A stretch of DNA of 64,000 nt, taken from contig OZ219918.1 in assembly GCA_964291415.2 (NCBI GenBank), forward strand, positions 64,001 to 128,000. The letters are read 5' to 3'. This DNA comes from Alphaproteobacteria bacterium (lineage in GTDB: Bacteria > Pseudomonadota > Alphaproteobacteria > SP197). The position numbers and the translations under genes were made by a program. Positions 1 through 64,000 of the stretch are shown piece by piece (within the stretch, counting starts at the first letter, position 1; each line of letters begins with the position of its first letter). The notes beneath the pieces are model-generated. The model was not told the origin of the DNA, made no database searches, and saw only the letters and a list, made by a program, of their open reading frames with translations.

Positions 1-409
1 CCTTGATGCTGTTCGCTGTGTCGTTGCGGAGCCTTTGTTCGAGGGCTTCCGCGTCAACAGCCCTTCGCGGACGTCCGGGCAGGACCTCGACCTCGAGCCC
101 CAGCACTTCGGCCATGCCTCCCCAGGTGACGGCAAAGAGACCGCTCTCCAGGACGAGAACCTTGTCGCCTGCGCTCAGGCAGTTGGTGAGGGCCGCTTCC
201 CAGGCGCCGTGACCGTTGGCGGCGTAGATGTAGGCCTGCCCCTCGGTTTTCAGCACCGCGCGCAGGCCTTCCAGGCAGTTCCGGGTGACCTCCAGCAACT
301 CGCCGTCGTAGATGTCGACGGCCGGACGGTGCATGGCGGCAAGCACCCGGTCCGGGACGGTGGTGGGGCCTGGTATGCTCAGAAACTCGCGGCCGTTGCG
401 AACGCGCAT
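1..409 (-). CDS. Class V PLP-dependent aminotransferase (serine/alanine-glyoxylate aminotransferase-like), 3' end runs off the window
   Basis: Own translation from ATG 409: MRVRNGREFLSIPGPT...YAANGHGAWEAALTN...GDKVLV; GGAGAGG RBS upstream; not in the ORF track because the stop is outside the window. Confidence 0.85.
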   Translation of the reverse strand, partial: MRVRNGREFLSIPGPTTVPDRVLAAMHRPAVDIYDGELLEVTRNCLEGLRAVLKTEGQAYIYAANGHGAWEAALTNCLSAGDKVLVLESGLFAVTWGGMAEVLGLEVEVLPGRPRRAVDAEALEQRLRNDTANSIK

Positions 410-510
410 GATGAGCCCCTCTCCGTTCGAGAACGCTGCGGGCGAACGCCGAGCCTATCATGGCCTCCCGGAGAGGTCAGGATGGTGCCGCGAGGGGGCT
501 AACGGCCGGT

Positions 511-1302
511 CTATTCCGGAGCCGGAAGGAGTTCCCGAAACTGTCGAATGTTCCGAGCTTCGTTTCCCTCCACCTGCTCGAGATGCCCGGACCTCACGAT
601 GAAGTAGAACGTTTCCTCGTGCATGCACCCCGAGGGGCAGTCGCCCCAGGCGTTGCGCATCGCCACATGCCACGTATCACCATCCTTGGCCGCCAGGATG
701 TCGGGGCCGTCTCCCAGAAACCAGTCGAGCTCCACGTCCCGGACACCGTCGATGGCCGCATAAGCCTCCCGGGCTGCACGCATGTTGACGAGCTTGCTGC
801 AAGACACGATGACCATGGAGGAACGAGGATAGGCCTTGGCCCTGTGAAGGCCGATCCCGGCATTGAGTTCATCGAAGGCCGCATGACCGGTCCGCGGCAG
901 GGGCTCACCAGTCCCGTTCTGCCAGCGCTCGATGACGGCATCGAGAAGGTCGCCTTCCAGATGGAGAATGAACCGGGCAGGCGCGTACCGCCGCCGAGCG
1001 GAAATCTCGTTCATGCGAGGATGACGATTCCGGATCTGCGTCAGGACGAGATCGATTGTCCGGCCCAGTTCCTGAAGCCTCGGATTGTCCATCATCAAGT
1101 CATCGGTCATCGCCTGGTGAAGGCGTGTGGCCAGAATCATCGCGTCTTCGGACACGCCCGTGTCGAATGAAGAGACGGCGATCTGGGAGGAATCATCCGA
1201 GCCGATGGCCAAAGCAACAAAGGGAAAACCGCCAGGCGTGGCAAGACCCGCAACGCTGCCTGCGATAAACGCCAGCAATGTCACGAGACGCAATTGATGC
1301 AT
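511..1302 (-). CDS. Hypothetical, probably exported protein with a WGDCPSGC motif
   Basis: ORF 511..1449; ATG 1302 gives a signal-peptide-like N-terminus (MHQLRLVTLLAFIAG); CxxxC motif near the C-terminus. Confidence 0.55.
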   Translation of the reverse strand: MHQLRLVTLLAFIAGSVAGLATPGGFPFVALAIGSDDSSQIAVSSFDTGVSEDAMILATRLHQAMTDDLMMDNPRLQELGRTIDLVLTQIRNRHPRMNEISARRRYAPARFILHLEGDLLDAVIERWQNGTGEPLPRTGHAAFDELNAGIGLHRAKAYPRSSMVIVSCSKLVNMRAAREAYAAIDGVRDVELDWFLGDGPDILAAKDGDTWHVAMRNAWGDCPSGCMHEETFYFIVRSGHLEQVEGNEARNIRQFRELLPAPE

Positions 1303-1642
1303 CCACCGCGCATGCGCAGGGAAACGACGCACCTGCAAGGCTGGATCATTGTGCTGCACGTGATTGCGTTGCCTCCCCTGCAGGGCCAGGAGGCCCTGTC
1401 CTGTATCGACACGACACCCGGGGGAAGCACTGTACGGCATGTGAGCCAAAGCCTTGAGGGATCGTTCGACACCAGGAGAAATCCCGGAAAGCAGAACGAC
1501 CGGAGTTGAAGCTGCCGGTCAACGGCCTGCCGGAGACCATTGCGGAGCGTGAATTGAACTCGTTGGCCGTGGCGTCGATAGTACCGCGGCGTTTCAGACA
1601 GCCTGGGGATGCGGCCATGAGTGTACGCCCGGACCAGCGGTA

Positions 1643-3367
1643 ATGGTCTCCGGAACGGGTCTCATCGTACGCATTGTCTCGGTCACGGTGCTCGGGCTTG
1701 TGACGGGGGTGCTGGCGTCGCTGGCAACCGTCGTCTTTCTCCAGGCCATCGAACTGATGAACGACTGGTTCCTCATTTCGTCGGACAGACGGGCCGCGGC
1801 CGCGGGCACCGACTGGCTCGTCGTCGCTACCATCGCCGTGCCTGCGCTCGGTGGCCTCGTGGTCGGGCTGGTCACCCGGAAGATTCCGGGGAAGAGAGCA
1901 GGCGGGCCCCAGGATGTCATCGAGGCAGTGCATGTCACCGACAGCCGGATGGCGCCCCGGTCGGGTTTCCTGTCGGCCGCGGCAAGCCTGCTGTCTCTCG
2001 GAACGGGCGCCTCGGTCGGACACTACGGCCCCCTGGTCCATCTCGGGGCCACCTTGGGGTCTCTCGTCGGTTTCAACGGCGCGGTGAGTACGTGGACGAT
2101 CAGGGTGGGGGTCGCCTGTGGTGTGGCGTCCGCCATCGCAGCGGCGTTCAATGCGCCCATCGCCGGGATCATCTTCGCTCACGAGGTGATTCTCCGGCAC
2201 TATTCCCTGCGCGCCTTTGCTCCGGTCACCGTGGCGGCCACGGCAAGCCACGTCATCGTGACGGTCGTCTTTGCCCACCCGCCTCTCTTCGAGGTGGCTC
2301 CCGTCAGCATCGGTCATGTGGGCGAATACCCGGGCTTCATCATCATCGGCATCCTCGCCGCCCTTGTCGCCGTCGCCTACATGAGGGCGATTCTCGTCAG
2401 CCAGACGCTCGGAGAGCGCCTGCCGATCCCTTCCTGTCTCAAGCCCATGGCGGCGGGTGCGGTTCTGGGCATCGCCGCCCTGTGGCTTCCCGGGATCCTG
2501 GGAACCGGAACGGACACCATGAGGCTGGCCGTCGTCGACGGCGCCTTCGGTTCAACCGAACTGGCCACGCTTCTCGTTGCCAAGATCCTGGCGACGGCGC
2601 TGTGCCTGGGGTGCGGTTTCGCCGGAGGCGTCTTCAGCCCGGCCCTGTTCGTCGGCATCTTCTTTGGCGCCCTTGCCGGCGATGCCGCCTTCCTGGTGTT
2701 CGGAGACCTTCGCTCCGATGTCTCCGTCTACGCGATCTGCGGCATGATGGCGGTGGCCAGCGCCGTCATCGGTGCGCCACTTGCCACGATCCTCATCGTC
2801 TTCGAACTGACACGCAACTATGACCTCACCACGGCAACCATGGTGAGCGTGGTCTTCTCCAATGTCGTCTGCTACCGGATGTTCGGCCGGTCCATCTTCG
2901 ACGTCCAGTTGCGCCAGCGCGGGTTCGACCTGTCACTCGGCCGTGATCAGGTGATGGCCGGCAACATGCTGATCGACCCCCATGTCAGCCGCGACTTCAC
3001 GGCACTCGAACCCGACACGACGCCCGAAGCGGCCATGGCACGCCTCGTCGAGACCCATCATCACGAGGCCTATGTGCTCGATGGTCGCGGAATCATCGTC
3101 GGCAGGGTGAGATTTGATGATCTGGTTGAAAGTTCCAGGCAGGCGACGACCATCGCCGAACTCGTGCTTCCGACCGGGCTCGTGCTCACGGCGGGCATGT
3201 CCATTCGCGACGCCATGGAACGTATCCGCCGGACAGGTGACGCCAGCATTCCGGTGGTGACGGCCGACGAGCCGGCCGCCATGCTCGGCACCGTGACGGA
3301 AGCGGATCTCGCCAGGGCCTTTCTCGACATGGCGAGCGGGATCCGCCGGGAAGAACACGCTTCGTGA
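1643..3367 (+). CDS. ClC chloride-channel family protein with C-terminal CBS pair (gating Glu replaced)
   Basis: Motifs GASVGHYGP, AAFNAPIAG, GGVFSPALFVG, FELT; hydrophilic CBS-like C-terminus. Confidence 0.9.
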   Translation: MVSGTGLIVRIVSVTVLGLVTGVLASLATVVFLQAIELMNDWFLISSDRRAAAAGTDWLVVATIAVPALGGLVVGLVTRKIPGKRAGGPQDVIEAVHVTDSRMAPRSGFLSAAASLLSLGTGASVGHYGPLVHLGATLGSLVGFNGAVSTWTIRVGVACGVASAIAAAFNAPIAGIIFAHEVILRHYSLRAFAPVTVAATASHVIVTVVFAHPPLFEVAPVSIGHVGEYPGFIIIGILAALVAVAYMRAILVSQTLGERLPIPSCLKPMAAGAVLGIAALWLPGILGTGTDTMRLAVVDGAFGSTELATLLVAKILATALCLGCGFAGGVFSPALFVGIFFGALAGDAAFLVFGDLRSDVSVYAICGMMAVASAVIGAPLATILIVFELTRNYDLTTATMVSVVFSNVVCYRMFGRSIFDVQLRQRGFDLSLGRDQVMAGNMLIDPHVSRDFTALEPDTTPEAAMARLVETHHHEAYVLDGRGIIVGRVRFDDLVESSRQATTIAELVLPTGLVLTAGMSIRDAMERIRRTGDASIPVVTADEPAAMLGTVTEADLARAFLDMASGIRREEHAS

Positions 3368-3407
3368 GACAACGGCATGCCGTCCGCGCGGTCTCGCGTG
3401 TCCAGAG

Positions 3408-4436
3408 TCAACACCTGGACATGTCGGCGGGCGACAGGTCCTCGCCGTATGCCGATCTGAGGTCGTCATAGTAGAGCCTCAGGCCCCGTGAGATCGGGTA
3501 GGGCTGCGGCATGTCGAGCCAGGCGCGCAGCATAAGGCGCCCGCGGCCCTCTCCAGGGTCATCCGTGAAGGCGTTTCGGGCGTGCAGCGTGTTGTAGTTG
3601 TTGATGAAGTAGGCCTCCCCCTCGTTCAGAGCGAGTGTCAGGACGATGTCCTCGCGTTCGCACGTGCGGGTGAAGAGGTCGAGGGCTTCCTCCGCGGCGC
3701 CGGTCAGCAAGGTGCCGGCAAGCTCCGCCGCCTCGCGGATCTGGGGAGGCAGGTGGCAGACCGAGATCCGCCCGTCGTTCCAGGAGAGGACCGGAACGTC
3801 GTAGTCGCTGTAGCCCTTGGTGGGCCGGTCAGGAGGTTCTTCCCCCCAGCCGACCGGAAACCCCTTCAGGAGCGGCTCGAGAAGGTCGGCCCGGGACGCC
3901 CGGATTTCGTCGTGGATGGTGAACGCGCTCGCCAGCCTCGATTCTCCGCCCTCGCTGGCTCTGCGTACGCACAGCATGCCGAGAACGGCTTCCATGTCGG
4001 TATGCAGGACCTGCCGGCCAGCCCTCTCGTAGCCTCTGAGTTCAAGGATCCGCTCCGGGCGGTAGGCGACGAAGCCGATGCGCTCCCGCCGCTTGCTCTG
4101 GCTGAGCAAGCGGCCCATGCGGCAGCAGAATGCACGGTACACGAGTGCGATGGTGTGCTCGTCGTGGTCCCTGACCGGGAAGCCGCGCACGACGGCCATG
4201 CCGCGGCCATCCATCAGTTCAGTCGCGAGGCCACTCATGATCCCGTCCAGACCGGTCAGACATACGTCCTCGCGGCAGACAGGGTCGGGCAGGGTCCCGC
4301 CGCCGTCGCGCCATGGGGCGATGGCGGCTTCAAGGATGGCGATGTCGCGACCGGTGAGGTCCACGCAGAGTTCGTCCGGCGAAGCAAAGTCATCCGGCCG
4401 CCAGGCAGAAGGGTGACGCGTGTCAGTGCCGTTCAT
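3408..4436 (-). CDS. TauD/TfdA (clavaminate synthase-like) Fe(II)/2-oxoglutarate dioxygenase
   Basis: HxD (LHTD) ... LHAR ... R motif pattern, GGES, NNY. Confidence 0.85.
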   Translation of the reverse strand: MNGTDTRHPSAWRPDDFASPDELCVDLTGRDIAILEAAIAPWRDGGGTLPDPVCREDVCLTGLDGIMSGLATELMDGRGMAVVRGFPVRDHDEHTIALVYRAFCCRMGRLLSQSKRRERIGFVAYRPERILELRGYERAGRQVLHTDMEAVLGMLCVRRASEGGESRLASAFTIHDEIRASRADLLEPLLKGFPVGWGEEPPDRPTKGYSDYDVPVLSWNDGRISVCHLPPQIREAAELAGTLLTGAAEEALDLFTRTCEREDIVLTLALNEGEAYFINNYNTLHARNAFTDDPGEGRGRLMLRAWLDMPQPYPISRGLRLYYDDLRSAYGEDLSPADMSRC

Positions 4437-4483
4437 GTCCGGTTCCCGGATGACAGGGGGCCATCGTCCGGCGGAGGACGGGG

Positions 4484-6274
4484 TCAGGGCGGTTCATGCC
4501 ACCAGGCCCAGATGTCGCTGCCGTAAAGTACCGGTCGTTGCGGCCGCCTGAGCGAAGACCAGTAGGCCACGAGATCCTCCGTGCGATGGTAGAGGGGAAG
4601 GACATGGCGGCCCCACATCAGGACGCGGTCGAGTGCCCGGGCGGCGGCTTCGAGGTCTTCCCTTGATCGGGCGTCCGAGAGAGACGAGATGATCGAATCA
4701 AGCACCGGACTGCGGATGCCGGCGTAGTTCCGGCTTCCCTCGTCATCCGCTGCATTGCTTCCCCAATAGATCCACTGCTCATTGCCCGGTGACAGCGAGA
4801 CACCCCAGCGCCAGACGAGGGCGTCAAAGTCGAACTGCCGCATGCGGTTGCGGTGCTGCGCGGCATCGACCGTCCGCATGACCGGACGAATGCCGAGACG
4901 CTCGAGGTTGGCGAACCAGGCAAGGAAGATCCGTTCCTCCCGGGGGTCGTTGAGCAGCAGTTCAAAGGTGAGCGGCTCACCCGTCGCTTCACTGACCAGG
5001 ACACCGTCGCGCAGGACGTAACCCGCCTCCTGCAGCAGGCGGGTCGCCTCCTTCAGGCGCTGGCGCAGGGTGCCTTCGGCCGGTGACCAGGGCTCTTCGA
5101 ATACGATGGATTCCAGTTGGTCCCGCCACGGTTCGAGAAGGGCGCGTTCCCCTCCCGCTGCGACGCCACGTGCCCGGAGTGTGGAGCTGTCGAAGAGACT
5201 TGTCGTGCGCGTGTACTGGCCGTGGAGCAGGTTCTCGTTGATCCAGTCGAAATCAAGGGCGAGCCCCAGGGCGTCGCGCACCCGGACATCGTCGAATGGC
5301 GCCCTTCTGTGGTTCCACGCGACGGCGTAGAGACCTGACGGGCGCCCACTTGCAACGGAGGCCATGATGATGCGGCCGTCGTCACGCGCCGGGACATCAT
5401 AGCCGGTGACCCAGCGCCTGCTGTCGCCCTCGAAGCGTATGTTGGCATCGCCGGCCAGGAACGCCTGGTGCGCGACGTTGGAATCCCGGTACCAGGTGTA
5501 CGTGATCGTGTCGAAATTGTAGCGGCCGACGCTTTGCGGCAGGTCACGGCCCCAGTAGTCCGGATCACGCCGGTAGATGACGCGATGTCCCGGATCGATG
5601 GTGTCGACCCGATAGGGGCCTGTCCCGACCGGGATCTCGAGGCTGGTCCCGGTGAATGCCACGGTCTCGAAGTACCTCTTCGAAAGGACCGGCATGAGAC
5701 CCAGGAGAAGGGGAAGTTCCCAGTTGTCCCCCCTGAGATCGAAGGAAACGGCAAGCGGGCCAAGTTTGCGGGCGCTCGTGACACCCGAGAAATAGGTCTG
5801 CGTGTGGGGACGGCCGTCGTTGAGCAGGGCGTCGAAGGTGAAGAGCACGTCATCGGCCGTCACTTGCGTTCCATCATGGAAACGGGCGCGCGGATCCAGG
5901 TGGAAGACGATTCTCGTCCGGTCATCGGCGATGTCGATGGCCCGTGCCACCTGAGGGTAGAGCGTGAACGGCTCGTCGGGAGATCGATAGAGCAGCGACT
6001 GAAAGACAAGCGCCTTGAGGCCGCTCGCGGGAAGTCCCTGGATGATGTAGGGATTCATGCTGTCGAACGTGCCGACGACGGCAAGGCTCAGGTCCCCGCC
6101 CTTGCGCGCCTCCGGATCGACCCAGGGAAGGTGGGCCCGAGGGCCGTCGGGAAAGACCTCGTCGCCGTGCATCGAGAGGGCGTAAACCTCTTCTGCGCCC
6201 GCAGGCGCGATGGCGGGGCCGGAAAGGAGCGCGATCGCTGTGGTGACAAGCGCTCCTGCGAGAAGGCGGTGCAT
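4484..6274 (-). CDS. ABC transporter family 5 extracellular solute-binding protein (YejA-like)
   Basis: Signal peptide from ATG 6274; GTFDSMNP, ARFHDG, GTGPY, DYWG, FDDVRVRDAL, SPGNEQ motifs. Confidence 0.9.
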   Translation of the reverse strand: MHRLLAGALVTTAIALLSGPAIAPAGAEEVYALSMHGDEVFPDGPRAHLPWVDPEARKGGDLSLAVVGTFDSMNPYIIQGLPASGLKALVFQSLLYRSPDEPFTLYPQVARAIDIADDRTRIVFHLDPRARFHDGTQVTADDVLFTFDALLNDGRPHTQTYFSGVTSARKLGPLAVSFDLRGDNWELPLLLGLMPVLSKRYFETVAFTGTSLEIPVGTGPYRVDTIDPGHRVIYRRDPDYWGRDLPQSVGRYNFDTITYTWYRDSNVAHQAFLAGDANIRFEGDSRRWVTGYDVPARDDGRIIMASVASGRPSGLYAVAWNHRRAPFDDVRVRDALGLALDFDWINENLLHGQYTRTTSLFDSSTLRARGVAAGGERALLEPWRDQLESIVFEEPWSPAEGTLRQRLKEATRLLQEAGYVLRDGVLVSEATGEPLTFELLLNDPREERIFLAWFANLERLGIRPVMRTVDAAQHRNRMRQFDFDALVWRWGVSLSPGNEQWIYWGSNAADDEGSRNYAGIRSPVLDSIISSLSDARSREDLEAAARALDRVLMWGRHVLPLYHRTEDLVAYWSSLRRPQRPVLYGSDIWAWWHEPP

Positions 6275-6445
6275 GGCAGGCTCGGTCTGGCTGTCCGAAT
6301 CGTCATCAACGGCGCCGTCGACGCAACAGGTTTCTGGGCGGCGAACGACATGTGTGCCGCGGGGCCGATGGCCTGGCGCTTCGCTCATCAACCTATCGCA
6401 GATATGTGTACAGCCGAACGGGACTTCGAACTGCAGGGAGGAAGC

Positions 6446-6673
6446 ATGACGGAACGTAGCGCTCTGCTTGGGCGCATCACGGCTCGCCCCGATGTCCTCG
6501 GCGGCAAACCCATCATCCGTGACATGCGGATCCCGGTGGAACTCGTCCTGAGCCTGCTGGCTCAGGGCGTGACGCCGGAAGACATCCTGGACGATTATCC
6601 CGACCTGGAGCTGGAAGATATCCGCGCCTGCCTGACCTACGCACACGCGGTCATCGCCAGCGACATCCAGTAG
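6446..6673 (+). CDS. DUF433 domain protein (antitoxin-like), orphan
   Basis: RITARPDVLGGKPIIRDMRIPVE...ILDDYPDL; GGAGG RBS. Confidence 0.85.
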   Translation: MTERSALLGRITARPDVLGGKPIIRDMRIPVELVLSLLAQGVTPEDILDDYPDLELEDIRACLTYAHAVIASDIQ

Positions 6674-6835
6674 GTCGCGACCGTCGCCGAACCATGCGAC
6701 TCCTTGATGATCGGTGCGCCGGCTGACTCCTTGCCACCACGAGGCAAGACGCGCCAGCGGACATGTTTCCGCTCTGTGGGGACTGTGCCACAGTACCAAC
6801 ATGGAAGACCCATCCAACAGGAGGACCATGACGCG

Positions 6836-7930
6836 ATGAAAAGAAGAACATTCATCCGGACAGCCGCCACGGCGGCGCTCGGCGCCGCTGCCGCGCCCCT
6901 CGCGGCTCCGGCCGTCGCCCAGGGGATCACCCAGTGGACCATGGTGACGGCCTGGCCAAGAAACCTGCCGGGCCCGGGTGTGGCCGCGCAGATGCTGGCT
7001 GACAGGATCACGGAGCTGAGCGGCGGCAGGCTGACCGTCGAACTTCATGCCGCAGGCGAACTCGTGCCGGGACGCGGTGTCTTCGATGCGGTGTCGGAGG
7101 GCACCGCCGACCTCTACCACGCCGTGCCCGCCTACTGGGGTTCGAAGTCGAAGGGCATCCTGCTCTTCGGGTCGCAGCCATTCGGCCTGCGTGCCGACGA
7201 GCAGGTGGGCTGGCTCGTCCACGGCCAGGGCCAGTCGCTCTATGACGAGATGTACGCCCGGTTCAATCTCAAGCCCTTCCTTGCCGGCAACTCCGGTCCG
7301 CAGTGGGCGGGTTGGTTTCGTGACGAGATCGGGTCCGTCGACGACCTTCGCGGTCTGCGCTACCGCACCACCGGCCTTGCCTCCGAGATGTGTGCGAAGC
7401 TCGGTATGGCGGTCCAGGCCATGGGCGGCAGGGACATGTTCCAGGCGATGCAGTCGGGCGCCCTCGATGCCGGCGAATTCGTCGGTCCGTGGACGGACTC
7501 GGCCCTTGGATACTACCAGATCGCCCGGAACTACTACTGGCCGGGTGTGGGCGAGCCCTCCTCGGCCGAGGAGTGCGTCATCAACCTCGAGTCTTACAAC
7601 GCACTCGAGCCCGGCCTGCAGCTCGCCGTCGAGGCGGCGTGCAAGTCGCTCTACAACGATGTCTGGACGGAGTATCTCACGAAGCACGCCCTGGCGCTCG
7701 AGAGCCTCGTGAACGACCACGGCGTGGTGCCGCGAATGCTTCCCGAAAGCGTGATCGTCGCGATGGGTAACGCCGCCGGGGAGGTCATGGCCGAACTGCG
7801 CGACGACCAGGATGATCTCGTGCGGCGTATCGTCGAGAGCTTTCTCGCCTACAGGGAGAGCGTGGCAGCGTACATGGTTCATGCCGACAACGCGCAGATG
7901 AACGCGCGCGCTCTCGACTACACCTACTGA
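6836..7930 (+). CDS. dctP: TRAP transporter substrate-binding protein (DctP/TakP type) with Tat signal
   Basis: MKRRTFI Tat motif, APAVAQ, VFDAVS.G, YYWPG; AGGAGG RBS. Confidence 0.9.
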   Translation: MKRRTFIRTAATAALGAAAAPLAAPAVAQGITQWTMVTAWPRNLPGPGVAAQMLADRITELSGGRLTVELHAAGELVPGRGVFDAVSEGTADLYHAVPAYWGSKSKGILLFGSQPFGLRADEQVGWLVHGQGQSLYDEMYARFNLKPFLAGNSGPQWAGWFRDEIGSVDDLRGLRYRTTGLASEMCAKLGMAVQAMGGRDMFQAMQSGALDAGEFVGPWTDSALGYYQIARNYYWPGVGEPSSAEECVINLESYNALEPGLQLAVEAACKSLYNDVWTEYLTKHALALESLVNDHGVVPRMLPESVIVAMGNAAGEVMAELRDDQDDLVRRIVESFLAYRESVAAYMVHADNAQMNARALDYTY

Positions 7931-7937
7931 CGGCCCA

Positions 7938-7969
7938 GGCAACCGGACGCCATCGGGCGTCCGGTTGCC
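7938..7969 (+). other. Perfect 14-bp stem-loop between dctP and dctQ (probable mRNA-stabilising or attenuating hairpin)
   Basis: GGCAACCGGACGCC-ATCG-GGCGTCCGGTTGCC; no U-tract. Confidence 0.65.
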
Positions 7970-7982
7970 GATCCGGGACGCC

Positions 7983-8501
7983 ATGGAAGCTCTCGCCGAT
8001 CTCCTCGACCGGATCAACAGGACCACGGGTCTCGTCATCCGATGGTGCGCGGTGGCCATGGTGGCTCTTCAGTTTGTCATCGTCCTGCTGCGCTATGTCT
8101 TCGGCATCAGCTTCATCTTCCTCGACGAGGGCGTTCTCTATCTTCACTGCATGATCTTCATGCTCGGCGCGGGTTACACGCTCCTCGTCAACGGTCATGT
8201 CCGCGTCGACATCTTCTATTCCCGCCTGTCGCTCTCAGGCCGGGCGCGCATCGATGTTCTTGGCGCCATGCTCGCCCTGTTGCCCGGTGTCGCCGCCATT
8301 GCCTGGTTCACGCTGCCCTTCGTGGCGAACAGCTGGAAGAATCTCGACGGCGCGATCTCGGTTGGCGGCATTCCGGCGACGTTCCTGCTCAAGACGCTGA
8401 TCCCCGCCTTTTGCGTCCTGCTCTTCCTGCAGGGTCTGTCCTGTCTTCTGCGTGATGTCCTCCGATTGCGCCTCGGGGGCAGCAAGGCGAGGACCGGGTG
8501 A
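7983..8501 (+). CDS. dctQ: TRAP transporter small permease
   Basis: LRYVF, HVRVDIFY motif, 4 TM segments. Confidence 0.9.
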   Translation: MEALADLLDRINRTTGLVIRWCAVAMVALQFVIVLLRYVFGISFIFLDEGVLYLHCMIFMLGAGYTLLVNGHVRVDIFYSRLSLSGRARIDVLGAMLALLPGVAAIAWFTLPFVANSWKNLDGAISVGGIPATFLLKTLIPAFCVLLFLQGLSCLLRDVLRLRLGGSKARTG

Positions 8502-10054
8502 TCATCGCGGAATCGCTCGACCTCCTCATGGTCGCCGTCCTGATGGGCGCGATCCTGGCGGGATATCCGGTCACCTTCACACTGTTCGGCGTGGCGTTCG
8601 CGTTTGCCCTCATCGGCGGGCTGACCGGGCAATTTGACAGCGGACTGCTCGGTGCCCTGGCCCAGCGAATCTACGGAATCATGACCAATTCGGTGCTGAT
8701 CGCCATTCCGATGTTCATCTTCATGGGTGCCGTGCTCGAGAAGAGCCGCATCGCCGAAGATCTGCTCACCAGGATGGGCACACTGTTTGGAACGGTGCAC
8801 GGCGGCCTTGCCGTTTCGGTGGTCCTGATCGGCGCGCTGCTCGCCGCCTCGACCGGAATCGTCGGCGCCACGGTCGTCGCCATCGGACTGATCGCGCTGC
8901 CGACGATGCTGCGCGCCGGTTACGACACGAGACTGGCGGCGGGGACCGTGACCACGGCCGGCACGCTGGGACAGATCATTCCTCCGTCGACCCTGCTCAT
9001 CATTCTCTCCGATGTCATGTCCAACGCCTACCAGCAGGCGCAGTTCGAAAAGGGCTCGTTCACGGTCAGCACCATCAGCGTTGGCCAGACCTTTGCCGCC
9101 ACCCTGCTTCCCGGACTGGTGCTTGTCGCACTCTACATCGTCTTCATCCTGGGCGTTGCCCGGCTCAGGCCATCCGCCGCGCCGCCGCTTGCCGAACCAC
9201 GGGGAGCCGCAGGTGACATTCTGAAGGTGCTCCTGCCGCCCATTCTCCTGATCGTCGCCGTTCTGGGGTCCATTCTCGGCGGTGTCGCCACCCCGACCGA
9301 GGCGGCGTCGGTCGGGGCCATCGGCGCGGTCCTGCTGGCGGCCTTCCGTTTGGGAAGCGCCCGTCTGAAGCGCTGGATCTTCATCGCCGGAGGTGCGTTT
9401 CTGACCCTGGCGCTCCTCGCCGGGCTGGCGCCCGTGCGCCTGCAGCGGCACGATCTCGAAGTCGGCGACTGGGCCCTCGGCGCCCTCGGAATCGCCCTTG
9501 CCGCCATCGCTCTCCCCGTGCTCGGCCGCTCCTTTCTTGTCACCGGACGCTCGGGCCACCTCGGCGGGGCCGCGACCGGCACGCTGACGATCAGCGCCAT
9601 GATCTTCGGCACCATCATCGGCGCCAGCGTTTTCGCCCTGGTGTTCCGTGGCCTCGGCGGCGATGACCGGATCGAGGAGCTGCTGTCTCTCATGCCCGGC
9701 GGCGCCGACGGCGCTCTCGTCTTCGTCATGATCCTGATCTTCCTCTTGGGCTTCATTCTCGACTTTGTCGAAATCTCGGTGATCCTGCTTCCCATCGTCG
9801 CGCCGGCGCTCATTCTCATGGGGCATGATCCGATCTGGCTCTCGGTCCTCATCGCCATCAACCTGCAGACGAGCTTCCTGACGCCGCCCTTCGGCTTCTC
9901 CCTCTTCTACCTGCGCGGCGCGGCGCCGCCGGAAGTCACCACAGGCGCGATCTACAGCGGCGTCCTCCCGTTCATCGGCCTGCAGGCCCTTGGCGTCGCT
10001 GCGGTCTGGTTCATGCCATCCCTGGCGACCGCGCTTCCCGATTGGCTTTTCTGA
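8498..10054 (+). CDS. dctM: TRAP transporter large permease
   Basis: AIPMFIFMG, GTLGQIIPPS, ATPTEAA, SFLTPPFGFSLFYL. Confidence 0.92.
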   Translation: MIIAESLDLLMVAVLMGAILAGYPVTFTLFGVAFAFALIGGLTGQFDSGLLGALAQRIYGIMTNSVLIAIPMFIFMGAVLEKSRIAEDLLTRMGTLFGTVHGGLAVSVVLIGALLAASTGIVGATVVAIGLIALPTMLRAGYDTRLAAGTVTTAGTLGQIIPPSTLLIILSDVMSNAYQQAQFEKGSFTVSTISVGQTFAATLLPGLVLVALYIVFILGVARLRPSAAPPLAEPRGAAGDILKVLLPPILLIVAVLGSILGGVATPTEAASVGAIGAVLLAAFRLGSARLKRWIFIAGGAFLTLALLAGLAPVRLQRHDLEVGDWALGALGIALAAIALPVLGRSFLVTGRSGHLGGAATGTLTISAMIFGTIIGASVFALVFRGLGGDDRIEELLSLMPGGADGALVFVMILIFLLGFILDFVEISVILLPIVAPALILMGHDPIWLSVLIAINLQTSFLTPPFGFSLFYLRGAAPPEVTTGAIYSGVLPFIGLQALGVAAVWFMPSLATALPDWLF

Positions 10055-10090
10055 TGGATTCCAGGGCGGCCGCGCCCCCTGGTGCCGACA

Positions 10091-10320
10091 GGGCCTACCA
10101 CGAGACTATGCCGGTGCGTTTCGAAGAGAATCCGGCAAGAGTGAACGAGCGCTGACAGTCCGAGAAGCGCCCTGTCGTGGCGGCGCTGAACGGCTTCGAC
10201 GAGGGAGTTCAGGCTGGCGTGGCAGGGCCTCCAACGGTACCCCAGGCGTCCGGCGGTTTACCTCGAGGTCAAGCGGTACCCCGTCGAAGCCAGCACGAGA
10301 GCGGCATAACTCGTGGTCCC
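10091..10320. ncRNA. Candidate structured non-coding RNA or MITE-like element (nested inverted repeats), family unknown
   Basis: Outer stem 10097-10113/10302-10317; perfect inner stem GGCTTCGACG 10192-10201 / CGTCGAAGCC 10282-10291; further stem 10148-10187. Confidence 0.45.
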
Positions 10321-10615
10321 TTCCGGATGGAAAGGCAGACCGTCGGGATGGCGTGACCAGGTTGCGCGGGTGTCGCTTGCGCCAGATGCTGCGAGTCGAT
10401 CGAAGTTCCGGTCGGTATCGGGAATCATGCGGCCCGCGGCATTCGCTGGTTGGTCGAGTTCCGCCGGTATCCCCAATCCCCCTGCGGCATGCCGGCGACA
10501 AGTGGGCCCTTGCCTTCGACGAGACGGAAGGTGACAGCGACGTTGATGCGCTTCCCCCGGGCGAACGCCCTTGATCTTCGCCGCCGAAGTTGCACATCCT
10601 GCGCCAGCGGAATGA

Positions 10616-12289
10616 ATGAGAGATCACGTCATGCGACACGCGCCCAATGCGCCTGTTCTGGCTCCGCGAGGGCTGGAACTCAACACCAAGGGCTGGCCCC
10701 AGGAGACCGCTTACCGGTTGCTGATGAACAACCTGGAAGTGGCCGAGGACTGGAAGCGGCTCATCGTCTACGGCGGTCGTGGCAAGGCGGCGCGCGACTG
10801 GGACTCCTATTTCCGCATCGTCGAGATGCTCGAGACCCTCGAAGGCGACGAAACCCTTGTCGTGCAGTCGGGCAAACCGGTCGCCATCTGGCCGACCCAC
10901 GAGTGGGCGCCTCGTGTGCTGATCTCGAATTCCATGCTGGTGCCTCACTGGAGCACGCTCGAGCACTTCAACGAACTCGAGGCCAAGGGCCTCATGATGT
11001 ACGGGCAGATGACGGCGGGCTCATGGTGCAACATCGGGTCCCAGGGCATCGTCCAGGGGACCTACGAGACCTTCGCCACGCTTGCCAAGATGAAGTTCGG
11101 CGGCACGCTGAAAGGGCGCGTCACGATCACCGGCGGTCTCGGCATGTTCAGTGGCATCATGCCGCACTGCATCACGCTCAACGGCGGTGTGAGTATCGGT
11201 GTCGAGATTGATCCGGAAAGAATAGCCCGCCGCCTCGAACTGGGCTTCGTCCACGAGGTCCTGGATGATCCGGCCATTGCGTTGCAGAGGGCGAGGGACT
11301 GTGCCGAGCGGGGTGAGGCACGCGCCTTCGCCCTTCACGGCAACATGTCCGATGTCCTGAACGGGTACCTTGAACAGAATGTTCCCTTCGACATCGTGAC
11401 GGACCAGACGTCGGCCCACGACATGCTGGAAGGTTATGTTCCCGGCGGCATGGCGCTCGCCGAGGCGCTGGAGCTGCGCCAGAAGGATCCCGCCACCTAC
11501 ATCGAACGGGCCCGCTCGACGGCGGTCCGCCAGGTCCGCGCCATGGTCGAATACCAGAGACGCGGCGCCATGGTGTTCGACTACGGCAACAACATCCGCC
11601 AGGAAGCCTACAACCACGGCTACAAGGACGCCTTCGCCTTCCCGGGGTTCGTGGAAGCGTTCATCCGCCCGCTGTTTTGCGTCGGGCGGGGACCGTTCCG
11701 CTGGATCTGCCTGTCGGGAGAGGAAAGCGACCTGCGCAAGACCGAAGAGGTCGCCCTTGACGAGTTTGGCGATGACGAGGTGTTCGCCAACTGGGTGCGC
11801 CTTGCGTCCGAACACCAGCCCATCGAAGGCCTGCCGGCGCGCCTCGGATACCTGGGATTCGGCCAGCGTGCCCGCTTCGGAAAGCTGCTCAACGACATGG
11901 TGCGCTCGGGCGAGCTTGCCGGGCCTGTGGCGATGAGCCGCGACCATCTTGACACCGGCTCCGTCGCGTCACCGAACAGGGAAACGGAAGGCATGATGGA
12001 CGGCAGCGATGCGGTGGCCGACTGGCCCATCCTCAACGCCCTCCTCAACACCGCCTGCGGCGCAACCTACGTGGCGGTCCACAACGGCGGCGGCGTGGGC
12101 ATCGGCTATGCGACCCATGCCGGACTGGTGGTTCTGGCCGACGGCACAGACCTCGCCGAACGCAAGATCGAGCGCTGCCTCGCCGTGGATCCGGGCATGG
12201 GGATTGTCCGCCACGCCGATGCCGGCTACGAGCTGGCGAAAGATGCCGCGCGCAGACATGGCATTCGCATGCCCATGCTCGATGCCTGA
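10616..12289 (+). CDS. hutU: Urocanate hydratase family protein (paralogue 1; start may be ATG 10631)
   Basis: VYGG.GKAAR.W, QSGKPV, GQMTAGSW, TDQTSAHD, GRGPFRW, RDHLD.GSVASPNRETE, RHADAGY. Confidence 0.9.
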   Translation: MRDHVMRHAPNAPVLAPRGLELNTKGWPQETAYRLLMNNLEVAEDWKRLIVYGGRGKAARDWDSYFRIVEMLETLEGDETLVVQSGKPVAIWPTHEWAPRVLISNSMLVPHWSTLEHFNELEAKGLMMYGQMTAGSWCNIGSQGIVQGTYETFATLAKMKFGGTLKGRVTITGGLGMFSGIMPHCITLNGGVSIGVEIDPERIARRLELGFVHEVLDDPAIALQRARDCAERGEARAFALHGNMSDVLNGYLEQNVPFDIVTDQTSAHDMLEGYVPGGMALAEALELRQKDPATYIERARSTAVRQVRAMVEYQRRGAMVFDYGNNIRQEAYNHGYKDAFAFPGFVEAFIRPLFCVGRGPFRWICLSGEESDLRKTEEVALDEFGDDEVFANWVRLASEHQPIEGLPARLGYLGFGQRARFGKLLNDMVRSGELAGPVAMSRDHLDTGSVASPNRETEGMMDGSDAVADWPILNALLNTACGATYVAVHNGGGVGIGYATHAGLVVLADGTDLAERKIERCLAVDPGMGIVRHADAGYELAKDAARRHGIRMPMLDA

Positions 12290-12345
12290 AACCCTTTGGC
12301 AGGCGGGTCGTCGGGAGCGATGGTCCTCTGTTGCTTGGCGCCGGA

Positions 12346-13578
12346 CTACAGCAACGCTGTCTCGAAGGGCATGTCGGAGAGGAGCTCGACGCCATCGTCG
12401 GTCACGAGAACCTGCTGTTCGAGCTTGACTCCCTCCTTCCCGCCGGGCTTGCCGGCGTAGCTTTCGATGCAGAAGACCATGCCGGCCTCGACCATGCCGT
12501 TGTGACCGGCCTCCCTGTGGCGGGAGGCGTGGAGGACGATCGGGTACTCGTTGACGAGACCGACGCCGTGGGCGACGGCCGGAATCTGGTACTCCGAGAA
12601 GCTCCCCGGCAGGGCGTAGGCCCTTTCGGCGATCTCGTCGAATGTCGCTCCGGGGCGGAAGAGCTCCTGGTTTCGCATCACCTGTTCGAAGGCAAGGCCG
12701 TAGAGCGTCTTTTGCTCCCCGGTCGGCGGCTTGCCGTCGACGATCCAGCTGCGCGAGATGTCTGCCGAATATCCCATCGGACCGATGAGATCGGAATCCA
12801 GGCTCACCATGTCGCCTGCCTCGACACGGCGATTCGATGCCTCCTGATACCAGGGGTTGGTGCGCGGGCCGGAACTGAAGAGCCTTGTCTCGATCCACTC
12901 CCCGCCCAATCGGATGTTCGTCTCGTGCAGGACCGACCAGATCGCGTTCTCGGTCATGCCGGGCTCGGTCGCCTCCATCATGCCCGCGATGCCTCTCTGG
13001 CAGACGACAACCGCGTCGCGCAGGGCATCGACTTCTTCAGGCGTCTTGATGCGGCGCGCGCGCTCCGCCACCTCCCGCCCGTCGACGATCGTGCATCCGG
13101 CCTCCCGCAGGAGGTCCAGTCCTTGAGGATCGGCACGGTCAATGGCAATGCGCCGGTTGCCGGCGCCATGCGCCGCCACCAGGTCGAGGATCTGCGCTGC
13201 CCAGACTCCGGCATTCTCTCCGGTTCTGGGACCTGAGACACTGAAGTACCACGGGACGGCGTTGCGGACCTCGTTCACGGCAACGCAGTTCCCGGAGAGA
13301 TGCCCGCAGCCCTTGAACTCGAAGAGCGTGACGGGCCCCTCCACCGGCACGAGGACATACCGGCAGGGATTGTGAAGGGCGTAGACCTGCATGTTCGAGG
13401 TGCCGGTGGCGTAGCGGATGTTGACCGGGTCATAGAAAAGACCGGCTCCGCAGTCGGCCCGCGCGATTTCGCTTCTCAGGCGGGCGAGCCTGCCGAGATC
13501 CAGACGCTCGCGCCATTCCTGTCCGCGCTCCGGCAGCAGGTGGGCATCCGTTGTCCGGGTGTCGTGCATGGCGACCAT
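12346..13578 (-). CDS. M24 (Xaa-Pro peptidase fold) protein, DddP-like
   Basis: DPVNIRYATGTSNMQ, WIETRLFSSGPRTNPWYQE, DSD..G..GY.ADISR, HGVG..EYP, GVKLEQQVLVT. Confidence 0.8.
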   Translation of the reverse strand: MVAMHDTRTTDAHLLPERGQEWRERLDLGRLARLRSEIARADCGAGLFYDPVNIRYATGTSNMQVYALHNPCRYVLVPVEGPVTLFEFKGCGHLSGNCVAVNEVRNAVPWYFSVSGPRTGENAGVWAAQILDLVAAHGAGNRRIAIDRADPQGLDLLREAGCTIVDGREVAERARRIKTPEEVDALRDAVVVCQRGIAGMMEATEPGMTENAIWSVLHETNIRLGGEWIETRLFSSGPRTNPWYQEASNRRVEAGDMVSLDSDLIGPMGYSADISRSWIVDGKPPTGEQKTLYGLAFEQVMRNQELFRPGATFDEIAERAYALPGSFSEYQIPAVAHGVGLVNEYPIVLHASRHREAGHNGMVEAGMVFCIESYAGKPGGKEGVKLEQQVLVTDDGVELLSDMPFETALL

Positions 13579-13733
13579 CAAGCATGCTCCGTGACGTTGC
13601 GCAACCCTCCCTTGCGTCGGGCTGCGCCGACGCCAGGTCCGGGGTGGCGGGAGACCGTCAAGCGGTGGTATGGAGACCCATGCCTCCGGTGGTTCCCGGA
13701 GGGTGATCGCAAGAACAAGGGAGACCTGAAGCC

Positions 13734-15038
13734 ATGGCCGACACACGGGACGCCATCGTGATCGGAGCGGGAATCATCGGTGCCAGCGTGGCGCGTGAAC
13801 TGGCCGCCAGGGGCATGAATGTTCTGGCCATCGACCGTCTGCCGGCGGCGAGCTACGGCTCGACCGCCAATTCCTGCGCGATCGTCCGCCCCTACTACTC
13901 CACGGTGCACGGATCGGCCGTTGCCTACGAGAGCCACTTCTACTGGTCCGACTGGGAGAACTACTGCGGGGTCGTCGATGAACGCGGCATGGCGCGATAC
14001 CACGACGTCGGCTGCATGATCATGAAGACGCGGCAGAACAACTTCCTCGAGAACATCCTCAAGGTCATGGACGAGATCGGCTGCCCTTACCAGGAACTCA
14101 CGCCCGAGGAGGTCCGCCAGCGCATGCCGTCCGTCTCGACGGCGTGCTTCGGGGAACCGCGCCGCACGGATGACCCGGATTTCGGCGAGTCCCTTGGCCG
14201 CGAGGTCGCCGGCGCTGTCCATTTCCCGTGCGGCGGGTACATCTCGGATCCGCAGCTTGCCGGTCACAACGTCCAGAGGGCCGCGGAAAAACGCGGCGCG
14301 ACGTTCCGATTCAACACCACCGTGACCGCCATCCGCCGCGACAACGGCCGTGTGACGGGTGTCACCCTCGACGGTGGCGAGGAGATCGATGCGCCCGTGG
14401 TGGTCAACGTCGCCGGCCCTCACTCGTCGAAGGTCAACGAGATGGCGGGCCTTGCCGGCACCATGCGCATCACGACCCGCGCCCTGCGCCACGAGGTCGC
14501 CCATGTCCCGGCGCCGGACAACTACGATTCCAGCGTCAGCCACGTCTTTTCGGACAGCGAGATCGGCACCTATTGCCGCCCCGAGACGGGCAATCACATT
14601 CTCATCGGCAGCGAGGATCCGTCCTGCGACGACAAGGAATGGGTTGACCCGGATGACTATCTCCAGGAGTTCACGGGCATGTGGACGACCCTCGTCATGC
14701 GCCAGGCGCAGCGTTTCCCGGAACTGAAGATTCCGGGTTCCGCGGCAAGGGGCGCGGTCGATCTCTACGATGTCACCGAGGACTGGGGACCCATCTACGA
14801 CAAGTCGGACCTCGGCGGCTTCTACCTGGCGATCGGCACCAGCGGCAACCAGTTCAAGAACGCGCCCATCGCCGGCGAGATGATGGCGACCCTGATCGCG
14901 GCCTGCGAGGACGGCCAGGACCATGACGTCGATCCGGTGAGCTTCCATCTCCCGCACATCGATCGCGATGTCGACATCTCCTTCTTCTCGCGCAACCGGG
15001 AGATCAACCGGAACAGTTCCTTCACCGTTCTGGGATAG
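13734..15038 (+). CDS. FAD-dependent oxidoreductase (DAO / sarcosine oxidase beta-like)
   Basis: GAGIIG Rossmann motif, YDVTEDW.PI, GTSGNQFKNAP. Confidence 0.85.
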   Translation: MADTRDAIVIGAGIIGASVARELAARGMNVLAIDRLPAASYGSTANSCAIVRPYYSTVHGSAVAYESHFYWSDWENYCGVVDERGMARYHDVGCMIMKTRQNNFLENILKVMDEIGCPYQELTPEEVRQRMPSVSTACFGEPRRTDDPDFGESLGREVAGAVHFPCGGYISDPQLAGHNVQRAAEKRGATFRFNTTVTAIRRDNGRVTGVTLDGGEEIDAPVVVNVAGPHSSKVNEMAGLAGTMRITTRALRHEVAHVPAPDNYDSSVSHVFSDSEIGTYCRPETGNHILIGSEDPSCDDKEWVDPDDYLQEFTGMWTTLVMRQAQRFPELKIPGSAARGAVDLYDVTEDWGPIYDKSDLGGFYLAIGTSGNQFKNAPIAGEMMATLIAACEDGQDHDVDPVSFHLPHIDRDVDISFFSRNREINRNSSFTVLG

Positions 15039-15044
15039 CAGCCG

Positions 15045-17459
15045 ATGCAGTCCCATGCGCGCGTAGCCGTCATCGGCGGCGGCGTTGTCGGGTGCAGTGT
15101 CCTCTATCACCTGACGAAGTTCGGCTGGACCGATGTCATGCTCATCGAGCGCTCGGATCTGACATCGGGCTCGACGTGGCATGCGGCGGGTGGGTTCCAC
15201 ACGCTGAACGCGGACCCCAACATGGCGGCCCTGCAGGGCTACACCATCCGCCTCTATCGCGAACTCGAGGAGATCACCGGCCTGTCCTGCGGCCTCCACC
15301 ATGTCGGTGGCCTGACCATCGCCGAATCACCCGACAGGATGGATTTCCTCAAGGCCGAACGGGCCAAGCACCGTCACATGGGGCTCGAAACCGAAATCGT
15401 CGGCCCCGGCGAGATCGCCGACTACACCCCCATCATCAATACCGACGGACTTCTCGGGGCGCTCTGGGATCCCCTCGACGGACACCTCGACCCTTCAGGC
15501 ACGACTCATGCCTATGCCCGTGCGGCGAGGATGGCCGGGGCCGACATCTCGCTCCACAACCGCGTGCTCGAACTGAACCAGAGAAACGACGGCCACTGGG
15601 ATGTCGTCACCGAGAAGGGATCCGTCGTTGCCGAACATGTCGTCAACGCTGCCGGACTGTGGGCCCGCGAAGTGGGCATGATGGCGGGTGTCCGCCTGCC
15701 TCTCCACCCGCTCGAGCACCAGTACCTCGTCACCGGCGACATCGAGGAGGTCTACGGGCACGGCAAGGAACTTCCCCATGTCATGGATCCGGCAGGAGAA
15801 AGCTACCTCCGGCAGGAAGGCCGGGGTCTCGTCATCGGCATCTACGAGCAGGCCTGCCGGCACTGGGCCGTCGACGGCACGTCCTGGGATTTCGGACACG
15901 AGCTTCTCGCCGATGACGTCGACCGCATCGCCGGGCCCCTGGAAACCGCCTACCAGCGGTATCCCGTGCTTCAGTCCGCCGGAATCAAGCGCATCATCAA
16001 CGGTCCCTTCACCTTCGCTCCCGATGGCAATCCCCTTCTCGGGAGGGTTCCGGGCGTTCCCGGATACTGGGCCTGCTGCGCCGTCATGGCCGGGTTCAGC
16101 CAGGCCGGAGGCGTCGGGCTGGCCCTGGCGGAGTGGATGATCGAAGGCGAGCCGTCGCGGGACATCTTCGCCATGGATGTGGCGCGTTTCGGAGACTGGA
16201 CGACGTCCGCCTGGACCCGCGCGAAGACCCGCGAGAACTATCAGCGGCGCTTTGCCATCGCCTATCCCAACGAGGAACTTCCCGCCGGCCGGCCCTTCCA
16301 TACGACGCCGGCCCACGGCATCTGGAAGGAGCGGCGGGCCGTCTTCGGCAGCGCCTTCGGCATGGAACATGTCAACTACTTCGCACCGCCAGGCGAGGCG
16401 CTCTACGAGACGCCGAGTTTCCGCCGCTCCAACGCCTTCGCCGCGACGGCCCGCGAATGCCGCGGCGTTCGCGAGGGCGTGGGCATCAACGAGATCCACA
16501 ACTTTTCGAAGTTCCGCGTCGAGGGAGAGGGTGCCGCAGCCTGGCTCGACCGCATCATGGCCGGGCGCGTTCCGAAGGAAGGACGGCTCACGCTGTCGCC
16601 GCTGCTCAACCACCGTGGCCGTCTGGCGGGAGACTTCACCATCGCCAGGGACGGGCCGGAGAGCTTCAGGGTGCAGGCGAGCTATGCCGCGCAGGATGCC
16701 CACATGCGCCTCTTTCTCGACCTCCTGCCCGAGCACGGGGTGACGGTCACCAACATCTCGCGCGATCTCGTCGGCTTCCAGATCGCCGGGCCGCGGGCAC
16801 GGGAACTGCTGCAGCGCACCACCGATGCCGATGTCTCAGGCAACGCCATGCCGTTCCGTTCCGTCCGCAGCATCGCCATCGGCATGGTCGAGGCCACCGT
16901 GCAGCGGGTGACCTACACCGGGGATCTCGGCTACGAGATCTACGTGCCGCCCGTCCTCCAGCGCGCCCTCTTCGAGACTCTCGAGGGCGAGAGCACCGGT
17001 CTCGGCCTCGTGCCCTTCGGCATGCGCGCCATGATGAGTCTCCGCCTGGAGAAGTCCTTCGGTTCGTGGCTGCGCGAGTACCGGCCCGACTACACCGCCG
17101 CCGAGACCGGTCTCGATCGCTTCATCGCCTTCGACAAGGAGGACTTCCCCGGCCGCGATGCGGCCTTGAGGGAAGCCGCGGAAGGACCCGGCCGACGGCT
17201 GGTGACGTTCGTTGTCGATGCCGCCGATGCCGACTGCGTCGCCGATGAGCCGGTGTGGAAGGACGGCAACGTCGTCGGTTTCGTCACGTCGGGGGGATAC
17301 GCCCACCACGTGGAGAAGTCCGTGGCGCTGGGTTTTGTGCCGGTCGACATGACCGAGACCGGGACCGAGTTCCAGATCGAGATCCTGGGCGACATGCGCC
17401 GCGCCACCATTGTCGACGCACCGCTCTTCGATCCATCCGGTTCGCGCATGCGCATGTAG
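15045..17459 (+). CDS. Dimethylglycine dehydrogenase-like FAD oxidoreductase with GcvT (folate-binding) C-terminus
   Basis: GGGVVG, GSTWHAAG, GPFTFAPDG, YTGDLGYEI, SLRLEK, GFVTSGGY. Confidence 0.9.
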   Translation: MQSHARVAVIGGGVVGCSVLYHLTKFGWTDVMLIERSDLTSGSTWHAAGGFHTLNADPNMAALQGYTIRLYRELEEITGLSCGLHHVGGLTIAESPDRMDFLKAERAKHRHMGLETEIVGPGEIADYTPIINTDGLLGALWDPLDGHLDPSGTTHAYARAARMAGADISLHNRVLELNQRNDGHWDVVTEKGSVVAEHVVNAAGLWAREVGMMAGVRLPLHPLEHQYLVTGDIEEVYGHGKELPHVMDPAGESYLRQEGRGLVIGIYEQACRHWAVDGTSWDFGHELLADDVDRIAGPLETAYQRYPVLQSAGIKRIINGPFTFAPDGNPLLGRVPGVPGYWACCAVMAGFSQAGGVGLALAEWMIEGEPSRDIFAMDVARFGDWTTSAWTRAKTRENYQRRFAIAYPNEELPAGRPFHTTPAHGIWKERRAVFGSAFGMEHVNYFAPPGEALYETPSFRRSNAFAATARECRGVREGVGINEIHNFSKFRVEGEGAAAWLDRIMAGRVPKEGRLTLSPLLNHRGRLAGDFTIARDGPESFRVQASYAAQDAHMRLFLDLLPEHGVTVTNISRDLVGFQIAGPRARELLQRTTDADVSGNAMPFRSVRSIAIGMVEATVQRVTYTGDLGYEIYVPPVLQRALFETLEGESTGLGLVPFGMRAMMSLRLEKSFGSWLREYRPDYTAAETGLDRFIAFDKEDFPGRDAALREAAEGPGRRLVTFVVDAADADCVADEPVWKDGNVVGFVTSGGYAHHVEKSVALGFVPVDMTETGTEFQIEILGDMRRATIVDAPLFDPSGSRMRM

Positions 17460-17553
17460 GTCCCGGTCCGGCAACACAACTTTACACGCGCGCAACATTC
17501 GGGACATCGGCGGCGCCCATGATGTGTTTCATCACTGAAAGAAGGCCCGACCC

Positions 17554-18006
17554 ATGACCGACATGACTGGGAAACCCCGCCGCCGCCGCTGGTGGATCGC
17601 CGGAGCCATCGCCCTGGCCGTTATCGTGGCCGCAGGTGCCGTCGCGTTCTCGTTCCACGGCCACGGGATTGAACGATTTGCGGAAAAACGCATCGATCGC
17701 ATGCTGGACAAGGTCGATGCCAGCGACGACCAGCGTGCCGAGGTGAAAGGCATTGTCGGCGAGGCGGTTGCCGACATGAAGGAACTGCGCGGCCTCTTCC
17801 GGGAGAGCCGGCAGACCCTGCTCGCCACCCTCGGGGCGGAGACCGTTGACCGCCAGGCCCTGGAGGAGCTGCGCCTGGCGAAGCTGGAGACCCTGGATCA
17901 GGCCAGCAGGCGTCTCGTCACCGCCCTTGCCGATATGGCGGATGTCCTCACACCCGAACAGCGCCGCGAACTCGTCCAGTACATGCAACGCCACGAGCGT
18001 CCATGA
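17554..18006 (+). CDS. Spy/CpxP family periplasmic protein
   Basis: N-terminal TM/signal segment, helical body, VLTPEQR (LTXXQ) motif. Confidence 0.8.
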   Translation: MTDMTGKPRRRRWWIAGAIALAVIVAAGAVAFSFHGHGIERFAEKRIDRMLDKVDASDDQRAEVKGIVGEAVADMKELRGLFRESRQTLLATLGAETVDRQALEELRLAKLETLDQASRRLVTALADMADVLTPEQRRELVQYMQRHERP

Positions 18007-18689
18007 CACACCTGCTGATGATCGAGGACGACCGTGATCTTGCCTCGATGGTGACGGTCTATCTTGCCCGGGCGGGCATGACCCTGGAACATCACGCCAG
18101 CGCTGCCAGGGGCCTTGCCGCCGCCGCAAGGGGCGGATTCGATGCGGTCATCCTCGATCTCATGCTACCCGATGCCGACGGACTCGATGTGTGCCGGGCC
18201 ATCCGGGCGCGCTCGGACGTTCCCGTCCTGATGCTGACAGCCCGCGGCGCGGAGGAGGATCGTATCGTCGGCCTCGAGATCGGTGCCGACGACTATCTCG
18301 CCAAGCCCTTCAATCCGCGCGAGCTTCTGGCACGCCTGCGCGCCATCCTGCGCCGGCGCACGTCGACTCCCGACATCATGCGGTTCGGCCGCCTGGTGAT
18401 CGACCGGTCGACACGAACCGTGACCCTCGGCGGCGAGGAACGGGCGCTGACGGGTCATCAGTTCGACCTCCTCGTCGCCCTGGCAGGGAATGCGGGACGC
18501 GTGCTGAGCCGTGATCAGCTCATGGAAAGGGTGAGGGGCACGTCTCTCGAGGCCTTCGACCGGAGCATCGATGTGCATGTCTCGAGAATCAGGGCGGCGA
18601 TCGAGGATGACCCGGGCAATCCGCGACGGATCGTCACGTTGCGCGGCGCCGGGTATCTGTTCACCGACCACCGGGACGCAGAAGGGTGA
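18003..18689 (+). CDS. OmpR/CpxR family response regulator
   Basis: IEDD, LDLMLP, LEIGADDY..KPF, DRSIDVHVSRIR. Confidence 0.93.
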   Translation: MTHLLMIEDDRDLASMVTVYLARAGMTLEHHASAARGLAAAARGGFDAVILDLMLPDADGLDVCRAIRARSDVPVLMLTARGAEEDRIVGLEIGADDYLAKPFNPRELLARLRAILRRRTSTPDIMRFGRLVIDRSTRTVTLGGEERALTGHQFDLLVALAGNAGRVLSRDQLMERVRGTSLEAFDRSIDVHVSRIRAAIEDDPGNPRRIVTLRGAGYLFTDHRDAEG

Positions 18690-19906
18690 GGCGGCGCCTC
18701 TTCTTCCAGGTCTATCTCACGTTTCTTTCGATCATCGTCCTCTTTGGCGTGCTGACCGCGCTGGCATGGTGGTTCATCCCCGATGAACACCGGGCGGGCG
18801 ATTTCACCCGGGGCATGGGGTCCTATCTCCAGGAGACGCTGCCGCCTGTCGGAGCGCCACGCCACCAAATCGACGCCCATCTCGCCCGCCTGGCGGAGCA
18901 CTTCGACGTCAACCTCGTCCTGCTGGCTCCCGACGGTGCCATCCTGGGGCGTTCCGGCTCCGGGGAGGAGAGGCGGCACCGCCGGCACGCCATCATGCTT
19001 TCCGACGGACGGACCATGGAGGTCGTCTGGTCGAAGGATGGTGTCTCCGGAGCCGGATTCATCGTCGTTCCCGGGCTTCTCGCGCTGGCTGCCGCCATCG
19101 GCGCCTGGCCCCTGTCGCGCCGCCTCGCCGGCCGTCTCGAGCGGCTGAAGTCCAGGGTCGAGGCCCTGGGTTCAGGGGACCTACAGGCGCGTGTCAAGGT
19201 CGAGGGCAGGGACGAGATCGCCGCCCTCGCGACGAGCTTCAACCACGCCGCCGGGCGTATCGAGGACCTTGTGGAGGCCCAGCGCAACACCCTGGCGGCA
19301 GCATCCCATGAACTGCGATCTCCGCTGGCGAGGATCGCCATGGCCACAGGATTGCTCGCCGACACAGCGGATCCACAACTGGTCGCCAGGATCGAGCGCG
19401 ACATTGCGGAGCTCGATCAGCTGATTGACCAAATCCTGCTCGGCAGCCGCCTCGAGATCGAGGAGGGACCGGCCCGTCTCGACGAGATCGATCTTGGCGC
19501 ACTCGCCGCCGAGGAGGCGGCACGCTTCGAGGTCGCGTTCACTGGCGGCACGGCCGTGATCGAGGCCGAGGAACACCTGGTCCGTCACCTCGTGCGCAAC
19601 CTTCTCGGCAATGCTCGGCGTCATGCCGCGGGAAGTCCAGTGAGCGTCGAAGTCGCGGCTGACGGACCAGGGGTGCGCCTTCGTGTCGCCGACAGGGGCC
19701 CCGGGGTGAGCGAATCCATGAGGGAGAGCATCTTCGAGCCGTTCCGCTCCTTCGCCGCTGATGGCACGGGTGCCGGTCTCGGTCTCTATCTGGTGCGGCG
19801 CATCGCGAGACGCTACGGTGGCGACGCAGTCTGCCTCGAGAGGCCAGGCGGTGGCGCGCTCTTCGACGTCAGCCTGCCTGCCAAGGAAGAGGAGCAGGGC
19901 CCATGA
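18686..19906 (+). CDS. HAMP-domain sensor histidine kinase
   Basis: Two TM segments, HAMP, SHELRSPL H-box, N-box NLLGNA, DRGPG, GAGLGL. Confidence 0.93.
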   Translation: MRRRLFFQVYLTFLSIIVLFGVLTALAWWFIPDEHRAGDFTRGMGSYLQETLPPVGAPRHQIDAHLARLAEHFDVNLVLLAPDGAILGRSGSGEERRHRRHAIMLSDGRTMEVVWSKDGVSGAGFIVVPGLLALAAAIGAWPLSRRLAGRLERLKSRVEALGSGDLQARVKVEGRDEIAALATSFNHAAGRIEDLVEAQRNTLAAASHELRSPLARIAMATGLLADTADPQLVARIERDIAELDQLIDQILLGSRLEIEEGPARLDEIDLGALAAEEAARFEVAFTGGTAVIEAEEHLVRHLVRNLLGNARRHAAGSPVSVEVAADGPGVRLRVADRGPGVSESMRESIFEPFRSFAADGTGAGLGLYLVRRIARRYGGDAVCLERPGGGALFDVSLPAKEEEQGP

Positions 19907-20533
19907 CAAGCACGCTCGATGCCGGCGGCTTTGACGTCTCTGCCGAGCACTCGACCACGCTGCCCTCGAGCTGGTACCGCGATCCCGCCATCTGGCGCCT
20001 CGAGCACGAGGCGATCTTCTACCGCAGCTGGTGGTATCTTGGACATGTCAGCGATCTCCCCCGACGCGGCGACTACCTCACCGGCAGGATTGCCGATCAG
20101 AATGTTCTCGTCATCAGGGGTCACGACGGGGTGTTGCGCGCCTTTCACAACGTGTGCAGCCACCGCGCTCATCCGCTGCTCGAGGGCTGCGGCAACACGG
20201 CCTTCATCACCTGCCCCTACCACCAGTGGACCTACGACGCGAACGGCCGCTTTCGCAACGGCCGGGGATGCGAGCCCCTGAGGGAGTGGACTGACGCGAA
20301 CGCCGACCTCAAGCCTGTGCGGCTCGAGGACTATGGCGGCTTTCTCTTCGTCAACCTCGATGCCGGTGCGATCCCCCTCATCGACCAGGCGGGGCGCTTT
20401 CTCGAGAACATGCGCCGCGCCTGTCCGCGGTTGCCGGACCTGGTGCGCGCCTGTCGCTGGGAAGTCGACGTGGCGGCGAACTGGAAGACGGTGATCGACA
20501 AGGGGATTACATACGTAACTTGACAGAATCGAC

Positions 20534-20562
20534 TTGACATCCAGTGGTGTTATCGGCATGAT
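20534..20562 (+). promoter_or_regulatory. Putative sigma70 promoter for tnpB
   Basis: TTGACA-17nt-CATGAT just inside the left TIR, about 40 nt upstream of ATG 20604. Confidence 0.55.
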
Positions 20563-21689
20563 TTCGCGAAGTAAATCAGTGTCCGCAACACCGGAGTCCC
20601 CGCATGTCGTCCTCTGTCACCTATCGACAGATCACCTTTCGCCTGCTGCCCGAGAAGCGCAGCACCTGGCGGCGGCTGGACGCCATGCTCGACGCGCAGC
20701 GCTGTCTCTACAACGCGGCGCTCGAGGAACGGATCGACTGCTACCGGAAGACCGGGAAGTCACTCACCTACTTCGATCAGGCAAAGTCCCTGACCTTGTG
20801 CCGGAAGGTTCTGCCGGACATGGCTGCGATGCCGGTGGCCATCCAGCGAGGGACGCTCAAGCGCCTCGATCATGCCTTCAAGGGGTTCTTCCAGCGGGTG
20901 AGCCAAGGTGGGGCCGGGTTCCCCCGGTTCCAGGGACGCCGGCATTTCAACAGCCTGTCCGTGGTCTCCGGCGTCAGGGTCGAGGGCAACCGTCTGCGCA
21001 TCCCCGGCCTGGGCTGGCTCACCATTCGCCGCCGGGGCGGCAATCCCTGGCCGCAGGGCACGCCGGTGAGCGCGGTTCTCAAGCGCGAGGAGGGACGCTG
21101 GAAGGCGGTGGTATGCCATGCGGTGTCTCTGCCGGAACCGGACGACAACGGCCATGCCGTCGGCGTGGACATGAATGCGGGCCAGGTGGCGACCTCGGAC
21201 GGGGAGATCCTGCGCCTGGAGAGGAGCCGGCGTCTTGAGGCCCGCGCCCGGCGCTATGCCAGGCAGCTGGCGCGGCAGCGCCGTGGCAGCAGACGCCGGG
21301 AGAAGACGCGGCGGCGTCTGTCGAAGACCACCCGGCGCATGGCGATGAAGCGCCATGACTGGCAGCACCATGTCAGCCGCCGCCTGGCGGATGCGGCCGG
21401 CACGGTGGTGGTCGAGGATCTGAAGGTCCGCAACATGACCCGCAGCGTCAGGGGCACGAAGGAGGAGCCGGGACGCCACGTGCGCTCCAAGGCGTCATCC
21501 TGGAGACGGGCTGGTCGTCGTTCCGGAGAATGCTGGACTACAAGGCGCGCCGCGTCATCGCGGTGAACCCGGCCTGGACCAGCCAGACCTGTGCAGCGTG
21601 CGGCGTCGCAAGCGCCCAATCACGCAGGACGCGGGATCTCTTTCAATGCGTGGCGTGCGGCCATGCGGATCATGCCGACCTTGTATGAC

Positions 21690-21989
21690 CGGGTTTCATT
21701 CCCGTGATCACGTCATCCACAGCGGTTGGGATTGGGAAAGTGTGGACAACTGCGGTTGTGTAGGAGCTGTCCGGTCTATGGTTTCAGAGAGATTCCGCTC
21801 CCCTGCGCGAGGGCGCACAGGGGAGCGGGGTGCGGAGATCTCACGATCCCCGCGGAGGTCGGTCGGAGCCGACCTGGCTTTGTAGAGCCGTCATTGAGCT
21901 TGGTCGGCCGGCCTCCCTTGACGTCCCTCGCGTCCTGAATGGATGCCTGGGCTTGGACCGTATCATCACAAGGCGAGGAGCAAGGGACG
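21690..21989 (+). ncRNA. Bridge RNA of the IS110 element (5' boundary approximate)
   Basis: Target loop closed by 21854-21865/21905-21916 with LTG GCCGACCT (21868-21875) and RTG CATTGAG (21892-21898); donor loop closed by CCTCGC/GCGAGG with LDG ATGGATGC (21939-21946) and RDG ACAAG (21968-21972). Confidence 0.8.
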
Positions 21990-22902
21990 ATGGTTAAGGT
22001 AGTGGCAGGGATCGATGTCGGCAAGGCCAGCCTGGACATCTGCGCGGCGGGCAGACGCGTCGTTTTGCCAACGACGCCACGAGCTGGCGGGCGCTGGGTG
22101 CGTGGCTTCGGGGTCTCGAGGTGAGCCGGGTGGTGATGGAGGCGACGGGCCGCTATCACCGCAGGGTTCACCAGTGTCTTCATGACCGGGGCTTCGAGGT
22201 CATCGTGATCAACCCGTTGCGGGCCCGGCGCTTCGCCGAGGTGATGGGCCATCTGGCCAAGACCGACCGCGTCGACGCGTTGATGCTGGCCAGGCTGGGG
22301 ACGGCGCTGGGCGACGATCTTGAGCCGGTGGCCCCTCAGGAGGCCTTCCTCAACCGCTTGGAGGATCTCCTGGTGGTGCGCGCCAGGCATGTCGATACGC
22401 GGACCATGCTGAGGCAGGTGGCGGGTGAGGTGGACGGCGAGGGCGAGACCCTCACACGGGCCACGATCGCCGATCTCGACGAAAGGATTGCCGCACTGGA
22501 TGCGGCGATCGAAGCGCTGATCGCCGGTGATCCCGAACAGGCCGAGCGGTACAGCATCCTGATCTCGATCCCCGGCGTCGGTCCGGTGACCGCCGCGGCC
22601 CTTCTTTGCTGGATGCCCGAACTCGGCAGTCTCGAGGGTCGCCAGGCGGCAGCGTTGATCGGGGTGGCGCCGGTTGCCGACGACAGCGGCCAGCACCACG
22701 GCGCCCGGCACATTCGCGGCGGGCGCCGCAGGCCACGCGATCTCCTGTTCATGGCCGCGACTTCGGCGTCACGCTACAATCAGGATCTCGCCATCGTGTT
22801 CCAACGCCTCAAGGCCGCCGGCAAGGCCCACAAGGTGGCGATCGTTGCCGTGATGCGCAAACTCATCGCGCTGGCGAACGTCCTGTTGCGGGAACAGCGC
22901 TG
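21990..22902 (+). pseudogene. IS110 recombinase/transposase; 1-nt frameshift near 22055, 3' end disrupted
   Basis: GIDVGK in one frame, then RRFAND...VVMEATG, KTDRVDA, SIPGVG, DDSG, GGR, AVMRKL in another. Confidence 0.88.
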
Positions 22903-22948
22903 CCGCCTGAAGCACCGGCACGCTCACCGGCGTGAAGGAGACTCCCTC

Positions 22949-23245
22949 ATGGCCCTCACGCCTGCAGAGAAGCAGCGCCGTTATCGGGAACGGCTCAAGG
23001 CCGGCATGTCTCCCGTGCGCACCCGCAAGCTCCGTGACCGACGCTCGCGGGCCCAACGCTGGTGCGATGCGGTGGCCGAACTCGGCGCACTGCAGGAGCA
23101 CTATCGGGACTGTCTCGACAGGCTCCCGGACTCGCTGCACGACACAGCCTATGGAGAGCGCCTGCAGATCATCGTCGAGGCCGACATCGAGGCCCTCGAG
23201 GAGATCGAGCCTCCGCGCGGCTACGGACGGACACATGACACATGA
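22949..23245 (+). CDS. Small hypothetical mobile-element-associated protein (basic TPAEKQRRYRER N-terminus)
   Basis: GAAGGAG RBS, 98 aa; in frame with the truncated IS110 gene but unrelated to it. Confidence 0.6.
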   Translation: MALTPAEKQRRYRERLKAGMSPVRTRKLRDRRSRAQRWCDAVAELGALQEHYRDCLDRLPDSLHDTAYGERLQIIVEADIEALEEIEPPRGYGRTHDT

Positions 23246-23488
23246 CACCTGGAGCCCCATTGTGCGCGGTAACGTTCTGACTGTGGTCACAATGCCCGGC
23301 ACCCTCATGCCGGGTAACGTTACCGCAATCAATGGCGAACACCCCACTCATGCTGCCGGGCGAACTCAACGTCTCCCTGGCCACGGGGCGTAGACACCGC
23401 AATGTCGGAACGTCAGACCGCATGGGGACAGACCAGGGAAACATCTTCACGCACGCTCACAAAAACCTTGCACCGAAACATGGATGCT

Positions 23489-23640
23489 CAATGCAGCGGC
23501 GAACATTCTGGCCTCGGGGACTGGGGCATCTGCGCGGGGAGGTTGCCGGGTTGCCGGGCCTGTGAACCGCGAAATCGATCGGAGGATGGCAGCATGACGC
23601 TGTCAACTTCTCGATATAAGTCCCATCGACAACAATCACG
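23489..23640 (+). ncRNA. Putative TnpB omega-RNA (scaffold overlapping the tnpB 3' end and right TIR; guide from the flank)
   Basis: Hairpin GCCTC-GGGGACT-GGGGC (23511-23527) whose loop GGGACT is complementary to the terminal AGTCCC (23619-23624); CGCGG/CCGCG stem; boundaries inferred. Confidence 0.6.
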
Positions 23641-24150
23641 AGTGCTACCACTGCGATGTCAATCACCGCTCGCTGATGGAACTCGTCGACTATGACGGCC
23701 AGGCCGCATGGTCCGATGACGGCATCACCTTCAGCCACAGGATCACCGCCAGGGATCTCGACAACACGGCCTATCGCCTCGAAGCGGCGGACGTTGAACA
23801 GCCCGAAGCCCTCTTCGGCTATATCTGGCCCACCGCAATCCCCCTCATGTACCCGGGCAGCCCCCATCTGGCGATGTTCCAGGTTCTGCCCACCGGCCCC
23901 GAAACCACCCGCGAGAGATGGGACTTCTACTTCACGTCCCGCGAGCCCTCCGAACTCGAGAGGCGGTTCATGGACTACATCCGCACCGTCCTCGTGGTCG
24001 AGGATGTCCGGCTCTGCGAGAACGTCCAGCAGGGTCTCCACTCGCTCGGCTACCACCAGGGACGGTTCGTCGTCGACAGGGATCACCCCGAATTCAGTGA
24101 GCACCACGTGCACTTCTTCCAGTCCATGGTGCGCGACTCGCTGAAGTCCG

Positions 24151-25059
24151 TCACGGCGTGACCGGAACGAGGCGCCCCAGGACAAGTCCGGCAAAGACCA
24201 GGAGGCCAATCCGGTTGTTGGCGGAAAAGGCCCTGTGGCAGGAGGCCGGGTCATCGAGATCGACGGTGACGAGCTGCCTTGCCAGATCGGCGGCGGCGAC
24301 GGCGAGGACCACCAGGAAGGGCCACCCGGTCCCTGTCAGGTAACCGGCCAGGGCTGCCCCGGCAACGAAGACGCCGTAGAAGAGACCGGTGAGGGGTTTC
24401 GAGCTCTCGCCGAAGGCAAGGGCCGTCGACTTCACGCCGACCCGCTCGTCATCCGTCTTGTCCTGGTGGGCATAGATCGTGTCGTAACCGATCGTCCATG
24501 CGATGGCGGCGAGGTAAAGCACCAGGGGTTCCGGTGAGAGCGCGCCCCTGACCGCGACCCAGCCCACCAGGGCCCCCCAGCTGAAGGCGAGGCCGAGAAA
24601 GAGCTGCGGCCAGTAGGTGACGCGTTTCATGAAGGGATAGATGACCACCAGGCCAAGGGAGGCGAGCCCAGTGATGATCGCTGCCTGGTTGAGCTGGAGA
24701 AGCACGATCAATCCTGCGGCAAGCAGCAGGCCAAGGAAGACCAGGGCGCCTGGCAGCGTCACGGCGCCACTGGCGAGGGGACGGTCGCGGGTCCGCTCAA
24801 CCCGGGCGTCGATCCGCCGGTCGACGATGTCGTTGACGATGCAGCCGGCGGACCGCATCACCACGGCTCCGGCGGCGAAGAGGCCAAGGAGCGTCCAGTC
24901 CGGCCATCCAGGCGAAGCCAGGGCAACCGCCCACCAGCAGGGCCACATCAGGAGCCAGAAGCCAGCGGGCCTGTCGACGCGCGCCAGTTGCAGCCACGGT
25001 CGCCACTCGACGGGCGCCCGTGCGTTGACCCACTCCCTGAAGAACGGACGCCGGCTCAT
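24151..25059 (-). CDS. ubiA: 4-hydroxybenzoate octaprenyltransferase
   Basis: RVDRPAG, NDIVDRRID..VERT..RPLASG, YDTIYAHQD. Confidence 0.95.
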   Translation of the reverse strand: MSRRPFFREWVNARAPVEWRPWLQLARVDRPAGFWLLMWPCWWAVALASPGWPDWTLLGLFAAGAVVMRSAGCIVNDIVDRRIDARVERTRDRPLASGAVTLPGALVFLGLLLAAGLIVLLQLNQAAIITGLASLGLVVIYPFMKRVTYWPQLFLGLAFSWGALVGWVAVRGALSPEPLVLYLAAIAWTIGYDTIYAHQDKTDDERVGVKSTALAFGESSKPLTGLFYGVFVAGAALAGYLTGTGWPFLVVLAVAAADLARQLVTVDLDDPASCHRAFSANNRIGLLVFAGLVLGRLVPVTP

Positions 25060-25180
25060 TCAGGCGACTCCCGGGATGGCGCGCGCCGACATTGTCTGCC
25101 GCCAGCCTTCTTTGCAAGGGCCGTGTGCGCGGGATATCGTGCGCGCCGCCATTCGAGGCGCCCAGGGAGCCTTATCGACC

Positions 25181-26542
25181 GTGTCCATACCCTCCGCACA
25201 GAACGCCACGCCGGTCACGTCCCGCAACCAGCTCGTCGAAGTCCTGGAATCGGGATGCAAGCCGCCCGAGGAGTGGCGGGTCGGCACGGAGCACGAGAAG
25301 TTCGCCTACGACGCTGCCACCCGCGCGCCTCTCTCCTACGACGCTCCCAACGGCATCCGCGTCATCCTCGAGGAGTTGCAGCGTTTCGGCTGGCAGCCGC
25401 TCATGGAGGGCGACCATGTCATCGGCTTGAAGAAGGACAACCAGCACGTGTCCCTGGAACCGGGCGGGCAGGTGGAACTCTCCGGCGCGCCGCTGAAGAC
25501 GCTCCATGAATCCTGTCGCGAGGTGAATGCCCACCTTGACCAGTGCCAGGAAGTCGCCGAGGAGCTCGGCATCATCTTCCTCGGCCTTGGGTTGAGACCC
25601 CTCGACCGCCGGCAGGACGTGCCCTGGATGCCCAAGGGCCGTTACCGGATCATGCGGGAATACATGCAGAAGGTCGGGACCATGGGCCTCGACATGATGG
25701 TCGGCACCTGCACCATCCAGGCCAATCTGGATTTCGGCTCCGAGGCGGACATGGTGCGGAAGTTCAGGGTCGCCCAGGCGCTGCAGGCGGTGGCGACCGC
25801 GCTGTTCGCCAACTCGCCCTTCAGCGAGGGACAGCCGAACGGCTACCTGTCGATGCGCGCCCACATCTGGACCGACACCGACAACGACCGCAGCGGCTTG
25901 CTGAAGTTCGTCACCGAGGACGGGTTCGGCTTCGAGCGATACGTCGACTACGCTCTCGATGTGCCGATGTACTTCGTGCTGCGCGACGGGCGCTACATCG
26001 ACGCCTCGGGCCAGTCGTTCCGTGATTTCATGGAGGGCCGCCTGCCCGCCCTGCCAGGCGAAGTCCCGACGGTCTCCGACTGGGAAGATCACCTGACCAC
26101 ACTGTTCCCGGACGTCCGGATCAAGCGGTACATGGAAGTGCGTGGCGCCGATGGCGCCAGCTGGCGGCGCATCTGTGCTCTCCCCGCCCTGTGGACCGGG
26201 CTGCTCTATGTGGATTCGCAACTCGATGCGGCCTGGGAGATGGTGCGGGACTGGACCTGGGAAGAGCAGGTGCAGATGAAGGCCGACGTGCCGCGGCTCG
26301 GGCTGAGGGCACCGTTCAGGTCGGGCACCGTCCAGGATGTCGCCCGCACCATGCTGGAAATCTCCTGCGAGGGTCTCTACCGGCGGCGCTACTACGACGG
26401 CAGCCTCGACGAGGTGCATTTTCTCGATTCGCTGATGGAGATTGCGATGTCGGGAAGAACCCCGGCGGAGGTCCTGCTGGATCGATGGGAGAACGCCTGG
26501 GGCGGCAGTATCGATCCGGTGTTCAGCGAGTTCTCGTTCTGA
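25181..26542 (+). CDS. gshA: Glutamate-cysteine ligase (alphaproteobacterial/plant GCS2 type); GTG start inferred
   Basis: GTEHEKF, SLEPGGQ.ELSG, MPKGRY, FANSPF, HLTTLFP.VR.K, EVRGAD. Confidence 0.93.
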   Translation: MSIPSAQNATPVTSRNQLVEVLESGCKPPEEWRVGTEHEKFAYDAATRAPLSYDAPNGIRVILEELQRFGWQPLMEGDHVIGLKKDNQHVSLEPGGQVELSGAPLKTLHESCREVNAHLDQCQEVAEELGIIFLGLGLRPLDRRQDVPWMPKGRYRIMREYMQKVGTMGLDMMVGTCTIQANLDFGSEADMVRKFRVAQALQAVATALFANSPFSEGQPNGYLSMRAHIWTDTDNDRSGLLKFVTEDGFGFERYVDYALDVPMYFVLRDGRYIDASGQSFRDFMEGRLPALPGEVPTVSDWEDHLTTLFPDVRIKRYMEVRGADGASWRRICALPALWTGLLYVDSQLDAAWEMVRDWTWEEQVQMKADVPRLGLRAPFRSGTVQDVARTMLEISCEGLYRRRYYDGSLDEVHFLDSLMEIAMSGRTPAEVLLDRWENAWGGSIDPVFSEFSF

Positions 26543-26570
26543 TTTTGCCCATGAAGGGAGCGCCACGGCC

Positions 26571-26960
26571 GTGCTGAGACGATTCAATCCCCAGGGTGTT
26601 GCGCCACCCCTGTCGAACTACAGCCACGGAGTCGTGATTCCCGATGGCATGAAGCAACTGCATGTCGCGGGGCAGATCGGCATCACGCCCGACGGCGCCA
26701 TTCCCGATGATGTCGGCGAACAGGCACGCTGGTGCTTTGCGAACATCCTGGCGATCCTCGCGGCGGAAGGCATGACGGCGGACAATCTCGTGTCAATGAC
26801 GACCTATGTTGTCGGCGAGGAGAACCTCGCGCCCGTGCGCCAGGCGCGCCAGCAGGCTCTCGGAGAGGCCGCTCCGGCCTCGACACTGGTGTTCGTCACG
26901 GCCCTGGCCACGCCGGCGCTCAAGGTCGAGGTCCAGGCGATCGCCGCCTCGGTGGTCTGA
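26571..26960 (+). CDS. RidA/YjgF family protein
   Basis: YSHGV, VAGQIG, PASTL, KVEVQAIA; AAGGGAG RBS before GTG. Confidence 0.85.
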   Translation: MLRRFNPQGVAPPLSNYSHGVVIPDGMKQLHVAGQIGITPDGAIPDDVGEQARWCFANILAILAAEGMTADNLVSMTTYVVGEENLAPVRQARQQALGEAAPASTLVFVTALATPALKVEVQAIAASVV

Positions 26961-28388
26961 CTATCCGGCCCGCGTGCCGCCAACGGTGAGGCCTTCGATC
27001 AGCATGGTTGGCTGACCGACGCCGACCGGCACGCTCTGGCCGTTCTTGCCGCACGTCCCGATACCCGGGTCGAGCCGCATGTCGTTGCCAAGCGCCTTGA
27101 CGTGCTTGAGGGCGGACGGTCCGTCGCCGATCAGCGTCGCGCCCTTGACCGAAGGGCCCACCTTGCCGTTTTCGATGAGGTAGGCCTCCGATGCGGTGAA
27201 GACAAAGGTGCCGTTGACGATATCGACCTGCCCGCCGGAAAAATTGACCGCGTAGAGACCGTTGGGAACCGACTCGATGATCTCGTCGGGGTCGATGTCG
27301 CCTGACAGCATGCAGGTGTTGGTCATCCGCGGCATGGGCTGGTGGGCATGGCTTTCGCGCCGTCCGTTGCCGGTTGTCGCCGCGCCCATCAGGTGGGCAT
27401 TCATGCGATCCGTCATGTAGTTCTTCAGGATTCCGTCCTCGATCAGCACCGTCCGTTCGGTGGGCGTGCCCTCGTCATCGATGGTGAGCGAACCTCGTCT
27501 GCCGGCGATTGTCCCGTCGTCGATCACCGTGACTCCCGGGGCAGCCACCCGCTCACCCATGAGACCGGAGAATGCTGACGTCTTCTTGCGGTTGAAGTCG
27601 CCCTCGAGGCCGTGTCCGACAGCCTCGTGCAGCATGACGGCCGGCCAGCCGGGACCGAGGACAACAGGCATCTCGCCGGCCGGAGCATCGACGGATTCGA
27701 GGTTGACGAGGGCGATGCGCAAGGCCTCGTCGGCATGATCCTTCCATTGCTCCCGGCCAATGAACTCGTGATAGGGCAGGCGGCCGCCCGTGCCGTGCGA
27801 GCCGGCTTCCATGCGGTCGCCCGAGCTCACGACGCAGCTGATCCGGACCGAGACCAGGGGGCGGACATCCGTCACCATGTTGCCGTCGGCGCGCAGGATG
27901 GAGACCACCTGCCAGCTTGACATCAGGGCTGCCGTCACCTGGTGGACTCTCTCGTCCCTGGAGCGAAGCCAGGCGTCGATGTCCTCGAGCAGCGTCACCT
28001 TGTCGCCGAAGGGCATCTCCGAGACGGGGTTGTCCTCTCCGTAGAGATGACGGTTGGTGCGCGCCGGCGCGACAGCGACGTCCGCCTGGCGTCCATCGAT
28101 CTCGCGCACAGTCCTGGCGGCACGCTTGAGCGCGGCTTCGGAAAGCTCCGTGGTGTGGGCATAGGCGGTCACATCGTCGACAATGCGCCTCAAGCCCATG
28201 CCCTGGACGACGTCGTAGCCGGCCTGCTTCAGCCGCCCGTCGTCGAACACGAGGGTTTCGGACTGACCGAATTCCATGAAGAGTTCGCCGTCATCGGCGC
28301 CGTTGAGCGCATCGCCGACGATGCCGGTGACCCGGTTTCTCTCCATGCCGCTTCTCTGGAAGAAGAGGTCATCGGCTGACGCATTCAT
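26961..28388 (-). CDS. tldD: Metalloprotease TldD
   Basis: HEAVGHGLEGDFNRK, IDDEG, GNGRRES, PRMTNT, CGK.GQ.VPV. Confidence 0.95.
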   Translation of the reverse strand: MNASADDLFFQRSGMERNRVTGIVGDALNGADDGELFMEFGQSETLVFDDGRLKQAGYDVVQGMGLRRIVDDVTAYAHTTELSEAALKRAARTVREIDGRQADVAVAPARTNRHLYGEDNPVSEMPFGDKVTLLEDIDAWLRSRDERVHQVTAALMSSWQVVSILRADGNMVTDVRPLVSVRISCVVSSGDRMEAGSHGTGGRLPYHEFIGREQWKDHADEALRIALVNLESVDAPAGEMPVVLGPGWPAVMLHEAVGHGLEGDFNRKKTSAFSGLMGERVAAPGVTVIDDGTIAGRRGSLTIDDEGTPTERTVLIEDGILKNYMTDRMNAHLMGAATTGNGRRESHAHQPMPRMTNTCMLSGDIDPDEIIESVPNGLYAVNFSGGQVDIVNGTFVFTASEAYLIENGKVGPSVKGATLIGDGPSALKHVKALGNDMRLDPGIGTCGKNGQSVPVGVGQPTMLIEGLTVGGTRAG

Positions 28389-28589
28389 CCCTGGGGGCCT
28401 CCACCGGAACGCTTCCTTATAGCGACTGCGCCCCGTTTGCGCCAACTGCCGCGCTGACCGATTGATGTTTCCGAGGCCGTGGCCAGGGCATGAACGACAG
28501 CCGCCGCGCCGCCCCGAAGCGGGAACGACGCAGCCACAAGCCCGCCGATACCGGGCGTCGCGTTGAGCGCAGGGCCCGTCCTTGTCGGT

Positions 28590-29054
28590 TCACGCAGCGC
28601 TGGAGTCACCCATGTGGGCAAGGTAGGGATCGTGAAAGTGCCGCACCATGACTTCGGACACTTCCTCGTGCTCCGAATCGATCATGTACCAGCCATGCTC
28701 GAAGCAGCGTTGCGACATGCCCTCGTGCACCGATTCAATGAAGGCCATGTCTTCCGGCTGAAGGACATCCCGGGCCCGGACCGTCCTTTTCTCCTGACGC
28801 GCCAGCATGTCCGGATCGGTCGGCTCGGCCACGTCGAGCTGCACGATCTTGCGCCAGGCCCGGTTCGGGCCGAGCGGGAACCATTGCGACAGGGAGAGAT
28901 TCCCCGGGCCGGCGAACCGGGCCAGACCCATGTTGGGGAACAGGTGCCAGAAGTGCAGATCCTCTCCGGCCAGGGGCTGTTTGACAGGACCCCGCCGGAC
29001 GCCGGCGCATCGCCTTCCGCGAGGCTGGCAAGCGCGGGTGTTGACGTTCTCCAT
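28590..29054 (-). pseudogene. C-terminal fragment of a second Rieske oxygenase alpha subunit
   Basis: HLFPN, QPEDMAFIESVHEGM, SEVMVRHFH; lacks the Rieske domain and the N-terminal iron-ligand His pair. Confidence 0.7.
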
Positions 29055-29184
29055 GACCGATCACACGTCAAGGGAGATTCGGGTCCTGCAGGCTTGTGAA
29101 GCGGATTGCGGGTCGTGTATGGTCCGCCTCGCCCGAACCGGTGGATCGGACCGGTCTGCCTGCGGGGTGAATGTCAGGAGGAGA

Positions 29185-31681
<2,497 letters not shown>

Positions 31682-31696
31682 CGAAGGGGTGAGACC

Positions 31697-32602
31697 CTGA
31701 CCACGGATATCCAGGCAGCGCATCCGGCCGGCACGCTCGCCGCGTCTCCGGGCGACTATCTTGCGCTCCTCAAGCCGCGGGTGATGTCGCTGGTGGTGTT
31801 CACCGGCGCCATCGGTCTCGTCGTTGCCGAGGGAAGCCTCCACCCGTTCCTTGCCGCGGTGGCGCTCCTGTGCATCGCGCTGGGCGCCGGTGCCGCCGGG
31901 TGCATCAACATGTGGTACGAGCAGGATATCGACGCCCTGATGCACAGGACGTGGCATCGACCCATACCAAGCGGCCGGATCGCCGGGACGACCGCCCTGG
32001 AGTTCGGCACGACGCTGGCGATTGCCTCGGTCATGATGATGGGCGTGGCGGTCAACTGGATGGCCGCCGGTCTGCTGACCCTCGCCATCGCCTTCTATGT
32101 CTTTGTCTACACGGTGTGGCTCAAGCGCCGGACACCCTGGAACATCGTCATCGGGGGCGCCGCCGGCGCCTTTCCTCCGGTCATCGGCGAAGCCGCCGTC
32201 ACCGGCAGCGTGTCGGCCGCATCAGTCGCCCTCTTCGCCATCATCTTCATGTGGACTCCGCCGCATTTCTGGTCGCTGGCCCTCTATCGATCGGATGACT
32301 ACCGCCGCGCCGGCATTCCGATGCTGCCGGTCACGTCCGGCGCCACGGCGACGCGCTGGCAGATCCTTGCCTACAGCGTTCTCATGATTCCGGTGTCGAT
32401 GACCCCCTGGTTCCTTGGCAGTGCCGGCGCCCTCTATGGTGCTGGCGCCGCCGGCTTGTCGGTCATTTTCGCGTGTGGTGGCGTTGCCCTCCTGGTGCGC
32501 CGCAGCGAGGCATCGGCGCGCTGGATGTTCAGGTACTCCATTCTCTACCTTGCAGCGCTCTTCGCTCTCCTTGGCATCGATCACGGGATCTATGTGTCAT
32601 GA
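31697..32602 (+). CDS. cyoE: Protoheme IX farnesyltransferase (heme o synthase); probable CTG start
   Basis: LLKPRVMSL, DID.LM.RT..RPIP, KRRT..NIVIGG, WTPPHFW. Confidence 0.93.
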   Translation: MTTDIQAAHPAGTLAASPGDYLALLKPRVMSLVVFTGAIGLVVAEGSLHPFLAAVALLCIALGAGAAGCINMWYEQDIDALMHRTWHRPIPSGRIAGTTALEFGTTLAIASVMMMGVAVNWMAAGLLTLAIAFYVFVYTVWLKRRTPWNIVIGGAAGAFPPVIGEAAVTGSVSAASVALFAIIFMWTPPHFWSLALYRSDDYRRAGIPMLPVTSGATATRWQILAYSVLMIPVSMTPWFLGSAGALYGAGAAGLSVIFACGGVALLVRRSEASARWMFRYSILYLAALFALLGIDHGIYVS

Positions 32603-32718
32603 GCGAAGCCGAACGCATCAAGACGCAGCGCCGACGCCGCAGTATCGTGATCGCCCTCGTTCTCGCCGCGTTCATCCTCGTCATCTATGGCGTCTCGATC
32701 GTCAGGATGGGCGGCTGA
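32599..32718 (+). CDS. Small membrane protein of the cox operon (CoxF-like)
   Basis: 39 aa, RRRRSIVIAL plus one TM; ATGA overlap with cyoE; expected operon position. Confidence 0.7.
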   Translation: MSEAERIKTQRRRRSIVIALVLAAFILVIYGVSIVRMGG

Positions 32719-32721
32719 GTG

Positions 32722-33330
32722 ATGAGCAAGCGAACGACCGTCGCAGGGATTGTCGCCGGCATCGCCCTGATGACGGCGCTGACCGTGGCGGCGGTGCCGC
32801 TCTACCGCCTGTTCTGTCAGGTGACGGGGTTCGGCGGCACGCCCACCACGGCGAATGCCGCCCCCGGGTTCAGCGGGGATCCGACACTCGTCACGGTACG
32901 GTTCAATGCCGATACGGCGCGCGGACTCTTCTGGGAATTCCGCCCGCTGCTGAAGGAGGTCCGGACGCCGACGGGTGAGCAGGTCACGGTCTTCTACGAG
33001 GCGTTCAATCCCACGGGCCGGGAGATTACCGGAGTCTCGACCTTCAATGTCACGCCTTTGAAGATCGGCGAGTACTTCGCCAAGATCGACTGCTTCTGCT
33101 TCGTCGAGCAGACACTCAAGCCCGGTGAGCGTGTCGCCATGCCGGTCACGTTCTTCGTCGATCCGGAAATGCTGAAAGATCCGCTGACCGCTGAGGTCCG
33201 CAGCATCACACTGTCCTATACGTTCTTTGCCAGCGACAGGATGGCCGAGGCCCTGCTTCCGGATCCGCTGGCCATGCACACCATGACCGGTGGCCGGATT
33301 CCGGCCGTATCGTTACGAGGAGAGACCTGA
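32722..33330 (+). CDS. ctaG: Cytochrome c oxidase copper assembly protein CtaG/Cox11
   Basis: VPLYRLFCQVTG, CFCF motif. Confidence 0.95.
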   Translation: MSKRTTVAGIVAGIALMTALTVAAVPLYRLFCQVTGFGGTPTTANAAPGFSGDPTLVTVRFNADTARGLFWEFRPLLKEVRTPTGEQVTVFYEAFNPTGREITGVSTFNVTPLKIGEYFAKIDCFCFVEQTLKPGERVAMPVTFFVDPEMLKDPLTAEVRSITLSYTFFASDRMAEALLPDPLAMHTMTGGRIPAVSLRGET

Positions 33331-34142
33331 TGGCCGATCATTCATCCACGCATCCCTACCATCTGGTCAATCCCAGTCCCTGGCCCGCGCTTGGCGCCTT
33401 CTCCGCCTTCGTGCTGGCCGCCGGGATGATCGGCATGTTCGACAACCCGGGACGGTGGTGGATGATCTTTCCGGGACTGGCGCTTGCCCTGTCGACCATG
33501 TTCTTCTGGTGGCGCGACGTGGTGAGCGAGGCCCAGGTCGAGAAGGCGCACACCCCGGTGGTGCAGATCGGACTGCGCTACGGCATGGCGCTGTTCATCG
33601 CCTCGGAGGTGATGTTCTTCCTTGCCTGGTTCTGGGCCTACTTCAACGCCGCCCTCTTTCCCACCATCCAGATGGGCGGCATATGGCCGCCCGAGAATGT
33701 CCTCACGTTTGATCCCTGGGATCTTCCCTTCATCAACACGCTGGTGCTGCTGACTTCGGGCACCACCGTCACATGGGCTCACCATGCCTTGAGGGAAGGA
33801 AAGCGCGATCAGCTGATCGCCGGCCTGTGGGTCACGGTGGTGCTCGGCATCACCTTCACGGCCTTCCAGATCGTCGAATATGTCGAGGCGCCGTTCCCCT
33901 TCAGCGGCGGGATCTACGGTTCCACCTTCTTCATGGCCACCGGCTTCCATGGATTCCACGTCATCGTCGGCACCATCTTCCTCAGTGTCTGCCTGGTCCG
34001 GGCCTGCAAGGGCCACTTCACCCCGCAGCAGCACTTCGGGTTCGAGGCGGCCGCCTGGTACTGGCACTTCGTCGATGTCGTCTGGCTCTTCCTGTTCTGC
34101 TGCATCTACTGGTGGGGTGCGGGGGAAATCGCCCCGCACTGA
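33330..34142 (+). CDS. coxC: Cytochrome c oxidase subunit III
   Basis: HPYHLV.PSPWP, FIASEVMFF, TGFHG.HV, WYWHFVDVVW. Confidence 0.96.
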   Translation: MADHSSTHPYHLVNPSPWPALGAFSAFVLAAGMIGMFDNPGRWWMIFPGLALALSTMFFWWRDVVSEAQVEKAHTPVVQIGLRYGMALFIASEVMFFLAWFWAYFNAALFPTIQMGGIWPPENVLTFDPWDLPFINTLVLLTSGTTVTWAHHALREGKRDQLIAGLWVTVVLGITFTAFQIVEYVEAPFPFSGGIYGSTFFMATGFHGFHVIVGTIFLSVCLVRACKGHFTPQQHFGFEAAAWYWHFVDVVWLFLFCCIYWWGAGEIAPH

Positions 34143-34215
34143 CGCTGCGCCGGGGACCTGATGTTCCCGGCCGGTCCCGGAAGAGTCCTGTTGACCTGAA
34201 CCGGGCGGCGCCCGC

Positions 34216-34938
34216 TCAGGCCATGTGGGCGCCACCGTTGACGGAGAGGGTCGAACCGGTGATGAAACCGGCGTCGTCGGCGGCGAGAAACAGGACACAG
34301 CGCGCCACTTCCTCCGGCTGCGCCACCCGGCCCACGGGGATGCCGGAGACGATGCGCTGCATCATCGCTTCGCTGACATGGGCAATGAGATCGGTGTCGA
34401 CATAGCCCGGCGCGACGGCATTGACGGTGATCCCCTTCGAAGCATTCTCGCGGGCCAGTGCCTTCGTCAGGCCGAGCATGCCCGCCTTGGCGGCCGAATA
34501 GTTCGACAGTCCCAGCATACCGGCCTGGCCGTTGACGGAACTGATGTTGACGATCCGTCCGAACCCGCGGCTGCGCATGCCGCCGATGACCGCGCGGCAC
34601 ATGTGAAAACATGAACTCAGGTTGACATCCACGACCCTCGACCAGTCCTCGTCCGCCATCTTGTGAAGGAACCCGTCGCGCGACGTGCCGGCGTTGTTGA
34701 CCAGGACCTCGATACCGCCGATCTGCTCCTCGACGAGGGCCACGCCCTCCTGGCAGGCATCGTGGTCCGAGACATCCCAGCGGAATGACGGAATGTCGGT
34801 CCGCGCGGTGAAGTCCCGGGCAGCCTCGACGTTGCCGGAATAGCTCACGGCGACCGTGTAGCCGGCGGCGGCGAGGGCTTCGGCGATGGCGGCGCCGATA
34901 CCGCGCGTGCCGCCGGTGACGAGAGCGTTCCTGCTCAT
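34216..34938 (-). CDS. phbB: Acetoacetyl-CoA reductase
   Basis: TGGTRGIG, NNAG, NYSAAK; downstream of thiolase. Confidence 0.9.
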   Translation of the reverse strand: MSRNALVTGGTRGIGAAIAEALAAAGYTVAVSYSGNVEAARDFTARTDIPSFRWDVSDHDACQEGVALVEEQIGGIEVLVNNAGTSRDGFLHKMADEDWSRVVDVNLSSCFHMCRAVIGGMRSRGFGRIVNISSVNGQAGMLGLSNYSAAKAGMLGLTKALARENASKGITVNAVAPGYVDTDLIAHVSEAMMQRIVSGIPVGRVAQPEEVARCVLFLAADDAGFITGSTLSVNGGAHMA

Positions 34939-34967
34939 GATGACATGGTCTCCCGATCTGCTGCGCT

Positions 34968-36140
<1,173 letters not shown>

Positions 36141-36311
36141 GACGGGAATCTCCACTCATGGCTGGCGATCCCTTGTGCCACAGGTCCGGCGATCGAGTCG
36201 AGATGCGACAGGGCGCCGGTCCGTCACGTGGAGCGGGATTGCGGTGTCTCGCGGGCGGGTCGGCGAGGCTCGCCAGGGATGACGTCGCCCCGCATCATGT
36301 CTCCCCGGCCG

Positions 36312-38008
36312 TCAGCCTTCGGGACCGAAGGTCGCATGCTCCGACCACCACAAAGGCACCTTGATGGTTTCGGACGTGAGCGGTCCCTTTCCTTCGGCGA
36401 CCCGGCGTGCGGTGTCGTATCCGGACTGGGCATAGCGGACGATGCCGATACCGCCGTCGGTGGTCATGGCCGCCTCGATGCGCAGGGCGCTCTCCGCGGT
36501 GCCGTCGGCGATGATCGTGACGCCCGTGTGATGGGACACACCCATCGTGCCGTTGGCCTGTATGGAGACGAGATCGGCCATGGCCGCGGTGTTGAGCAGG
36601 GCGTTGAGGAACGGCCAGTCCGAAATGCGTCGGAACCGTCCTTCATGGTCTCGGTCTCCATGGCCGGATTGGCGATGGATCCCGCATCCAGATTGTCCCT
36701 GGAGAAGGCGATCGGCCCCTCGACGTCTCCACGGCCAACCAGCCGGTTGACGGCCAGGGCGAAGTCCTTCCTCTGCCCGAAACCCATGAAGCAGACCCGC
36801 GCGGGAAGCCCTTCGACGGGGAGGTGCTTGCGTGCAAGCGGAATCCAGCGCTGCGTGACGGGACACTCGGGAAACATCTCCAGCGCCAGGTCATCGAGCC
36901 GGTCGCGATCCGCCGTCGATCCCGATATGCAGGTCCAGCGAAAGGGGCCCCTGCCGAGTTCGAAGATCCGGGGACGCCAGTACGCGGAGACAAAGCCCGG
37001 ATAGCCGAAGGCCTCGTCCTGGTCCATGCCGGCATCGAAGGCCTCCTTTCGGGCAAAGGTGCCGAACTCGAAGACTTCGCAGCCGTGGTCGCGGAAGCGG
37101 TTCATGGCTCCCACGATGCGCTTGATCGACTCCCGGGCGTACTCCAGATAGATCGTGCGGGATTGCGCGCGAACGCCGGCGGCGCGGTCCGGCGAGAGAC
37201 CGGAGGGAATGACGGCCAGGGGATCGTGAAACGGGCACATCTCCGTCACGATATCGGGAAACCAGCCCTTCGAGAGGGCCTCTTCGCAGACGTCCACCAT
37301 GTTGCCGCAGAGGACGATCGAAAGGGGTTCCCTTGCCTCGGCCGCCCTGCGGGCCAGTTCGATGGCCGACACGAGGTCGTCTGCCTCGACATCGACCCAG
37401 CCGTCCCGCAGACGTTGCTCCACGACGTCCTTCCTGACCTCGACAGTGACCGAGACACCGCCATGCATGGTCATGGCCCGGGGCTGGGAACGGCCCATGC
37501 CGCCGAGGCCCGCGGTGAAGAAGATTCGGCCGGCGAGGTCGCCGTCCCACCGGTTGTCGGCAATGCAGGCAAGGGTCTCGAAGGTCCCTTCCACCACGCC
37601 CTGGCTTCCGATGTACTCCCACGGGCCGGCGGTGTAGGACGAGAAGGTCGTCAGGTTGCGGTCCATGAGGTCGTAGAACTTCTCCCAGTCGGCCTGGATG
37701 ACATTGGAGAGCGCCATGACGACACGCGGCGCCAGCCTGTGCGTCCGGAAAACCGCCACCGGCATGCCCGCCTGGATGGCGAGGGTCTCGTCATCCTCGA
37801 GATTCTTCAGGGTGTCGACGATCGCATGGTAGCTTTCCCAGTTCCGCGCCGCCTTGGCGATTCCGCCGTAGACGATCAGGCGTGACGGGTCTTCCGCGTT
37901 CTCGAGGTTGTTCTCCAGCATGCGCAGCAGCGATTCCTGCTTCCAGCCCTTGCAACGCAACCGGGGTCCTCGCTCCGCCCTGACCTGCCTGAAGACATCT
38001 GCCGGCAT
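36312..38008 (-). pseudogene. Urocanate hydratase family protein (paralogue 2), 1-nt frameshift near 36627
   Basis: YGGIAKAARNW, GRGPFRW, ETE.MKDGSDA, then ISDWPFLNALLN...GIVRYAQSGY in another frame. Confidence 0.85.
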
Positions 38009-38119
38009 GGCCACCCTCCACTCTGGTGGCGCGAGTTTGCCATCGACGCGCCACGCGCGCGATTGCCGGAACGTCATTCGGAGCGTGACTGCCCGGAACT
38101 GCACCCGGCAAGGGGGAGA

Positions 38120-38432
38120 TCCGGCACACCGAGGATCACGGCACAAGGCGCTTCGATGCGGCCGGAAAGACGGTCTCCGCCCAGCGCTCCCGGGAAAGGG
38201 GCACCATCAGCACCTGCCTGAGAGCGCCCACGGCTGACACTCGCCGCACTCACGCGAAAGCGCGTCGCCGCAACGCGGTGGCTCAAGCTCCCGGCCCGCG
38301 CCTCAAGAACCCAAACCCGGAGATCAAGGGAAAGCACCTTCGACATGTCTGCCGGCCTCGTTCCCGGCAGACAGCGTGAATCACAAGCCAGACGCCTTGG
38401 GCATCCCTTTCGATTCACTCAGATAGGTTGCG
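38120..38432 (-). mobile_element. IS630-family remnant (left end plus N-terminal HTH of the transposase)
   Basis: MSKVLSLDLRVWVL...SHRVAATRFRVSAASVSR...GGDRLSGRIE from ATG 38346; no DDE domain follows; boundaries approximate. Confidence 0.7.
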
Positions 38433-38559
38433 CTCCGGGTCGCGACCATAGCGGCGCTCACCTCGGATGGTCGGTTTGTGACCTGAAGCTGACGCCGTCC
38501 GCGCGATTCACATGTGACGTGAAAGTGGTGTGTCATCGGTACGGCGCCCATTTCCAACG

Positions 38560-39621
38560 TCAAGCATTCCAGTCAAATGCACCGCAAGCCTCGTCAAACT
38601 GCCGCAGATGGGAAGACCTCTGCTGGTTTGTCATCCAGGCCGATTGATAACCGTTGCGCATGAGCTTGATCAGGGTCTCAGTCGACAGGTTCCCGTTTCT
38701 CTGGGCCTCAATCAGTGTCCTGTTCAACCACCCTGAACCAAACTGTTCCGGATCATCAGAGTTGATCGTTATCATGACCCCGCGATCCATCAATCTGATC
38801 AACATATCCAGATTGCCGGCAGATGCAGTCTCATCCTCGAACACATACCGTGTAGGGCACCCTGTCAACGCGATCCCCTTGTCCACGAGGAGTGATACGA
38901 GATCATCATCTTCGATCGCGTTTAACCCGTGGTCGATGCGTTCTACGCCCAGAGCTTCAATGCAGTCGCGAATATGCCGGAGAGAGTTTGGCTGGTGCAC
39001 GTCACAATGAGAGGTGAGCCTGTAGCCTTGCTCCCTCGCCCTAGAAAAAAGGGGTGAGAACGTATTCGGAAAGTCGTCTATCTCCGGGTTGTCGAGACCG
39101 ACTCCAACGATGTCTTCCCTGTATGGATGGACGTTATCCAGGATAGCGCAGGCGTCATCCAGGCTTTGATCGCGTTGGAAACACATGATCCATTGTGTTT
39201 CGATTCCGAACTCGTCCTGTGCAGTCCGTGCGCCCGAAAACAACCCTTCGAGCAGCGCATCGAGACTGACGCCCTGGCGCAGTCCCTGTTGCGGATCGAA
39301 CATGATCTCGGCATACACGATGTTCTCGCCATGGCACTTCTTGAGGCACCTGTACGCAATTTCCTCGTAGTCTCGACCTGTACGCAAAACCGAACGACAA
39401 ACGTCCAGGCACTCAATGAAGCTGATCAGGCCTGCTTCCCCATCTCCGTTGCGTCCGTTCGCCTTCTGGGCGAACAGGACGTCACCGGCCCGCTCGTACG
39501 GCAATCGGACGCCATTCCGCTCAGCGATGGAGAACAGCAAGTCAGGTTCGATCGTTCCCTCAATGTGGATATGCAGTTCCACCTTTGGCATTGCTTCGAT
39601 GAACTCTGAGATCCTGGTCAT
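38560..39621 (-). CDS. Adenosine/adenine deaminase family protein
   Basis: PKVELHIHIEG, ERIDHG, INSDDP; visibly lower GC than flanks. Confidence 0.88.
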   Translation of the reverse strand: MTRISEFIEAMPKVELHIHIEGTIEPDLLFSIAERNGVRLPYERAGDVLFAQKANGRNGDGEAGLISFIECLDVCRSVLRTGRDYEEIAYRCLKKCHGENIVYAEIMFDPQQGLRQGVSLDALLEGLFSGARTAQDEFGIETQWIMCFQRDQSLDDACAILDNVHPYREDIVGVGLDNPEIDDFPNTFSPLFSRAREQGYRLTSHCDVHQPNSLRHIRDCIEALGVERIDHGLNAIEDDDLVSLLVDKGIALTGCPTRYVFEDETASAGNLDMLIRLMDRGVMITINSDDPEQFGSGWLNRTLIEAQRNGNLSTETLIKLMRNGYQSAWMTNQQRSSHLRQFDEACGAFDWNA

Positions 39622-39961
39622 GGAAGTCTTGCCTATGATCAATCGATTGCCGATGTCTCGATGATAACCCCGGTTTTCCGGTGTGTCGCTTGGCAGGAGA
39701 GGAAACCTTGCCAACGCTGACGGCTGCAACTGGCCATGAAGCGACCCTTATGGCGCAGGACACTGGCGCGACTTCGGACGTGACGCCGGCCCATGACGGT
39801 GGCTCAACGGTAGACAATTGGCGCCCTCAAGGTGCCTGGTTACGCGTCAGGTCCATCAAGGCCCTCGTCAAACACGACGGGGCCGACACGCCTCCTGGCA
39901 ACAGGCGGGTCGATCCTTGCCAGGCGGAACGACTATCGGCGCGCTATAGCGGGACACGGCA

Positions 39962-41407
39962 TCAGCGGTCCGCACCCATGGTCGGCAAGCTGAGGGGCGC
40001 GATCGTTGCGGCACTGCGCCCGGCGAAATCGCGCTTCGGACCGCCGGCCAGCATGCGGGCCTGGGCCTCCTGCAGGCGATCGTGCGCCGCCTCGGGATCG
40101 AGCGTCGTGACCCTGCCGTCGGCCACGACCTGACGGCCGTCCACAAAGACATCCTTCACCGCACGGTCCGCTGCCGAGAAGACCAGGCTGCGCAGGGGAT
40201 CGCGCACGGGCCGCATGTGGTGATTGGCGAGATCGGCGATCACGATGTCGGCCCTGGCGCCGGGCGCGAGGCGGCCGAGATCGTCGCGGCCCAGGGCGTT
40301 CGCCCCGCCGACGGTGGCTGCATCGAGGATGTCGGCGAGACCGAGGGCAGCGATGTCGCCGGCCGCAATGCGCGCCAGTACGGCCGCCTTGCGCATCTCC
40401 TCCAGGAAATTGTGGGGCAGGGTGTCCGTGCCGATGCCCATAGCCACGCCGGCCTTCAGGTAGCGTCCGAAGTCCTCCAGCACCTGGCCGTAGCGGCAAA
40501 ACGGGGTGGGGCAGTGGGCCACCGTGACGCCGGTCTCGGCGAGGATCGAGAGATCGCGCCGGGTGCGCCAGTGGAGCCAGGAGTGATCGTCGATGAAGAT
40601 GGCGTGCGCCAGAAGCGCGCCGGGCGTCAGGAAGCCGATCGCTTTCGCCCATTGCACGGGGGTCATGCCGTGGCGCTCGACCATGAGGTTGAACTCGACG
40701 ACCGACTGCGCGATGTGGGTGGTGTAGGGGCGGCCGCTTGAGCGGGCCGCGGCAACGGTGTCGCGCAGGAGATCTTCGGTGCAGGTGTCGATGGTGCCGG
40801 GTGAATACATGCCCGAGAGCCGGCCGCACGGGTGCGCCTCGGCCTCGGACATAAGCGCCTCGGCTTCGGTCATGCCGCGAACGCCGTTCGCCTCGTCCCA
40901 CACGAAGCCCAGCCTGTGGCCGGCCTCCATTCGCCACGAGGCGGAGCCGTACCAGGGCGCAACCCAGGCTCTGAGCCCGCTCCTCGCGATGAGGTCGATC
41001 CAGCCCGGATAGGCGTGCGACACGTCCACCAGAGAGGTGACGCCGGAGCACAGAAGTTCCGAGAACGCCACCTCGGCCGCGGCCGAGGCGCCGTCATCGT
41101 CGGTACGAAAGGCGCAGCTGCGCTCGTAGAGCCCGGTCATGTACATCTCGGGCACGCCGTGCTCCTCGCGCACGCCCCTGTAGGCCGGCTCGGATGAGGG
41201 ATGGGCGTGAAGGTCGATCAGGCCGGGCAGGACAAAGAGCCCGCGTCCGTCGATTTCCCGGTCGGCATCGCCGGCAAAGCCTGGACCCACGTGCACGATG
41301 CGGTCATCGACAAAGGCGAGGTCGGCGTCGCGGAGATAGGCGTGCCGGCCCGCCGTCCGGTCCCATGCGACAAGCCAGGCGGCGTTCCGGATCAGCGTCG
41401 TGGGCAT
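39962..41407 (-). CDS. Amidohydrolase (SsnA/AtzA-TrzA chlorohydrolase-like)
   Basis: PGLIDLHAH, THIAQS, LAHAI, VAHCP, GIGTD, GRLAPGARAD. Confidence 0.85.
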   Translation of the reverse strand: MPTTLIRNAAWLVAWDRTAGRHAYLRDADLAFVDDRIVHVGPGFAGDADREIDGRGLFVLPGLIDLHAHPSSEPAYRGVREEHGVPEMYMTGLYERSCAFRTDDDGASAAAEVAFSELLCSGVTSLVDVSHAYPGWIDLIARSGLRAWVAPWYGSASWRMEAGHRLGFVWDEANGVRGMTEAEALMSEAEAHPCGRLSGMYSPGTIDTCTEDLLRDTVAAARSSGRPYTTHIAQSVVEFNLMVERHGMTPVQWAKAIGFLTPGALLAHAIFIDDHSWLHWRTRRDLSILAETGVTVAHCPTPFCRYGQVLEDFGRYLKAGVAMGIGTDTLPHNFLEEMRKAAVLARIAAGDIAALGLADILDAATVGGANALGRDDLGRLAPGARADIVIADLANHHMRPVRDPLRSLVFSAADRAVKDVFVDGRQVVADGRVTTLDPEAAHDRLQEAQARMLAGGPKRDFAGRSAATIAPLSLPTMGADR

Positions 41408-41921
41408 CTGGTGTCCGATCTGCTGTTGCAAGAGGTGTTGACGTGGCCGATCAGCCCCTCATTCGGTGGGCAGGAGTTCATGATGCCCGCACCGTCGCTG
41501 ACCATGGAATCGCCGAAGCGGCATGCCTCGCTCTGTCGGCAGGGGACATCCGCGAAACGTTGTCGCCGACCGCAACGCCAGGCCCCCTGGCGCAGTGCAG
41601 AAAAGCCTCGTATGTCGCATGGGCGATGTCTGCTTGAGCCGTGGTTCCGGCGAGGCCTGTCACAAACGACGGACACGGCAAGACGTCTCAATCTCATGAC
41701 GGTCGCCCCGATGGGAAATCGAACGTCGAACCAATACGGACAATGCGACTGATCTGCAACGGCGGTAGAACATGTGGTTTCGGAGAGGTGTCTTGATCCG
41801 TCTGTGTAGCCGGGCCAGTTCCTCCTCGAGGCGGTCGAGGCCGCGTCGGGGAAGCGGCTGATGCCCGGCGAGCGAGCGCAGAACTGATCGGGTGTGACTT
41901 ATGCCCGATGTGCGGGCGCCG

Positions 41922-42381
41922 TTACTGTTCCGGTGACGGGTTCTGCGCCGAACTTGCGATCAACGACGCCCAGTCGTCGGGTGGGTTCCCCTGCGCGAGC
42001 ATTCTGGTGAACACCGCGTACGGATCGGTCTTGCTCCCGGAGGACCGCAACGTGTTTTCGTCATTGATCCAGGCATAGACGATTACCTTCGCCTTGGCAT
42101 CGTAGCGGAAGAACAGCCTGAATCTCCTGCCGATCTTGGCGCGTCGCCAGTGTCGGTAGTCTCTCCCGAGCGTACTTCCCTTGTCGGTACTCGGGCCGGG
42201 ATGGATCTTGCGGGATAACCTCCAGGATCGCCCGGTCGACTGCTCGCAACAGCTTGACGTTCGAATTGGATACAGCCCTTCCAGGGTCCCTTCGCCGGGC
42301 GCGCTCGGCTGCATCCTTGAGTCTGCCGCGCTGCCTGCTGAACTCCGTGTAGAACAGCAGTCTCCATCCGTGTCTTTCCAC
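41922..42381 (-). pseudogene. yhaV: YhaV-family toxin (RelE-like RNase), frameshifted near 42178
   Basis: IPQDP.RPEYRQG, then TLG..YRHWRRAK...RFRLFFRY...YAWIND..TLR..GS.TDPY in another frame. Confidence 0.85.
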
Positions 42382-42701
42382 TACAGGTCCACATCGCCCT
42401 CGATGGGCTCATCGAGATCGATGTCCAGTTCGGCGTGTTCCAGCATCTCCTGCGCGACGTCGTCAGGGATCTCCTCCATCCCTCGACCTGCCTCGATCTC
42501 TTTCTCGATCAGATCGAGAAATGCCCTGATGGCTGGATCTTCGTGCTCGACATCAGCGCGACTCACGACGACCTGTCCGTTTTCGTGGAGTTCGAACGTC
42601 ACTTTGGTTCCGGTGTCGGCACCGAGTGCCTGGCGGATCGGCTTCGGTACCGTGATTTGCCCCTTCGCGGTCATCGTGGCCACTTCGTGGATGATTGGCA
42701 T
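42381..42701 (-). CDS. prlF: PrlF/SohA family AbrB-type antitoxin
   Basis: TAKGQITVPK.IRQALG, EDPAI.AFL, DLDEPIEGDV; AAGAGGAG RBS; abuts yhaV. Confidence 0.88.
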   Translation of the reverse strand: MPIIHEVATMTAKGQITVPKPIRQALGADTGTKVTFELHENGQVVVSRADVEHEDPAIRAFLDLIEKEIEAGRGMEEIPDDVAQEMLEHAELDIDLDEPIEGDVDL

Positions 42702-42734
42702 GTCCGACACTCCTCTTGCGTGGCCTGCGACATC

Positions 42735-42752
42735 GTAAGGAACTGTCCTTAC
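42735..42752. promoter_or_regulatory. Palindromic operator upstream of prlF-yhaV
   Basis: GTAAGGA-ACTG-TCCTTAC. Confidence 0.65.
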
Positions 42753-43550
42753 CTTATCAACCGAATGTGGCTGATGCGCGGTTTATCGCTTGCATCGTTG
42801 CGTTGCGCCTGTTCCTGCCTTCAGGTTCTGTCAGGACCATGCCAGCCTCCGAGAGGGTGATTTGGTCGCTCCTGACGACGACAGGTCTTCGCTGTTTGCC
42901 GGGCCCGGGACGCCAAGGTGGCCTCGTCGCACCGCCCGTTCACCTGGCGCGCGATGTTCGCGAAGAGCCCGTCCCGCCAACCAAGTCGTCAAGCCCGGTA
43001 CAGGCGCCGCCGCCCTTGGCCGGTCGCAAGAGGTCCCACTTCCGCCGGCGGGTTGCATGGGCATTCGAAGCTTGCGGCCGCAGTCTTCCGTGACAGGTCC
43101 CGCTGCATCCCGGGGCTCAGGCGGCCTCGACTCCACTCAATGGGGGAGGAGAAGAGCCGGTCGGGAACGAAGGTGCTGACGGAGAGGGGGCGGGCAGAGC
43201 CTGTCGGTCCCAAGACGGTGGCCAGTCTTGTGCTGGACGCCCTGAGGATCAGGAGCGACTGCCCGGAGGCGACCATGTTCGAGAAGATCTGGAGCCTGTG
43301 CGTCGAGGCTCCGCACCACCAGGTAGCGAGCGCCTGAGTCCTGTCGTTCGTCGTCGATGCGATACACCATCCTGGCGACCTCGAGACGGCGAGGCTGGCC
43401 TGATACGTGGAATGGCACATGCGCCAGCGCCGCGCACCGCTCGTCTCCGAAGACGAAGACGGACAGGTGGCACGCCGTCAGCGCACCCTCTGGCAGTTGA
43501 ACGAATTGCGGGCGTAGAGGGTGGCGCGGCTCGTGGCGGTCTCCGTCCGG

Positions 43551-43811
43551 TCAGTCCTTGATGGCGTCCTCCGGAGTCGGTGGCGCATCCGGCGCACGGT
43601 CGAGAAGCCTTGTCAGATCGCCGCGCTTTGCCATGCCGGCACGCGCTTTCAGGAAATCGTCAGCCGTCTCCACGGCCCCGATCTTCTGTGCGACCGCCGA
43701 AACGATCCACTGGTTAAGCGACACACCGTCCTCCATGGCAAGACGTGCCGCCGTCTCCTTGAGCGACTGCGGCAGTTGGAGCGGGTACTTGTAGCGTTGG
43801 GTCTGCGTCAT
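43551..43811 (-). CDS. HicB-like ribbon-helix-helix antitoxin
   Basis: YPLQLPQSL...A..DGVSLNQWIVSAVAQK; overlaps the PIN gene stop. Confidence 0.8.
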   Translation of the reverse strand: MTQTQRYKYPLQLPQSLKETAARLAMEDGVSLNQWIVSAVAQKIGAVETADDFLKARAGMAKRGDLTRLLDRAPDAPPTPEDAIKD

Positions 43812-44227
43812 GTCTTCAATCTCCTGACGATCTCTCCCGGTGTTGCAATGGTGACGCCCAGATCGAGCGCCAATCGGAAATCCCTGACGTTATGCGTCAC
43901 GATGGCGTCGGCTTCTCCGTTTAGGGCAGCCTCAAGCACCATCTCGTCCGCAGCATCGGCCAGGATGGGCCGTATCCGAAACGAGATGTCGACGCCATCG
44001 GACACGGCCGCGAGTGCGCTCATGACCGTTGCGACATCCGCCAGACCGTGACCCGTTGCCTTCCGTACTTCCTCCCGGCTCAGCACCGCCTCATACTCCA
44101 GAAACAGCGCCGTGGAACAAAGCGGCGTCACCATGCCCCGGTCAACGAATTGCAACAGCAGGTTGCTTGCTCCATTGAGGCTGCGGAACGCCGCCACGAT
44201 CACGTTGGTGTCCAGAACCAGCCTCAT
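43808..44227 (-). CDS. PIN-domain toxin
   Basis: VLDTNV, EYEAVL, D.ADEMVLE.A, IVTHN.RDF. Confidence 0.88.
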   Translation of the reverse strand: MRLVLDTNVIVAAFRSLNGASNLLLQFVDRGMVTPLCSTALFLEYEAVLSREEVRKATGHGLADVATVMSALAAVSDGVDISFRIRPILADAADEMVLEAALNGEADAIVTHNVRDFRLALDLGVTIATPGEIVRRLKT

Positions 44228-44242
44228 AGGAGACAACTAATG

Positions 44243-44262
44243 GACATCTCATAAGATGTCAA
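44243..44262 (-). promoter_or_regulatory. Palindromic operator overlapping a -35 TTGACA upstream of the PIN toxin
   Basis: GACATCT-CATA-AGATGTC; TTGACA on the minus strand at 44257-44262. Confidence 0.6.
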
Positions 44263-44543
44263 TACAGTACGAACAACATTTGACCTTAGAGGTATCTGGC
44301 GGCAACACGATTCAGCGTTTCATCCGTCATCGTTGACTGGCCGCGCCCCGTGCAACCGGCTCGCCGTGGCAAGGCGGAGATCTTCAATTCCAGGAACGGG
44401 TTCGCTCGCTTCATCGTCCTTGGAAACACCTGGGCGAGCGGCTGTCCGACGGGACAGGATTCCGTCGTAGACCAGGGTTGGCGACATGACTGAAGACGCC
44501 AGCGATTTGGCGTGGCTGGAACTGTCTTCAGTGTCGGGACGAT

Positions 44544-45737
44544 TCACTCCAGGGAGGTGAGCCAGGAGAGTACCGGCTGCCACAGTGTGGAGAGGGAACG
44601 GCGGCCGGCAACCATGCCGACGTGACCGGCCTTGGGTTCGATCCTGGTGGCGTGGGGGATGAGGTCTGCCAGGGATCGCGCGGATTCCGGAGGAACGATG
44701 CGGTCGCGTGCGGGGAGGGCGATGAGGACGGGAGAATCGAGCGCGGCAGGATCGATGGTCCGGCCCAGGGAGATCCAGCTTCCCCTGGCCGGCAGGTTGT
44801 CGCGGTACCAGCCGTGGAGGCAGTCGGCGGCAACACCTGCGGCAAGCGGGACACCGTCGTTGAGCCAGTCCTCCAGGGCCACGAAGGTGCGGGCCCGATC
44901 GCTGTCGGGATCGAGGCGGGCGAAGGCGCGGAACTTGGTTTCCACGTTGCCGGGCTGGATGGAGGCAAAGAGCGCCTGGACGACGTCCACCGGGACCGGC
45001 GGAGCCGAGGGACGGGCCGCGAGCGCGGCCACGGCGGCCAGCGGAGCGTTCCAGGAGAGAGCGCCGGCATGGAAGTCCCAGGGCGTGGCAAGGAGGGCAA
45101 GGCCCTTGACGCGGTCCGGACGGGCGAGGGCGCCTGAAAGGGCGATGAGCCCGCCCATGCAGTAGCCGAGAAGCGGCACCGCGGCGCCGGTGACGGCCGT
45201 GGCGGCCTCGAGTGCCGGAAGGAGCCGCTCGGCGATGTAGGCGTCGAGGTCGAAACGGGCTTCCGTGTCGCCGGGTTCACCCCAGTCGAGCAGAAGCGGT
45301 CTTGCACCGTGCGCGCGCAGCCATGAACAGAAACCCTCTTCGGGGCCAAGGTCGAGGATGTAGGAACGGTTGATGAGGGAGGGGACAAGGAGAAGCGGCA
45401 GCCCGGACCCGCCGTAGTCGAGAAGCGACGTCGACCCGCTGCGCCACAGGACATCGAGAGAGCGGCCGGAGCGTCTCCAGGGGTGCTCGTGGTAGGCGCG
45501 CACGCCGCCGATGAAGGCTCCGAGCCGTCGGCCGGCTTCGGCGCCGACGGCTGCGGCGAAGGCATCGGCGTCAACGTCGTGAAGGGCGTGGCTCAGCCGT
45601 TCCGCCTGCGGGGCAACACTGCTGTTCCAGGAGATCAAGCCGTTCCTCGCAGCGAGCGATGCGGCCGGCGAGGTCGTCAAGACGCTCGCCGAGAGAGTCA
45701 GGTGCATCGCCAATGGCCGCGGTCCCCGTCGCGTCAT
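44544..45737 (-). CDS. PHA synthase-like alpha/beta hydrolase (short PhaC type)
   Basis: VPSLINRSYILDL, LDWG, lipase box GYCMGG, D.IVP, GHVGM; divergent from phaR. Confidence 0.8.
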   Translation of the reverse strand: MTRRGPRPLAMHLTLSASVLTTSPAASLAARNGLISWNSSVAPQAERLSHALHDVDADAFAAAVGAEAGRRLGAFIGGVRAYHEHPWRRSGRSLDVLWRSGSTSLLDYGGSGLPLLLVPSLINRSYILDLGPEEGFCSWLRAHGARPLLLDWGEPGDTEARFDLDAYIAERLLPALEAATAVTGAAVPLLGYCMGGLIALSGALARPDRVKGLALLATPWDFHAGALSWNAPLAAVAALAARPSAPPVPVDVVQALFASIQPGNVETKFRAFARLDPDSDRARTFVALEDWLNDGVPLAAGVAADCLHGWYRDNLPARGSWISLGRTIDPAALDSPVLIALPARDRIVPPESARSLADLIPHATRIEPKAGHVGMVAGRRSLSTLWQPVLSWLTSLE

Positions 45738-45867
45738 GCGGCATTCCCGCAAGCCACATGGTGGCCCACTTGGCCAGCGCCGGGTCGGACAGCGTCGCGG
45801 CGAGGTGTTCCTGCCAGAGCTCGACGAAGTCCCGGGCCAGATCCTCGAGATCCTGCTTGTCCTTCAT
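45571..45867 (-). CDS. Small coiled-coil protein upstream of and overlapping the PhaC-like gene (possible partner subunit)
   Basis: LARDFVELWQEHL; C-terminal heptads LDDLAGRIARCEERLDLLE. Confidence 0.55.
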   Translation of the reverse strand: MKDKQDLEDLARDFVELWQEHLAATLSDPALAKWATMWLAGMPHDATGTAAIGDAPDSLGERLDDLAGRIARCEERLDLLEQQCCPAGGTAEPRPSRR

Positions 45868-45982
45868 GGCGGCGATGATGGCACCTTTTGCGCCAGGCGG
45901 CCATGCCGCAGTGCAACAAAGACTGGCCGCAGACCACACTCGGGGTCATACTGACATCCTCCAGGAGGAAGGCCCGAAGACG

Positions 45983-46564
45983 ATGGCGAAAGCCAGAAAC
46001 CGGCACACAGGGGATACGATCGTCATCAAGAAGTATGCCAACAGGCGACTCTACAACACGGCGACCAGCAGCTACATCACCCTCGACCAGCTCGCCGATA
46101 TCGTGAAGGAAGGCGCCGACTTCGTGGTTCAGGATGCGAAGAGCGGCGAGGACATTACCCGTGCGGTGCTGACGCAGATCATCGTCGAGGAAGAGTCCAA
46201 GGGGGCCAACCTGCTGCCGATCAGCTTCCTCAAGCAGCTGATCGGGTTCTACGGCGACAGCATGCAGACCTTCGTGCCGCGCTATCTCGAACTCAGCATG
46301 GAGAGCCTGGCGAAAAACCAGGAACAGGTGCGCGACATGGTCTCGCGCACCTTCGACCAGATGTTTCCCTCGCCGACGGATGCCGTTGACGGCATGGTCC
46401 GGAACAACATGGCCATGATGCGCCGCACCATGGAAATGTTCTATCCCGAAGGCGACCAGGCGACAGACGAGGCGCCGGACCGCGACGAGGACATCCGCGC
46501 CCTCCAGGAGCGTATCGACAGCCTGCAGAACCAGCTTGACCGGATTTCCCGGAACAAGTCGTAA
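45983..46564 (+). CDS. phaR: Polyhydroxyalkanoate synthesis repressor
   Basis: IKKYANRRLYNT..S.YITL, DAKSGEDITR.VLTQII. Confidence 0.95.
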   Translation: MAKARNRHTGDTIVIKKYANRRLYNTATSSYITLDQLADIVKEGADFVVQDAKSGEDITRAVLTQIIVEEESKGANLLPISFLKQLIGFYGDSMQTFVPRYLELSMESLAKNQEQVRDMVSRTFDQMFPSPTDAVDGMVRNNMAMMRRTMEMFYPEGDQATDEAPDRDEDIRALQERIDSLQNQLDRISRNKS

Positions 46565-46579
46565 CGCAACGCGGACGGT

Positions 46580-47911
46580 TCAGGCGACCGTCTTGAGGGT
46601 TGAACCGATGGTCTCGAAGATCTGGTCGACGTGGCTGTGTTCCGCGATGAGCGGCGGCGAGAGTGCGATGGTGTCGCCGGTCACGCGAATGAGCACGCCG
46701 TCATCGAAACACTTCTGGAACGTCTCCATGGCCCGTGCGGTTGGCTGACCGGGCCTCGGTTCGAGTTCGATCCCGGCCATGATGCCGATGTTCCTCAGAT
46801 CGATCACGTGGTGACCGCCCTTGAGGGACCACAGGCCGTCCTGCCAGTAGCCGGCAAGATCCCGGGCCCTCTCGAAGAGCCCCTCGTCGCGATAGAGATC
46901 AAGGGTCGCAATGCCCGCCGCGGCGGCCAGCGGGTGTCCTGAATAGGTGTAGCCGTGGAACAGCTCGATACCGGCCGACGACCCCGCCATGAAGGCGTCG
47001 TGGACCTTCCTGGAACACAGCACGGCACCCATGGGAACGGTCGCGTTGGTGAGCCCCTTGGCCGTCGTCATCATGTCGGGAATCACGCCGAAGCGCTCGC
47101 TGGCAAAGCTGGCGCCCAGGCGCCCGAAGCCTGTGATGACCTCGTCGAAGATGAGCAGGATGTCGTGCTTGTCGCAGATCTCCCGCAGACGCTTCAGGTA
47201 ACCCTTCGGCGGCACCAGGACACCGGTGGACCCGGCCACCGGTTCGACGATGACCGCGGCGATCGTCGATGAGTCGTGGAGTGCCACGAGGCGCTCGAGA
47301 TCGTCGGCAAGGTGGGCGCCCCACTCGGGCTGCCCCTTCGACCAGGCCTGGTGTTCGTAATCGTGGGTATGGCGGATGTGGTCGACGCCGGAGATCAGGC
47401 CGCCGTAGAACTGCCTGTTCTTGACGATTCCGCCGACGGACGTGCCGCCGAAATTGACCCCGTGATAGCCGCGCTCGCGGCCGATCAGGCGGACCTTCGA
47501 TCCCTTGCCCCTGACGTTGTGGTAGGCCAGCGCGATCTTCAGCGCGGTGTCCGCGGATTCCGATCCCGAATTGGTGAAGAACACGTGATCGAGGTCGCCA
47601 GGCGACAGATCGGCAAGACGCTTGGCGAGTTCGAAGGGAGCGGGGTGGCCCATCTGGAAGGTCGGCGCGAAGTCCATCTTGTCCGCCTGGGCCTTGATGG
47701 CCTCGGCGATGCGGGTGCGTCCATGACCGGCGTTGCAGCACCACAGGCCCGCGGTGCCGTCGAGGATCTTCCGGCCACCGGGCGTCATGTAGTGCATGTC
47801 CCGGGCGCTGGCCAGAAGTCGGGGGGACGACTTGTACTCCCTGTTCGAGGTGAACGGCATCCAGAACGCTTCGAGATCGTTGGGGAGATCGGGGTAGTTC
47901 AGTTCATCCAT
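46580..47911 (-). CDS. Omega-amino acid (beta-alanine)-pyruvate aminotransferase, class III
   Basis: FWMPFT, DGTAGLW, FDEVITGFGR, TTAKG, HGYTYSGHP. Confidence 0.9.
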   Translation of the reverse strand: MDELNYPDLPNDLEAFWMPFTSNREYKSSPRLLASARDMHYMTPGGRKILDGTAGLWCCNAGHGRTRIAEAIKAQADKMDFAPTFQMGHPAPFELAKRLADLSPGDLDHVFFTNSGSESADTALKIALAYHNVRGKGSKVRLIGRERGYHGVNFGGTSVGGIVKNRQFYGGLISGVDHIRHTHDYEHQAWSKGQPEWGAHLADDLERLVALHDSSTIAAVIVEPVAGSTGVLVPPKGYLKRLREICDKHDILLIFDEVITGFGRLGASFASERFGVIPDMMTTAKGLTNATVPMGAVLCSRKVHDAFMAGSSAGIELFHGYTYSGHPLAAAAGIATLDLYRDEGLFERARDLAGYWQDGLWSLKGGHHVIDLRNIGIMAGIELEPRPGQPTARAMETFQKCFDDGVLIRVTGDTIALSPPLIAEHSHVDQIFETIGSTLKTVA

Positions 47912-48038
47912 CGTGCATGTCCTCAAGGGCAGGGCAGCGACTATAGACCACGCTCAGGCGGGCGCAAACCTGAGCACGCGTTGACGTGTCCGGTCGGCGG
48001 ACCAATACTTTGTGCAGGTGCGAAGGAAGCGGTTCACC

Positions 48039-50174
48039 ATGACGGAGTTTCCAGAAGCCTGGCGCTCCCAGGCCGCGAAGGAACTCAAGGGCGGTTCTGC
48101 CGAGGATCTCGTCAGGGAGACGGCCGAGGGCATTGCCGTCAAGCCGCTCTACACCGAGGCGGACCTCGAGACCCTTGGCCATTCCGCCACCCTGCCCGGG
48201 CTCTTTCCCTACGTGCGTGGCGTGCGTGCGACGATGTACGCCAACAGGCCCTGGACCATCCGTCAGTACGCGGGGTTCTCGACCGCCGGCGAATCCAACG
48301 CCTTCTATCGACAGGCCCTGGCCGGGGGGCAGAAGGGACTGTCGGTGGCCTTCGATCTGGCCACCCACCGCGGCTATGACAGCGACCACCCCAGGGTGGC
48401 CGGTGACGTCGGCAAGGCGGGTGTGGCCATCGACACCGTCGAGGACATGAAGATCCTGTTCGACGGCATTCCCCTCGACGGGATGTCCGTCTCCATGACC
48501 ATGAACGGGGCTGTCCTGCCGGTGCTCGCCATGTTCGTCGTGGCGGCAGAGGAGCAGGGCGTCGCCCCGGACCGCCTGACCGGGACCATCCAGAACGACA
48601 TCCTCAAGGAGTTCATGGTCCGCAACACCTACATCTATCCGCCGGCGCCCAGCATGCGCATCGTCGCCGACATCATTGCCTGGAGCGCGGCGTCGATGCC
48701 CCGCTTCAACTCGATTTCCATCAGCGGCTATCACATGCAGGAAGCGGGGGCGACGGCGGTCCAGGAGCTTGCCTACACCCTTGCCGACGGGGTCGAATAC
48801 GTGCGTGCCGCCCGTGACCGCGGTCTTGACATCGACACCTTCGCGCCCCGGCTTTCCTTCTTCTTCGGCATCGGCATGAACTTCTTCATGGAGATCGCCA
48901 AGCTTCGTGCGGCGAGGCTGTTGTGGGCACGGCTCATGGAGCCCTTCAACCCCGAGGACCCGCGATCCCTGATGCTGCGCACCCACTGCCAGACCAGCGG
49001 CGTTTCGCTGACCGAACAGGATCCCTTCAACAACATCGTGCGCACCACCGTCGAGGCCATGGCGGCCGTGCTCGGAGGCACCCAGAGCCTCCACACCAAC
49101 AGCTTTGACGAGGCCCTGGCGCTCCCCGGCGACGAGGCGTCCCGCATCGCCCGCAACACGCAGCTGATTCTCGCCGGTGAAACCGGCATTCCCCATGTCG
49201 TCGATCCTCTCGGCGGCAGCTACTTCGTCGAATCGCTCACCGCCTCTCTCGTCGAGGCCGCGTCGCGGTTGATCGACGAGGTCGAGGAGATGGGCGGCAT
49301 GACCCGCGCCATCGAGGTCGGCCTGCCGAAGCTGCGCATCGAGGAAAGCGCGGCGCGCCGCCAGGCACGCATCGAGCGCGGCGACGACACGGTGGTGGGT
49401 GTCAACCACTACCGGAACGAAGCGGAGCCGGAAGTCGAGATTCGCGAGATCGACAACACCGTGGTGCGCGATGCCCAGATCCGGCGCCTCGAGGAGGTGC
49501 GCCGGAGCCGTGATGACGGGGCGGTGAAGACGGCTCTCGATGCGCTTGCCGCCGGTGCCGCCGGAGACGGGAATCTCCTTGAACTTTCCATTGCCGCGGC
49601 ACGGGTGCGGGCCACGCTCGGCGAAATCTCTGATGCCCTGGAAGGCGTCTTCACCCGGCACAGCGCGGTGCTGCGGCCGGTCTCCGGAGTCTATGGCGCT
49701 GCCTGGCAGGGAGCGGAGGAGTTTAGCGAGGTGAAGGCACGTATCGACGCCTTCTCCGCCGAGGAGGGGCGGCAGCCGCGCATGCTTGTCGCCAAGCTCG
49801 GCCAGGACGGCCATGACCGGGGCGCCCGCATCATTGCCAGCGCCTTTGCCGATCTCGGTTTCGACGTCGACATCGGCCCTCTCTTCCAGACTCCCGCAGA
49901 AGCGGCGCAACAGGCCGTCGAAAGCGATGTTCATGTCATCGGCGTCTCCACCCAGGCGGCAGGTCACCGGACCCTGGTGCCGCAGCTTGTCGCTGCCCTG
50001 GCAGATCTCTCCGCAACGGACATTCAGGTCGTGGTCGGCGGCGTGGTGCCGCCACAGGACCACGCCATGCTCCGCGAAGCCGGAGTGTCGGCCATCTTCG
50101 GCCCCGGAACCCATATTCCGGATGCGGCGGCACATGTCCTCGATCTGATCCGTTCGCAGCGCCGGGCGGCCTGA
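48039..50174 (+). CDS. scpA: Methylmalonyl-CoA mutase
   Basis: [23 protein letters not shown]12-binding GQDGHDRG. Confidence 0.96.
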
Positions 50175-50178
50175 CATC

Positions 50179-51126
50179 TTGAACGCCGAGGCCCTGAGAT
50201 TCGGTGACCGCCGGGCGCTCGGGCGTGCCATCACGCTTGTCGAGTCGACGCGCGCCGAAGATGAGGAGAGGGCTGCGCGCCTGCTCGAGAGTCTTGCGCA
50301 GGTGACGCCGGCACGACGGCGCATCGGCATTTCCGGCGCCCCTGGTGTCGGCAAGTCCACGTTCATCGAGGCCTTCGGCCTGAAGGCCCTCGATGACGGC
50401 TGGCGGGTTGCCGTCATCACCATCGATCCGTCCTCGATGAGGAGCGGCGGTTCCATCCTCGGCGACAGAACCAGGATGGAGCGCCTGTCGCGCCATCCGC
50501 TGGCCTTCATCCGTTCGTCGCCGTCGCGCGGCACGCTCGGCGGGGTGGCGCGGCGCACGCGGGACGTCATCCGGCTGGTCGAGGCGGCAGGCCATGATCT
50601 CGTGATTGTCGAGACCGTCGGCGTCGGCCAGTCGGAGGTGGCGGCGGCGGCCATGACCGACATGTTCGTCGTTCTCCTCGCGCCCGGCGCCGGCGACGGC
50701 CTGCAGGGCGTCAAGCGCGGGATCATGGAGCTTGCCGACCTCGTCATCGTCAACAAGGCCGATGGCGACCTCGCCGGCATGGCGCGTCACATGGTGACGG
50801 ATTTCCGTCAGGCGCTCTCGCTCATGCGTCCCGGACGCAGCTTCTGGACGACGCGCGTGATGTCCTGTTCGGCACTCACCGGGGACGGTCTCGATGACGT
50901 AAGGGCCGCCATGGACGAGTGGTTCGACGCCGCCGGCCCTCACCTCGATGAGGAACGCCGCAGGCAGGCGGTCGAGGCCATCAGGAACGAGGTGGCCGAT
51001 CTCACCCTGGCGCGGCTGATGTCAGGTGATGGAGACGGTCATGCGTCGCGTACCCTTGCCGCCGACGTTGCCAGTGGACGCCTGCCGCTGCGGACCGCCG
51101 CAAGAAAGATCCTCGACAACACCTGA
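50179..51126 (+). CDS. meaB: Methylmalonyl-CoA mutase-associated GTPase
   Basis: GAPGVGKST, DPSS..SGGSILGD, ETVGVGQSE, NKAD. Confidence 0.95.
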   Translation: MNAEALRFGDRRALGRAITLVESTRAEDEERAARLLESLAQVTPARRRIGISGAPGVGKSTFIEAFGLKALDDGWRVAVITIDPSSMRSGGSILGDRTRMERLSRHPLAFIRSSPSRGTLGGVARRTRDVIRLVEAAGHDLVIVETVGVGQSEVAAAAMTDMFVVLLAPGAGDGLQGVKRGIMELADLVIVNKADGDLAGMARHMVTDFRQALSLMRPGRSFWTTRVMSCSALTGDGLDDVRAAMDEWFDAAGPHLDEERRRQAVEAIRNEVADLTLARLMSGDGDGHASRTLAADVASGRLPLRTAARKILDNT

Positions 51127-51259
51127 TCGGGGTTGCGCCGGCTTTGGCCGAATGCCGTCAGTCATCCGCGTCGTACCTCATTGGTCCGGGCGGCCTCGAT
51201 CTCGGCGGTGTTGCTGGTACGATGGGCGTCGTCTGTGGCGACGCCCGGGAGGACAAGGG

Positions 51260-52411
51260 ATGGACATCAGTCACGAGGCACGCCGCATCCACGCATCGTC
51301 GATCGTGATCGACACCCACGTCGACACGGTGGTGCGCTGGATCGACCTTGACGAGGACCTCGGCGTCGAGACCGGCAACGGCTACATGGATTTGCCGCTC
51401 ATGAGGCGGGGCAACCTCACGGCATCCTTCTTTGCCTGCTGCGTCGGCTTCCACCATGTCGCGGAAGGGACAGCGATACGCCGCGCTCTCGACATGATCG
51501 ACGGCGTGAAGGAGATCTGCCGGTTCTATCCGGATGACGTCGAGGTGGCCCTTGGGGCTTCGGACGTGCGGCGCATCGCCGCGGCGGGCAAGCTCGCGGT
51601 GATCATCGCGATCGAGGGCGGACATGCGATCGACGACGATCTGCGGGTTCTGCGCCAGTACTTCGATCTGGGCGTGCGCTACATGTCGTTGACCCATTTC
51701 AACACGCATGGCTGGGCCGATTCCGCGACCGATGCGGCGCGGCACGGCGGATTGAGCCCGTTCGGCCGCGACGTCGTCGCGGAGATGAACCGGATGGGCA
51801 TGATGGTCGATGTCTCGCATGCCTCCGACACGGTGTTCCGGGACGTGATCGAGATGACGAAAGCGCCGGTCATGGCCTCGCACTCGTCGATGCGGGCCCT
51901 GGTGGATCATCCCCGCAACATGTCCGACGACATGCTCCGGGCCGTTGCGGACAACGGCGGCATCGTCTGCGTGACGGCATGGCCCGAGTACATTTCACGG
52001 AGGTACTGGCAGGGGCTTGAGGATGTGGCCGACCGTCGCGCCGGACGCGGCGGCGCCAATCGGCGACAGAGCGCATCGGGCTCGACGTCGGCAATCTCGG
52101 ACCTGATGGCGATGACGGGCGGCGACGGCGCCGCGGGCTACAACGTGCTGGTCGATGCGGGGATCCCGTTTCCGTCGCTCGACGACCTGCTCCGCCACAT
52201 CGATCACGCGATCGGGGTGGCCGGCGTCGATCATGTCGGTATCGGTACCGACCATGGCGCCGTCCGTTTCGACCTCGTGGAACTCGAAGACTGCTCCAGG
52301 CTCCCCGTCCTGACCGAGGCCCTGGTGCGACGCGGCTATCGCGAGGACGACATCCGCAAGATTCTCGGTGAAAATGTCTTGCGGGTCATGGAAGACGTGA
52401 TCGGGCGCTGA
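51260..52411 (+). CDS. Membrane dipeptidase (peptidase M19) family protein
   Basis: IDTHVD, IEGG, VDVSH, ASHS, HPRN, GIGTD, ILGEN. Confidence 0.88.
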   Translation: MDISHEARRIHASSIVIDTHVDTVVRWIDLDEDLGVETGNGYMDLPLMRRGNLTASFFACCVGFHHVAEGTAIRRALDMIDGVKEICRFYPDDVEVALGASDVRRIAAAGKLAVIIAIEGGHAIDDDLRVLRQYFDLGVRYMSLTHFNTHGWADSATDAARHGGLSPFGRDVVAEMNRMGMMVDVSHASDTVFRDVIEMTKAPVMASHSSMRALVDHPRNMSDDMLRAVADNGGIVCVTAWPEYISRRYWQGLEDVADRRAGRGGANRRQSASGSTSAISDLMAMTGGDGAAGYNVLVDAGIPFPSLDDLLRHIDHAIGVAGVDHVGIGTDHGAVRFDLVELEDCSRLPVLTEALVRRGYREDDIRKILGENVLRVMEDVIGR

Positions 52412-52494
52412 ATGCGCCGCGGTCGCAGGAGTTGACCCGGAGCCGATGGCGCTATAGGTACGGCGTCGCTTATCTGAGTTCCGGAGCCGAAGAG

Positions 52495-52794
52495 ATGTCG
52501 CGCACATGTTCCCTGACCGGCAAGTCCGTCATGTCGGGAAACAACCGCAGCCACGCCGAGAACAAGTCCAAGCGGGTGTTCCGGCCGAACCTGGTGAGGG
52601 CCAGCCTGTGGTCCGAGACGCTCGGTGAACGGGTGCGCCTGCGCATTTCCGCAAGCGCCCTGCGTACCGTCGAGAAGCACGGTGGCATCGACGCATTCCT
52701 GATGCAGGAACGCGACAGCCGGCTGGCCGGTCCGGCACTGAAGCTCAAGCGCCGCGTCGCGAAGGCGGCGGCGCGCCGGAACGCCAGCGCCTGA
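52495..52794 (+). CDS. rpmB: 50S ribosomal protein L28
   Basis: MSRTCSLTGK..MSGNNRSHA.NK.KR.F.PNL. Confidence 0.95.
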   Translation: MSRTCSLTGKSVMSGNNRSHAENKSKRVFRPNLVRASLWSETLGERVRLRISASALRTVEKHGGIDAFLMQERDSRLAGPALKLKRRVAKAAARRNASA

Positions 52795-52804
52795 CTCTCC
52801 CGCC

Positions 52805-53401
52805 ATGACACGCCCGGCCGTCGCCATCGGTGCGATGTCGGCGGTCGTGGTCGTCTCGAACCTGCTGGTTCACGCTCCGATCAACGACTGGCTGACCTGG
52901 GCCGCTTTCACCTACCCTGTCTCGTTTCTCGTGACGGATCTCTCCAACCGCGCGTTCGGGCCGGCGCGCGCGGCCCGCGTGGTGCTGTGGGGATTTGCCG
53001 TCGGCGTCATCATGTCCGCCGTCCTTTCGGACTGGACGCCCTTTGCCATGCCGCAGATGTTCTCGGAGAAGGCACTGCTGACCGCGGTGGCGTCGGGCTC
53101 CGCCTTTCTCACGGCACAGCTCCTCGACATCCTCATCTTCCGCCTGCTGCGGCGGTCGGCCTGGTGGCGGGCGCCTCTGATCTCCTCGGCGGTGGCCTCT
53201 GCCGTGGACACCCTCATCTTCTTCTGGCTGCTGTTCGGCGTCTTCTTCCCCGAATGGGGACTCGACTGGGTGAGCTACGGTGTCGGCGACTACGCCGTCA
53301 AGGCGTCAATGGCCCTGGCGCTCCTGGTGCCCTACCGGGTGCTCATGGGGCGGTACGTGGCACCGCCAGCCGCCGGCCGAGACCGTGCCGTTCCGGATTG
53401 A
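52805..53401 (+). CDS. Queuosine precursor transporter (YhhQ/VUT family)
   Basis: FTYP..FLVTDL.NR.FG, AQLLDI.IF, SAVDT.IF. Confidence 0.85.
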
Positions 53402-55224
53402 CGGGAACGGGAACGGGTGGCCGGCGTTTCCTCGTCGAAGAGGGACGCGAGTTCGCCGAGCACGGTGCCGCCGAGCTGTTCGACATCGGTAAGCGTGACG
53501 GCGCGGCGATAGTAGCGCGTCACGTCGTGCCCGATGCCGATGGCGATCAGCTCCACCGGCGAGAGCCCCTCGATCTTGTCGATGACCTCGCGCAGGTGAC
53601 GTTCGAGATAGTTGCCTGAATTGACCGAAAGCGTGGAATCATCCACCGGGGCGCCGTCGGAAATCACCATGAGGATGCGCCGCTGTTCGGGTCGCCCCAT
53701 CAGCCGTTCGTGGGCCCACAGCAGCGCCTCGCCATCGATGTTCTCCTTGAGCAGACCCTCGCGCAGCATCAGGCCCAGACTCCGACGGGCCCGCCGCCAG
53801 GGCATGTCCGCGGACTTGTAGATGATGTGGCGAAGGTCATTGAGACGGCCGGGCGTGGCGGGCTTGCCGGATGCCAGCCACTTCTCGCGACTGCGTCCGC
53901 CCTTCCAGGTGCGGGTGGTGAATCCGAGGATCTCGACCTTGACGCCGCAGCGTTCCAGGGTCTGCGCCAGGATGTCGGCGCTCATCGCGGCGATGCCGAT
54001 CGGCCGGCCGCGCATGGAACCGGAATTGTCGATGAGGAGCGACACCACCGTGTCGCGGAACTCGGTCTCGTGTTCGATCTTGAAGGAGAGCGGCATCAGG
54101 GGATCGACAACCACCCGGGACAGTCTCGCCGAATCCAGAAGCCCCTCCTCGAGATCGAACTCCCAGGCCCTGTTCTGCTGCGACATGAGCTTGCGCTGCA
54201 GGCGGTTGGCGAGCCGTGACGTGACGCCGCGCAGATGGGCGATCTGCTGGTCGAGCTGGGACCTCAACCGTGCCAGCTCCTCCGGATCACACAGATCCGT
54301 GGCGTCGATGATCTCGTCGAACTCCTGGGTGAAGGCGCGGTAGAGAAACCGGTTGCTGGCCAGGTTCAAGGGATCGTCGGCACGTTCCATCTCGCCGGCG
54401 GGATCGGTGTCGTCGGTGCTGGCCGACACCATCTCCTCATCCTCCGACTCCCGGGAATCGGCCTCCATGGAGTCCTCGGACATCTCTTCTTCGGCGCTGG
54501 CCTCGGCGCTGGATTCGCTCTCCCCCTCGGCCTCCGCCTGTTCGGGATCGGCCTCGTCGCTGTCGTCCTGGTCCTCGGGCGCGGCGTCCGCCTCTTCATC
54601 GGGCAGATCGAGATGGCGGATGAGCGTGCGCAGCGCTTCGGCAAAGGCCGCCTGGTCACCGACGACCTCGTGAAGCGAGTCCAGTTCATGGCCGATCTTG
54701 TCGTTGAGCCAGCCGCGCATGAGCCGGGTGGCCCGCGTTGCCGAGGGCGGTGGCGCCACGCCGGTCAGTCTCTCGCGCACGAGAAGGCCGATCACGTCGG
54801 CCAGCGGCGCATCCTCGCGCTGCTCGATGCGGTGCAGCCCTCTGGTCCGGCAACGCTCCTCGAGCACTGTCTGGATGTTGTCGGCCACACCCTTCATGCG
54901 CATCGCTCCGATGGACTCGCAGCGCGCCTCCTCGACCTCATCGAAAATGGAGCGGCCCAGTTCGCTTGCCGGCCTGCGGCGGGCATGGGTCCGGGTGTCG
55001 TGATGGCGCAGCTTGAGCGCCAGGGCATCGGCTTCGCCGCGCGCCATGGCGACGGCGTGACGGTCGAGCTCCCGCGGCACCTGCGTCAGCCGCGCCGTCT
55101 TGCCGCTGGCGCCAGACTCCCTGACGCCGAAACTCACCTCGAGTTCCGGTTCACGGGCCATGGCGCGCATGGTGCCCGCAACGACCCTTCGGAAGGGTTC
55201 TGCCGGGTTGCTGTCCTGTGCCAG
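53332..55224 (-). CDS. cobT: Cobaltochelatase subunit CobT (vWA); probable CTG start
   Basis: Acidic linker, [33 protein letters not shown]; GGAGGA RBS before CTG 55224. Confidence 0.93.
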
Positions 55225-55251
55225 GGGACGTCCTCCGGAGCCTCTGCCGGT

Positions 55252-56250
55252 CTACTGCGCTGCGGTTCCGGCGACGACGGCCTCGCTGATCTCGGATCCG
55301 AAGCAGCGCTGATAGAATTCCGCGACCTGCGAACGCTCGGTTTCGTCGCACTTGTTGAGGAAGGTCAGCCGAAAGGCGAAGCCGATGTCGTCGAAGATGT
55401 CCGCGTTCTCCGCCCAGGTGATCACCGTCCTGGGCGACATGACGGTCGAGATGTCGCCGGCGACGAAGGCGCCGCGCGTCAGTTCGGCGACGGCCACCAT
55501 CTGGCCGATGGTCTCCCGGCCCCGCGTCGTGGCGTAGTGCGGCACCTTGGAGAGCACGATCTTCTCTTCTTCCTCGTGCTCGAGGTAGTTCAGCGTCGAG
55601 ACGATGGACCACCGGTCCATCTGTCCCTGGTTGATCTGCTGGGTACCGTGATAGAGCCCCGTGGTGTCGCCGAGACCGACGGTATTGGCCGTCGAAAACA
55701 GGCGGAAGGAGGGATGGGGGACGATCACCCTGTTCTGGTCGAGCAGCGTCATCTTGCCCTGGACCTCGAGCACGCGCTGGATCACGAACATCACGTCGGG
55801 ACGGCCGGCGTCATACTCGTCAAAGACCAGGGCGACCGGATTCTGGATCGCCCAGGGCAGGATGCCCTCGCGGAACTCGGTGACCTGCATGCCGTCGCGC
55901 AGGATGATGGCGTCCTTGCCGATGAGATCGATCCGGGAGATGTGGCTGTCCAGGTTGACCCGGATGCACGGCCAGTTGAGACGCGCCGCCACCTGTTCGA
56001 TATGGGTGGACTTTCCGGTGCCGTGGTAGCCCTGGATCATCACCCTGCGGTTGTGGGCGAAGCCGGCGAGAATGGCCAGTGTGGTCTGCGGATCGAAGAC
56101 ATAGGAATCATCGACATCCGGAACGTGTTCGCCACGCTCCGAATAGCCCGGCACCTCCATGGTGGTGTCGAGGCCGAAAGCCGAAGCGATCTTGACGGTC
56201 ATGTCGGGGGCGCCCTGCGGAAGCAGGCTTGTTTCGCTGGGATTCTTCAC
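55252..56250 (-). CDS. cobS: Cobaltochelatase subunit CobS (AAA+); start approximate
   Basis: [33 protein letters not shown]. Confidence 0.95.
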
Positions 56251-56409
56251 GGTCTCACACGTCTTGATTGTCTGCCGGTCCGGATACTCCATCCAAGGAC
56301 GGGTGACCACCTCGTCGCCACCGGGATCCGGATGGGCCAACAATGGCATGGCCGCGGGATGGGGCGCAAGGGACCATGGCCGGCAGGACACCCGCCGGCG
56401 GGACAGCCT

Positions 56410-56958
56410 TCAGTCGGGCGCTTGGCCGGTGAGGTGCTGGTAGGCCCAGATGACGTCGCGCAGCCGGCCATTCGCCTTGCCGCTGCCGCCGTTGACGTCC
56501 GGATGGCATGCCTTCACCGCCTTCTTGAATCGTCTGCGGATGGCGGCTGCGTCAGCGTCGGGTCCGACATCGAGAATGGAACGCGCTTTGCGTTCACTCT
56601 CCGACATGGTTGCCTGGCGCGCCGATGCCGGATCGCACCTCCCGTCCCCGGCGATGCCGAAGACGTCCCGCACGCCGTCACCGGTCCACACCCTGTGGAG
56701 GTGATGCGGCGTCGAGGTCGGCCACGTCGGCCGGTGCCAGGAGAGGTCCGCGTGCTGCCATGCTTCTATGGCCTCCTTGGACCAGCCTTCGAAGAAGTTC
56801 CAGGAGCGGTTGAACTCGCGAACGTGTTCCAGGCACAGGTACTGGAAACTGTCGGTCCTGTCGGGCCCCAGGGGGGCGCGGTACTCGCCCGGTCGTTCAC
56901 AGCCCAGGCGGGAGCAGGGCTTCGAGGTGGTGTCCGGCCTGGCCGATCGTCGCGACAT
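56410..56958 (-). CDS. DnaJ-domain protein
   Basis: N-terminal Cys motif and CLEHVREFN, C-terminal J domain with HPD; between bolA and cobS. Confidence 0.88.
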   Translation of the reverse strand: MSRRSARPDTTSKPCSRLGCERPGEYRAPLGPDRTDSFQYLCLEHVREFNRSWNFFEGWSKEAIEAWQHADLSWHRPTWPTSTPHHLHRVWTGDGVRDVFGIAGDGRCDPASARQATMSESERKARSILDVGPDADAAAIRRRFKKAVKACHPDVNGGSGKANGRLRDVIWAYQHLTGQAPD

Positions 56959-57092
56959 GGCTCCAGTATAGAATGATGCGCGAAGGGGAGGCCACCGGGT
57001 TCGGCCTTGCCGCCAATGGATGGCAGGTCATGGAGGTTGCGTTGGCCTGACGGATGGTCAAGTGTCCCGGAGAGCGAAGGAGAGATGACACC

Positions 57093-57365
57093 ATGCGGGT
57101 TCGCGCGACCATCGTTGACAAGTTGACGCGAGCGCTCGAGCCGGACGAACTCGAGGTCATCGACGAATCGCACCTTCATGCCGGCCATGCCGGCGCACGC
57201 GAGGAAGGCGAAAGCCATTTCCGGGTGCGCATCGTCTCGCCGGCCTTTGCCGGCCTTGGCCGCGTCGCCCGGCAGCGGCTGGTCTACCGCGCGCTTGCCG
57301 AGGACATGGCGAGCGACATTCACGCGCTGGCAATCGACGCGCGCGCTCCCGGTGAAACCCGCTGA
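57093..57365 (+). CDS. bolA: BolA family protein
   Basis: DESHLHAGH, SHF, F.G..RV.RQR.VY, IHAL. Confidence 0.92.
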   Translation: MRVRATIVDKLTRALEPDELEVIDESHLHAGHAGAREEGESHFRVRIVSPAFAGLGRVARQRLVYRALAEDMASDIHALAIDARAPGETR

Positions 57366-58090
57366 GCCAGGCAGCCGGGCACACGTGAAGGAAGCCCCAG
57401 GCGAGCGAGCGCCGCGTGCACCATGGCCTGATTGCTTGTCACGACCGCCCGGCCGGTGCGGCGCTCGAGTTCGTCGATGATCTCGACGGCGCGCAAGTCG
57501 GTGCAGGAAAGGACGATGGCATCGGCATCCGCGTGGCTGGCCCGCAGACCCAGTTCGAGAACCTCCGCCGGCGAGAGGTCGCTTTGACCATAGCTTCCGA
57601 GGTCCCGGCCGACATCGGCGGTGTTGACCACCTCGAAGCCGGCGTCACTGAGGAATGCCGCCCCTTCGAGATTGAGTGCCCTCGTGTATGGGGAAGCAAA
57701 GGCGATGCGCCGGGCTTCGAGTTCCTCGAGGGCGCTGACAAGCGCGCCGGCGGCCGTCACGGCGGGAACGCCGGCTTCGGCCTCGATGGCGAGGCGGAAG
57801 TCGCGATCCAAGGCAGGCCCGGAGGAAAGCGTGGCCGAGGTGCAGCCGTAGAGAAGGATGTCGGGGCGGGCGGCCATGATGAGCCCGAGAACGTCACTCA
57901 GCCCGGCGCGGGCGAAGCGGCGCATTTCGTCTGAATCGGGAATGCGGTCGAGGTCGTAGCCTCCGGCGCGCGCCACGTGGAAGGACACACCGGGCGGACG
58001 CAGCAGAGCGAGGTCAGCCTCGAGATTGGTGTTGGAATAGGGCGTGATGACGCCGATGCGCGCCAGGCCACGCGAATCGCAGGCCGTCAT
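57320..58090 (-). CDS. Maleate isomerase / Asp-Glu racemase family protein (EutA-like)
   Basis: IGVITP..N, YGCTS, ASPY, LSCTD, VTSNQA. Confidence 0.85.
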   Translation of the reverse strand: MTACDSRGLARIGVITPYSNTNLEADLALLRPPGVSFHVARAGGYDLDRIPDSDEMRRFARAGLSDVLGLIMAARPDILLYGCTSATLSSGPALDRDFRLAIEAEAGVPAVTAAGALVSALEELEARRIAFASPYTRALNLEGAAFLSDAGFEVVNTADVGRDLGSYGQSDLSPAEVLELGLRASHADADAIVLSCTDLRAVEIIDELERRTGRAVVTSNQAMVHAALARLGLPSRVPGCLAQRVSPGARASIASA

Positions 58091-58638
58091 GAACCCTTGC
58101 CCGTGTACCAGTCGGGAAACTCCCTTGCGACCACCGGTCCGTCGGCAGCCCAGGCGTGGCAGCCGTCGATCACCCAGGGCTTTTTCGTCTTGTCGACGGG
58201 CTTTCCCGAACGGCGGCGGCCATACATCGCCTGCATGGCGACGGTTCCGAGCCGGCCCAGCATTTCGGCGATGTGCGTGCAGCCCCGGGTGCCGCCGAAC
58301 AGTTCGCGCACCCGGCGATTCCAGCCCGGTCCGATCTTGACGCCCACGAGCCCGCCGTAGTCGGGCTCGACGGCAGGGCAGATGGCGAAGGGTGTCTTTT
58401 CCATCCGGACGGCAACATCCCGGATCTGGAGCCCGCCATCCACGGTGAGGCACAGCCACATGCCGTGGATCGGGTCGCCGGGCTCGATCGTGCCGCGGTC
58501 CCTGTTGGGTATCGGGTAGGTCTTGGTGTCGCTCAGGCTGGCCTCGAGGTCCCACAACCCGTCGTCGCGTTCGAAAGCCTCACAGAGAATCTGGCGTCTG
58601 TGAATGAGCTTCCGGGTCTCAGGTTCCGGTGCTGGCAT
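58087..58638 (-). CDS. DUF2889 domain protein
   Basis: H.R.I...F.R.DGLWDLE..L.D.K, GCTH..E, IDGCH. Confidence 0.8.
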   Translation of the reverse strand: MPAPEPETRKLIHRRQILCEAFERDDGLWDLEASLSDTKTYPIPNRDRGTIEPGDPIHGMWLCLTVDGGLQIRDVAVRMEKTPFAICPAVEPDYGGLVGVKIGPGWNRRVRELFGGTRGCTHIAEMLGRLGTVAMQAMYGRRRSGKPVDKTKKPWVIDGCHAWAADGPVVAREFPDWYTGKGS

Positions 58639-58701
58639 GCCTTGGTCACCGTCCATTGTGCGTTGCAACACTGACGGCGCCCGACACGTATTGCAAGGGC
58701 C

Positions 58702-59604
58702 TCAGGGGGCCACTCCCGACATCCACCAGGCCAGCGGGATGATGACCGGCAACAGGCAGAGGACCGCAAGCGTCGATACGACGACATAGCTTGCCACCTC
58801 GTCCGGCGAACGGTCGTAGCGCATTGCCGCAAGGTAGTTGAAGACGGCTCCGGGCATCACGCAGCAGATCACCATCACGCCGCGCGCCGTTCCCTCAAGG
58901 CCGAGGATGGCGATCAGGGCCCACGCCACGCCCAGCCCCGCGACAACGCGCAGGAGCGCCAGCACCAGTGGGCGGGCGATTGTGGATACCCTGAACCGGG
59001 CCAGCGACGTGCCGAGCATGATCAGCAGCATCGGAATGGTCAGTCCGCCGATGAGATCGGTGGTGTTGGTAAGCCATGTCGGCGGTGCGGTTCCGGAAAG
59101 GGTGAAGGCCAGCGCCACGGCGATGGCATAGACGTGGGGCGTCTTTGCGAACATGCCGGGCGAGGCACGGCCCGACATCAGCCAGAAGTGGACGGTGAAG
59201 AAGAGCACCGATTGCGTGGCAAACATGATGAGAGCGAGTTCGAGGCCGGCATCGCCGAAGGCAAAGAGATTGAGCGGCAGACCGAGATTGCCGAGATTGC
59301 CGAACACCACCGGTGGCAGGAAGACACCTGCGGGCAGGGCCGTGAGCCTGATCAGCAGGCGTCCGGAAACCAGGAAGGCGCCGATCATGAGCAGGGTCGC
59401 GAAGACCATGATCCCGAGTTCCAGGGCCGGCACCACGAGTGTCGAGAGCGTCGAGAACACGAGGCAGGGCGTGCCGACGTTGAGGATGAGCGGCGTCAGC
59501 CGCTCGGGGTCGACGGGCTTTCCCCAGCGAGCCCAGGCGACGCCGACAAGGATCGTCGCCAGGACCGGAACGAGGACCGGTACCAGCGCATCGACAAGGG
59601 CCAA
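58702..59604 (-). CDS. AEC family transporter
   Basis: About 10 TM segments, GN.GNLGLPL, MPGAVFNY. Confidence 0.85.
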   Translation of the reverse strand: MALVDALVPVLVPVLATILVGVAWARWGKPVDPERLTPLILNVGTPCLVFSTLSTLVVPALELGIMVFATLLMIGAFLVSGRLLIRLTALPAGVFLPPVVFGNLGNLGLPLNLFAFGDAGLELALIMFATQSVLFFTVHFWLMSGRASPGMFAKTPHVYAIAVALAFTLSGTAPPTWLTNTTDLIGGLTIPMLLIMLGTSLARFRVSTIARPLVLALLRVVAGLGVAWALIAILGLEGTARGVMVICCVMPGAVFNYLAAMRYDRSPDEVASYVVVSTLAVLCLLPVIIPLAWWMSGVAP

Positions 59605-59617
59605 GAATCCGCTCCGT

Positions 59618-60895
59618 TCAGTCGTCGCCGGTGTCGCCGGAGGGGGGTGTCACGCGCAGTTGGACGATCTGGTTGCGTTGGCGCTCAAGCACCTCGAAGC
59701 GAAAGTTGTGGAACTCGAAGACCTGTCCGGCTTCGGGAATCTGCTGGGCCTCCTGAATGACCAGGCCGGCAATGGTGATGGCGCCGTCCTCCGGAAGATT
59801 CCAGTCGAACTCCCGGTTGAGGTCGCGGATGGTGGCAGCGCCGTTCAACATCAGGATTCCGTCCTCGCCGATCTTTGCATCGACCTCCCGGACATCGTGC
59901 TCATCCTCGATGTCGCCGACGATCTCCTCGAGGATGTCCTCGAGCGTGACGACCCCCATGATGCCGCCGTACTGGTCAACGACGACTGCGAAGTGGAGAT
60001 GACGCTCGCGGAACACGGCCAGCTGCTCGCTCAGCGACGTGGTGTCCGGCGCGAACCACGGTTCGGTGGCGACCTCCGTGATGTCGAAGACGCCCCTGTC
60101 GCGGTGGCGGTAGAGTGCCCGAGCAAGATTCTTGGCGTGCAGGATGCCGACGATGTTGTCGGGATCGTCGCGCCACAGGGGGATGCGTGTGTGGGAACTC
60201 GCCAAAGCCGCCTCGATGATGTTCTCAAGGGGCTCGTCGGCGTTGATGGTCTCCATGGAGCGCCGGTGGGTCATGACTTCCCCGATGACGACATCCGAGA
60301 GATCAAGGACGCCGTCGAGCATGGCATGCTGGTCCTTCACCAGCCCGCCTTCGTGCCGGTAGAGATCGAGGATGCTGCGCAGCTCCTCGTCCGAGGGAAT
60401 CGTCTCGTCACGGGAATCCCGGGCTCCGGCGAGACGGAACATGATCTGGACCACCCCCTGGAGGGCCCAGGTGAGCGGCTGGGCCAGCCACACGACGCCC
60501 CTCATGAAGGGGGCGACGGTGAGGGCGACGAACTCGGCATTCCGGATGGCGTAGGTCTTGGGCATGATTTCGGCGAAGATCACCACCAGGACGGTCATGG
60601 CGGCGATGGCATAGGCAACGCCGGCCTCGCCCACCAGTTCCGTGAAGACGTAGGTGGCCATCGAGGCCACGGCGATGTTGAAGAGATTGTTTCCGATCAG
60701 AATGGCGCTGATCAGGTGTTCGCGATCCTCCATCAGATCGGTCGCCTGCGCCGCCCTTCGGTTTCCGGCAAGCCTGAGGCCATGAATTCTGGATCGGTTG
60801 GCCGCGGTCAGCGCCGTTTCGGAACCTGAAAACACGGCCGAAAAGACGAGAAAAACCACGATCAGGACGAAGTAGACTTCCAGGAGATTAGTCAT
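59618..60895 (-). CDS. HlyC/CorC (CNNM) family transporter
   Basis: FSGSETAL, AEIMPK, CBS pair (HTRIP, VVDQYG..G.VTLEDILEEIVG), CorC domain. Confidence 0.92.
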   Translation of the reverse strand: MTNLLEVYFVLIVVFLVFSAVFSGSETALTAANRSRIHGLRLAGNRRAAQATDLMEDREHLISAILIGNNLFNIAVASMATYVFTELVGEAGVAYAIAAMTVLVVIFAEIMPKTYAIRNAEFVALTVAPFMRGVVWLAQPLTWALQGVVQIMFRLAGARDSRDETIPSDEELRSILDLYRHEGGLVKDQHAMLDGVLDLSDVVIGEVMTHRRSMETINADEPLENIIEAALASSHTRIPLWRDDPDNIVGILHAKNLARALYRHRDRGVFDITEVATEPWFAPDTTSLSEQLAVFRERHLHFAVVVDQYGGIMGVVTLEDILEEIVGDIEDEHDVREVDAKIGEDGILMLNGAATIRDLNREFDWNLPEDGAITIAGLVIQEAQQIPEAGQVFEFHNFRFEVLERQRNQIVQLRVTPPSGDTGDD

Positions 60896-61012
60896 CGTGT
60901 GCCATCCGCAAGATGCGCCTTGAGTGTGTCCGCTTCCGTCCTGCGGTGCACCTCAACCGCAAGACGGCGGGTTGCCCGCCGGTCAATGACCGGCAACGAT
61001 GGATCGTCACCA

Positions 61013-61468
61013 ATGGAAGGGAACATCGTCTTGTCCGTTCTCAGCAACCCCGAAGACTGGTGGATGTCCCCCGCCGACTATGCCAGGCGGCTCAGCGGAC
61101 TGACCGTCAATCTTCTTTCGCGTGATGTCGAGGGTGTCGTGCCGTTCCACACCCGTGTGCTGGGAGCGACGGCGGAGTATGTCTGTGTGGACTTCGCGTC
61201 CTTTGCCTTTGGCGGGGCCACGTGGATGGTGCATGCCGACCACACCTATGACGGTCACGCGCTCCACGCCAGCCTTGGCGCCGGTCACCGGCGGGGAGTC
61301 GGCGCCGAGCTGCGTCTCCACGGCCGCGACCCGGATGCGGCCTGTCAGGCTGCCGGCGAGCTTGGCGCCACCATCCTGGAACCGGCGACCACCAAGTCCC
61401 ACGGCACGCGCGAAGCCTTCATCCTGGATCCCGACGGCTACATCTGGGTGCCGGACGTCCTTGCCTGA
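61013..61468 (+). CDS. VOC/glyoxalase family protein
   Basis: NLL.RDV, ELRLHG.DPD, HGTREAFILDPDGY.W. Confidence 0.8.
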   Translation: MEGNIVLSVLSNPEDWWMSPADYARRLSGLTVNLLSRDVEGVVPFHTRVLGATAEYVCVDFASFAFGGATWMVHADHTYDGHALHASLGAGHRRGVGAELRLHGRDPDAACQAAGELGATILEPATTKSHGTREAFILDPDGYIWVPDVLA

Positions 61469-61503
61469 GTGAACCGTGCCACGGGACGCCAGGTCGGGCA
61501 CGA

Positions 61504-62625
61504 TCATGGTGTCCGGGCCAGCGTCGACGTCAGGAATTCCGCGACCGTGTCGAGGGCGACATCGCGGGTCAGGAAGGCCTCGCCGATGCCGCTGACGAGG
61601 ATGAACGCGACCCTTCCCCCGGCCACCTTCTTGTCCTGAGCCATGTGGCGGACCAGCTCCCCGGCATCGAGTGTTCCGATCCCGAGTTCGGCGGGGTGAA
61701 CGGGCAGTCCGGTGCGGGCAAGGTGACGGCGCACGCGGGCGGCGTCGGCGGCCGGGCACAGTCCGAGGCTGACGGAAAGATCGAAAGCCATGGTCATGCC
61801 GATGGCCACCGCCTCGCCGTGGAGCAGGCGGCCGTCGTAGCCGCAGGCTGTTTCCAGGGCATGGCCAAATGTGTGGCCGAGATTGAGAAGCGCTCTCTCC
61901 GCGCCCTCCCTTTCGTCCCGGGCGACGATCGCCGCCTTGGCGGCACAGCTTTCCACGACGGCATGCTGCAGGTGGAACGCGCTGCCGGACAGAACCGACT
62001 CGCCGTGATCCTCGAGCCATTCGAAGAAGGACCGGTTGCCGAGAAGCCCGTACTTCACCACCTCGGCATAGCCGGCGCGTCGTTCGCGTGGCGGCAGCGT
62101 CGCCAGCACGCCTGTGTCGGCGAGAACGAGGCGAGGCTGGTGGAACGTGCCGACGAGGTTCTTGCCGTGACGCGTGTCGATTCCGGTCTTCCCGCCGACG
62201 GAGCTGTCCACCTGGGCGAGCAGCGTGGTGGGGATCTGGACGAGAGCGACGCCGCGGCGAAGCAGGCTTGCCGACAGCCCGGCCAGGTCGCCGATGACCC
62301 CGCCGCCAAGCGCCGCCACGCCGTCCACTCGCTCGATCCCCGCGCCGAGGAGATCGTCAAGCAGGTCCTCGAGGTGACGGAACGACTTTGTCTTCTCCCC
62401 CGGCGGCACGATCACGCTGTGGCAGCGTATCCCGGCCCGCCCGAGGGACCTTTCGAGAGTGTCGAGGTGAAGACCAGCGACGGTCTCGTCGGTGATGACC
62501 GCAACGCGGCCCGGACCACAGGCGGTGGCGATGCGCTGTCCGGCGTCCTCAAGAAGGCCATGGCCGACGACGATGTCGTACGCCCGCTCGCCGAGCGGAA
62601 CACGGATCACTGCAGGGTCTGTCAT
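61504..62625 (-). CDS. aroB: 3-dehydroquinate synthase
   Basis: GGGVIGD, PTTLLAQVDSSVGGK, LNLGHTFGHA, HGEAV. Confidence 0.96.
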   Translation of the reverse strand: MTDPAVIRVPLGERAYDIVVGHGLLEDAGQRIATACGPGRVAVITDETVAGLHLDTLERSLGRAGIRCHSVIVPPGEKTKSFRHLEDLLDDLLGAGIERVDGVAALGGGVIGDLAGLSASLLRRGVALVQIPTTLLAQVDSSVGGKTGIDTRHGKNLVGTFHQPRLVLADTGVLATLPPRERRAGYAEVVKYGLLGNRSFFEWLEDHGESVLSGSAFHLQHAVVESCAAKAAIVARDEREGAERALLNLGHTFGHALETACGYDGRLLHGEAVAIGMTMAFDLSVSLGLCPAADAARVRRHLARTGLPVHPAELGIGTLDAGELVRHMAQDKKVAGGRVAFILVSGIGEAFLTRDVALDTVAEFLTSTLARTP

Positions 62626-63146
62626 CGTGCCTGGTGCCTCTTCAGGGCCTGGATGATGTTTCCGGCCACCACATCCTCGTCATCGATACCACTGTCGACG
62701 ACCATTGACGCCAGAGCATAGACCGGAGATCTCTCTTCGATCAGCTTCCCGAGGATGGCCAGGGGATTTCCCCGGGAGAGCAGGGGGCGCGTGTGGCCGG
62801 CGCCGACACGCCGCAGGAGGATGTCGGGGTCGGCACGCAGCCACACGGTGTCGGCTTCCTCGAGAATGTGGCGACGCGTCGCCTCGTTCATGAGAGCTCC
62901 GCCACCGGTGGCGATGACCGCCGGACCGGATTGCAGCAGGAGCCTGATGACGCGGTGCTCGGCGCAGCGAAACTGCTCCTCGCCGGACCGCTCGAAAATG
63001 TCCGCCACCGAGGTTCCAGCCGCCTTCTCGATCTCCTCGTCCGAATCCCTGAAGGGCAGACCGAGCCTTTCTGCCAGGCGCCTGCCAACGCTCGTTTTTC
63101 CTGCGCCCATCATCCCGACAAGGACGATCGGGCGGTCTGCCTTCAC
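62622..63146 (-). CDS. aroK: Shikimate kinase
   Basis: GMMGAGKTSVG, DSD.EIE, GE..FR, GGG, RPLL. Confidence 0.95.
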   Translation of the reverse strand: MKADRPIVLVGMMGAGKTSVGRRLAERLGLPFRDSDEEIEKAAGTSVADIFERSGEEQFRCAEHRVIRLLLQSGPAVIATGGGALMNEATRRHILEEADTVWLRADPDILLRRVGAGHTRPLLSRGNPLAILGKLIEERSPVYALASMVVDSGIDDEDVVAGNIIQALKRHQAR

Positions 63147-63242
63147 GATGCCATCTCCGGCGGCAACAATTGCCGCACCCCTGCCATAGACGTATAGATT
63201 GTACTGACCAATGTGTTCAACGTTCCACGACTGCGCTCAGCC

Positions 63243-63383
63243 ATGCGATTGATCAAGCGCTTCCTTATCCTGGTGGTCCTCCTCGCTGTCGCGGCCGGAG
63301 CCGGCTACCTGGCCGTCTGGGACATCCAGTCCCCGATGCGCACGATTGTCGAGGATGTTCCCGATGACAGGTTCGACGACTAG
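63243..63383 (+). CDS. Small single-TM hypothetical protein
   Basis: Own translation, 46 aa: MRLIKRFLILVVLLAVAAGAGYLAVWDIQSP... Confidence 0.6.
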   Translation: MRLIKRFLILVVLLAVAAGAGYLAVWDIQSPMRTIVEDVPDDRFDD

Positions 63384-64000
63384 GCGTCTTCTCGGCGCCG
63401 GCCTTGTTGCAGCCACCGTCCTGGCCACGGCCGGTGCAAGCGGTCAGGACGCCGAGCCCCTTGACATCATTCCCCTCGAGCCCATCGAATTCGACGTCAT
63501 TCCCCTCGAGCCTGTCGAATCCGACATCATCGATTCAGGGGCGATTGACTCGGAGGAAGTGGCCGAAGACATCGTCGAGGCGCCACCGGTGACCTTGCAG
63601 CAGCTTGAAGAACTGGCGGCGGACGGGCTCGAGGTGGATACCCTTCCGGCCCTCGATACCGGTCGTGTGGGGACGATCGACGAGACGACAGGCGGGTTCT
63701 CCCGGAACCTGTGGCAGAAGAGTGACGGCGCCTTCATCGTCTCTCTCATGGGCATGCTCGAATCCGGAACGCAGAGAGTGCCGGAACTGGCGCGGCGTCT
63801 GCTGCTGACCACGGCCGATCCCCCGGCCGATGCCGTGGACGACTGGCTGGGGCTGAGGATCGAGACCCTGATCGCCCTGGGCCTCACCGACGATGCCGCC
63901 GATCTCATGCAGCGTGCCGGGCGCCGGGCCCTGCAGGGAGCCGGCAGCAGGGGAAAGATCGACGTCCTCCTCCTTGCCGGTGACGGCGGGCAGGCGTGCC
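63364..64000 (+). CDS. Exported acidic hypothetical protein, runs off the window
   Basis: Signal-like N-terminus from ATG 63364; frame open to the end of the window. Confidence 0.65.
   Translation, partial: MTGSTTRRLLGAGLVAATVLATAGASGQDAEPLDIIPLEPIEFDVIPLEPVESDIIDSGAIDSEEVAEDIVEAPPVTLQQLEELAADGLEVDTLPALDTGRVGTIDETTGGFSRNLWQKSDGAFIVSLMGMLESGTQRVPELARRLLLTTADPPADAVDDWLGLRIETLIALGLTDDAADLMQRAGRRALQGAGSRGKIDVLLLAGDGGQAC
63463..63531 (+). repeat. 30-bp imperfect tandem repeat (about 2.3 copies; DIIPLEPIEF/DVIPLEPVES)
   Basis: gacatcattcccctcgagcccatcgaattc / gacgtcattcccctcgagcctgtcgaatcc / gacatcatc. Confidence 0.75.

Follow-up and report, generated by a model that had tools for sequence, protein, structure and literature searches.

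The window analysed here, a stretch of 64,000 nucleotides from an alphaproteobacterial contig, carries on its forward strand a gene for the alpha-subunit of a Rieske/ring-hydroxylating oxygenase that is split by an insertion. The 5' part of this gene lies at 19903..20501 (Pfam Rieske, 1.5e-21), and the 3' part, which encodes the catalytic domain, at 23633..24161 (Pfam Ring_hydroxyl_A, 2.2e-15). The 8-mer ATCGACAA, which makes up the last eight bases of the 5' part, is found at 20494-20501 and again at 23625-23632, and its two copies directly border an element spanning 20502-23624. This element ends in imperfect inverted repeats of 25 nt (left, 20502..20526; right, 23600..23624, both + strand), which match at 17 of 25 positions by eye count. 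The exact duplication and the inverted ends described in the initial annotation are therefore real. Within the element, the 5' part of tnpB occupies 20604..21681 on the + strand (Pfam OrfB_IS605 and Cas12f1-like_TNB) and stops, just past the last RuvC aspartate, at an IS110-family insertion sequence nested at 21682..23486 (+ strand; Pfam DEDD_Tnp_IS110 and Transposase_20; NCBIfam NF033542, 169.5 bits). The 3' fragment of tnpB follows at 23487..23597 (+ strand); it was assigned by alignment to an intact copy and, from fold and covariation, is predicted to serve also as the 5' strand of an omega-RNA-like fold. The only gene of the element proper is tnpB. As it has no DDE transposase of its own with an N-terminal zinc ribbon, the element counts within the IS1595 family as a dependent, non-autonomous derivative.

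The IS110 boundaries, placed by aligning the element with an intact copy, leave two bases ambiguous; without IS110 the element measures 1316 bp, the same length as had been claimed earlier. Intact copies measure 1329 bp, and the missing 13 bp correspond to a deletion after 21491, overlooked earlier, which throws tnpB out of frame. The claim that the element encodes a TnpB with the RuvC triad and a zinc finger held only in part: the three acidic residues and the CxxC...CxxC finger are present, but the gene is a pseudogene twice over, by the deletion and by the IS110 insertion. The window copy is dead.

At other sites in the genome lie four further full-length copies of 1329 bp each, with identical first and last bases. 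Since all of them end at the same bases, the ends assigned to the window element are not a matter of chance. All four contain open TnpB frames of 399 aa, in which the RuvC acidic residues and the finger align with those of ISDra2 TnpB. The duplications around these sister copies are exact 8-bp repeats of differing sequence in three cases and of 7-8 bp in one; at the in-genome copy C4:1339554-1340882 the flanks do not match. Other tnpB copies with the same ends and different 8-bp duplications had been expected, and such copies were observed both in this genome and at the related loci described below. A genome scan with both end sequences returned 14 matches, which comprise the tnpB copies together with one truncated copy, one solo remnant and both ends of an element of 3161 bp; the scan revealed no paired solo ends without tnpB. 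The same genome also holds a second TIR-type TnpB element, which is 40% identical.

When the flanks of the window element are joined with a single 8-mer, they give an open Rieske/ring-hydroxylating oxygenase frame of 375 aa, in agreement with the proposal that excision restores this gene. Empty alleles had been suggested as a further check, and in all 11 of the 11 orthologous loci from same-genus genomes the Rieske gene was uninterrupted and contained the 8-mer once. For the copies C4:1339554 and C1:540307, flank conservation in 22 same-genus genomes stops short of the junction, which gives no reading of empty sites there.

The TnpB of an intact copy matched ISDra2 TnpB over its full length (E about 2e-32), its D, E and D residues aligning with those of the ISDra2 protein (8H1J/8BF8). 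It scored 209 bits against NF040570 (cut-off 100) and fell below the cut-offs of NF038281 and NF038280. D189, E271 and D363 and the four cysteines are invariant in 12 members of the clade. All nine of the nine close copies are open, and the 36 pairs formed by these nine frames gave a median dN/dS of 0.29 (range 0.16-0.43). These values indicate purifying selection on TnpB.

Reading by eye showed the same type of inverted ends in 16 of 17 related loci (L012 is decayed) and also in L082; 8-bp duplications, either exact or matching at 7/8, were likewise seen by eye in 13 of the 17. These 17 loci and L082 are 35-93% identical to the query and belong to Alphaproteobacteria, a Steroidobacteraceae genome, Thermodesulfobacteriota and Dehalococcoidia. 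Among the clade loci read, a transposase gene was never found inside the element. A loose automatic detector of TIRs and duplications fired on 14 of 75 mismatched control pairs; it was therefore dropped in favour of reading the junctions and was not used for any count. A quick IQ-TREE run then gave a tree of the 80 best among 406 relatives, with 11 short rows removed and TIR labels assigned by eye. The 23 TIR-labelled rows, together with L029 and L037, make up one side of a branch with an SH-aLRT of 87 (97 for the 24-row core), and the 18 Y1-linked rows all lie opposite. The tree proposed in the initial annotation thus placed the TIR-flanked members on one side of one branch, and within our sample the TnpBs with such ends and 8-bp duplications are one clade across four bacterial phyla. 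A metagenome scan with the left-end pattern gave 0 matches. Scanning with the clade alignment yielded 496 relatives. Of the 80 retained, 0 were complete TIR-type elements by motif and one (L199) was a decayed copy, so that no insertion sites were added. A plasmid collection gave a single distant match, which was uninformative.

In its ends and duplications the element departs from both IS607 and IS200/IS605. IS607 elements encode a serine-recombinase TnpA and have neither inverted ends nor a duplication, whereas both are present here; among the related loci a serine-recombinase neighbour was seen only at L045, in a neighbour search with one query. IS200/IS605 elements insert 3' of a fixed motif of 4-5 nt. 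They are moved by a Y1 transposase and have no inverted ends and no duplications (PMC13565253). In contrast, the 25-nt ends of the present elements match at 17/25 in the subfamily of the window copy and at up to 23/24 in L017, and the 8-bp duplications are specific to each site and occur as a single copy in empty alleles. The Y1 transposase (Pfam PF01797) had 0 matches in this genome, which is 100% complete; the same search matched 6 of 14 control genomes. A Y1 gene adjoins 18 non-TIR loci and none of the TIR-type loci, and relatives inside the clade have no internal ends of the IS605 type. The scenario named in advance as the refutation, an IS1341-type element lodged in an older MITE, was therefore looked for and not seen, either in the clade or in the genome. 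Shared ends and an 8-bp duplication, the two features expected of an IS1595-type element, are both present.

An IS1595-family element with matching ends had been predicted, and it was found in the same genome, about 35 kb upstream of the insertion and outside the window (G000:C2:46358-49518, 3161 bp). It encodes a protein of 327 aa with DDE_Tnp_IS1595 (1.2e-36; PF12762 passed) and the IS1595 zinc ribbon in Pfam; this transposase, at C2:48464-49444, scored 186.9 bits against NCBIfam NF033547 (cut-off 75). The element also carries a passenger gene of 464 aa. Its end at G000:C2:49494-49518 matches the tnpB left end, which begins at the same first base in all copies, at 21/25 positions for the window copy and at 23/25 for C2:1200166-1201494; at four or fewer mismatches, 0.009 chance matches are expected genome-wide. 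In a comparison of 30 IS1595-type loci drawn from this family of genomes, it is the same-genome element whose end is closest to the tnpB left end. Its own duplication matches at only 6/8 and lies in an A-run adjoining a second IS1595 element. Duplications of 8 bp were also seen at six autonomous IS1595 elements that share the terminal motif, exact at four and matching at 7/8 at two.

IS1595-family transposases were also found in the other hosts of TIR-type TnpBs. All five of the five other genomes tested contained 5-12 matches each, against 1 of 14 control genomes, and among the IS1595 elements in these five genomes and in the genus are ones whose ends open with the same terminal motif as the tnpB elements. 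Direct comparison of tnpB and IS1595 ends within each of the five genomes gave partial matches within 1.5 kb of a transposase domain, the best being 20/25 and 18/23; in two of the five, no match reached the threshold within this distance. Genome G018 has three DNA matches to the element, scored by identity (66-67%), and no match to the partner transposase at E 1e-20 or better was found there. Co-variation of the tnpB and IS1595 ends between G000 and G009 was not discriminating (20/25 in the same genome, 19/25 across, by eye). A possible composite of transposase and tnpB at L037 was rejected, as the adjacent IS1595-family gene lies between its own inverted ends, which are of a different type, and is a neighbour, not a partner.

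The 3' end of tnpB lies close to the right end of the element, the stop codon being 17-57 nt from it in 15 of 15 elements and 27 nt in the intact copies of this genome. In the consensus fold predicted for this region, 92.5% of cells are paired. Its covariation score of 0.368 compares with an average of 0.205 for shuffles (none of 500 reached the observed score) and with at most 0.119 for slid partners; the structure was predicted and counted on the same alignment, which biases the comparison with the slid controls towards the fold. In the last helix, helix 5, the 3' end of the ORF is paired with the inner part of the right inverted repeat, with compensatory changes at 6 of 7 pairs. At 24 of 28 sites a G immediately precedes the left duplication on its 5' side; the mirror base on the right is C at 8 of 25, indicating no mirror bias, and these counts were made partly by eye. 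In the six autonomous IS1595 elements this G occurs at 2/6. Contigs from RNA libraries (Logan) cover the element end to end, in a form that cannot show RNA starts, ends or strand. Searched against Rfam with E values allowed up to 1, the element matched no family, and a scan for a consensus promoter or terminator in the element found none; the left end has a perfect -35-like hexamer and an imperfect -10.

The most probable explanation, which we would put at roughly 85%, is that the element is a non-autonomous DDE transposon of the IS1595 family with TnpB as its sole gene, its transposase being provided in trans by an IS1595-family element. The checks proposed in the initial annotation all turned out as it foresaw, and its reading is supported. 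TnpB would occupy the place usually taken by the transposase in an IS1595-type element, and transposition would be of the DDE type, with a staggered cut at inverted-repeat ends repaired to the 8-bp duplication. We infer from the sequence that an IS1595 transposase moves the element, a mobilisation in trans that the initial annotation put too strongly, and the element with near-identical ends at G000:C2:46358-49518 is a candidate source. The window copy would have inserted into the Rieske oxygenase gene and later been killed by the 13-bp deletion and IS110, its four sisters staying intact.

As for the role of the nuclease, we infer that TnpB and its predicted omega-RNA serve the element by cutting sites from which it is missing, with an RNA scaffold that would have taken in the right inverted repeat and a guide that would read out into the duplicated 8-mer and the flank. 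A more specific proposal, which we regard as possible though rather doubtful, is that this TnpB lineage has adapted its guide RNA to life in a cut-and-paste DDE transposon. The right inverted repeat would have become the last helix and linker of the omega-RNA scaffold, the guide would consist of the duplicated 8-mer and the right flank, and the G on the left side would be all or part of the target-adjacent motif. TnpB would then cleave any element-free copy of the site, and recombination would copy the element back. Such targets might be offered by a sister replicon, by an incoming allele or by a site restored through collapse of the duplication. If true, the adapted guide RNA would give an IS1595-type element a drive for homing or retention like that of IS605, with no need of a fixed target sequence.

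Different explanations of how TnpB came to lie between these ends were also considered. An ordinary IS1341-type (IS200/IS605) tnpB element might have landed once in an existing MITE, the composite then spreading with outer ends unrelated to TnpB. The inner right repeat does resemble, by eye, the 3' end of the omega-RNA of Y1-linked relatives, and the close copies could all derive from one composite; against this, the ends and the gene are associated across the clade down to 35% protein identity and in four phyla, with ends and gene diverging together, and covariation links the right repeat to the 3' end of the ORF. Moreover, the stop codon lies too near the outer end for a separate inner right end to fit between them, and neither paired solo ends without tnpB in the genome scan nor a Y1 transposase, in the genome or beside any TIR-type locus, could be found. 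Such a landing is already close to being refuted. It is somewhat easier to imagine, yet still very improbable, that a non-autonomous DDE-type element is moved by a transposase from outside the IS1595 family, be it from another family that makes 8-bp duplications or an unrecognised enzyme. This would fit the partial end matches in other genomes and the related tnpB DNA of G018 with its lack of a match to the partner transposase. It accords poorly with the match of 21-23/25 to IS1595-family ends in this genome against the 0.009 expected by chance, with the terminal motif and 8-bp duplications shared by autonomous IS1595 elements of related and unrelated genomes, and with the distribution of IS1595-family transposases between hosts and controls.

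It would also be conceivable that TnpB is mere cargo, either useless to the element or drifting towards a host role such as RNA-guided repression, with the 3' fold as a relic. A recent review argues that cut-and-paste DDE elements profit little from a homing nuclease, excision already leaving a break (PMC13565253), and a variable 8-bp duplication supplies no fixed target-adjacent motif. The purifying selection on TnpB (dN/dS about 0.29, every close copy open), the invariant catalytic residues, the persistence of the clade across phyla always with the same ends, the compensatory changes in the fold and the G found on one strand only, which autonomous IS1595 elements mostly lack, all speak against this, and we consider the cargo explanation unlikely.

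TnpB, from which Cas12 descends, is known for preventing the loss of IS605 and IS607 elements after scarless excision. Whether and how such a nuclease serves a cut-and-paste DDE transposon, which leaves a break and variable duplications, is described as an open question in a 2026 review (PMC13565253). The IS1595-type reading makes this clade a compact system for that question, with a one-gene element of 1.3 kb and, alongside it in one genome, a candidate transposase; both intact and dead copies are available, as are empty sites. The conserved RNA fold running into the inverted repeat and the one-sided base bias, which predicts a target-adjacent motif, add to its value. For annotation, elements with tnpB alone should not be filed as IS200/IS605 by default.

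The passenger-carrying forms of IS1595 (the ISNwi1 group) resemble the element in their inverted ends of about 25 bp, their 8-bp duplications and the non-transposase genes aboard; the present element differs in having no transposase at all and in that its cargo is an RNA-guided nuclease with an RNA fold overlapping the right end. With the IS1341 group of IS200/IS605 it shares a clear TnpB homologue as sole gene, but it has inverted ends and duplications and sits in a genome without a Y1 transposase. The novelty claimed in the initial annotation was too strong, as a 2023 paper had already reported TnpBs of prokaryotes within DDE transposons with inverted ends, among them solo copies mobilised in trans (PMC10691335). 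In that work, Altae-Tran et al. (PNAS) described the DDE-transposase-associated TnpB branches DDE-1 to DDE-6, found by gene neighbourhood, and read solo TnpBs with the ends of transposase-bearing elements as mobilised in trans. These branches likewise place a prokaryotic TnpB in an inverted-repeat transposon, its 3' end near the transposon end; going by the published text, the transposase is in the locus there (PMC10691335), and in the clade loci read here it is never inside the element. Our clade may overlap one of the branches. IS630 (DDE-6) is the only family named in that text, "IS1595" being absent from the main text and appearing a single time in the SI, in a list of profiles (PMC10691335), and the DDE partners listed in the 2026 review are ISL2, IS630 and IS1031 (PMC13565253). 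We found no report of IS1595 as a DDE partner of TnpB. Fanzor nucleases, reportedly described in eukaryotic TIR transposons by Bao and Jurka in 2013, are similarly TnpB-family cargo of cut-and-paste transposons that are often non-autonomous, and the present element would be a prokaryotic parallel to their capture. In Fanzor elements the inverted repeat is reported to be part of the guide-RNA scaffold (Yoon et al. 2023, PMC10711439), and helix 5 suggests that the right repeat may be so here too. The element differs from them in being prokaryotic, in having a variable 8-mer as its duplication instead of a short fixed one, and in that its RNA is known from a predicted fold.

The element is a tnpB-only transposon inserted in a Rieske oxygenase gene, and it spans 20502-23624 of the window. 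Its 25-nt termini are inverted repeats (17/25 matches), and it is directly flanked by two copies of the 8-mer ATCGACAA, at 20494-20501 on the left and at 23625-23632 on the right. The interrupted gene encodes a ring-hydroxylating oxygenase alpha subunit, with a Rieske domain (1.5e-21) on one side of the element and the catalytic domain (2.2e-15) on the other. When the flanks were joined through a single 8-mer copy, a frame of 375 aa was open, as the initial annotation had stated for excision. The empty allele that it anticipated was observed at 11 of 11 orthologous loci in same-genus genomes (78-94% DNA identity), which pass from left flank to right flank with one 8-mer. The 8-bp repeat is a true target-site duplication, and the occurrence of inverted repeats and an 8-bp duplication around a tnpB is thereby confirmed.

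The element ORFs contain the Pfam domains OrfB_IS605 (4.5e-14) and Cas12f1-like TNB/zinc-ribbon (3.1e-13), and IS110-family transposase domains were observed in a segment nested within it. Alignment to an intact sister copy placed this IS110 at 21682-23486 (two boundary bases are ambiguous) and revealed that 13 bp are missing after 21491, so that the window element minus the IS110 measures 1316 bp as against 1329 bp in intact copies. The window tnpB is therefore a pseudogene on two counts, of which the initial annotation had seen one and missed the other. The IS110 transposase is itself encoded in two frames: 61 aa of its N-terminal part, including the first DEDD motif, lie at 21939-22124 and the remaining 374 aa at 22121-23245, which suggests that the nested IS110 is a frameshifted copy. 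A sequence 90% identical to it over 1.2 kb is present at G000:C1:121838-123053 of the source genome (G000).

The source genome (4.44 Mb, 5 contigs, 100%-complete), in which the window corresponds to C2:64001-128000, carries four further full copies of the element, each of 1329 bp with identical first and last bases, and the 399-aa TnpB frame is open in all four. Three are flanked by their own exact 8-bp duplications, all different in sequence, and one by a duplication of 7-8 bp, depending on the register. An intact copy at C4:1339554-1340882 (L007) has, unlike its sisters, non-matching 8-mers on its two sides, for which flank-exchanging recombination between copies is a possible cause. The genome also holds a truncated left end (C4:587603-588001), small element fragments, and a solo right-end remnant of about 43 bp (G000:C1:829080-829121; L002 2080-2122), which comprises the last hairpin and the repeat and adjoins a gene start without tnpB. 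In sequencing run X3, one contig joins the left and right flanks of the copy at C1:540307-541635 (L004 1499-2833) with the element absent. This contig has a depth of about 10, 74 letters on its shorter side and 13 other letters between two partial duplication copies, and the junction could be an excision footprint or merely a divergent allele.

We scanned the genome with both end sequences of the element, allowing up to 6 mismatches. The 14 matches obtained comprised the tnpB copies, the truncated copy, the solo remnant and the two ends of one 3161-bp element, a member of the IS1595 family at G000:C2:46358-49518 (L001 559-3719). This candidate partner lies outside the window, about 35 kb upstream of the window tnpB element. 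Its 327-aa transposase matched DDE_Tnp_IS1595 (1.2e-36), the IS1595 zinc ribbon and NF033547 (186.9 bits, cut-off 75), and its passenger gene (L001 780-2174) encodes a lipoprotein-like protein of 464 aa with no Pfam family above threshold. The transposase-proximal end of the partner agrees with the left end of the window element at 21/25 positions and with that of the copy at C2:1200166-1201494 at 23/25; with up to 4 mismatches allowed, chance would be expected to yield 0.009 such end matches genome-wide, and with up to 2 mismatches, 2e-5.

The only other IS1595 transposase in the source genome, 56% identical to that of the partner, belongs to a 2468-bp element with 25-nt ends and small extra ORFs (G000:C2:49528-51995; L190 1416-3883), which sits 9 bp from the partner in the same A-run and has flanks matching at 7/8. 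Among 30 IS1595-type loci from same-family genomes, the one closest to the tnpB left end was the partner in the same genome. The terminal motif is shared by six autonomous IS1595 elements whose two ends could both be read, and their 8-bp duplications are exact in four and 7/8 in two. The ends of the tnpB element may belong to the ISNwi1 subgroup of ISfinder. A search of the complete source genome with the Pfam model for the Y1 transposase gave no match, and the same search was positive in 6 of 14 control genomes.

Relatives of the intact 399-aa TnpB (P0001) were collected from species-representative genomes, and the best 80 of the 406 found were kept. Junctions were read by eye at 17 loci (35-93% identity), and inverted ends of the element's type were observed at all but one, the decayed locus L012. 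Duplications of 8 bp, exact or 7/8, were present at 13 of the 17, the others having decayed or truncated flanks. Hosts of these TIR-type loci (about 25-nt inverted ends with 8-bp duplications) are Alphaproteobacteria (among them Paracoccaceae and Thalassobaculaceae), Steroidobacteraceae, where the inverted ends of L082 match at 20/23, Thermodesulfobacteriota and Dehalococcoidia. The source genome itself has a second, single-copy TnpB (L198, approximately G000:C1:387806-389083, minus strand), 40% identical to P0001. It too is bounded by inverted ends of this type, and its 8-bp duplication agrees at 7/8 positions. Within the best 80 of 406 relatives, no Y1 transposase was found beside tnpB at TIR-type loci, whereas it was present at 18 more distant loci, which finish in the usual IS605-type 3' structure.

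In a quick IQ-TREE run on this one query's neighbourhood (74 rows, after 11 short rows were dropped), the 23 rows labelled by eye as TIR-type, together with L029 and L037, which also bear such ends, occupy one side of a branch with SH-aLRT 87 (97 for a 24-row core). All Y1-linked rows fall on the opposite side. TIR-type TnpBs thus appear to be a clade and not a one-off. A tree test for such a clade had been proposed in the initial annotation, which also expected sister copies with the same ends and different duplications and an autonomous IS1595-family transposase with matching ends; the interpretation given there, a tnpB taken over by an IS1595-type DDE transposon and mobilised in trans, is supported.

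Each of five other hosts of TIR-type TnpBs tested has 5-12 matches to IS1595-family transposases, and some of the IS1595 elements in other host genomes have ends that begin with the same motif as the tnpB element. Within those genomes the full-length agreement between tnpB and IS1595 ends, sought within 1.5 kb of the transposase domain, is only partial (20/25, 18/23 and two weak matches, with none in two genomes). At the Dehalococcoidia locus L037, a roughly 1-kb IS of the IS1595 family (1560-2620) directly adjoins a decayed TIR-type tnpB element; considered as a composite partner, it was set aside as a neighbour with its own inverted ends of a different kind. Within the family of the source genome, element DNA is present in 8 of 20 further genomes from the genus but in 0 of 10 from other genera, and 17 of 20 congeneric genomes have the partner-type transposase. 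In G018, another genome of this family, three distant stretches match the element's DNA, and the partner-type transposase has no match at E 1e-20 or better.

P0001 can be aligned from end to end with ISDra2 TnpB (8BF8/8H1J; E about 2e-32), and its three acidic RuvC residues and zinc finger are retained. It scores 209 bits with NCBIfam NF040570 (cut-off 100) and is under the cut-offs of the NCBIfam IS200/IS605-TnpB and IS607-TnpB models. Frames are open in nine of nine close copies, with a median dN/dS of 0.29 (range 0.16-0.43, 36 pairs). All 15 elements compared have their stop codon 17-57 nt short of the right end, and the coding sequence therefore reaches the inner portion of the right repeat. 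We aligned the last 230 nt of these elements with MAFFT, and RNAalifold predicted five helices with 92.5% of cells paired. Counted on the same alignment from which the fold was predicted, covariation scored 0.368; shuffles averaged 0.205, none of 500 reaching the observed value, and sliding the partners gave no more than 0.119. The last predicted helix connects the 3' end of the ORF with the right inverted repeat, of which it takes up the inner half, and shows compensatory change at 6 of 7 pairs; the fold leaves about nine terminal bases unpaired. L198 has a perfect 10-bp stem between the 3' end of its own ORF and its right repeat. Rfam gave zero matches to the element, and RNA-library contigs span it but, being contigs, show no RNA ends. 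TnpB and its predicted RNA appear to be maintained.

Of 10 distinct, script-extracted left junctions of the window subfamily, 9 have G immediately before the 8-mer, as does the tenth after a one-base register shift. Over all readable TIR-type sites the count is 24 of 28, as against C at only 8 of 25 for the mirror base after the right 8-mer (both counts partly by eye). The left excess is significant against a G frequency of 0.325 (binomial, 9e-9), as is the difference between sides (Fisher, 8e-5). Of the six autonomous IS1595 elements, read in the direction of their transposase gene, two have G at this position (p = 0.018 versus tnpB elements, in a small sample). A symmetric DDE target preference would not be expected to leave a bias on one side only. 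The G would fall where a target-adjacent motif is placed if the guide starts at the duplicated 8-mer. Alternatively, it may reflect an asymmetric target preference linked to the two unlike element ends. By eye, the 8-mers that are duplicated appear rich in A/T, in genomes with a G+C content of about 65%, and they often start with AA right after the flanking G.

Full-text searches, judged by titles and abstract openings, found no work on TnpB together with IS1595, and nothing relevant was found for ISNwi1. As far as these searches reach, the IS1595-family partner, the transposase-less TIR-type TnpB clade in four phyla, the covariation that would tie the right repeat into the predicted 3' RNA fold, and the one-sided flanking G are new. 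The general kind has been published before: TnpBs in DDE-type TIR transposons, with solo copies mobilised in trans (PMC10691335). IS200/IS605 and IS607 elements are without inverted ends and duplications (PMC13565253), and some prokaryotic TnpBs are encoded with the DDE transposases ISL2, IS630 and IS1031 (PMC13565253, citing Altae-Tran et al. 2023). Altae-Tran et al. (2023, PMC10691335) describe six DDE-associated TnpB branches, all with inverted terminal repeats, and solo TnpBs of which some bear near-identical ends, read as mobilisation in trans; 'IS1595' occurs nowhere in the main text of that article and once in the SI text, in a profile list for a mobility comparison. For TIR transposons that carry Fanzors, Yoon et al. 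(2023, PMC10711439) describe a repeat lying within the guide-RNA scaffold and an RNA reaching past the duplication, and the predicted fold of the tnpB element is consistent with this repeat-in-scaffold pattern.

Follow-up and report, generated by a model that had tools for sequence, protein, structure and literature searches.

In the stretch of DNA analysed here (the window; 64,000 nt, positions 64,001-128,000 of the forward strand of contig OZ219918.1, assembly GCA_964291415.2), in which all coordinates are given, an insertion sequence of the IS110 family lies within the active-site codons of a tnpB gene. This raises the question whether one RNA-guided mobile element has become specialised on another and attacks it, as a preliminary description of the locus had proposed. 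We consider the following answer likely: the insertion is a genuine IS110-group element, probably intact, whose guide matches tnpB through ordinary guide drift and reprogramming, with no demonstrated specialisation or anti-TnpB function.

An IS110-group element within a tnpB gene

The sequence between 21682 and 23488 (1807 bp) is a genuine IS110-family (IS110-group) element with a DEDD recombinase, a bridge RNA encoded at its left end and a short conserved open reading frame, orf2 (Table 1). CT is found at either boundary; the left junction reads ...CATGCCGACCT followed by TGTATGACC, and the right junction, with CT at 23487-88, reads ...ATGGATGCT followed by CAATGCAGC. The two junctions share this core dinucleotide, without terminal inverted repeats or a longer target duplication, and among the 22 copies mapped at both ends a preceding CT is seen in 20 (the exceptions are L024 and L025). 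Scripted excision of the element yields ...CVACGHADHADLNAAANILASG... and rejoins the TnpB frame ...HADLNAAANIL, in exact agreement with the earlier claim that its removal restores A-D-L-N-A. The host genome contains one full copy of the element, one truncated copy and one solo right end (G000:C4:639587-639741). A search of the integrated left end yielded no sigma-70-like promoter, and a candidate at the circle junction (TTGCAC, 17 nt, TATGAC) was not relied on because by our own count it matches only 7 of 12 consensus positions. Public contigs, which cannot show rare forms, contain no back-joint of the element.

Table 1. Features of the interrupted locus (window coordinates)
Feature	Position	Strand	Evidence
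Rieske-type oxygenase alpha-subunit gene, 5' part	19903..20502	+	Pfam Rieske 1.5e-21
tnpB-only IS200/IS605-type element, left part, ends GCC GAC CT	20503..21681	+	Pfam; copy alignment
CT core copy, left junction	21680..21681	+	sequence; junction mapping
IS110 non-coding left end, bridge RNA-encoding	21682..21989	+	scaffold kept in relatives; consensus fold
Target-loop closing stem, 5' strand	21854..21861	+	pairs with 21909-21916; RNAalifold columns 77-84 with 137-144
Left target guide GCCGACCT (left target + CT core)	21868..21875	+	sequence; relatives' alignment; guide-flank table
Distal hairpin GGCTTTGTAGAGCC between both target guides	21876..21889	+	kept in relatives; consensus-fold columns 103-118
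Right target guide CATTGAG (reverse complement of CT + CAATG)	21892..21898	+	sequence; guide-flank table
Donor-binding loop (predicted)	21939..21972	+	read by eye, left end and relatives' alignment
IS110-family DEDD recombinase gene	21990..22935	+	Pfam; relatives; structure alignment
orf2, conserved small ORF, about 96-103 aa	22949..23245	+	separate ORF in relatives
IS110 right end, terminating ...ATGGATG-CT	23246..23488	+	terminus kept in relatives
tnpB element right part: CAATGCAGCGGCGAACATT... (N-A-A-A-N-I-L...), tnpB stop, right end	23489..23625	+	excision; copy alignment
Rieske-type oxygenase gene, 3' part	23626..24161	+	Pfam Ring_hydroxyl_A 2.2e-15

The recombinase of the window copy matches the Pfam families DEDD_Tnp_IS110 (PF01548, 1.2e-19) and Transposase_20 (PF02371, 1.1e-16), that of relative L008 scores 206.8 bits against NF033542 ('IS110 family RNA-guided transposase'; cut-off 140), and the protein aligns to the IS621 structure 8wt6 at 5.8e-29. 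An N-terminal DEDD (RuvC-like) domain is combined with a C-terminal Tnp domain, and the motifs GID, EATG, KTDxxDA and SIPGxG are conserved and also present in the translation of the window copy; we take the DEDD residues and the Ser to be the catalytic ones. Intact recombinases of relatives comprise 315-332 aa. As assembled, the window gene is broken, lacking a C after 22051 and TGGT after 22903, and its end, first placed at 22902, had to be moved to about 22935. The downstream orf2, for which neither Pfam nor NCBIfam returned a match, is joined to the recombinase frame in the window assembly and forms a separate ORF in L002, L006, L007, L008, L010, L013 and L019.

The recipient of the insertion is a tnpB element whose ends were determined by alignment of five genomic copies and which itself interrupts a Rieske-type oxygenase gene. 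Its tnpB ORF starts at 20604; the tnpB sequences flanking the insertion match OrfB_IS605 (PF01385, 2.8e-14) and Cas12f1-like_TNB (PF07282, 3.1e-13), and a split RuvC domain, a zinc-ribbon insertion and a C-terminal D-x-N-A-A-x-N-I are recognised by Pfam, NCBIfam and structure alignments. The tnpB paralogues are 92-96% identical, and paralogue L041 reaches 209.1 bits against NF040570 (cut-off 100). The D of this motif had been described as the third catalytic RuvC residue; in HADLNAA of an intact paralogue it does align with the corresponding residue of solved chains, namely D401 of Cas12f (7wju) and position 361 in a TnpB-like chain of 408 aa, which we take to be the catalytic third RuvC acidic residue. 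The insertion lies in the A-D-L-N-A codons and TnpB is therefore truncated two codons past D, the interrupted frame reading D-L-V-stop. In studied TnpB elements such as ISDra2, the 3' end also encodes the omega-RNA scaffold; by analogy, the insertion site, which lies 137 bp short of the tnpB element's right end, may overlap the omega-RNA region.

The bridge RNA and its match to the target

The left end of the element is 308 nt long. When 21 left ends are aligned, the scaffold is conserved except for two variable segments; these are the target guides, the only hypervariable parts of the scaffold among relatives. For this upstream non-coding region the RNAalifold consensus fold of 12 sequences predicts two hairpins and two stem-closed internal loops, with compensatory changes at six pairs; in the closing stem of the target loop, pairs 78/143, 82/139 and 83/138 are changed on both sides. 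A single-sequence minimum-energy fold, in which the left guide paired with an upstream GGTCGG, was set aside in favour of the consensus. An Rfam scan of 20400-23700 (E<=1) returned only a chance snoRNA match (17.7 bits, cut-off 50); Rfam contains no bridge-RNA or omega-RNA family for comparison.

The predicted target loop carries GCCGACCU on its 5' strand and CAUUGAG on its 3' strand, which jointly specify the 13 bp GCCGAC-CT-CAATG, and the target sequence of the window element is GCCGACCTCAATG. Guides and flanks match contiguously over 8 + 7 bases including the shared CT, that is 13 distinct bp; the guides lie on either side of a small hairpin, and both their positions and the complete match had been given correctly in the preliminary description. 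The scaffold motif CCGTT directly 5' of the left target guide is absent from the window assembly. The second loop matches the element's own joined ends ATGGATG-CT-TGTATGA when read by eye: ATGGATGC (21939-46) repeats the bases in which the right end terminates, and the left-end CT+TGTATGA has its imperfect reverse complement in TCATCACAAG (21963-72), where CTTGT-ATGA is matched with one extra base. [quoted passage not shown]

Across the relatives, the target-guide strands of the first loop follow the flanks of each copy. Scored over the 11 non-core guide positions, guides match their own flanks at a mean of 8.45 positions (20 copies, the window copy with 11/11 and 19 relatives) versus a mean of 3.58 and a maximum of 7 for the flanks of copies with other guides (338 cross pairs), which disfavours a chance 13-mer match. 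The assignment of the locus to the IS110 family, with a bridge RNA encoded at the left end, is supported by domain, fold and guide evidence. There are 12 distinct guide pairs among the 20 copies, at roughly 69-87% DNA identity to the window copy. Contiguous matches extend over 7+8 bases in L006 and L016, 7+7 in L023 and 6+7 in L014, L015 and L018; other guides in relatives show one to four mismatches or match largely on one side (L029, 9+2; L020, 7+3), and 'half-matches' are also reported in preprint 10.64898/2026.08.14.744561. The guide comparison omits L025, whose aligned left end does not begin at base 1, L027, in which the target loop could not be aligned, and L002-L004, L011, L012, L022 and L028, which have no left end.

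Guide drift, specialisation or decay

In the reading that we prefer, tnpB would be one of the targets reached as the guides of this clade drift and are reprogrammed in the ordinary way, and the insertion would persist because it is harmless to the host. The preliminary description went further and proposed an IS110 lineage specialised on a conserved coding motif (D-x-N-A) of multicopy tnpB genes, which would offer a mobile, host-neutral landing pad while the nuclease is knocked out. On this reading the element would pass between tnpB copies and disable the nuclease in each. Several observations agree with this proposal: the guide match is perfect (13/13), all five further exact 13-mers in the host genome lie inside paralogous tnpB copies and none outside, a pattern that specialisation would also be expected to produce, and this tnpB family is found with an exact site a further seven times, in five other genomes of the genus. 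However, these five paralogous sites are all empty, leaving one of six sites occupied, and 15 of the 22 exact 13-mers of related genomes lie outside tnpB. Among 33 genomes of the order the same-guide pattern was found in the window only (none in the 32 others), and there was no match in metagenome contigs. The right junction of IS end and N-A-A was likewise confined to the window in the 33 order genomes; a 401-genome sample of the class added one match inside an unrelated gene and the metagenome contigs one in unrelated low-GC DNA, both judged to be chance. By junction search, a single one of the 28 left-end-bearing copies of the order is located in this tnpB motif. We therefore regard specialisation of the lineage on tnpB as unlikely. 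What holds of the proposed target is that the guides match 13 bp across the RuvC-III codons of a multicopy tnpB gene, in one insertion only, and the 'attack' on the nuclease is best read as a by-product, with no sign of selection for disabling TnpB. Should further independent tnpB insertions be found, this would amount to mobile-element-on-mobile-element specialisation via a coding motif.

The insertion sites of relatives are distributed over host genes and mobile elements alike. Targets were named by GC3-ranked frames and Pfam searches on 20 flank pieces, which replaced the longest ORF across the junction, a measure that proved unreliable in high-GC DNA. Host genes at or near the insertions comprise MTTB, TauD, Zincin_1, GMC_oxred_C, SRAP, ECH/SoxG and an abhydrolase, and the mobile-element targets IS5-type DUF4096/DDE_Tnp_1, DUF772, RVT_1/DDE_Tnp_1_4 and Transposase_mut. 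No Pfam family was assigned to five of the 20 flank pieces (L010, L013, L023 left, L024, L029 right), and the set does not include L021, L026 and L009; the names 'IS3 orfA-like' (L010), 'ISAs1-like' (L024, L026) and 'SRAP' (L009) were given by eye only. In the genome of one relative, four of seven near-identical copies share one insertion codon within an IS5-type transposase gene, a finding that also fits specialisation; another IS has therefore served as a landing pad in this clade. For L014, L015 and L018 in such IS5-type hosts, the IS bodies are 99.7-99.8% identical, the left flanks 98.5-99.8% and the right flanks 62-76%; they may represent independent insertions or may have moved as IS5+IS110 composites.

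A broader possibility, which we put forward tentatively and with considerable doubt, is that in these alphaproteobacteria (sponge-associated according to run labels) the bridge RNA of a clade of IS110 elements is retargeted again and again to conserved coding stretches of other resident mobile elements, which would serve as multicopy safe harbours, one RNA-guided element thereby parasitising and disabling another. The tnpB RuvC-III codons in the window and the GKKI|KGRKR codons of the IS5-type transposase in a sister genome would be examples of such sites.

The window copy might also be a dead relic, decayed and no longer autonomous, its recombinase frameshifted, its stop codon lost and its scaffold lacking CCGTT. 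It would sit in a tnpB that a 13-nt deletion has broken as well, and the guide match would be a mere fossil of a past insertion. Compared with intact relatives, the window indeed lacks CCGTT after 21867 in addition to the letters missing from the recombinase gene, and relative to four paralogues the tnpB lacks 13 nt after 21491; if the broken recombinase and the 5-nt scaffold gap were real, the copy would be dead. However, contigs of the runs X1, X2, X3 and X6, which belong to four studies and are otherwise identical, contain the missing CCGTT (seen behind 21867 in X2 and X6), C and TGGT; the recombinase frameshift of the preliminary description is thus not seen in public contigs. Long contig pieces differ in no other letter (X1 record 5, 1336 nt; X2 record 8, 291 nt), the adjacent long ORFs of the window are intact, and the defects consist of deletions only, with no substitutions, a pattern closer to consensus errors within a repeat than to decay. 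As the missing letters are present in otherwise identical contigs, the frameshifts and the scaffold gap are probably assembly errors and the natural element is probably intact, and we judge a dead relic to be improbable. The right junction between IS and tnpB is bridged by at least 31 letters, the threshold applied, in a contig of one run only, X1, possibly the source sample itself (X3 record 22 reaches 26 letters past the junction and was not counted), and no listed contig piece bridges the left junction. Joints in X1, X2 and X3 that skip 1807 bp were considered as excision products and are read as paralogous uninterrupted tnpB copies because their contigs carry other letters. The locus is a caution in that frameshifts suggesting a dead copy are absent from independent contigs.

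That the guide did not evolve for tnpB at all, its 13-mer encoding A-D-L-N in favoured high-GC codons and tnpB being one equally matched site among others, would agree with the 27 exact sites in the 33 order genomes (versus two for the reversed control), 15 of which are not tnpB, and with the mismatched, one-sided and published half-matches mentioned above, but is quite unlikely, as none of the five further exact sites in the host genome lies outside tnpB and the sole mapped insertion is in tnpB.

Comparison with known RNA-guided elements

The closest point of reference is IS621 of E. coli, the prototype of the IS110 group, whose recombination is guided by a bridge RNA (PMC11208160). As in IS621, the recombinase combines DEDD and Tnp domains with conserved catalytic motifs (5.8e-29). 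Further common features are a bridge RNA encoded upstream of the recombinase, a CT core and a target duplication not exceeding the core. In the first loop of IS621 the 5' strand repeats the left target and core as read on the top strand, the 3' strand corresponds to the reverse complement of core plus right target, and the guide geometry ascribed earlier to the window element, with left and right target guides on these same strands and both including the core, corresponds to this description. The second loop matches the joined ends in both elements, with a discontiguous right donor guide as in the RDG pairing of IS621. On the other hand, the window recombinase is only distantly similar to that of IS621, the element's 308-nt left end exceeds that of IS621 in length and bears two additional 5' hairpins, and the conserved orf2 is an addition. 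Wild-type IS621 has a right target guide match of 4 nt, compared with 7 nt here, and REP sequences as natural target, compared with a tnpB coding motif here. A target at tnpB active-site codons is not described in the literature searched, although the supplementary target tables of PMC11208160 may list tnpB targets.

With elements of the IS1111 group the window element shares membership in the DEDD family of IS and an RNA-specified, sequence-specific target in another mobile element, which is therefore a multicopy site neutral to the host. In contrast to the IS1111 group, where a seekRNA is encoded downstream of tnp, subterminal inverted repeats are present and the targets are non-coding ends or recombination sites, the window element belongs to the IS110 group and its target is inside a coding active-site motif. 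It is an element of known type with a natural target unreported in the literature searched, not an evolved 'attack', and provides a clean natural example of the bridge-RNA code and of the ability of RNA-guided mobile elements to insert into and inactivate one another.

ISEc11/ISXne4 and ISEc21/ISMch6 are natural redirection pairs (PMC11187229). Like these pairs, the window element and its relatives retain the RNA scaffold, exchange the target-matching segments and occupy different flanks, but they form a larger series than the pairs in that source, with 12 guide pairs among 20 copies. As these guide pairs each match their own flanks, they make up a natural data set useful for working out how guides are reprogrammed, how far mismatches are tolerated and how one-sided matching operates.

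The IS110-family element and the interrupted tnpB gene

Pfam matches and alignment reveal a triple nesting between positions 19903 and 24161, in which an IS110-family element lies within a tnpB-only element that itself lies within a gene for the alpha subunit of a Rieske-type oxygenase (see table). The left junction of the IS110 element reads ...CATGCCGACCT/TGTATGACC... and the right one ...ATGGATGCT/CAATGCAGC... (the slash marks the boundary), so that CT flanks the element at both ends, and in-silico excision of the 1807 bp gives back ...CVACGHADHADLNAAANILASG.... The flanking pieces were identified as TnpB by Pfam (OrfB_IS605, 2.8e-14; Cas12f1-like_TNB, 3.1e-13), and the intact tnpB paralogue L041 scores 209.1 bits with NF040570 (cut-off 100). 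In alignments with solved structures, the D of the motif HADLNAA corresponds to position 361 of a 408-aa TnpB-like chain and to D401 of Cas12f (7wju), which we take to be the third RuvC acidic residues. After the insertion the tnpB frame ends in D-L-V-stop, with loss of the N-A-A-x-N-I helix and the final ~35 residues, and as judged from its sequence the interrupted TnpB has likely lost its nuclease function. Between the insertion point and the right end of the tnpB element lie 137 bp; in studied TnpB elements the right end encodes the omega-RNA scaffold. As assembled, the interrupted tnpB is also missing, after 21491, 13 nt that four paralogues have.

Features of the nested locus (window positions)
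Feature	Position	Remarks
Rieske domain	19903-20523	Pfam; 5' part of the split oxygenase gene
tnpB-only IS200/IS605-type element	ends at ~20503 and 23625	Alignment of five genomic copies
IS110-family element	21682-23488	1807 bp; splits the tnpB element
Left target guide	21868-75	GCCGACCT; first variable segment
Right target guide	21892-98	CATTGAG; second variable segment
orf2	22949-23245	Also in the related loci L002, L006, L007, L008, L010, L013, L019
Ring_hydroxyl_A domain	23676-24161	Pfam; 3' part of the split oxygenase gene
Sites where 1-13 nt are missing	21491, 21867, 22051, 22903, 23276, 23292, 23360	Relative to paralogues, relatives or contigs

Predicted bridge RNA and guide-target covariation

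DEDD_Tnp_IS110 and Transposase_20 were found on the window recombinase (Pfam), and NF033542 ('IS110 family RNA-guided transposase') scores 206.8 bits on an intact relative (cut-off 140). Alignment to IS621 (8wt6) gave 5.8e-29, with GID, EATG, KTDxxDA and SIPGxG kept. The non-coding DNA 5' of the recombinase gene comprises 308 nt and matches no Rfam family. Just 3' of this gene, still within the IS, lies a conserved small ORF, orf2 (~96-103 aa, MALTPAEKQRRYRER...GYGRDT), without a match in Pfam or NCBIfam; three shorter relatives (L023, L024, L026; 1340-1447 bp) align just partly across this region. To our knowledge, the standard IS110 layout includes no passenger or accessory genes.

From alphaproteobacterial MAGs 25 related loci were taken, and both ends were mapped in 22 copies including that of the window. 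The termini are near-invariant across the mapped copies (right ...ATGGATGCT, left T(G/A)TATGAC...) and the flanks vary by copy. In the left-end alignment the scaffold is conserved and just two short segments, directly 5' and 3' of a small hairpin (GGCTTTGTAGAGCC in the window), vary freely; these are the two target guides. A consensus fold of 12 sequences places both guide strings within a single internal loop closed by an 8-bp stem, three pairs of which change on both sides with pairing kept; compensatory changes occur in 6 of the 60 predicted pairs of the fold. A second stem-closed loop, 3' of the guide loop, contains ATGGATGC, identical to the right terminus, and TCATCACAAG, which is imperfectly reverse-complementary to the left terminus.

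Guides and flanks were compared in 20 copies with 12 distinct guide pairs; copies with no left end were left out, as were L025 and L027, whose left ends do not align. On average, a guide agrees with its own flanks at 8.45 of the 11 positions outside the core (at least 9 in 9/20 copies), compared with a mean of 3.58 and a maximum of 7 for the flanks of copies with different guides (338 pairs). All 11 positions are matched in the window copy, and the preliminary description was thus right that the guide strings match the target split by the element. Contiguous matches including the core extend over 8+7 nt in the window, 7+8 in L006 and L016, 7+7 in L023 and 6+7 in L014, L015 and L018. The predicted bridge-RNA role of the guide positions stands on this covariation, beyond the window copy alone. 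Weaker or one-sided contiguous matches were seen in L029 (9+2), L020 (7+3) and L024 (0+4), and one-sided matches also in L026, L009 and L021; these could stem from off-target insertion or from later recombination between copies. 'Half-matches' are described as common at IS110 boundaries in the abstract of a preprint (10.64898/2026.08.14.744561).

Letters missing from the assembled copy

Letters are missing at three places of the assembled copy: loss of a C after 22051 puts the recombinase gene out of frame, loss of TGGT after 22903 takes away the stop codon and so fuses orf2, and the scaffold piece CCGTT, carried by every one of the 19 aligned relatives that have the target loop, is absent after 21867. 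This was initially read as decay of the window copy, a reading set back by Logan contigs for four public runs (X1, X2, X3, X6; four studies), which, aligned to the window, carry the missing letters: CCGTT in X2 and X6, the C in X1, X2 and X3, and TGGT in all four. In the right end of the IS the contigs have three more short insertions, and the long contig pieces contain no substitutions (X1 record 5, 0 in 1336 nt; X2 record 8, 0 in 291 nt). Because the differences are deletion-only in a repeated element and resemble consensus errors, the missing letters are probably due to assembly error. X1 may be the source sample, in which case the four runs would not all be independent. In either case, a version that combines an intact recombinase frame and scaffold with this left target guide exists in public data, the guide being seen in X2. 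One X6 contig (low depth, 5.41) differs by one base in the left target guide, with T for C at the core-pairing position 21874, where U would still form a wobble pair with G of the bottom strand, and has A for G at 21911. The right IS-tnpB junction is bridged by 66 letters in X1 record 6, and the left one by no piece among the contig pieces listed. Skips of 1807 bp in X1, X2 and X3 were considered as excision and are read instead as uninterrupted paralogues, since they carry other letters. Frameshifts in IS copies of this assembly should not be called pseudogenes on the assembly alone; reads are needed.

Runs containing at least a third of the stretch's words are labelled as metagenomes of sponges or coral reefs, or as coded organisms, which hints at a marine invertebrate symbiont as host bacterium.

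Targets within the clade and parallels to IS621

According to Pfam, the flanks of the relatives include both host genes and mobile elements, with no family for 5 of the 20 flank pieces submitted. Host genes or neighbourhoods are represented by MTTB (L005), TauD (L007), Zincin_1 (L008), GMC_oxred_C (L016), SRAP (L017), an alpha/beta hydrolase (L029) and a site between ECH and SoxG (L019); the mobile ones are an IS5-type DUF4096/DDE_Tnp_1 gene (L014; same flanks in L015, L018 and L022), a DUF772 transposase gene adjoined by L020, a site between a group II RT gene and a DDE_Tnp_1_4 gene (L006), and a Mutator-family transposase gene 114 nt from L023. These mixed flanks show that natural retargeting is frequent in the clade, where insertions into other mobile elements are common without being the rule. 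Seven copies (L013-L018, L022) are found in one MAG, and the six bodies compared are 99.6-99.9% identical, a sign of recent activity. L014, L015, L018 and L022 share one codon (GKKI/KGRKR) of the IS5-type transposase gene, compatible both with independent hits and with composite IS5+IS110 movement; the remaining copies of this MAG lie in a GMC oxidoreductase gene, an SRAP gene and an unnamed site.

The genome of the window (4.44 Mb, 5 contigs) contains one full copy of the IS. A second copy (L002, G000:C1:121838-123053; 90% identity) is 5'-truncated where it abuts a group II intron RT gene, and a different IS110-family gene comes after it; a 153-bp solo right end (L003, G000:C4:639587-639741; 95% identity) is flanked, outside tnpB, by CT/CAAGG..., 6/7 of the window's right target. 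The exact 13-mer target (GCCGAC-CT-CAATG) occurs 27 times in 33 genomes of the order, compared with twice for the reversed control. In the window genome all five further sites are in paralogous tnpB sequences (four full-length, one remnant; occupancy 0/5). Across the order, this tnpB family accounts for 12 of the 27 sites, with 7 in five other genomes besides the 5 of the window genome, and 15 lie outside it.

Beyond the window, the guide pattern was found in none of the 33 order genomes and had zero matches in metagenome contigs, and a junction of the IS end with N-A-A codons was found nowhere else in the order. One extra junction match each in a 401-genome class sample and in the metagenome contigs was due to chance, the DNA being unrelated. 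The left-end motif marks 28 copies of the IS family in 8/33 genomes, all of one genus, and by junction search the window's copy alone among them lies in this tnpB motif. Exactly one insertion event with a tnpB guide is thus known. The proposed specialisation of the lineage on tnpB, with relatives inserted mostly in this motif, finds no support in the searches of the order, class sample and metagenome contigs or in the mixed mapped flanks, and the supposed 'attack' on TnpB likewise comes down to this single insertion, unsupported by the searches run. No IS110 target in tnpB is described in the titles and abstracts found or in passages on TnpB in PMC11208160 and PMC11187229; the abstract of preprint 10.64898/2026.08.14.744561 does not mention TnpB. 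We regard the window element as a genuine IS110-family bridge-RNA element whose natural target we did not find described, and the family series of reprogrammed guides as the most useful product.

The IS runs in the direction of tnpB, and its integrated left end showed no sigma-70-like promoter; read-through from tnpB could therefore, speculatively, feed the bridge RNA. The computed circle junction (23465-23488 joined to 21682-21700) brings together TTGCAC from the right end and TATGAC from the left end at a distance of 17 nt, a weak promoter-like pair (7/12 to consensus); relatives have TTGCCA. The structure of the element, its CT cores, the agreement of the guides with target and donor, and the covariation are directly observed; how the element moves can be modelled by analogy with IS621: the element would leave as a circle joining ...ATGGATG-CT-TGTATGA..., the recombinase would bind the bridge RNA, whose donor loop would pair with the joined ends and whose target loop would pair with the 13-mer, in the tnpB codons A-D-L-N-A, and strand exchange at CT would insert the element without duplication. 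In IS621, according to the relevant passages of PMC11208160, 8-9 nt of the bottom strand are paired with the 5' loop strand and 4-7 nt of the top strand with the 3' loop strand, the core is part of both target guides, and pairing of the right donor guide is discontiguous; the loops of the window element have the layout described there.

Follow-up and report, generated by a model that had tools for sequence, protein, structure and literature searches.

A tnpB transposon with IS1595-type ends and a predicted omega-RNA scaffold that runs to the tip of its inverted repeat

Results

A tnpB transposon in an oxygenase gene

The window, meaning the whole 64,000-nucleotide stretch of DNA that was analysed, holds at 20502-23624 a 1.33-kb transposon with tnpB as its only gene, itself interrupted by an IS110-family insertion sequence. 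The transposon ends in 25-bp inverted repeats (TIRs), carries the 8-bp target duplication (TSD) ATCGACAA on either flank and splits a gene for a Rieske-type oxygenase subunit.

19903..20501, + strand: 5' part of the host gene, a Rieske-type oxygenase subunit (ORF; split by the insertion, resumes at 23625)
20494..20501, + strand: left target-site duplication, ATCGACAA (alignment of copies, empty sites)
20502..20526, + strand: left terminal inverted repeat, GGGGATTACATACGTAACTTGACAG (copies start matching here; 21 of 25 positions as in the TIR of a resident IS1595 element)
20604..21679, + strand: 5' part of tnpB (frameshifted by a 13-bp deletion near 21494, then cut off by the IS110 insertion)
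21680..23486, + strand: IS110-family insertion sequence within tnpB (alignment to an intact copy, Pfam, NCBIfam)
23487..23597, + strand: 3' part of tnpB, from LNAAANIL... to the stop codon TGA at 23595-23597 (overlaps the predicted RNA scaffold)
23600..23624, + strand: right terminal inverted repeat (wholly within the predicted scaffold)
23625..23632, + strand: right target-site duplication, 8 bp (copies, empty sites)
23625..24161, + strand: 3' part of the host oxygenase gene (ORF, congeneric orthologues)

Five full copies of the element are present in the same genome, the window copy included, with ends equivalent to 20502 and 23624, and matching to the four others begins and stops exactly at these positions. 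The inverted repeats are imperfect: 17 of 25 positions agree in the window copy, and relatives reach as many as 25 of 25. The left tip is GGGGAT (20502-20507) and the right tip AGTCCC (23619-23624). The uninterrupted oxygenase site is found in 11 congeneric genomes as ...GGTG ATCGACAA CAATCACG..., with the 8-mer in single copy, and the oxygenase reading frame is unbroken across the predicted empty site. Copy L016 lacks a clean 8-bp duplication. For copy L014, a search of the genus found no orthologous uninterrupted site, giving partial matches only, in 4 of 22 genomes, and one metatranscriptome contig (run X4) joins its flanks without the element; this contig skips 1338 bases against 1337 expected, apparently without the G at -1 (the base 5' of the left duplication), and the missing base is presumably strain variation. 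The anatomy of the element, its mobility and its target duplication are direct results of the present analysis, and so are the likeness of its ends to those of IS1595 elements, the conservation of RNA helices, the covariation of loop with terminus and the one-sided G described below.

The tnpB gene of the window copy is dead: with its two lesions (the 13-bp deletion and the IS110 insertion) it encodes no working TnpB. The insertion sequence, which matches Pfam DEDD_Tnp_IS110 and Transposase_20 and NCBIfam transpos_IS110, lies between the codons for HAD and LNAA of tnpB, with a boundary that is ambiguous by one C. A search for its copies gave one full copy, one relative of 90% identity and one end fragment, which give no basis for regarding it as an element that targets tnpB. 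The 3' 138 nt of the transposon (23487-23624) are intact, including the whole predicted scaffold. The four other copies each encode an uninterrupted TnpB of 399 residues, 94-100% identical among themselves, and the window copy differs from L014 at 80 positions over about 1316 aligned bases. The intact paralogue at L014:1603-2802 matches OrfB_IS605, Cas12f1-like_TNB and guided_TnpB and has the architecture of a TnpB (PF01385, 1e-12; PF07282, 1.2e-18); it scores 206 bits with NCBIfam guided_TnpB (cut-off 100), and lies below the cut-offs of IS200_TnpB (160 versus 425) and IS607_TnpB (95 bits versus 350). It aligns with ISDra2 TnpB over its whole length (residues 8-374, E = 4e-32). Its RuvC-type motifs GVD, VED and HAD-x-NAA line up with their counterparts in a designed TnpB-like nuclease, six relatives all share E271 and D363, and by analogy with ISDra2 we take the residues of these motifs to fill the catalytic D, E and D roles.

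Ends and duplications of the IS1595 type

Relatives of the TnpB at E <=1e-40 occur in 12 of 33 genomes of the family, all belonging to one genus, and a scan of 185,579 species genomes returned 594 pattern matches, 539 of which encode relatives of the query TnpB. The best 80 of these 539, which were kept for comparison, come from Alphaproteobacteria, Gammaproteobacteria and one Rhodothermales genome and are all metagenome-assembled. Together with the window and 30 family loci they make up the 111 loci examined, among which TnpB identity spans 36-100%. At 98 of 110 loci (the best 80 of 539 included) the stop codon has a right end of the ...ATAAGTCCC type at most 70 nt away. We could define 49 distinct insertions with inverted repeats and an exact 8-bp duplication; the remaining loci were left out as the same place found twice, as truncated or as having no exact repeat. 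The IS1595-like length of the duplication in 49 of 49 insertions follows from the construction of the search, and is confirmed independently by the single 8-mer in the 11 natural empty sites.

Elements of the IS200/IS605 and IS607 groups are described as having neither inverted repeats nor target duplications, and the former as bearing subterminal hairpins and inserting 3' of a fixed 4-5-nt motif (PMC13565253). The 25-bp inverted repeats and the exact 8-bp duplications in 49 insertions rule out an IS200/IS605 (IS1341 group) identity for the present element; unlike that group, it has no fixed insertion motif beyond one G across these insertions. An IS607 identity is likewise ruled out by the repeats and duplication, and by the lack of room for a second ORF, such as the serine recombinase of that family, which does not fit in a 1.33-kb element.

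A resident 3.16-kb element at 2:46358-49518 of the same genome has ends of the same type (GGGGATTATATAC...TTGACA) and encodes a protein with matches to DDE_Tnp_IS1595, Zn_ribbon_IS1595 and NCBIfam transpos_IS1595, with a passenger gene alongside. When the inverted repeats of the tnpB elements were compared with those of 12 transposase-bearing elements, the best match had a median of 20 of 25 positions and a maximum of 24 of 25, and the same end subtypes recur in both kinds of element. The IS1595 transposase family is present in 17 of the 22 other genomes of the genus. Recognisable duplications flank nine transposase-bearing elements (eight exact, one agreeing at 7 of 8 positions), all with passenger genes. 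An 8-bp duplication and GGGGATTAT-type inverted repeats are common to the tnpB element and the IS1595 family; the IS1595 relatives in these genomes carry passenger genes beside a transposase, whereas the tnpB element has no transposase. Indeed, an ORF search found no DDE_Tnp_IS1595 transposase within it, so that it is at most a non-autonomous IS1595 relative, and none of the 12 transposase-bearing elements combines the transposase with tnpB. The corresponding ISfinder subgroup is presumably ISNwi1, whose ends are ggnnatTAT. Because ends and duplication length are shared, the element is probably of a non-autonomous IS1595 (DDE) kind, moved in trans by IS1595-family transposases such as that of 2:46358-49518. 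The earlier note had recognised neither this kinship nor the second lesion in tnpB.

A predicted scaffold with a pseudoknot at the repeat tip

Comparison of the 3' ends of related elements gave a consensus RNA structure with the following parts.

23511..23624, + strand: predicted scaffold of the omega-RNA, about 114 nt, with its 3' end at the right TIR tip (pair counts and consensus structure from 79 relatives)
23511..23527, + strand: stem-1 hairpin, 5 bp with a 7-nt loop (98.7% of cells paired; pair 43-55 changes from GC to CG in 24 sequences)
23533..23571, + strand: long-range helix, 23533-23536 with 23568-23571 (98.7% paired; compensatory changes at 3 of 4 pairs)
23588..23604, + strand: terminal hairpin GGCAGC-AUGAC-GCUGUC over the stop codon and the inner TIR edge (81.5% paired)
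23619..23624, + strand: 3' strand of the predicted pseudoknot, AGTCCC, identical with the TIR tip (pair counts, tip comparison)

An earlier note on this DNA had drawn attention to a hairpin loop complementary to the terminal hexamer of the element, and to a left repeat that reads GGGGAT instead, and its coordinates are exact. The hairpin at 23511-23527 has the sequence GCCTC GGGGACT GGGGC, and the loop bases 23517-23522 (GGGACT), the putative 5' pseudoknot strand, are the exact reverse complement of AGTCCC at 23619-23624. The stem of the window copy includes one U-G wobble, and the intact paralogues read GCCTC...GAGGC. In 20000 mononucleotide shuffles of the upstream 126 nt the complement was present 1064 times and lay inside a hairpin loop (>=4 bp) 179 times. 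The loop-terminus match in a single copy is modestly unlikely by itself, and the weight of the argument lies with the comparative evidence.

For this comparison we aligned the last 135 nt of 78 distinct relatives with the window copy, giving 79 rows (alignment A2); seven of 85 distinct ends (L052, L068, L071, L072, L077, L107 and L132) were omitted as their scaffold duplicated an included row. RNAalifold recovered the first hairpin (columns 41-45 with 53-57) and the long-range helix (columns 63-66 with 129-132), with GC/CG and AU/GC switches. The terminal hairpin has an AU to GC switch at one pair in 21 sequences, seen already between the paralogues. In the pseudoknot, which would join loop columns 47-52 to the final six, pairing holds in 90.7% of 472 cells, against 87.6% in shuffled alignments, none of 500 of which reached the observed value, and cells changed on both sides number 13 against 2.6 expected (0 of 500 shuffles). 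Sliding the partner along the sequence lowers pairing to 3-68%; a slide of -3 has an equal covariation score (0.118) and 14 double-change cells, but at 38.9% pairing only. Neither of the two measures on which relatedness weighs least reaches significance, namely double-change pairs (3 versus 1.6 expected, 58 of 500) and further pair types (8 versus 6.2, 61 of 500). Of the 472 cells, 44 are unpaired; among these are entire lineages (13 rows) that carry a C.C mismatch in the second pair, and termini of the form AAGGCCC or AAGCCCC require a mismatch or bulge. The three G-C pairs at the tip, which coincide with the invariant tip of the TIR, never vary informatively.

Compensatory forms of loop and terminus, as read from the alignment, arose several times: GGGAGU:ACUCCC, GGGAUU:AAUCCC (three clades), GGGGAU:AUCCCC and GGGACA:UGUCCC. 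In eight rows the pair is kept by a U-G wobble, which speaks for pairing in RNA over identity in DNA. Of 44 elements, 33 have a right tip unlike the left; in these rows, which are related and not independent, the loop pairs better with the right tip in 31, worse in one and equally in one. The comparison of loop and terminus across homologues that the earlier note had suggested as a check thus speaks for its proposal, both in the 79 relatives and in the preference for the right tip. The letters of the first hairpin are also kept while the protein frame differs between clades (column 37 has a gap of one base), a sign that the RNA is constrained.

The predicted geometry can be set against that of ISDra2, where the scaffold is 116 nt long, stem 1 pairs -116..-111 with -91..-86, and a pseudoknot joins -5..-3 to -103..-105 in the stem-1 loop, followed by one base and then the guide at +1 (PMC10097598). 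Counted back from 23624, the first stem of the window scaffold pairs -114..-110 with -102..-98, and its loop bases -108..-103 pair with -6..-1. Covariation and this geometry together support the idea that the inverted repeat has been co-opted as part of a scaffold that would end at its right tip.

A single-sequence fold of the 3' end of an intact copy gave a minimum-energy structure without the first hairpin (z = -2.27), and we preferred the comparative structure. An Rfam search of 19500-24500 with E up to 1 returned one chance snoRNA-like match only, inside the IS110 element. Assembled metatranscriptome contigs from four runs cover the 3' part of the element and run past its right end into different flanks; these were not counted as transcription. 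That the RNA is produced, and with these ends, we infer from the conserved structure.

A single G precedes the duplication

The bases around the insertion sites add two features to the locus.

20493, + strand: G 5' of the left duplication, candidate one-base TAM (G in 46 of 49 insertions)
23625..23640, + strand: predicted guide, first 16 nt of the flank, ATCGACAACAATCACG (from the scaffold end and the G at -1)

A G occupies position -1 of the left duplication in 46 of the 49 distinct insertions (45 picked automatically, 46 with site L056 set by hand), whereas the complementary C stands at the mirror position, +9, in only 13 of 49 (Fisher p = 3e-12). Transposase-bearing elements, of which only nine serve as control, have the equivalent of this G at 5 of their 18 ends (p = 1e-7). 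Since each insertion is a separate event, relatedness does not inflate the count. A logo of the bases 5' of the left duplication, as the earlier note had proposed, therefore gives a strong and orientation-specific signal located exactly at -1; its suggested upstream motif CGGTG was not borne out, the motif being a single G. Positions -2 to -12 of the 49 insertions show no strong preference that would make a longer TAM. The G is also present in 10 of the 11 natural empty sites of the window locus and is thus native to the target. At the other end, the element closes with C in every row of A2 that has a base at this position (78 of 78).

The 49 duplications are 49 different 8-mers. A and T are enriched at their positions 2, 3, 6 and 7, which makes an approximately palindromic pattern, their first base is never G, and there is a weak excess of A at positions 1-3. 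Among four near-identical recent copies in one genome, three have the G (L067, L068 and L071, versus L072). The G at -1, which lies on the side facing away from the RNA gene, fits a one-base TAM abutting a guide that would start with the duplication. Such a TAM is, to our knowledge, unusual for a TnpB. We prefer to read the bias as arising because only insertions behind a G would be driven to the frequencies seen in consensus assemblies, with a bias at insertion as a possible alternative in view of the three recent copies out of four.

Discussion

Alternative readings of the right end

Loop and terminus might not pair as RNA at all: GGGACT could be a DNA-level transposase site that co-varies with the TIR tips, or a match inherited by chance, the G an insertion preference, and no guide would then be drawn from the flank. 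Three observations sit well with this view, namely that the three tip pairs are invariant and the same as the conserved TIR tip, that the measures robust to relatedness fall short of significance (58 and 61 of 500), and that a G in three of four recent copies fits insertion bias as well as it fits later selection. However, the loop follows the right tip and not the left (31 versus 1), U-G wobbles in eight rows would be meaningless for a DNA site, and the position of the pairing matches that of the solved ISDra2 pseudoknot (PMC10097598). Moreover, a DDE reaction, being two-fold symmetric, would be expected to leave a mirror C at +9, which only 13 of 49 insertions have, and the transposase-bearing elements of the family have no G preference (5 of 18). 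We consider this reading unlikely.

We also considered whether the element might follow the Fanzor pattern, in which case the 3' duplication would either belong to the scaffold or be a linker that goes unused, the guide would begin at the ninth base of the flank, and the 5' duplication plus the G would form the TAM. There is precedent for this in Fanzor1 and Fanzor2, whose scaffolds hold TIR and TSD (PMC10711439) and whose 5' TSD is described as part of the TAM (PMC13565253), and the duplications of the present element and its relatives are rich in A and T at positions 2, 3, 6 and 7. Against it, the TAM of ISDra2 is the 5 bp next to the guide, and a G nine bases from the start of the heteroduplex would fall outside such a TAM. 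Also, the covarying pseudoknot ends at the TIR tip, while pseudoknot and guide in ISDra2 are one base apart (PMC10097598). The 49 different duplication sequences do not make a fixed part of a scaffold. The A/T pattern also occurs in transposase-bearing elements, and, being roughly palindromic and common to both kinds of element, looks like the transposase's own preference. Such an arrangement is therefore improbable for the present element.

A scaffold end at the internal TCAA (23603-23606), as a relic of an IS200/IS605 right end with the terminal 18 nt of the TIR as guide, has in its favour a GTCAA stretch common among close relatives and a sequence that we take to resemble IS200/IS605 cleavage and target motifs, but it can hardly be upheld, because the last six bases covary with the stem-1 loop, the scaffold length and the ISDra2 geometry fit only with an end at 23624, a guide made of the element's own end would target the right end of every copy, and distant relatives have TTCAG, TTTAG or GGGTAG in place of TCAA; the outcome that the earlier note had named as counting against its proposal thus went the other way.

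A proposed mechanism

We propose that the element is of the IS1595 kind, with a scaffold reaching to the TIR tip, a guide that begins with the duplication and cutting directed at the empty allele, and we give this combination, as the best joint explanation of the data, a probability of about 0.7. In this scheme, the scaffold at 23511-23624 would overlap the 3' end of tnpB and contain the whole right inverted repeat, and its last six bases, AGUCCC, would pair with the loop of the first hairpin to form the pseudoknot common to TnpB and Cas12 guide RNAs. Transcription would continue into the flank to yield a guide whose first eight bases are the duplication (ATCGACAA CAATCACG...); since the empty allele holds a single copy of the duplication, these eight bases would be the duplicated target itself. 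The complex would cut only the unoccupied allele, which has the G, one copy of the duplication and the right flank. The occupied right junction would be spared, since it matches the whole guide but has the invariant C where a G is needed, and so would the left junction, which shares the G and 8 nt and diverges after them. Recombinational repair of the cut empty allele from an occupied copy would then copy the element in, as homing or as retention. The function of the G as TAM, the cleavage and the homing are what we infer.

The scheme follows a model of restorative homing that has been described for TnpB (PMC13565253), with RNA from the right end directing the nuclease to an allele without the element. 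The difference between that model and the present one is forced by the chemistry of DDE transposition.

Relation to known TnpB systems

The window element is like ISDra2 in that the RNA would overlap the tnpB 3' end, the scaffold would extend about 115 nt to the transposon boundary, a pseudoknot would link the stem-1 loop near -105 to the terminus, and the guide would be the right flank (PMC10097598). It differs in having 25-bp inverted repeats and an 8-bp duplication, where ISDra2 has subterminal hairpins and no duplication; in lacking a Y1 TnpA; in having no fixed 4-5-nt target motif, with one G as candidate TAM; and in a guide whose first bases would be duplicated target.

TnpBs linked to DDE transposases have been assigned to branches DDE-1 to DDE-6 (Altae-Tran et al. 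2023), with IS630 named (PMC10691335), and a review names ISL2, IS630 and IS1031 as DDE transposons with TnpB (PMC13565253). Like the window element, they have inverted terminal repeats and a tnpB 3' end near the transposon end (PMC10691335, PMC13565253). Solo tnpB genes with ends like those of transposase elements have also been reported, suggesting mobilisation in trans (PMC10691335). The treatment of DDE-linked TnpBs in these two sources, as far as their main accounts go, gives no overlap of scaffold and TIR, no pseudoknot at the TIR tip, no duplication in the guide and no TAM. Neither main text names IS1595, and the supplementary branch lists may include the clade.

Scaffolds of IS200/IS605 elements end at the transposon boundary, and those of Fanzors hold the TIR and TSD (PMC10711439), so that transposon-end sequence within a scaffold has precedent. 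Fanzor1 and Fanzor2 resemble the window element as TnpB-family nucleases in DDE-type transposons with TIR and TSD whose scaffolds include TIR bases, and belong to eukaryotic and viral TIR transposons in which a short, fixed TSD is built into the scaffold (PMC10711439). In the descriptions of Fanzor1 there is no pseudoknot, whereas the window element would keep one, ending at the TIR tip. The TSD of the present clade, in contrast to that of the Fanzors, consists of eight variable bases, and would hence be left to the guide.

DDE-linked TnpBs with inverted repeats, solo tnpBs, and TIR and TSD within Fanzor scaffolds are thus already in print in the sources cited. Our literature search found no paper that links TnpB with IS1595, or that mentions TnpB together with any IS1595 subgroup name, with the proviso that supplements, such as the branches of PMC10691335, may hold the clade; nor did it find in print a pseudoknot at the TIR tip, a variable duplication left to the guide or a single-base TAM signal.

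The rarity of OMEGA systems in prokaryotic DDE transposons has been attributed to cut-and-paste excision, which already leaves a break, and to inflexible target recognition (PMC13565253). We speculate, with rather less than even confidence, that a TnpB clade now found in Alpha- and Gammaproteobacteria and Rhodothermales moved from IS200/IS605 to IS1595-type transposons that insert almost anywhere, with a single G as TAM, the duplication as the TAM-proximal part of the guide, and the nuclease acting as a gene drive for the insertion allele. If so, only insertions behind a G would rise to assembled-genome frequencies, and the clade would supply a compact nuclease, of 399 residues, that is naturally nearly free of a TAM. 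The clade offers a concrete and widespread prokaryotic case in which the problem that OMEGA systems face in DDE elements seems solved, and it lets one ask whether the service of the nuclease to a DDE element is homing into naive alleles or repair after excision. Should the TAM consist of the G alone, the enzyme, being small and hardly restricted in its choice of targets, would have practical value. The proposal makes a testable prediction: a scaffold to the TIR tip, a duplication forming the first eight guide bases, and a TAM of one G.

In the window copy, where the predicted scaffold is intact and tnpB is dead, only the four intact paralogues could serve that scaffold. The single exact match of the predicted guide in the genome is its own junction, no other site matching with fewer than two mismatches. 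Exact matches preceded by G are found at the empty sites of 2 of the 11 congeners.

Presence/absence polymorphism and target sites of the intact copies

At L014 (1490-2830), a locus of this genome with a full-length copy of the element and an intact tnpB, one assembled contig of the metatranscriptome run X4 links both flanks without the element, and because it does so, the copy is shown to be polymorphic for presence and absence. This empty-site contig skips 1338 bases, not 1337; the G preceding the target duplication, a candidate one-base TAM, is apparently missing. The intact copy at L016 (contig 4:1339554-1340882 of the same genome) is without a clean 8-bp duplication, its left flank ending ...ATGAATGCATG and its right flank beginning CATGAATA.

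Lesions in the window tnpB and partial copies

The window tnpB carries an IS110-family element (21680-23486) inserted between the RuvC-III HAD and LNAA codons and, as a second lesion absent from the original note, a deletion of 13 bp relative to the intact paralogue at about 21494, which shifts the reading frame. At the left end of the window element (20520-20560), two TTGACA boxes (20521-20526 and 20534-20539) could serve as candidate -35 elements for tnpB.

The transposase of the IS110-family element is spread over two reading frames (21939-22124 and 22121-23245) and may therefore itself be frameshifted. The right-end junction of this element with tnpB recurs in run X4 as a loose end at position 2692 of L014. 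Besides a single full copy of the element, the genome contains only one relative with 90% identity and one fragment of an end.

Parts of the tnpB transposon or of a related element also occur in isolation in this genome. Two 68-nt stretches, L007 (contig 2:344616-344684) and L008 (contig 4:1169369-1169437), match nothing but an internal portion of the RNA scaffold (window 23510-23577) at 93-96% identity, with neither tnpB nor TIR. L009 (contig 1:829080-829121) is the right end of a related element standing alone, comprising the terminal hairpin and the TIR with last bases AGTCCC; the sequence upstream is unrelated.

Transposase-bearing IS1595 elements

About 12 kb upstream of the window, contig 2 carries a pair of IS1595-family elements spaced nine bases apart (46358-49518 and 49529-51996; 6359-9519 and 9529-11996 in locus L181), in both of which the transposase is intact and accompanied by passenger ORFs. 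An A-run is common to their outer flanks (GAAAAAAA and AAAAAAAA), which look as if the pair had been inserted as a single unit.

IS1595 elements of 2.5-3.9 kb that encode a transposase and large passenger genes were also observed in congeneric genomes (loci L169, L170, L171 and L180). Their passenger proteins include ones of 815 and 860 residues, and one passenger protein has what we take to be a DPPF-type DNA methyltransferase motif.
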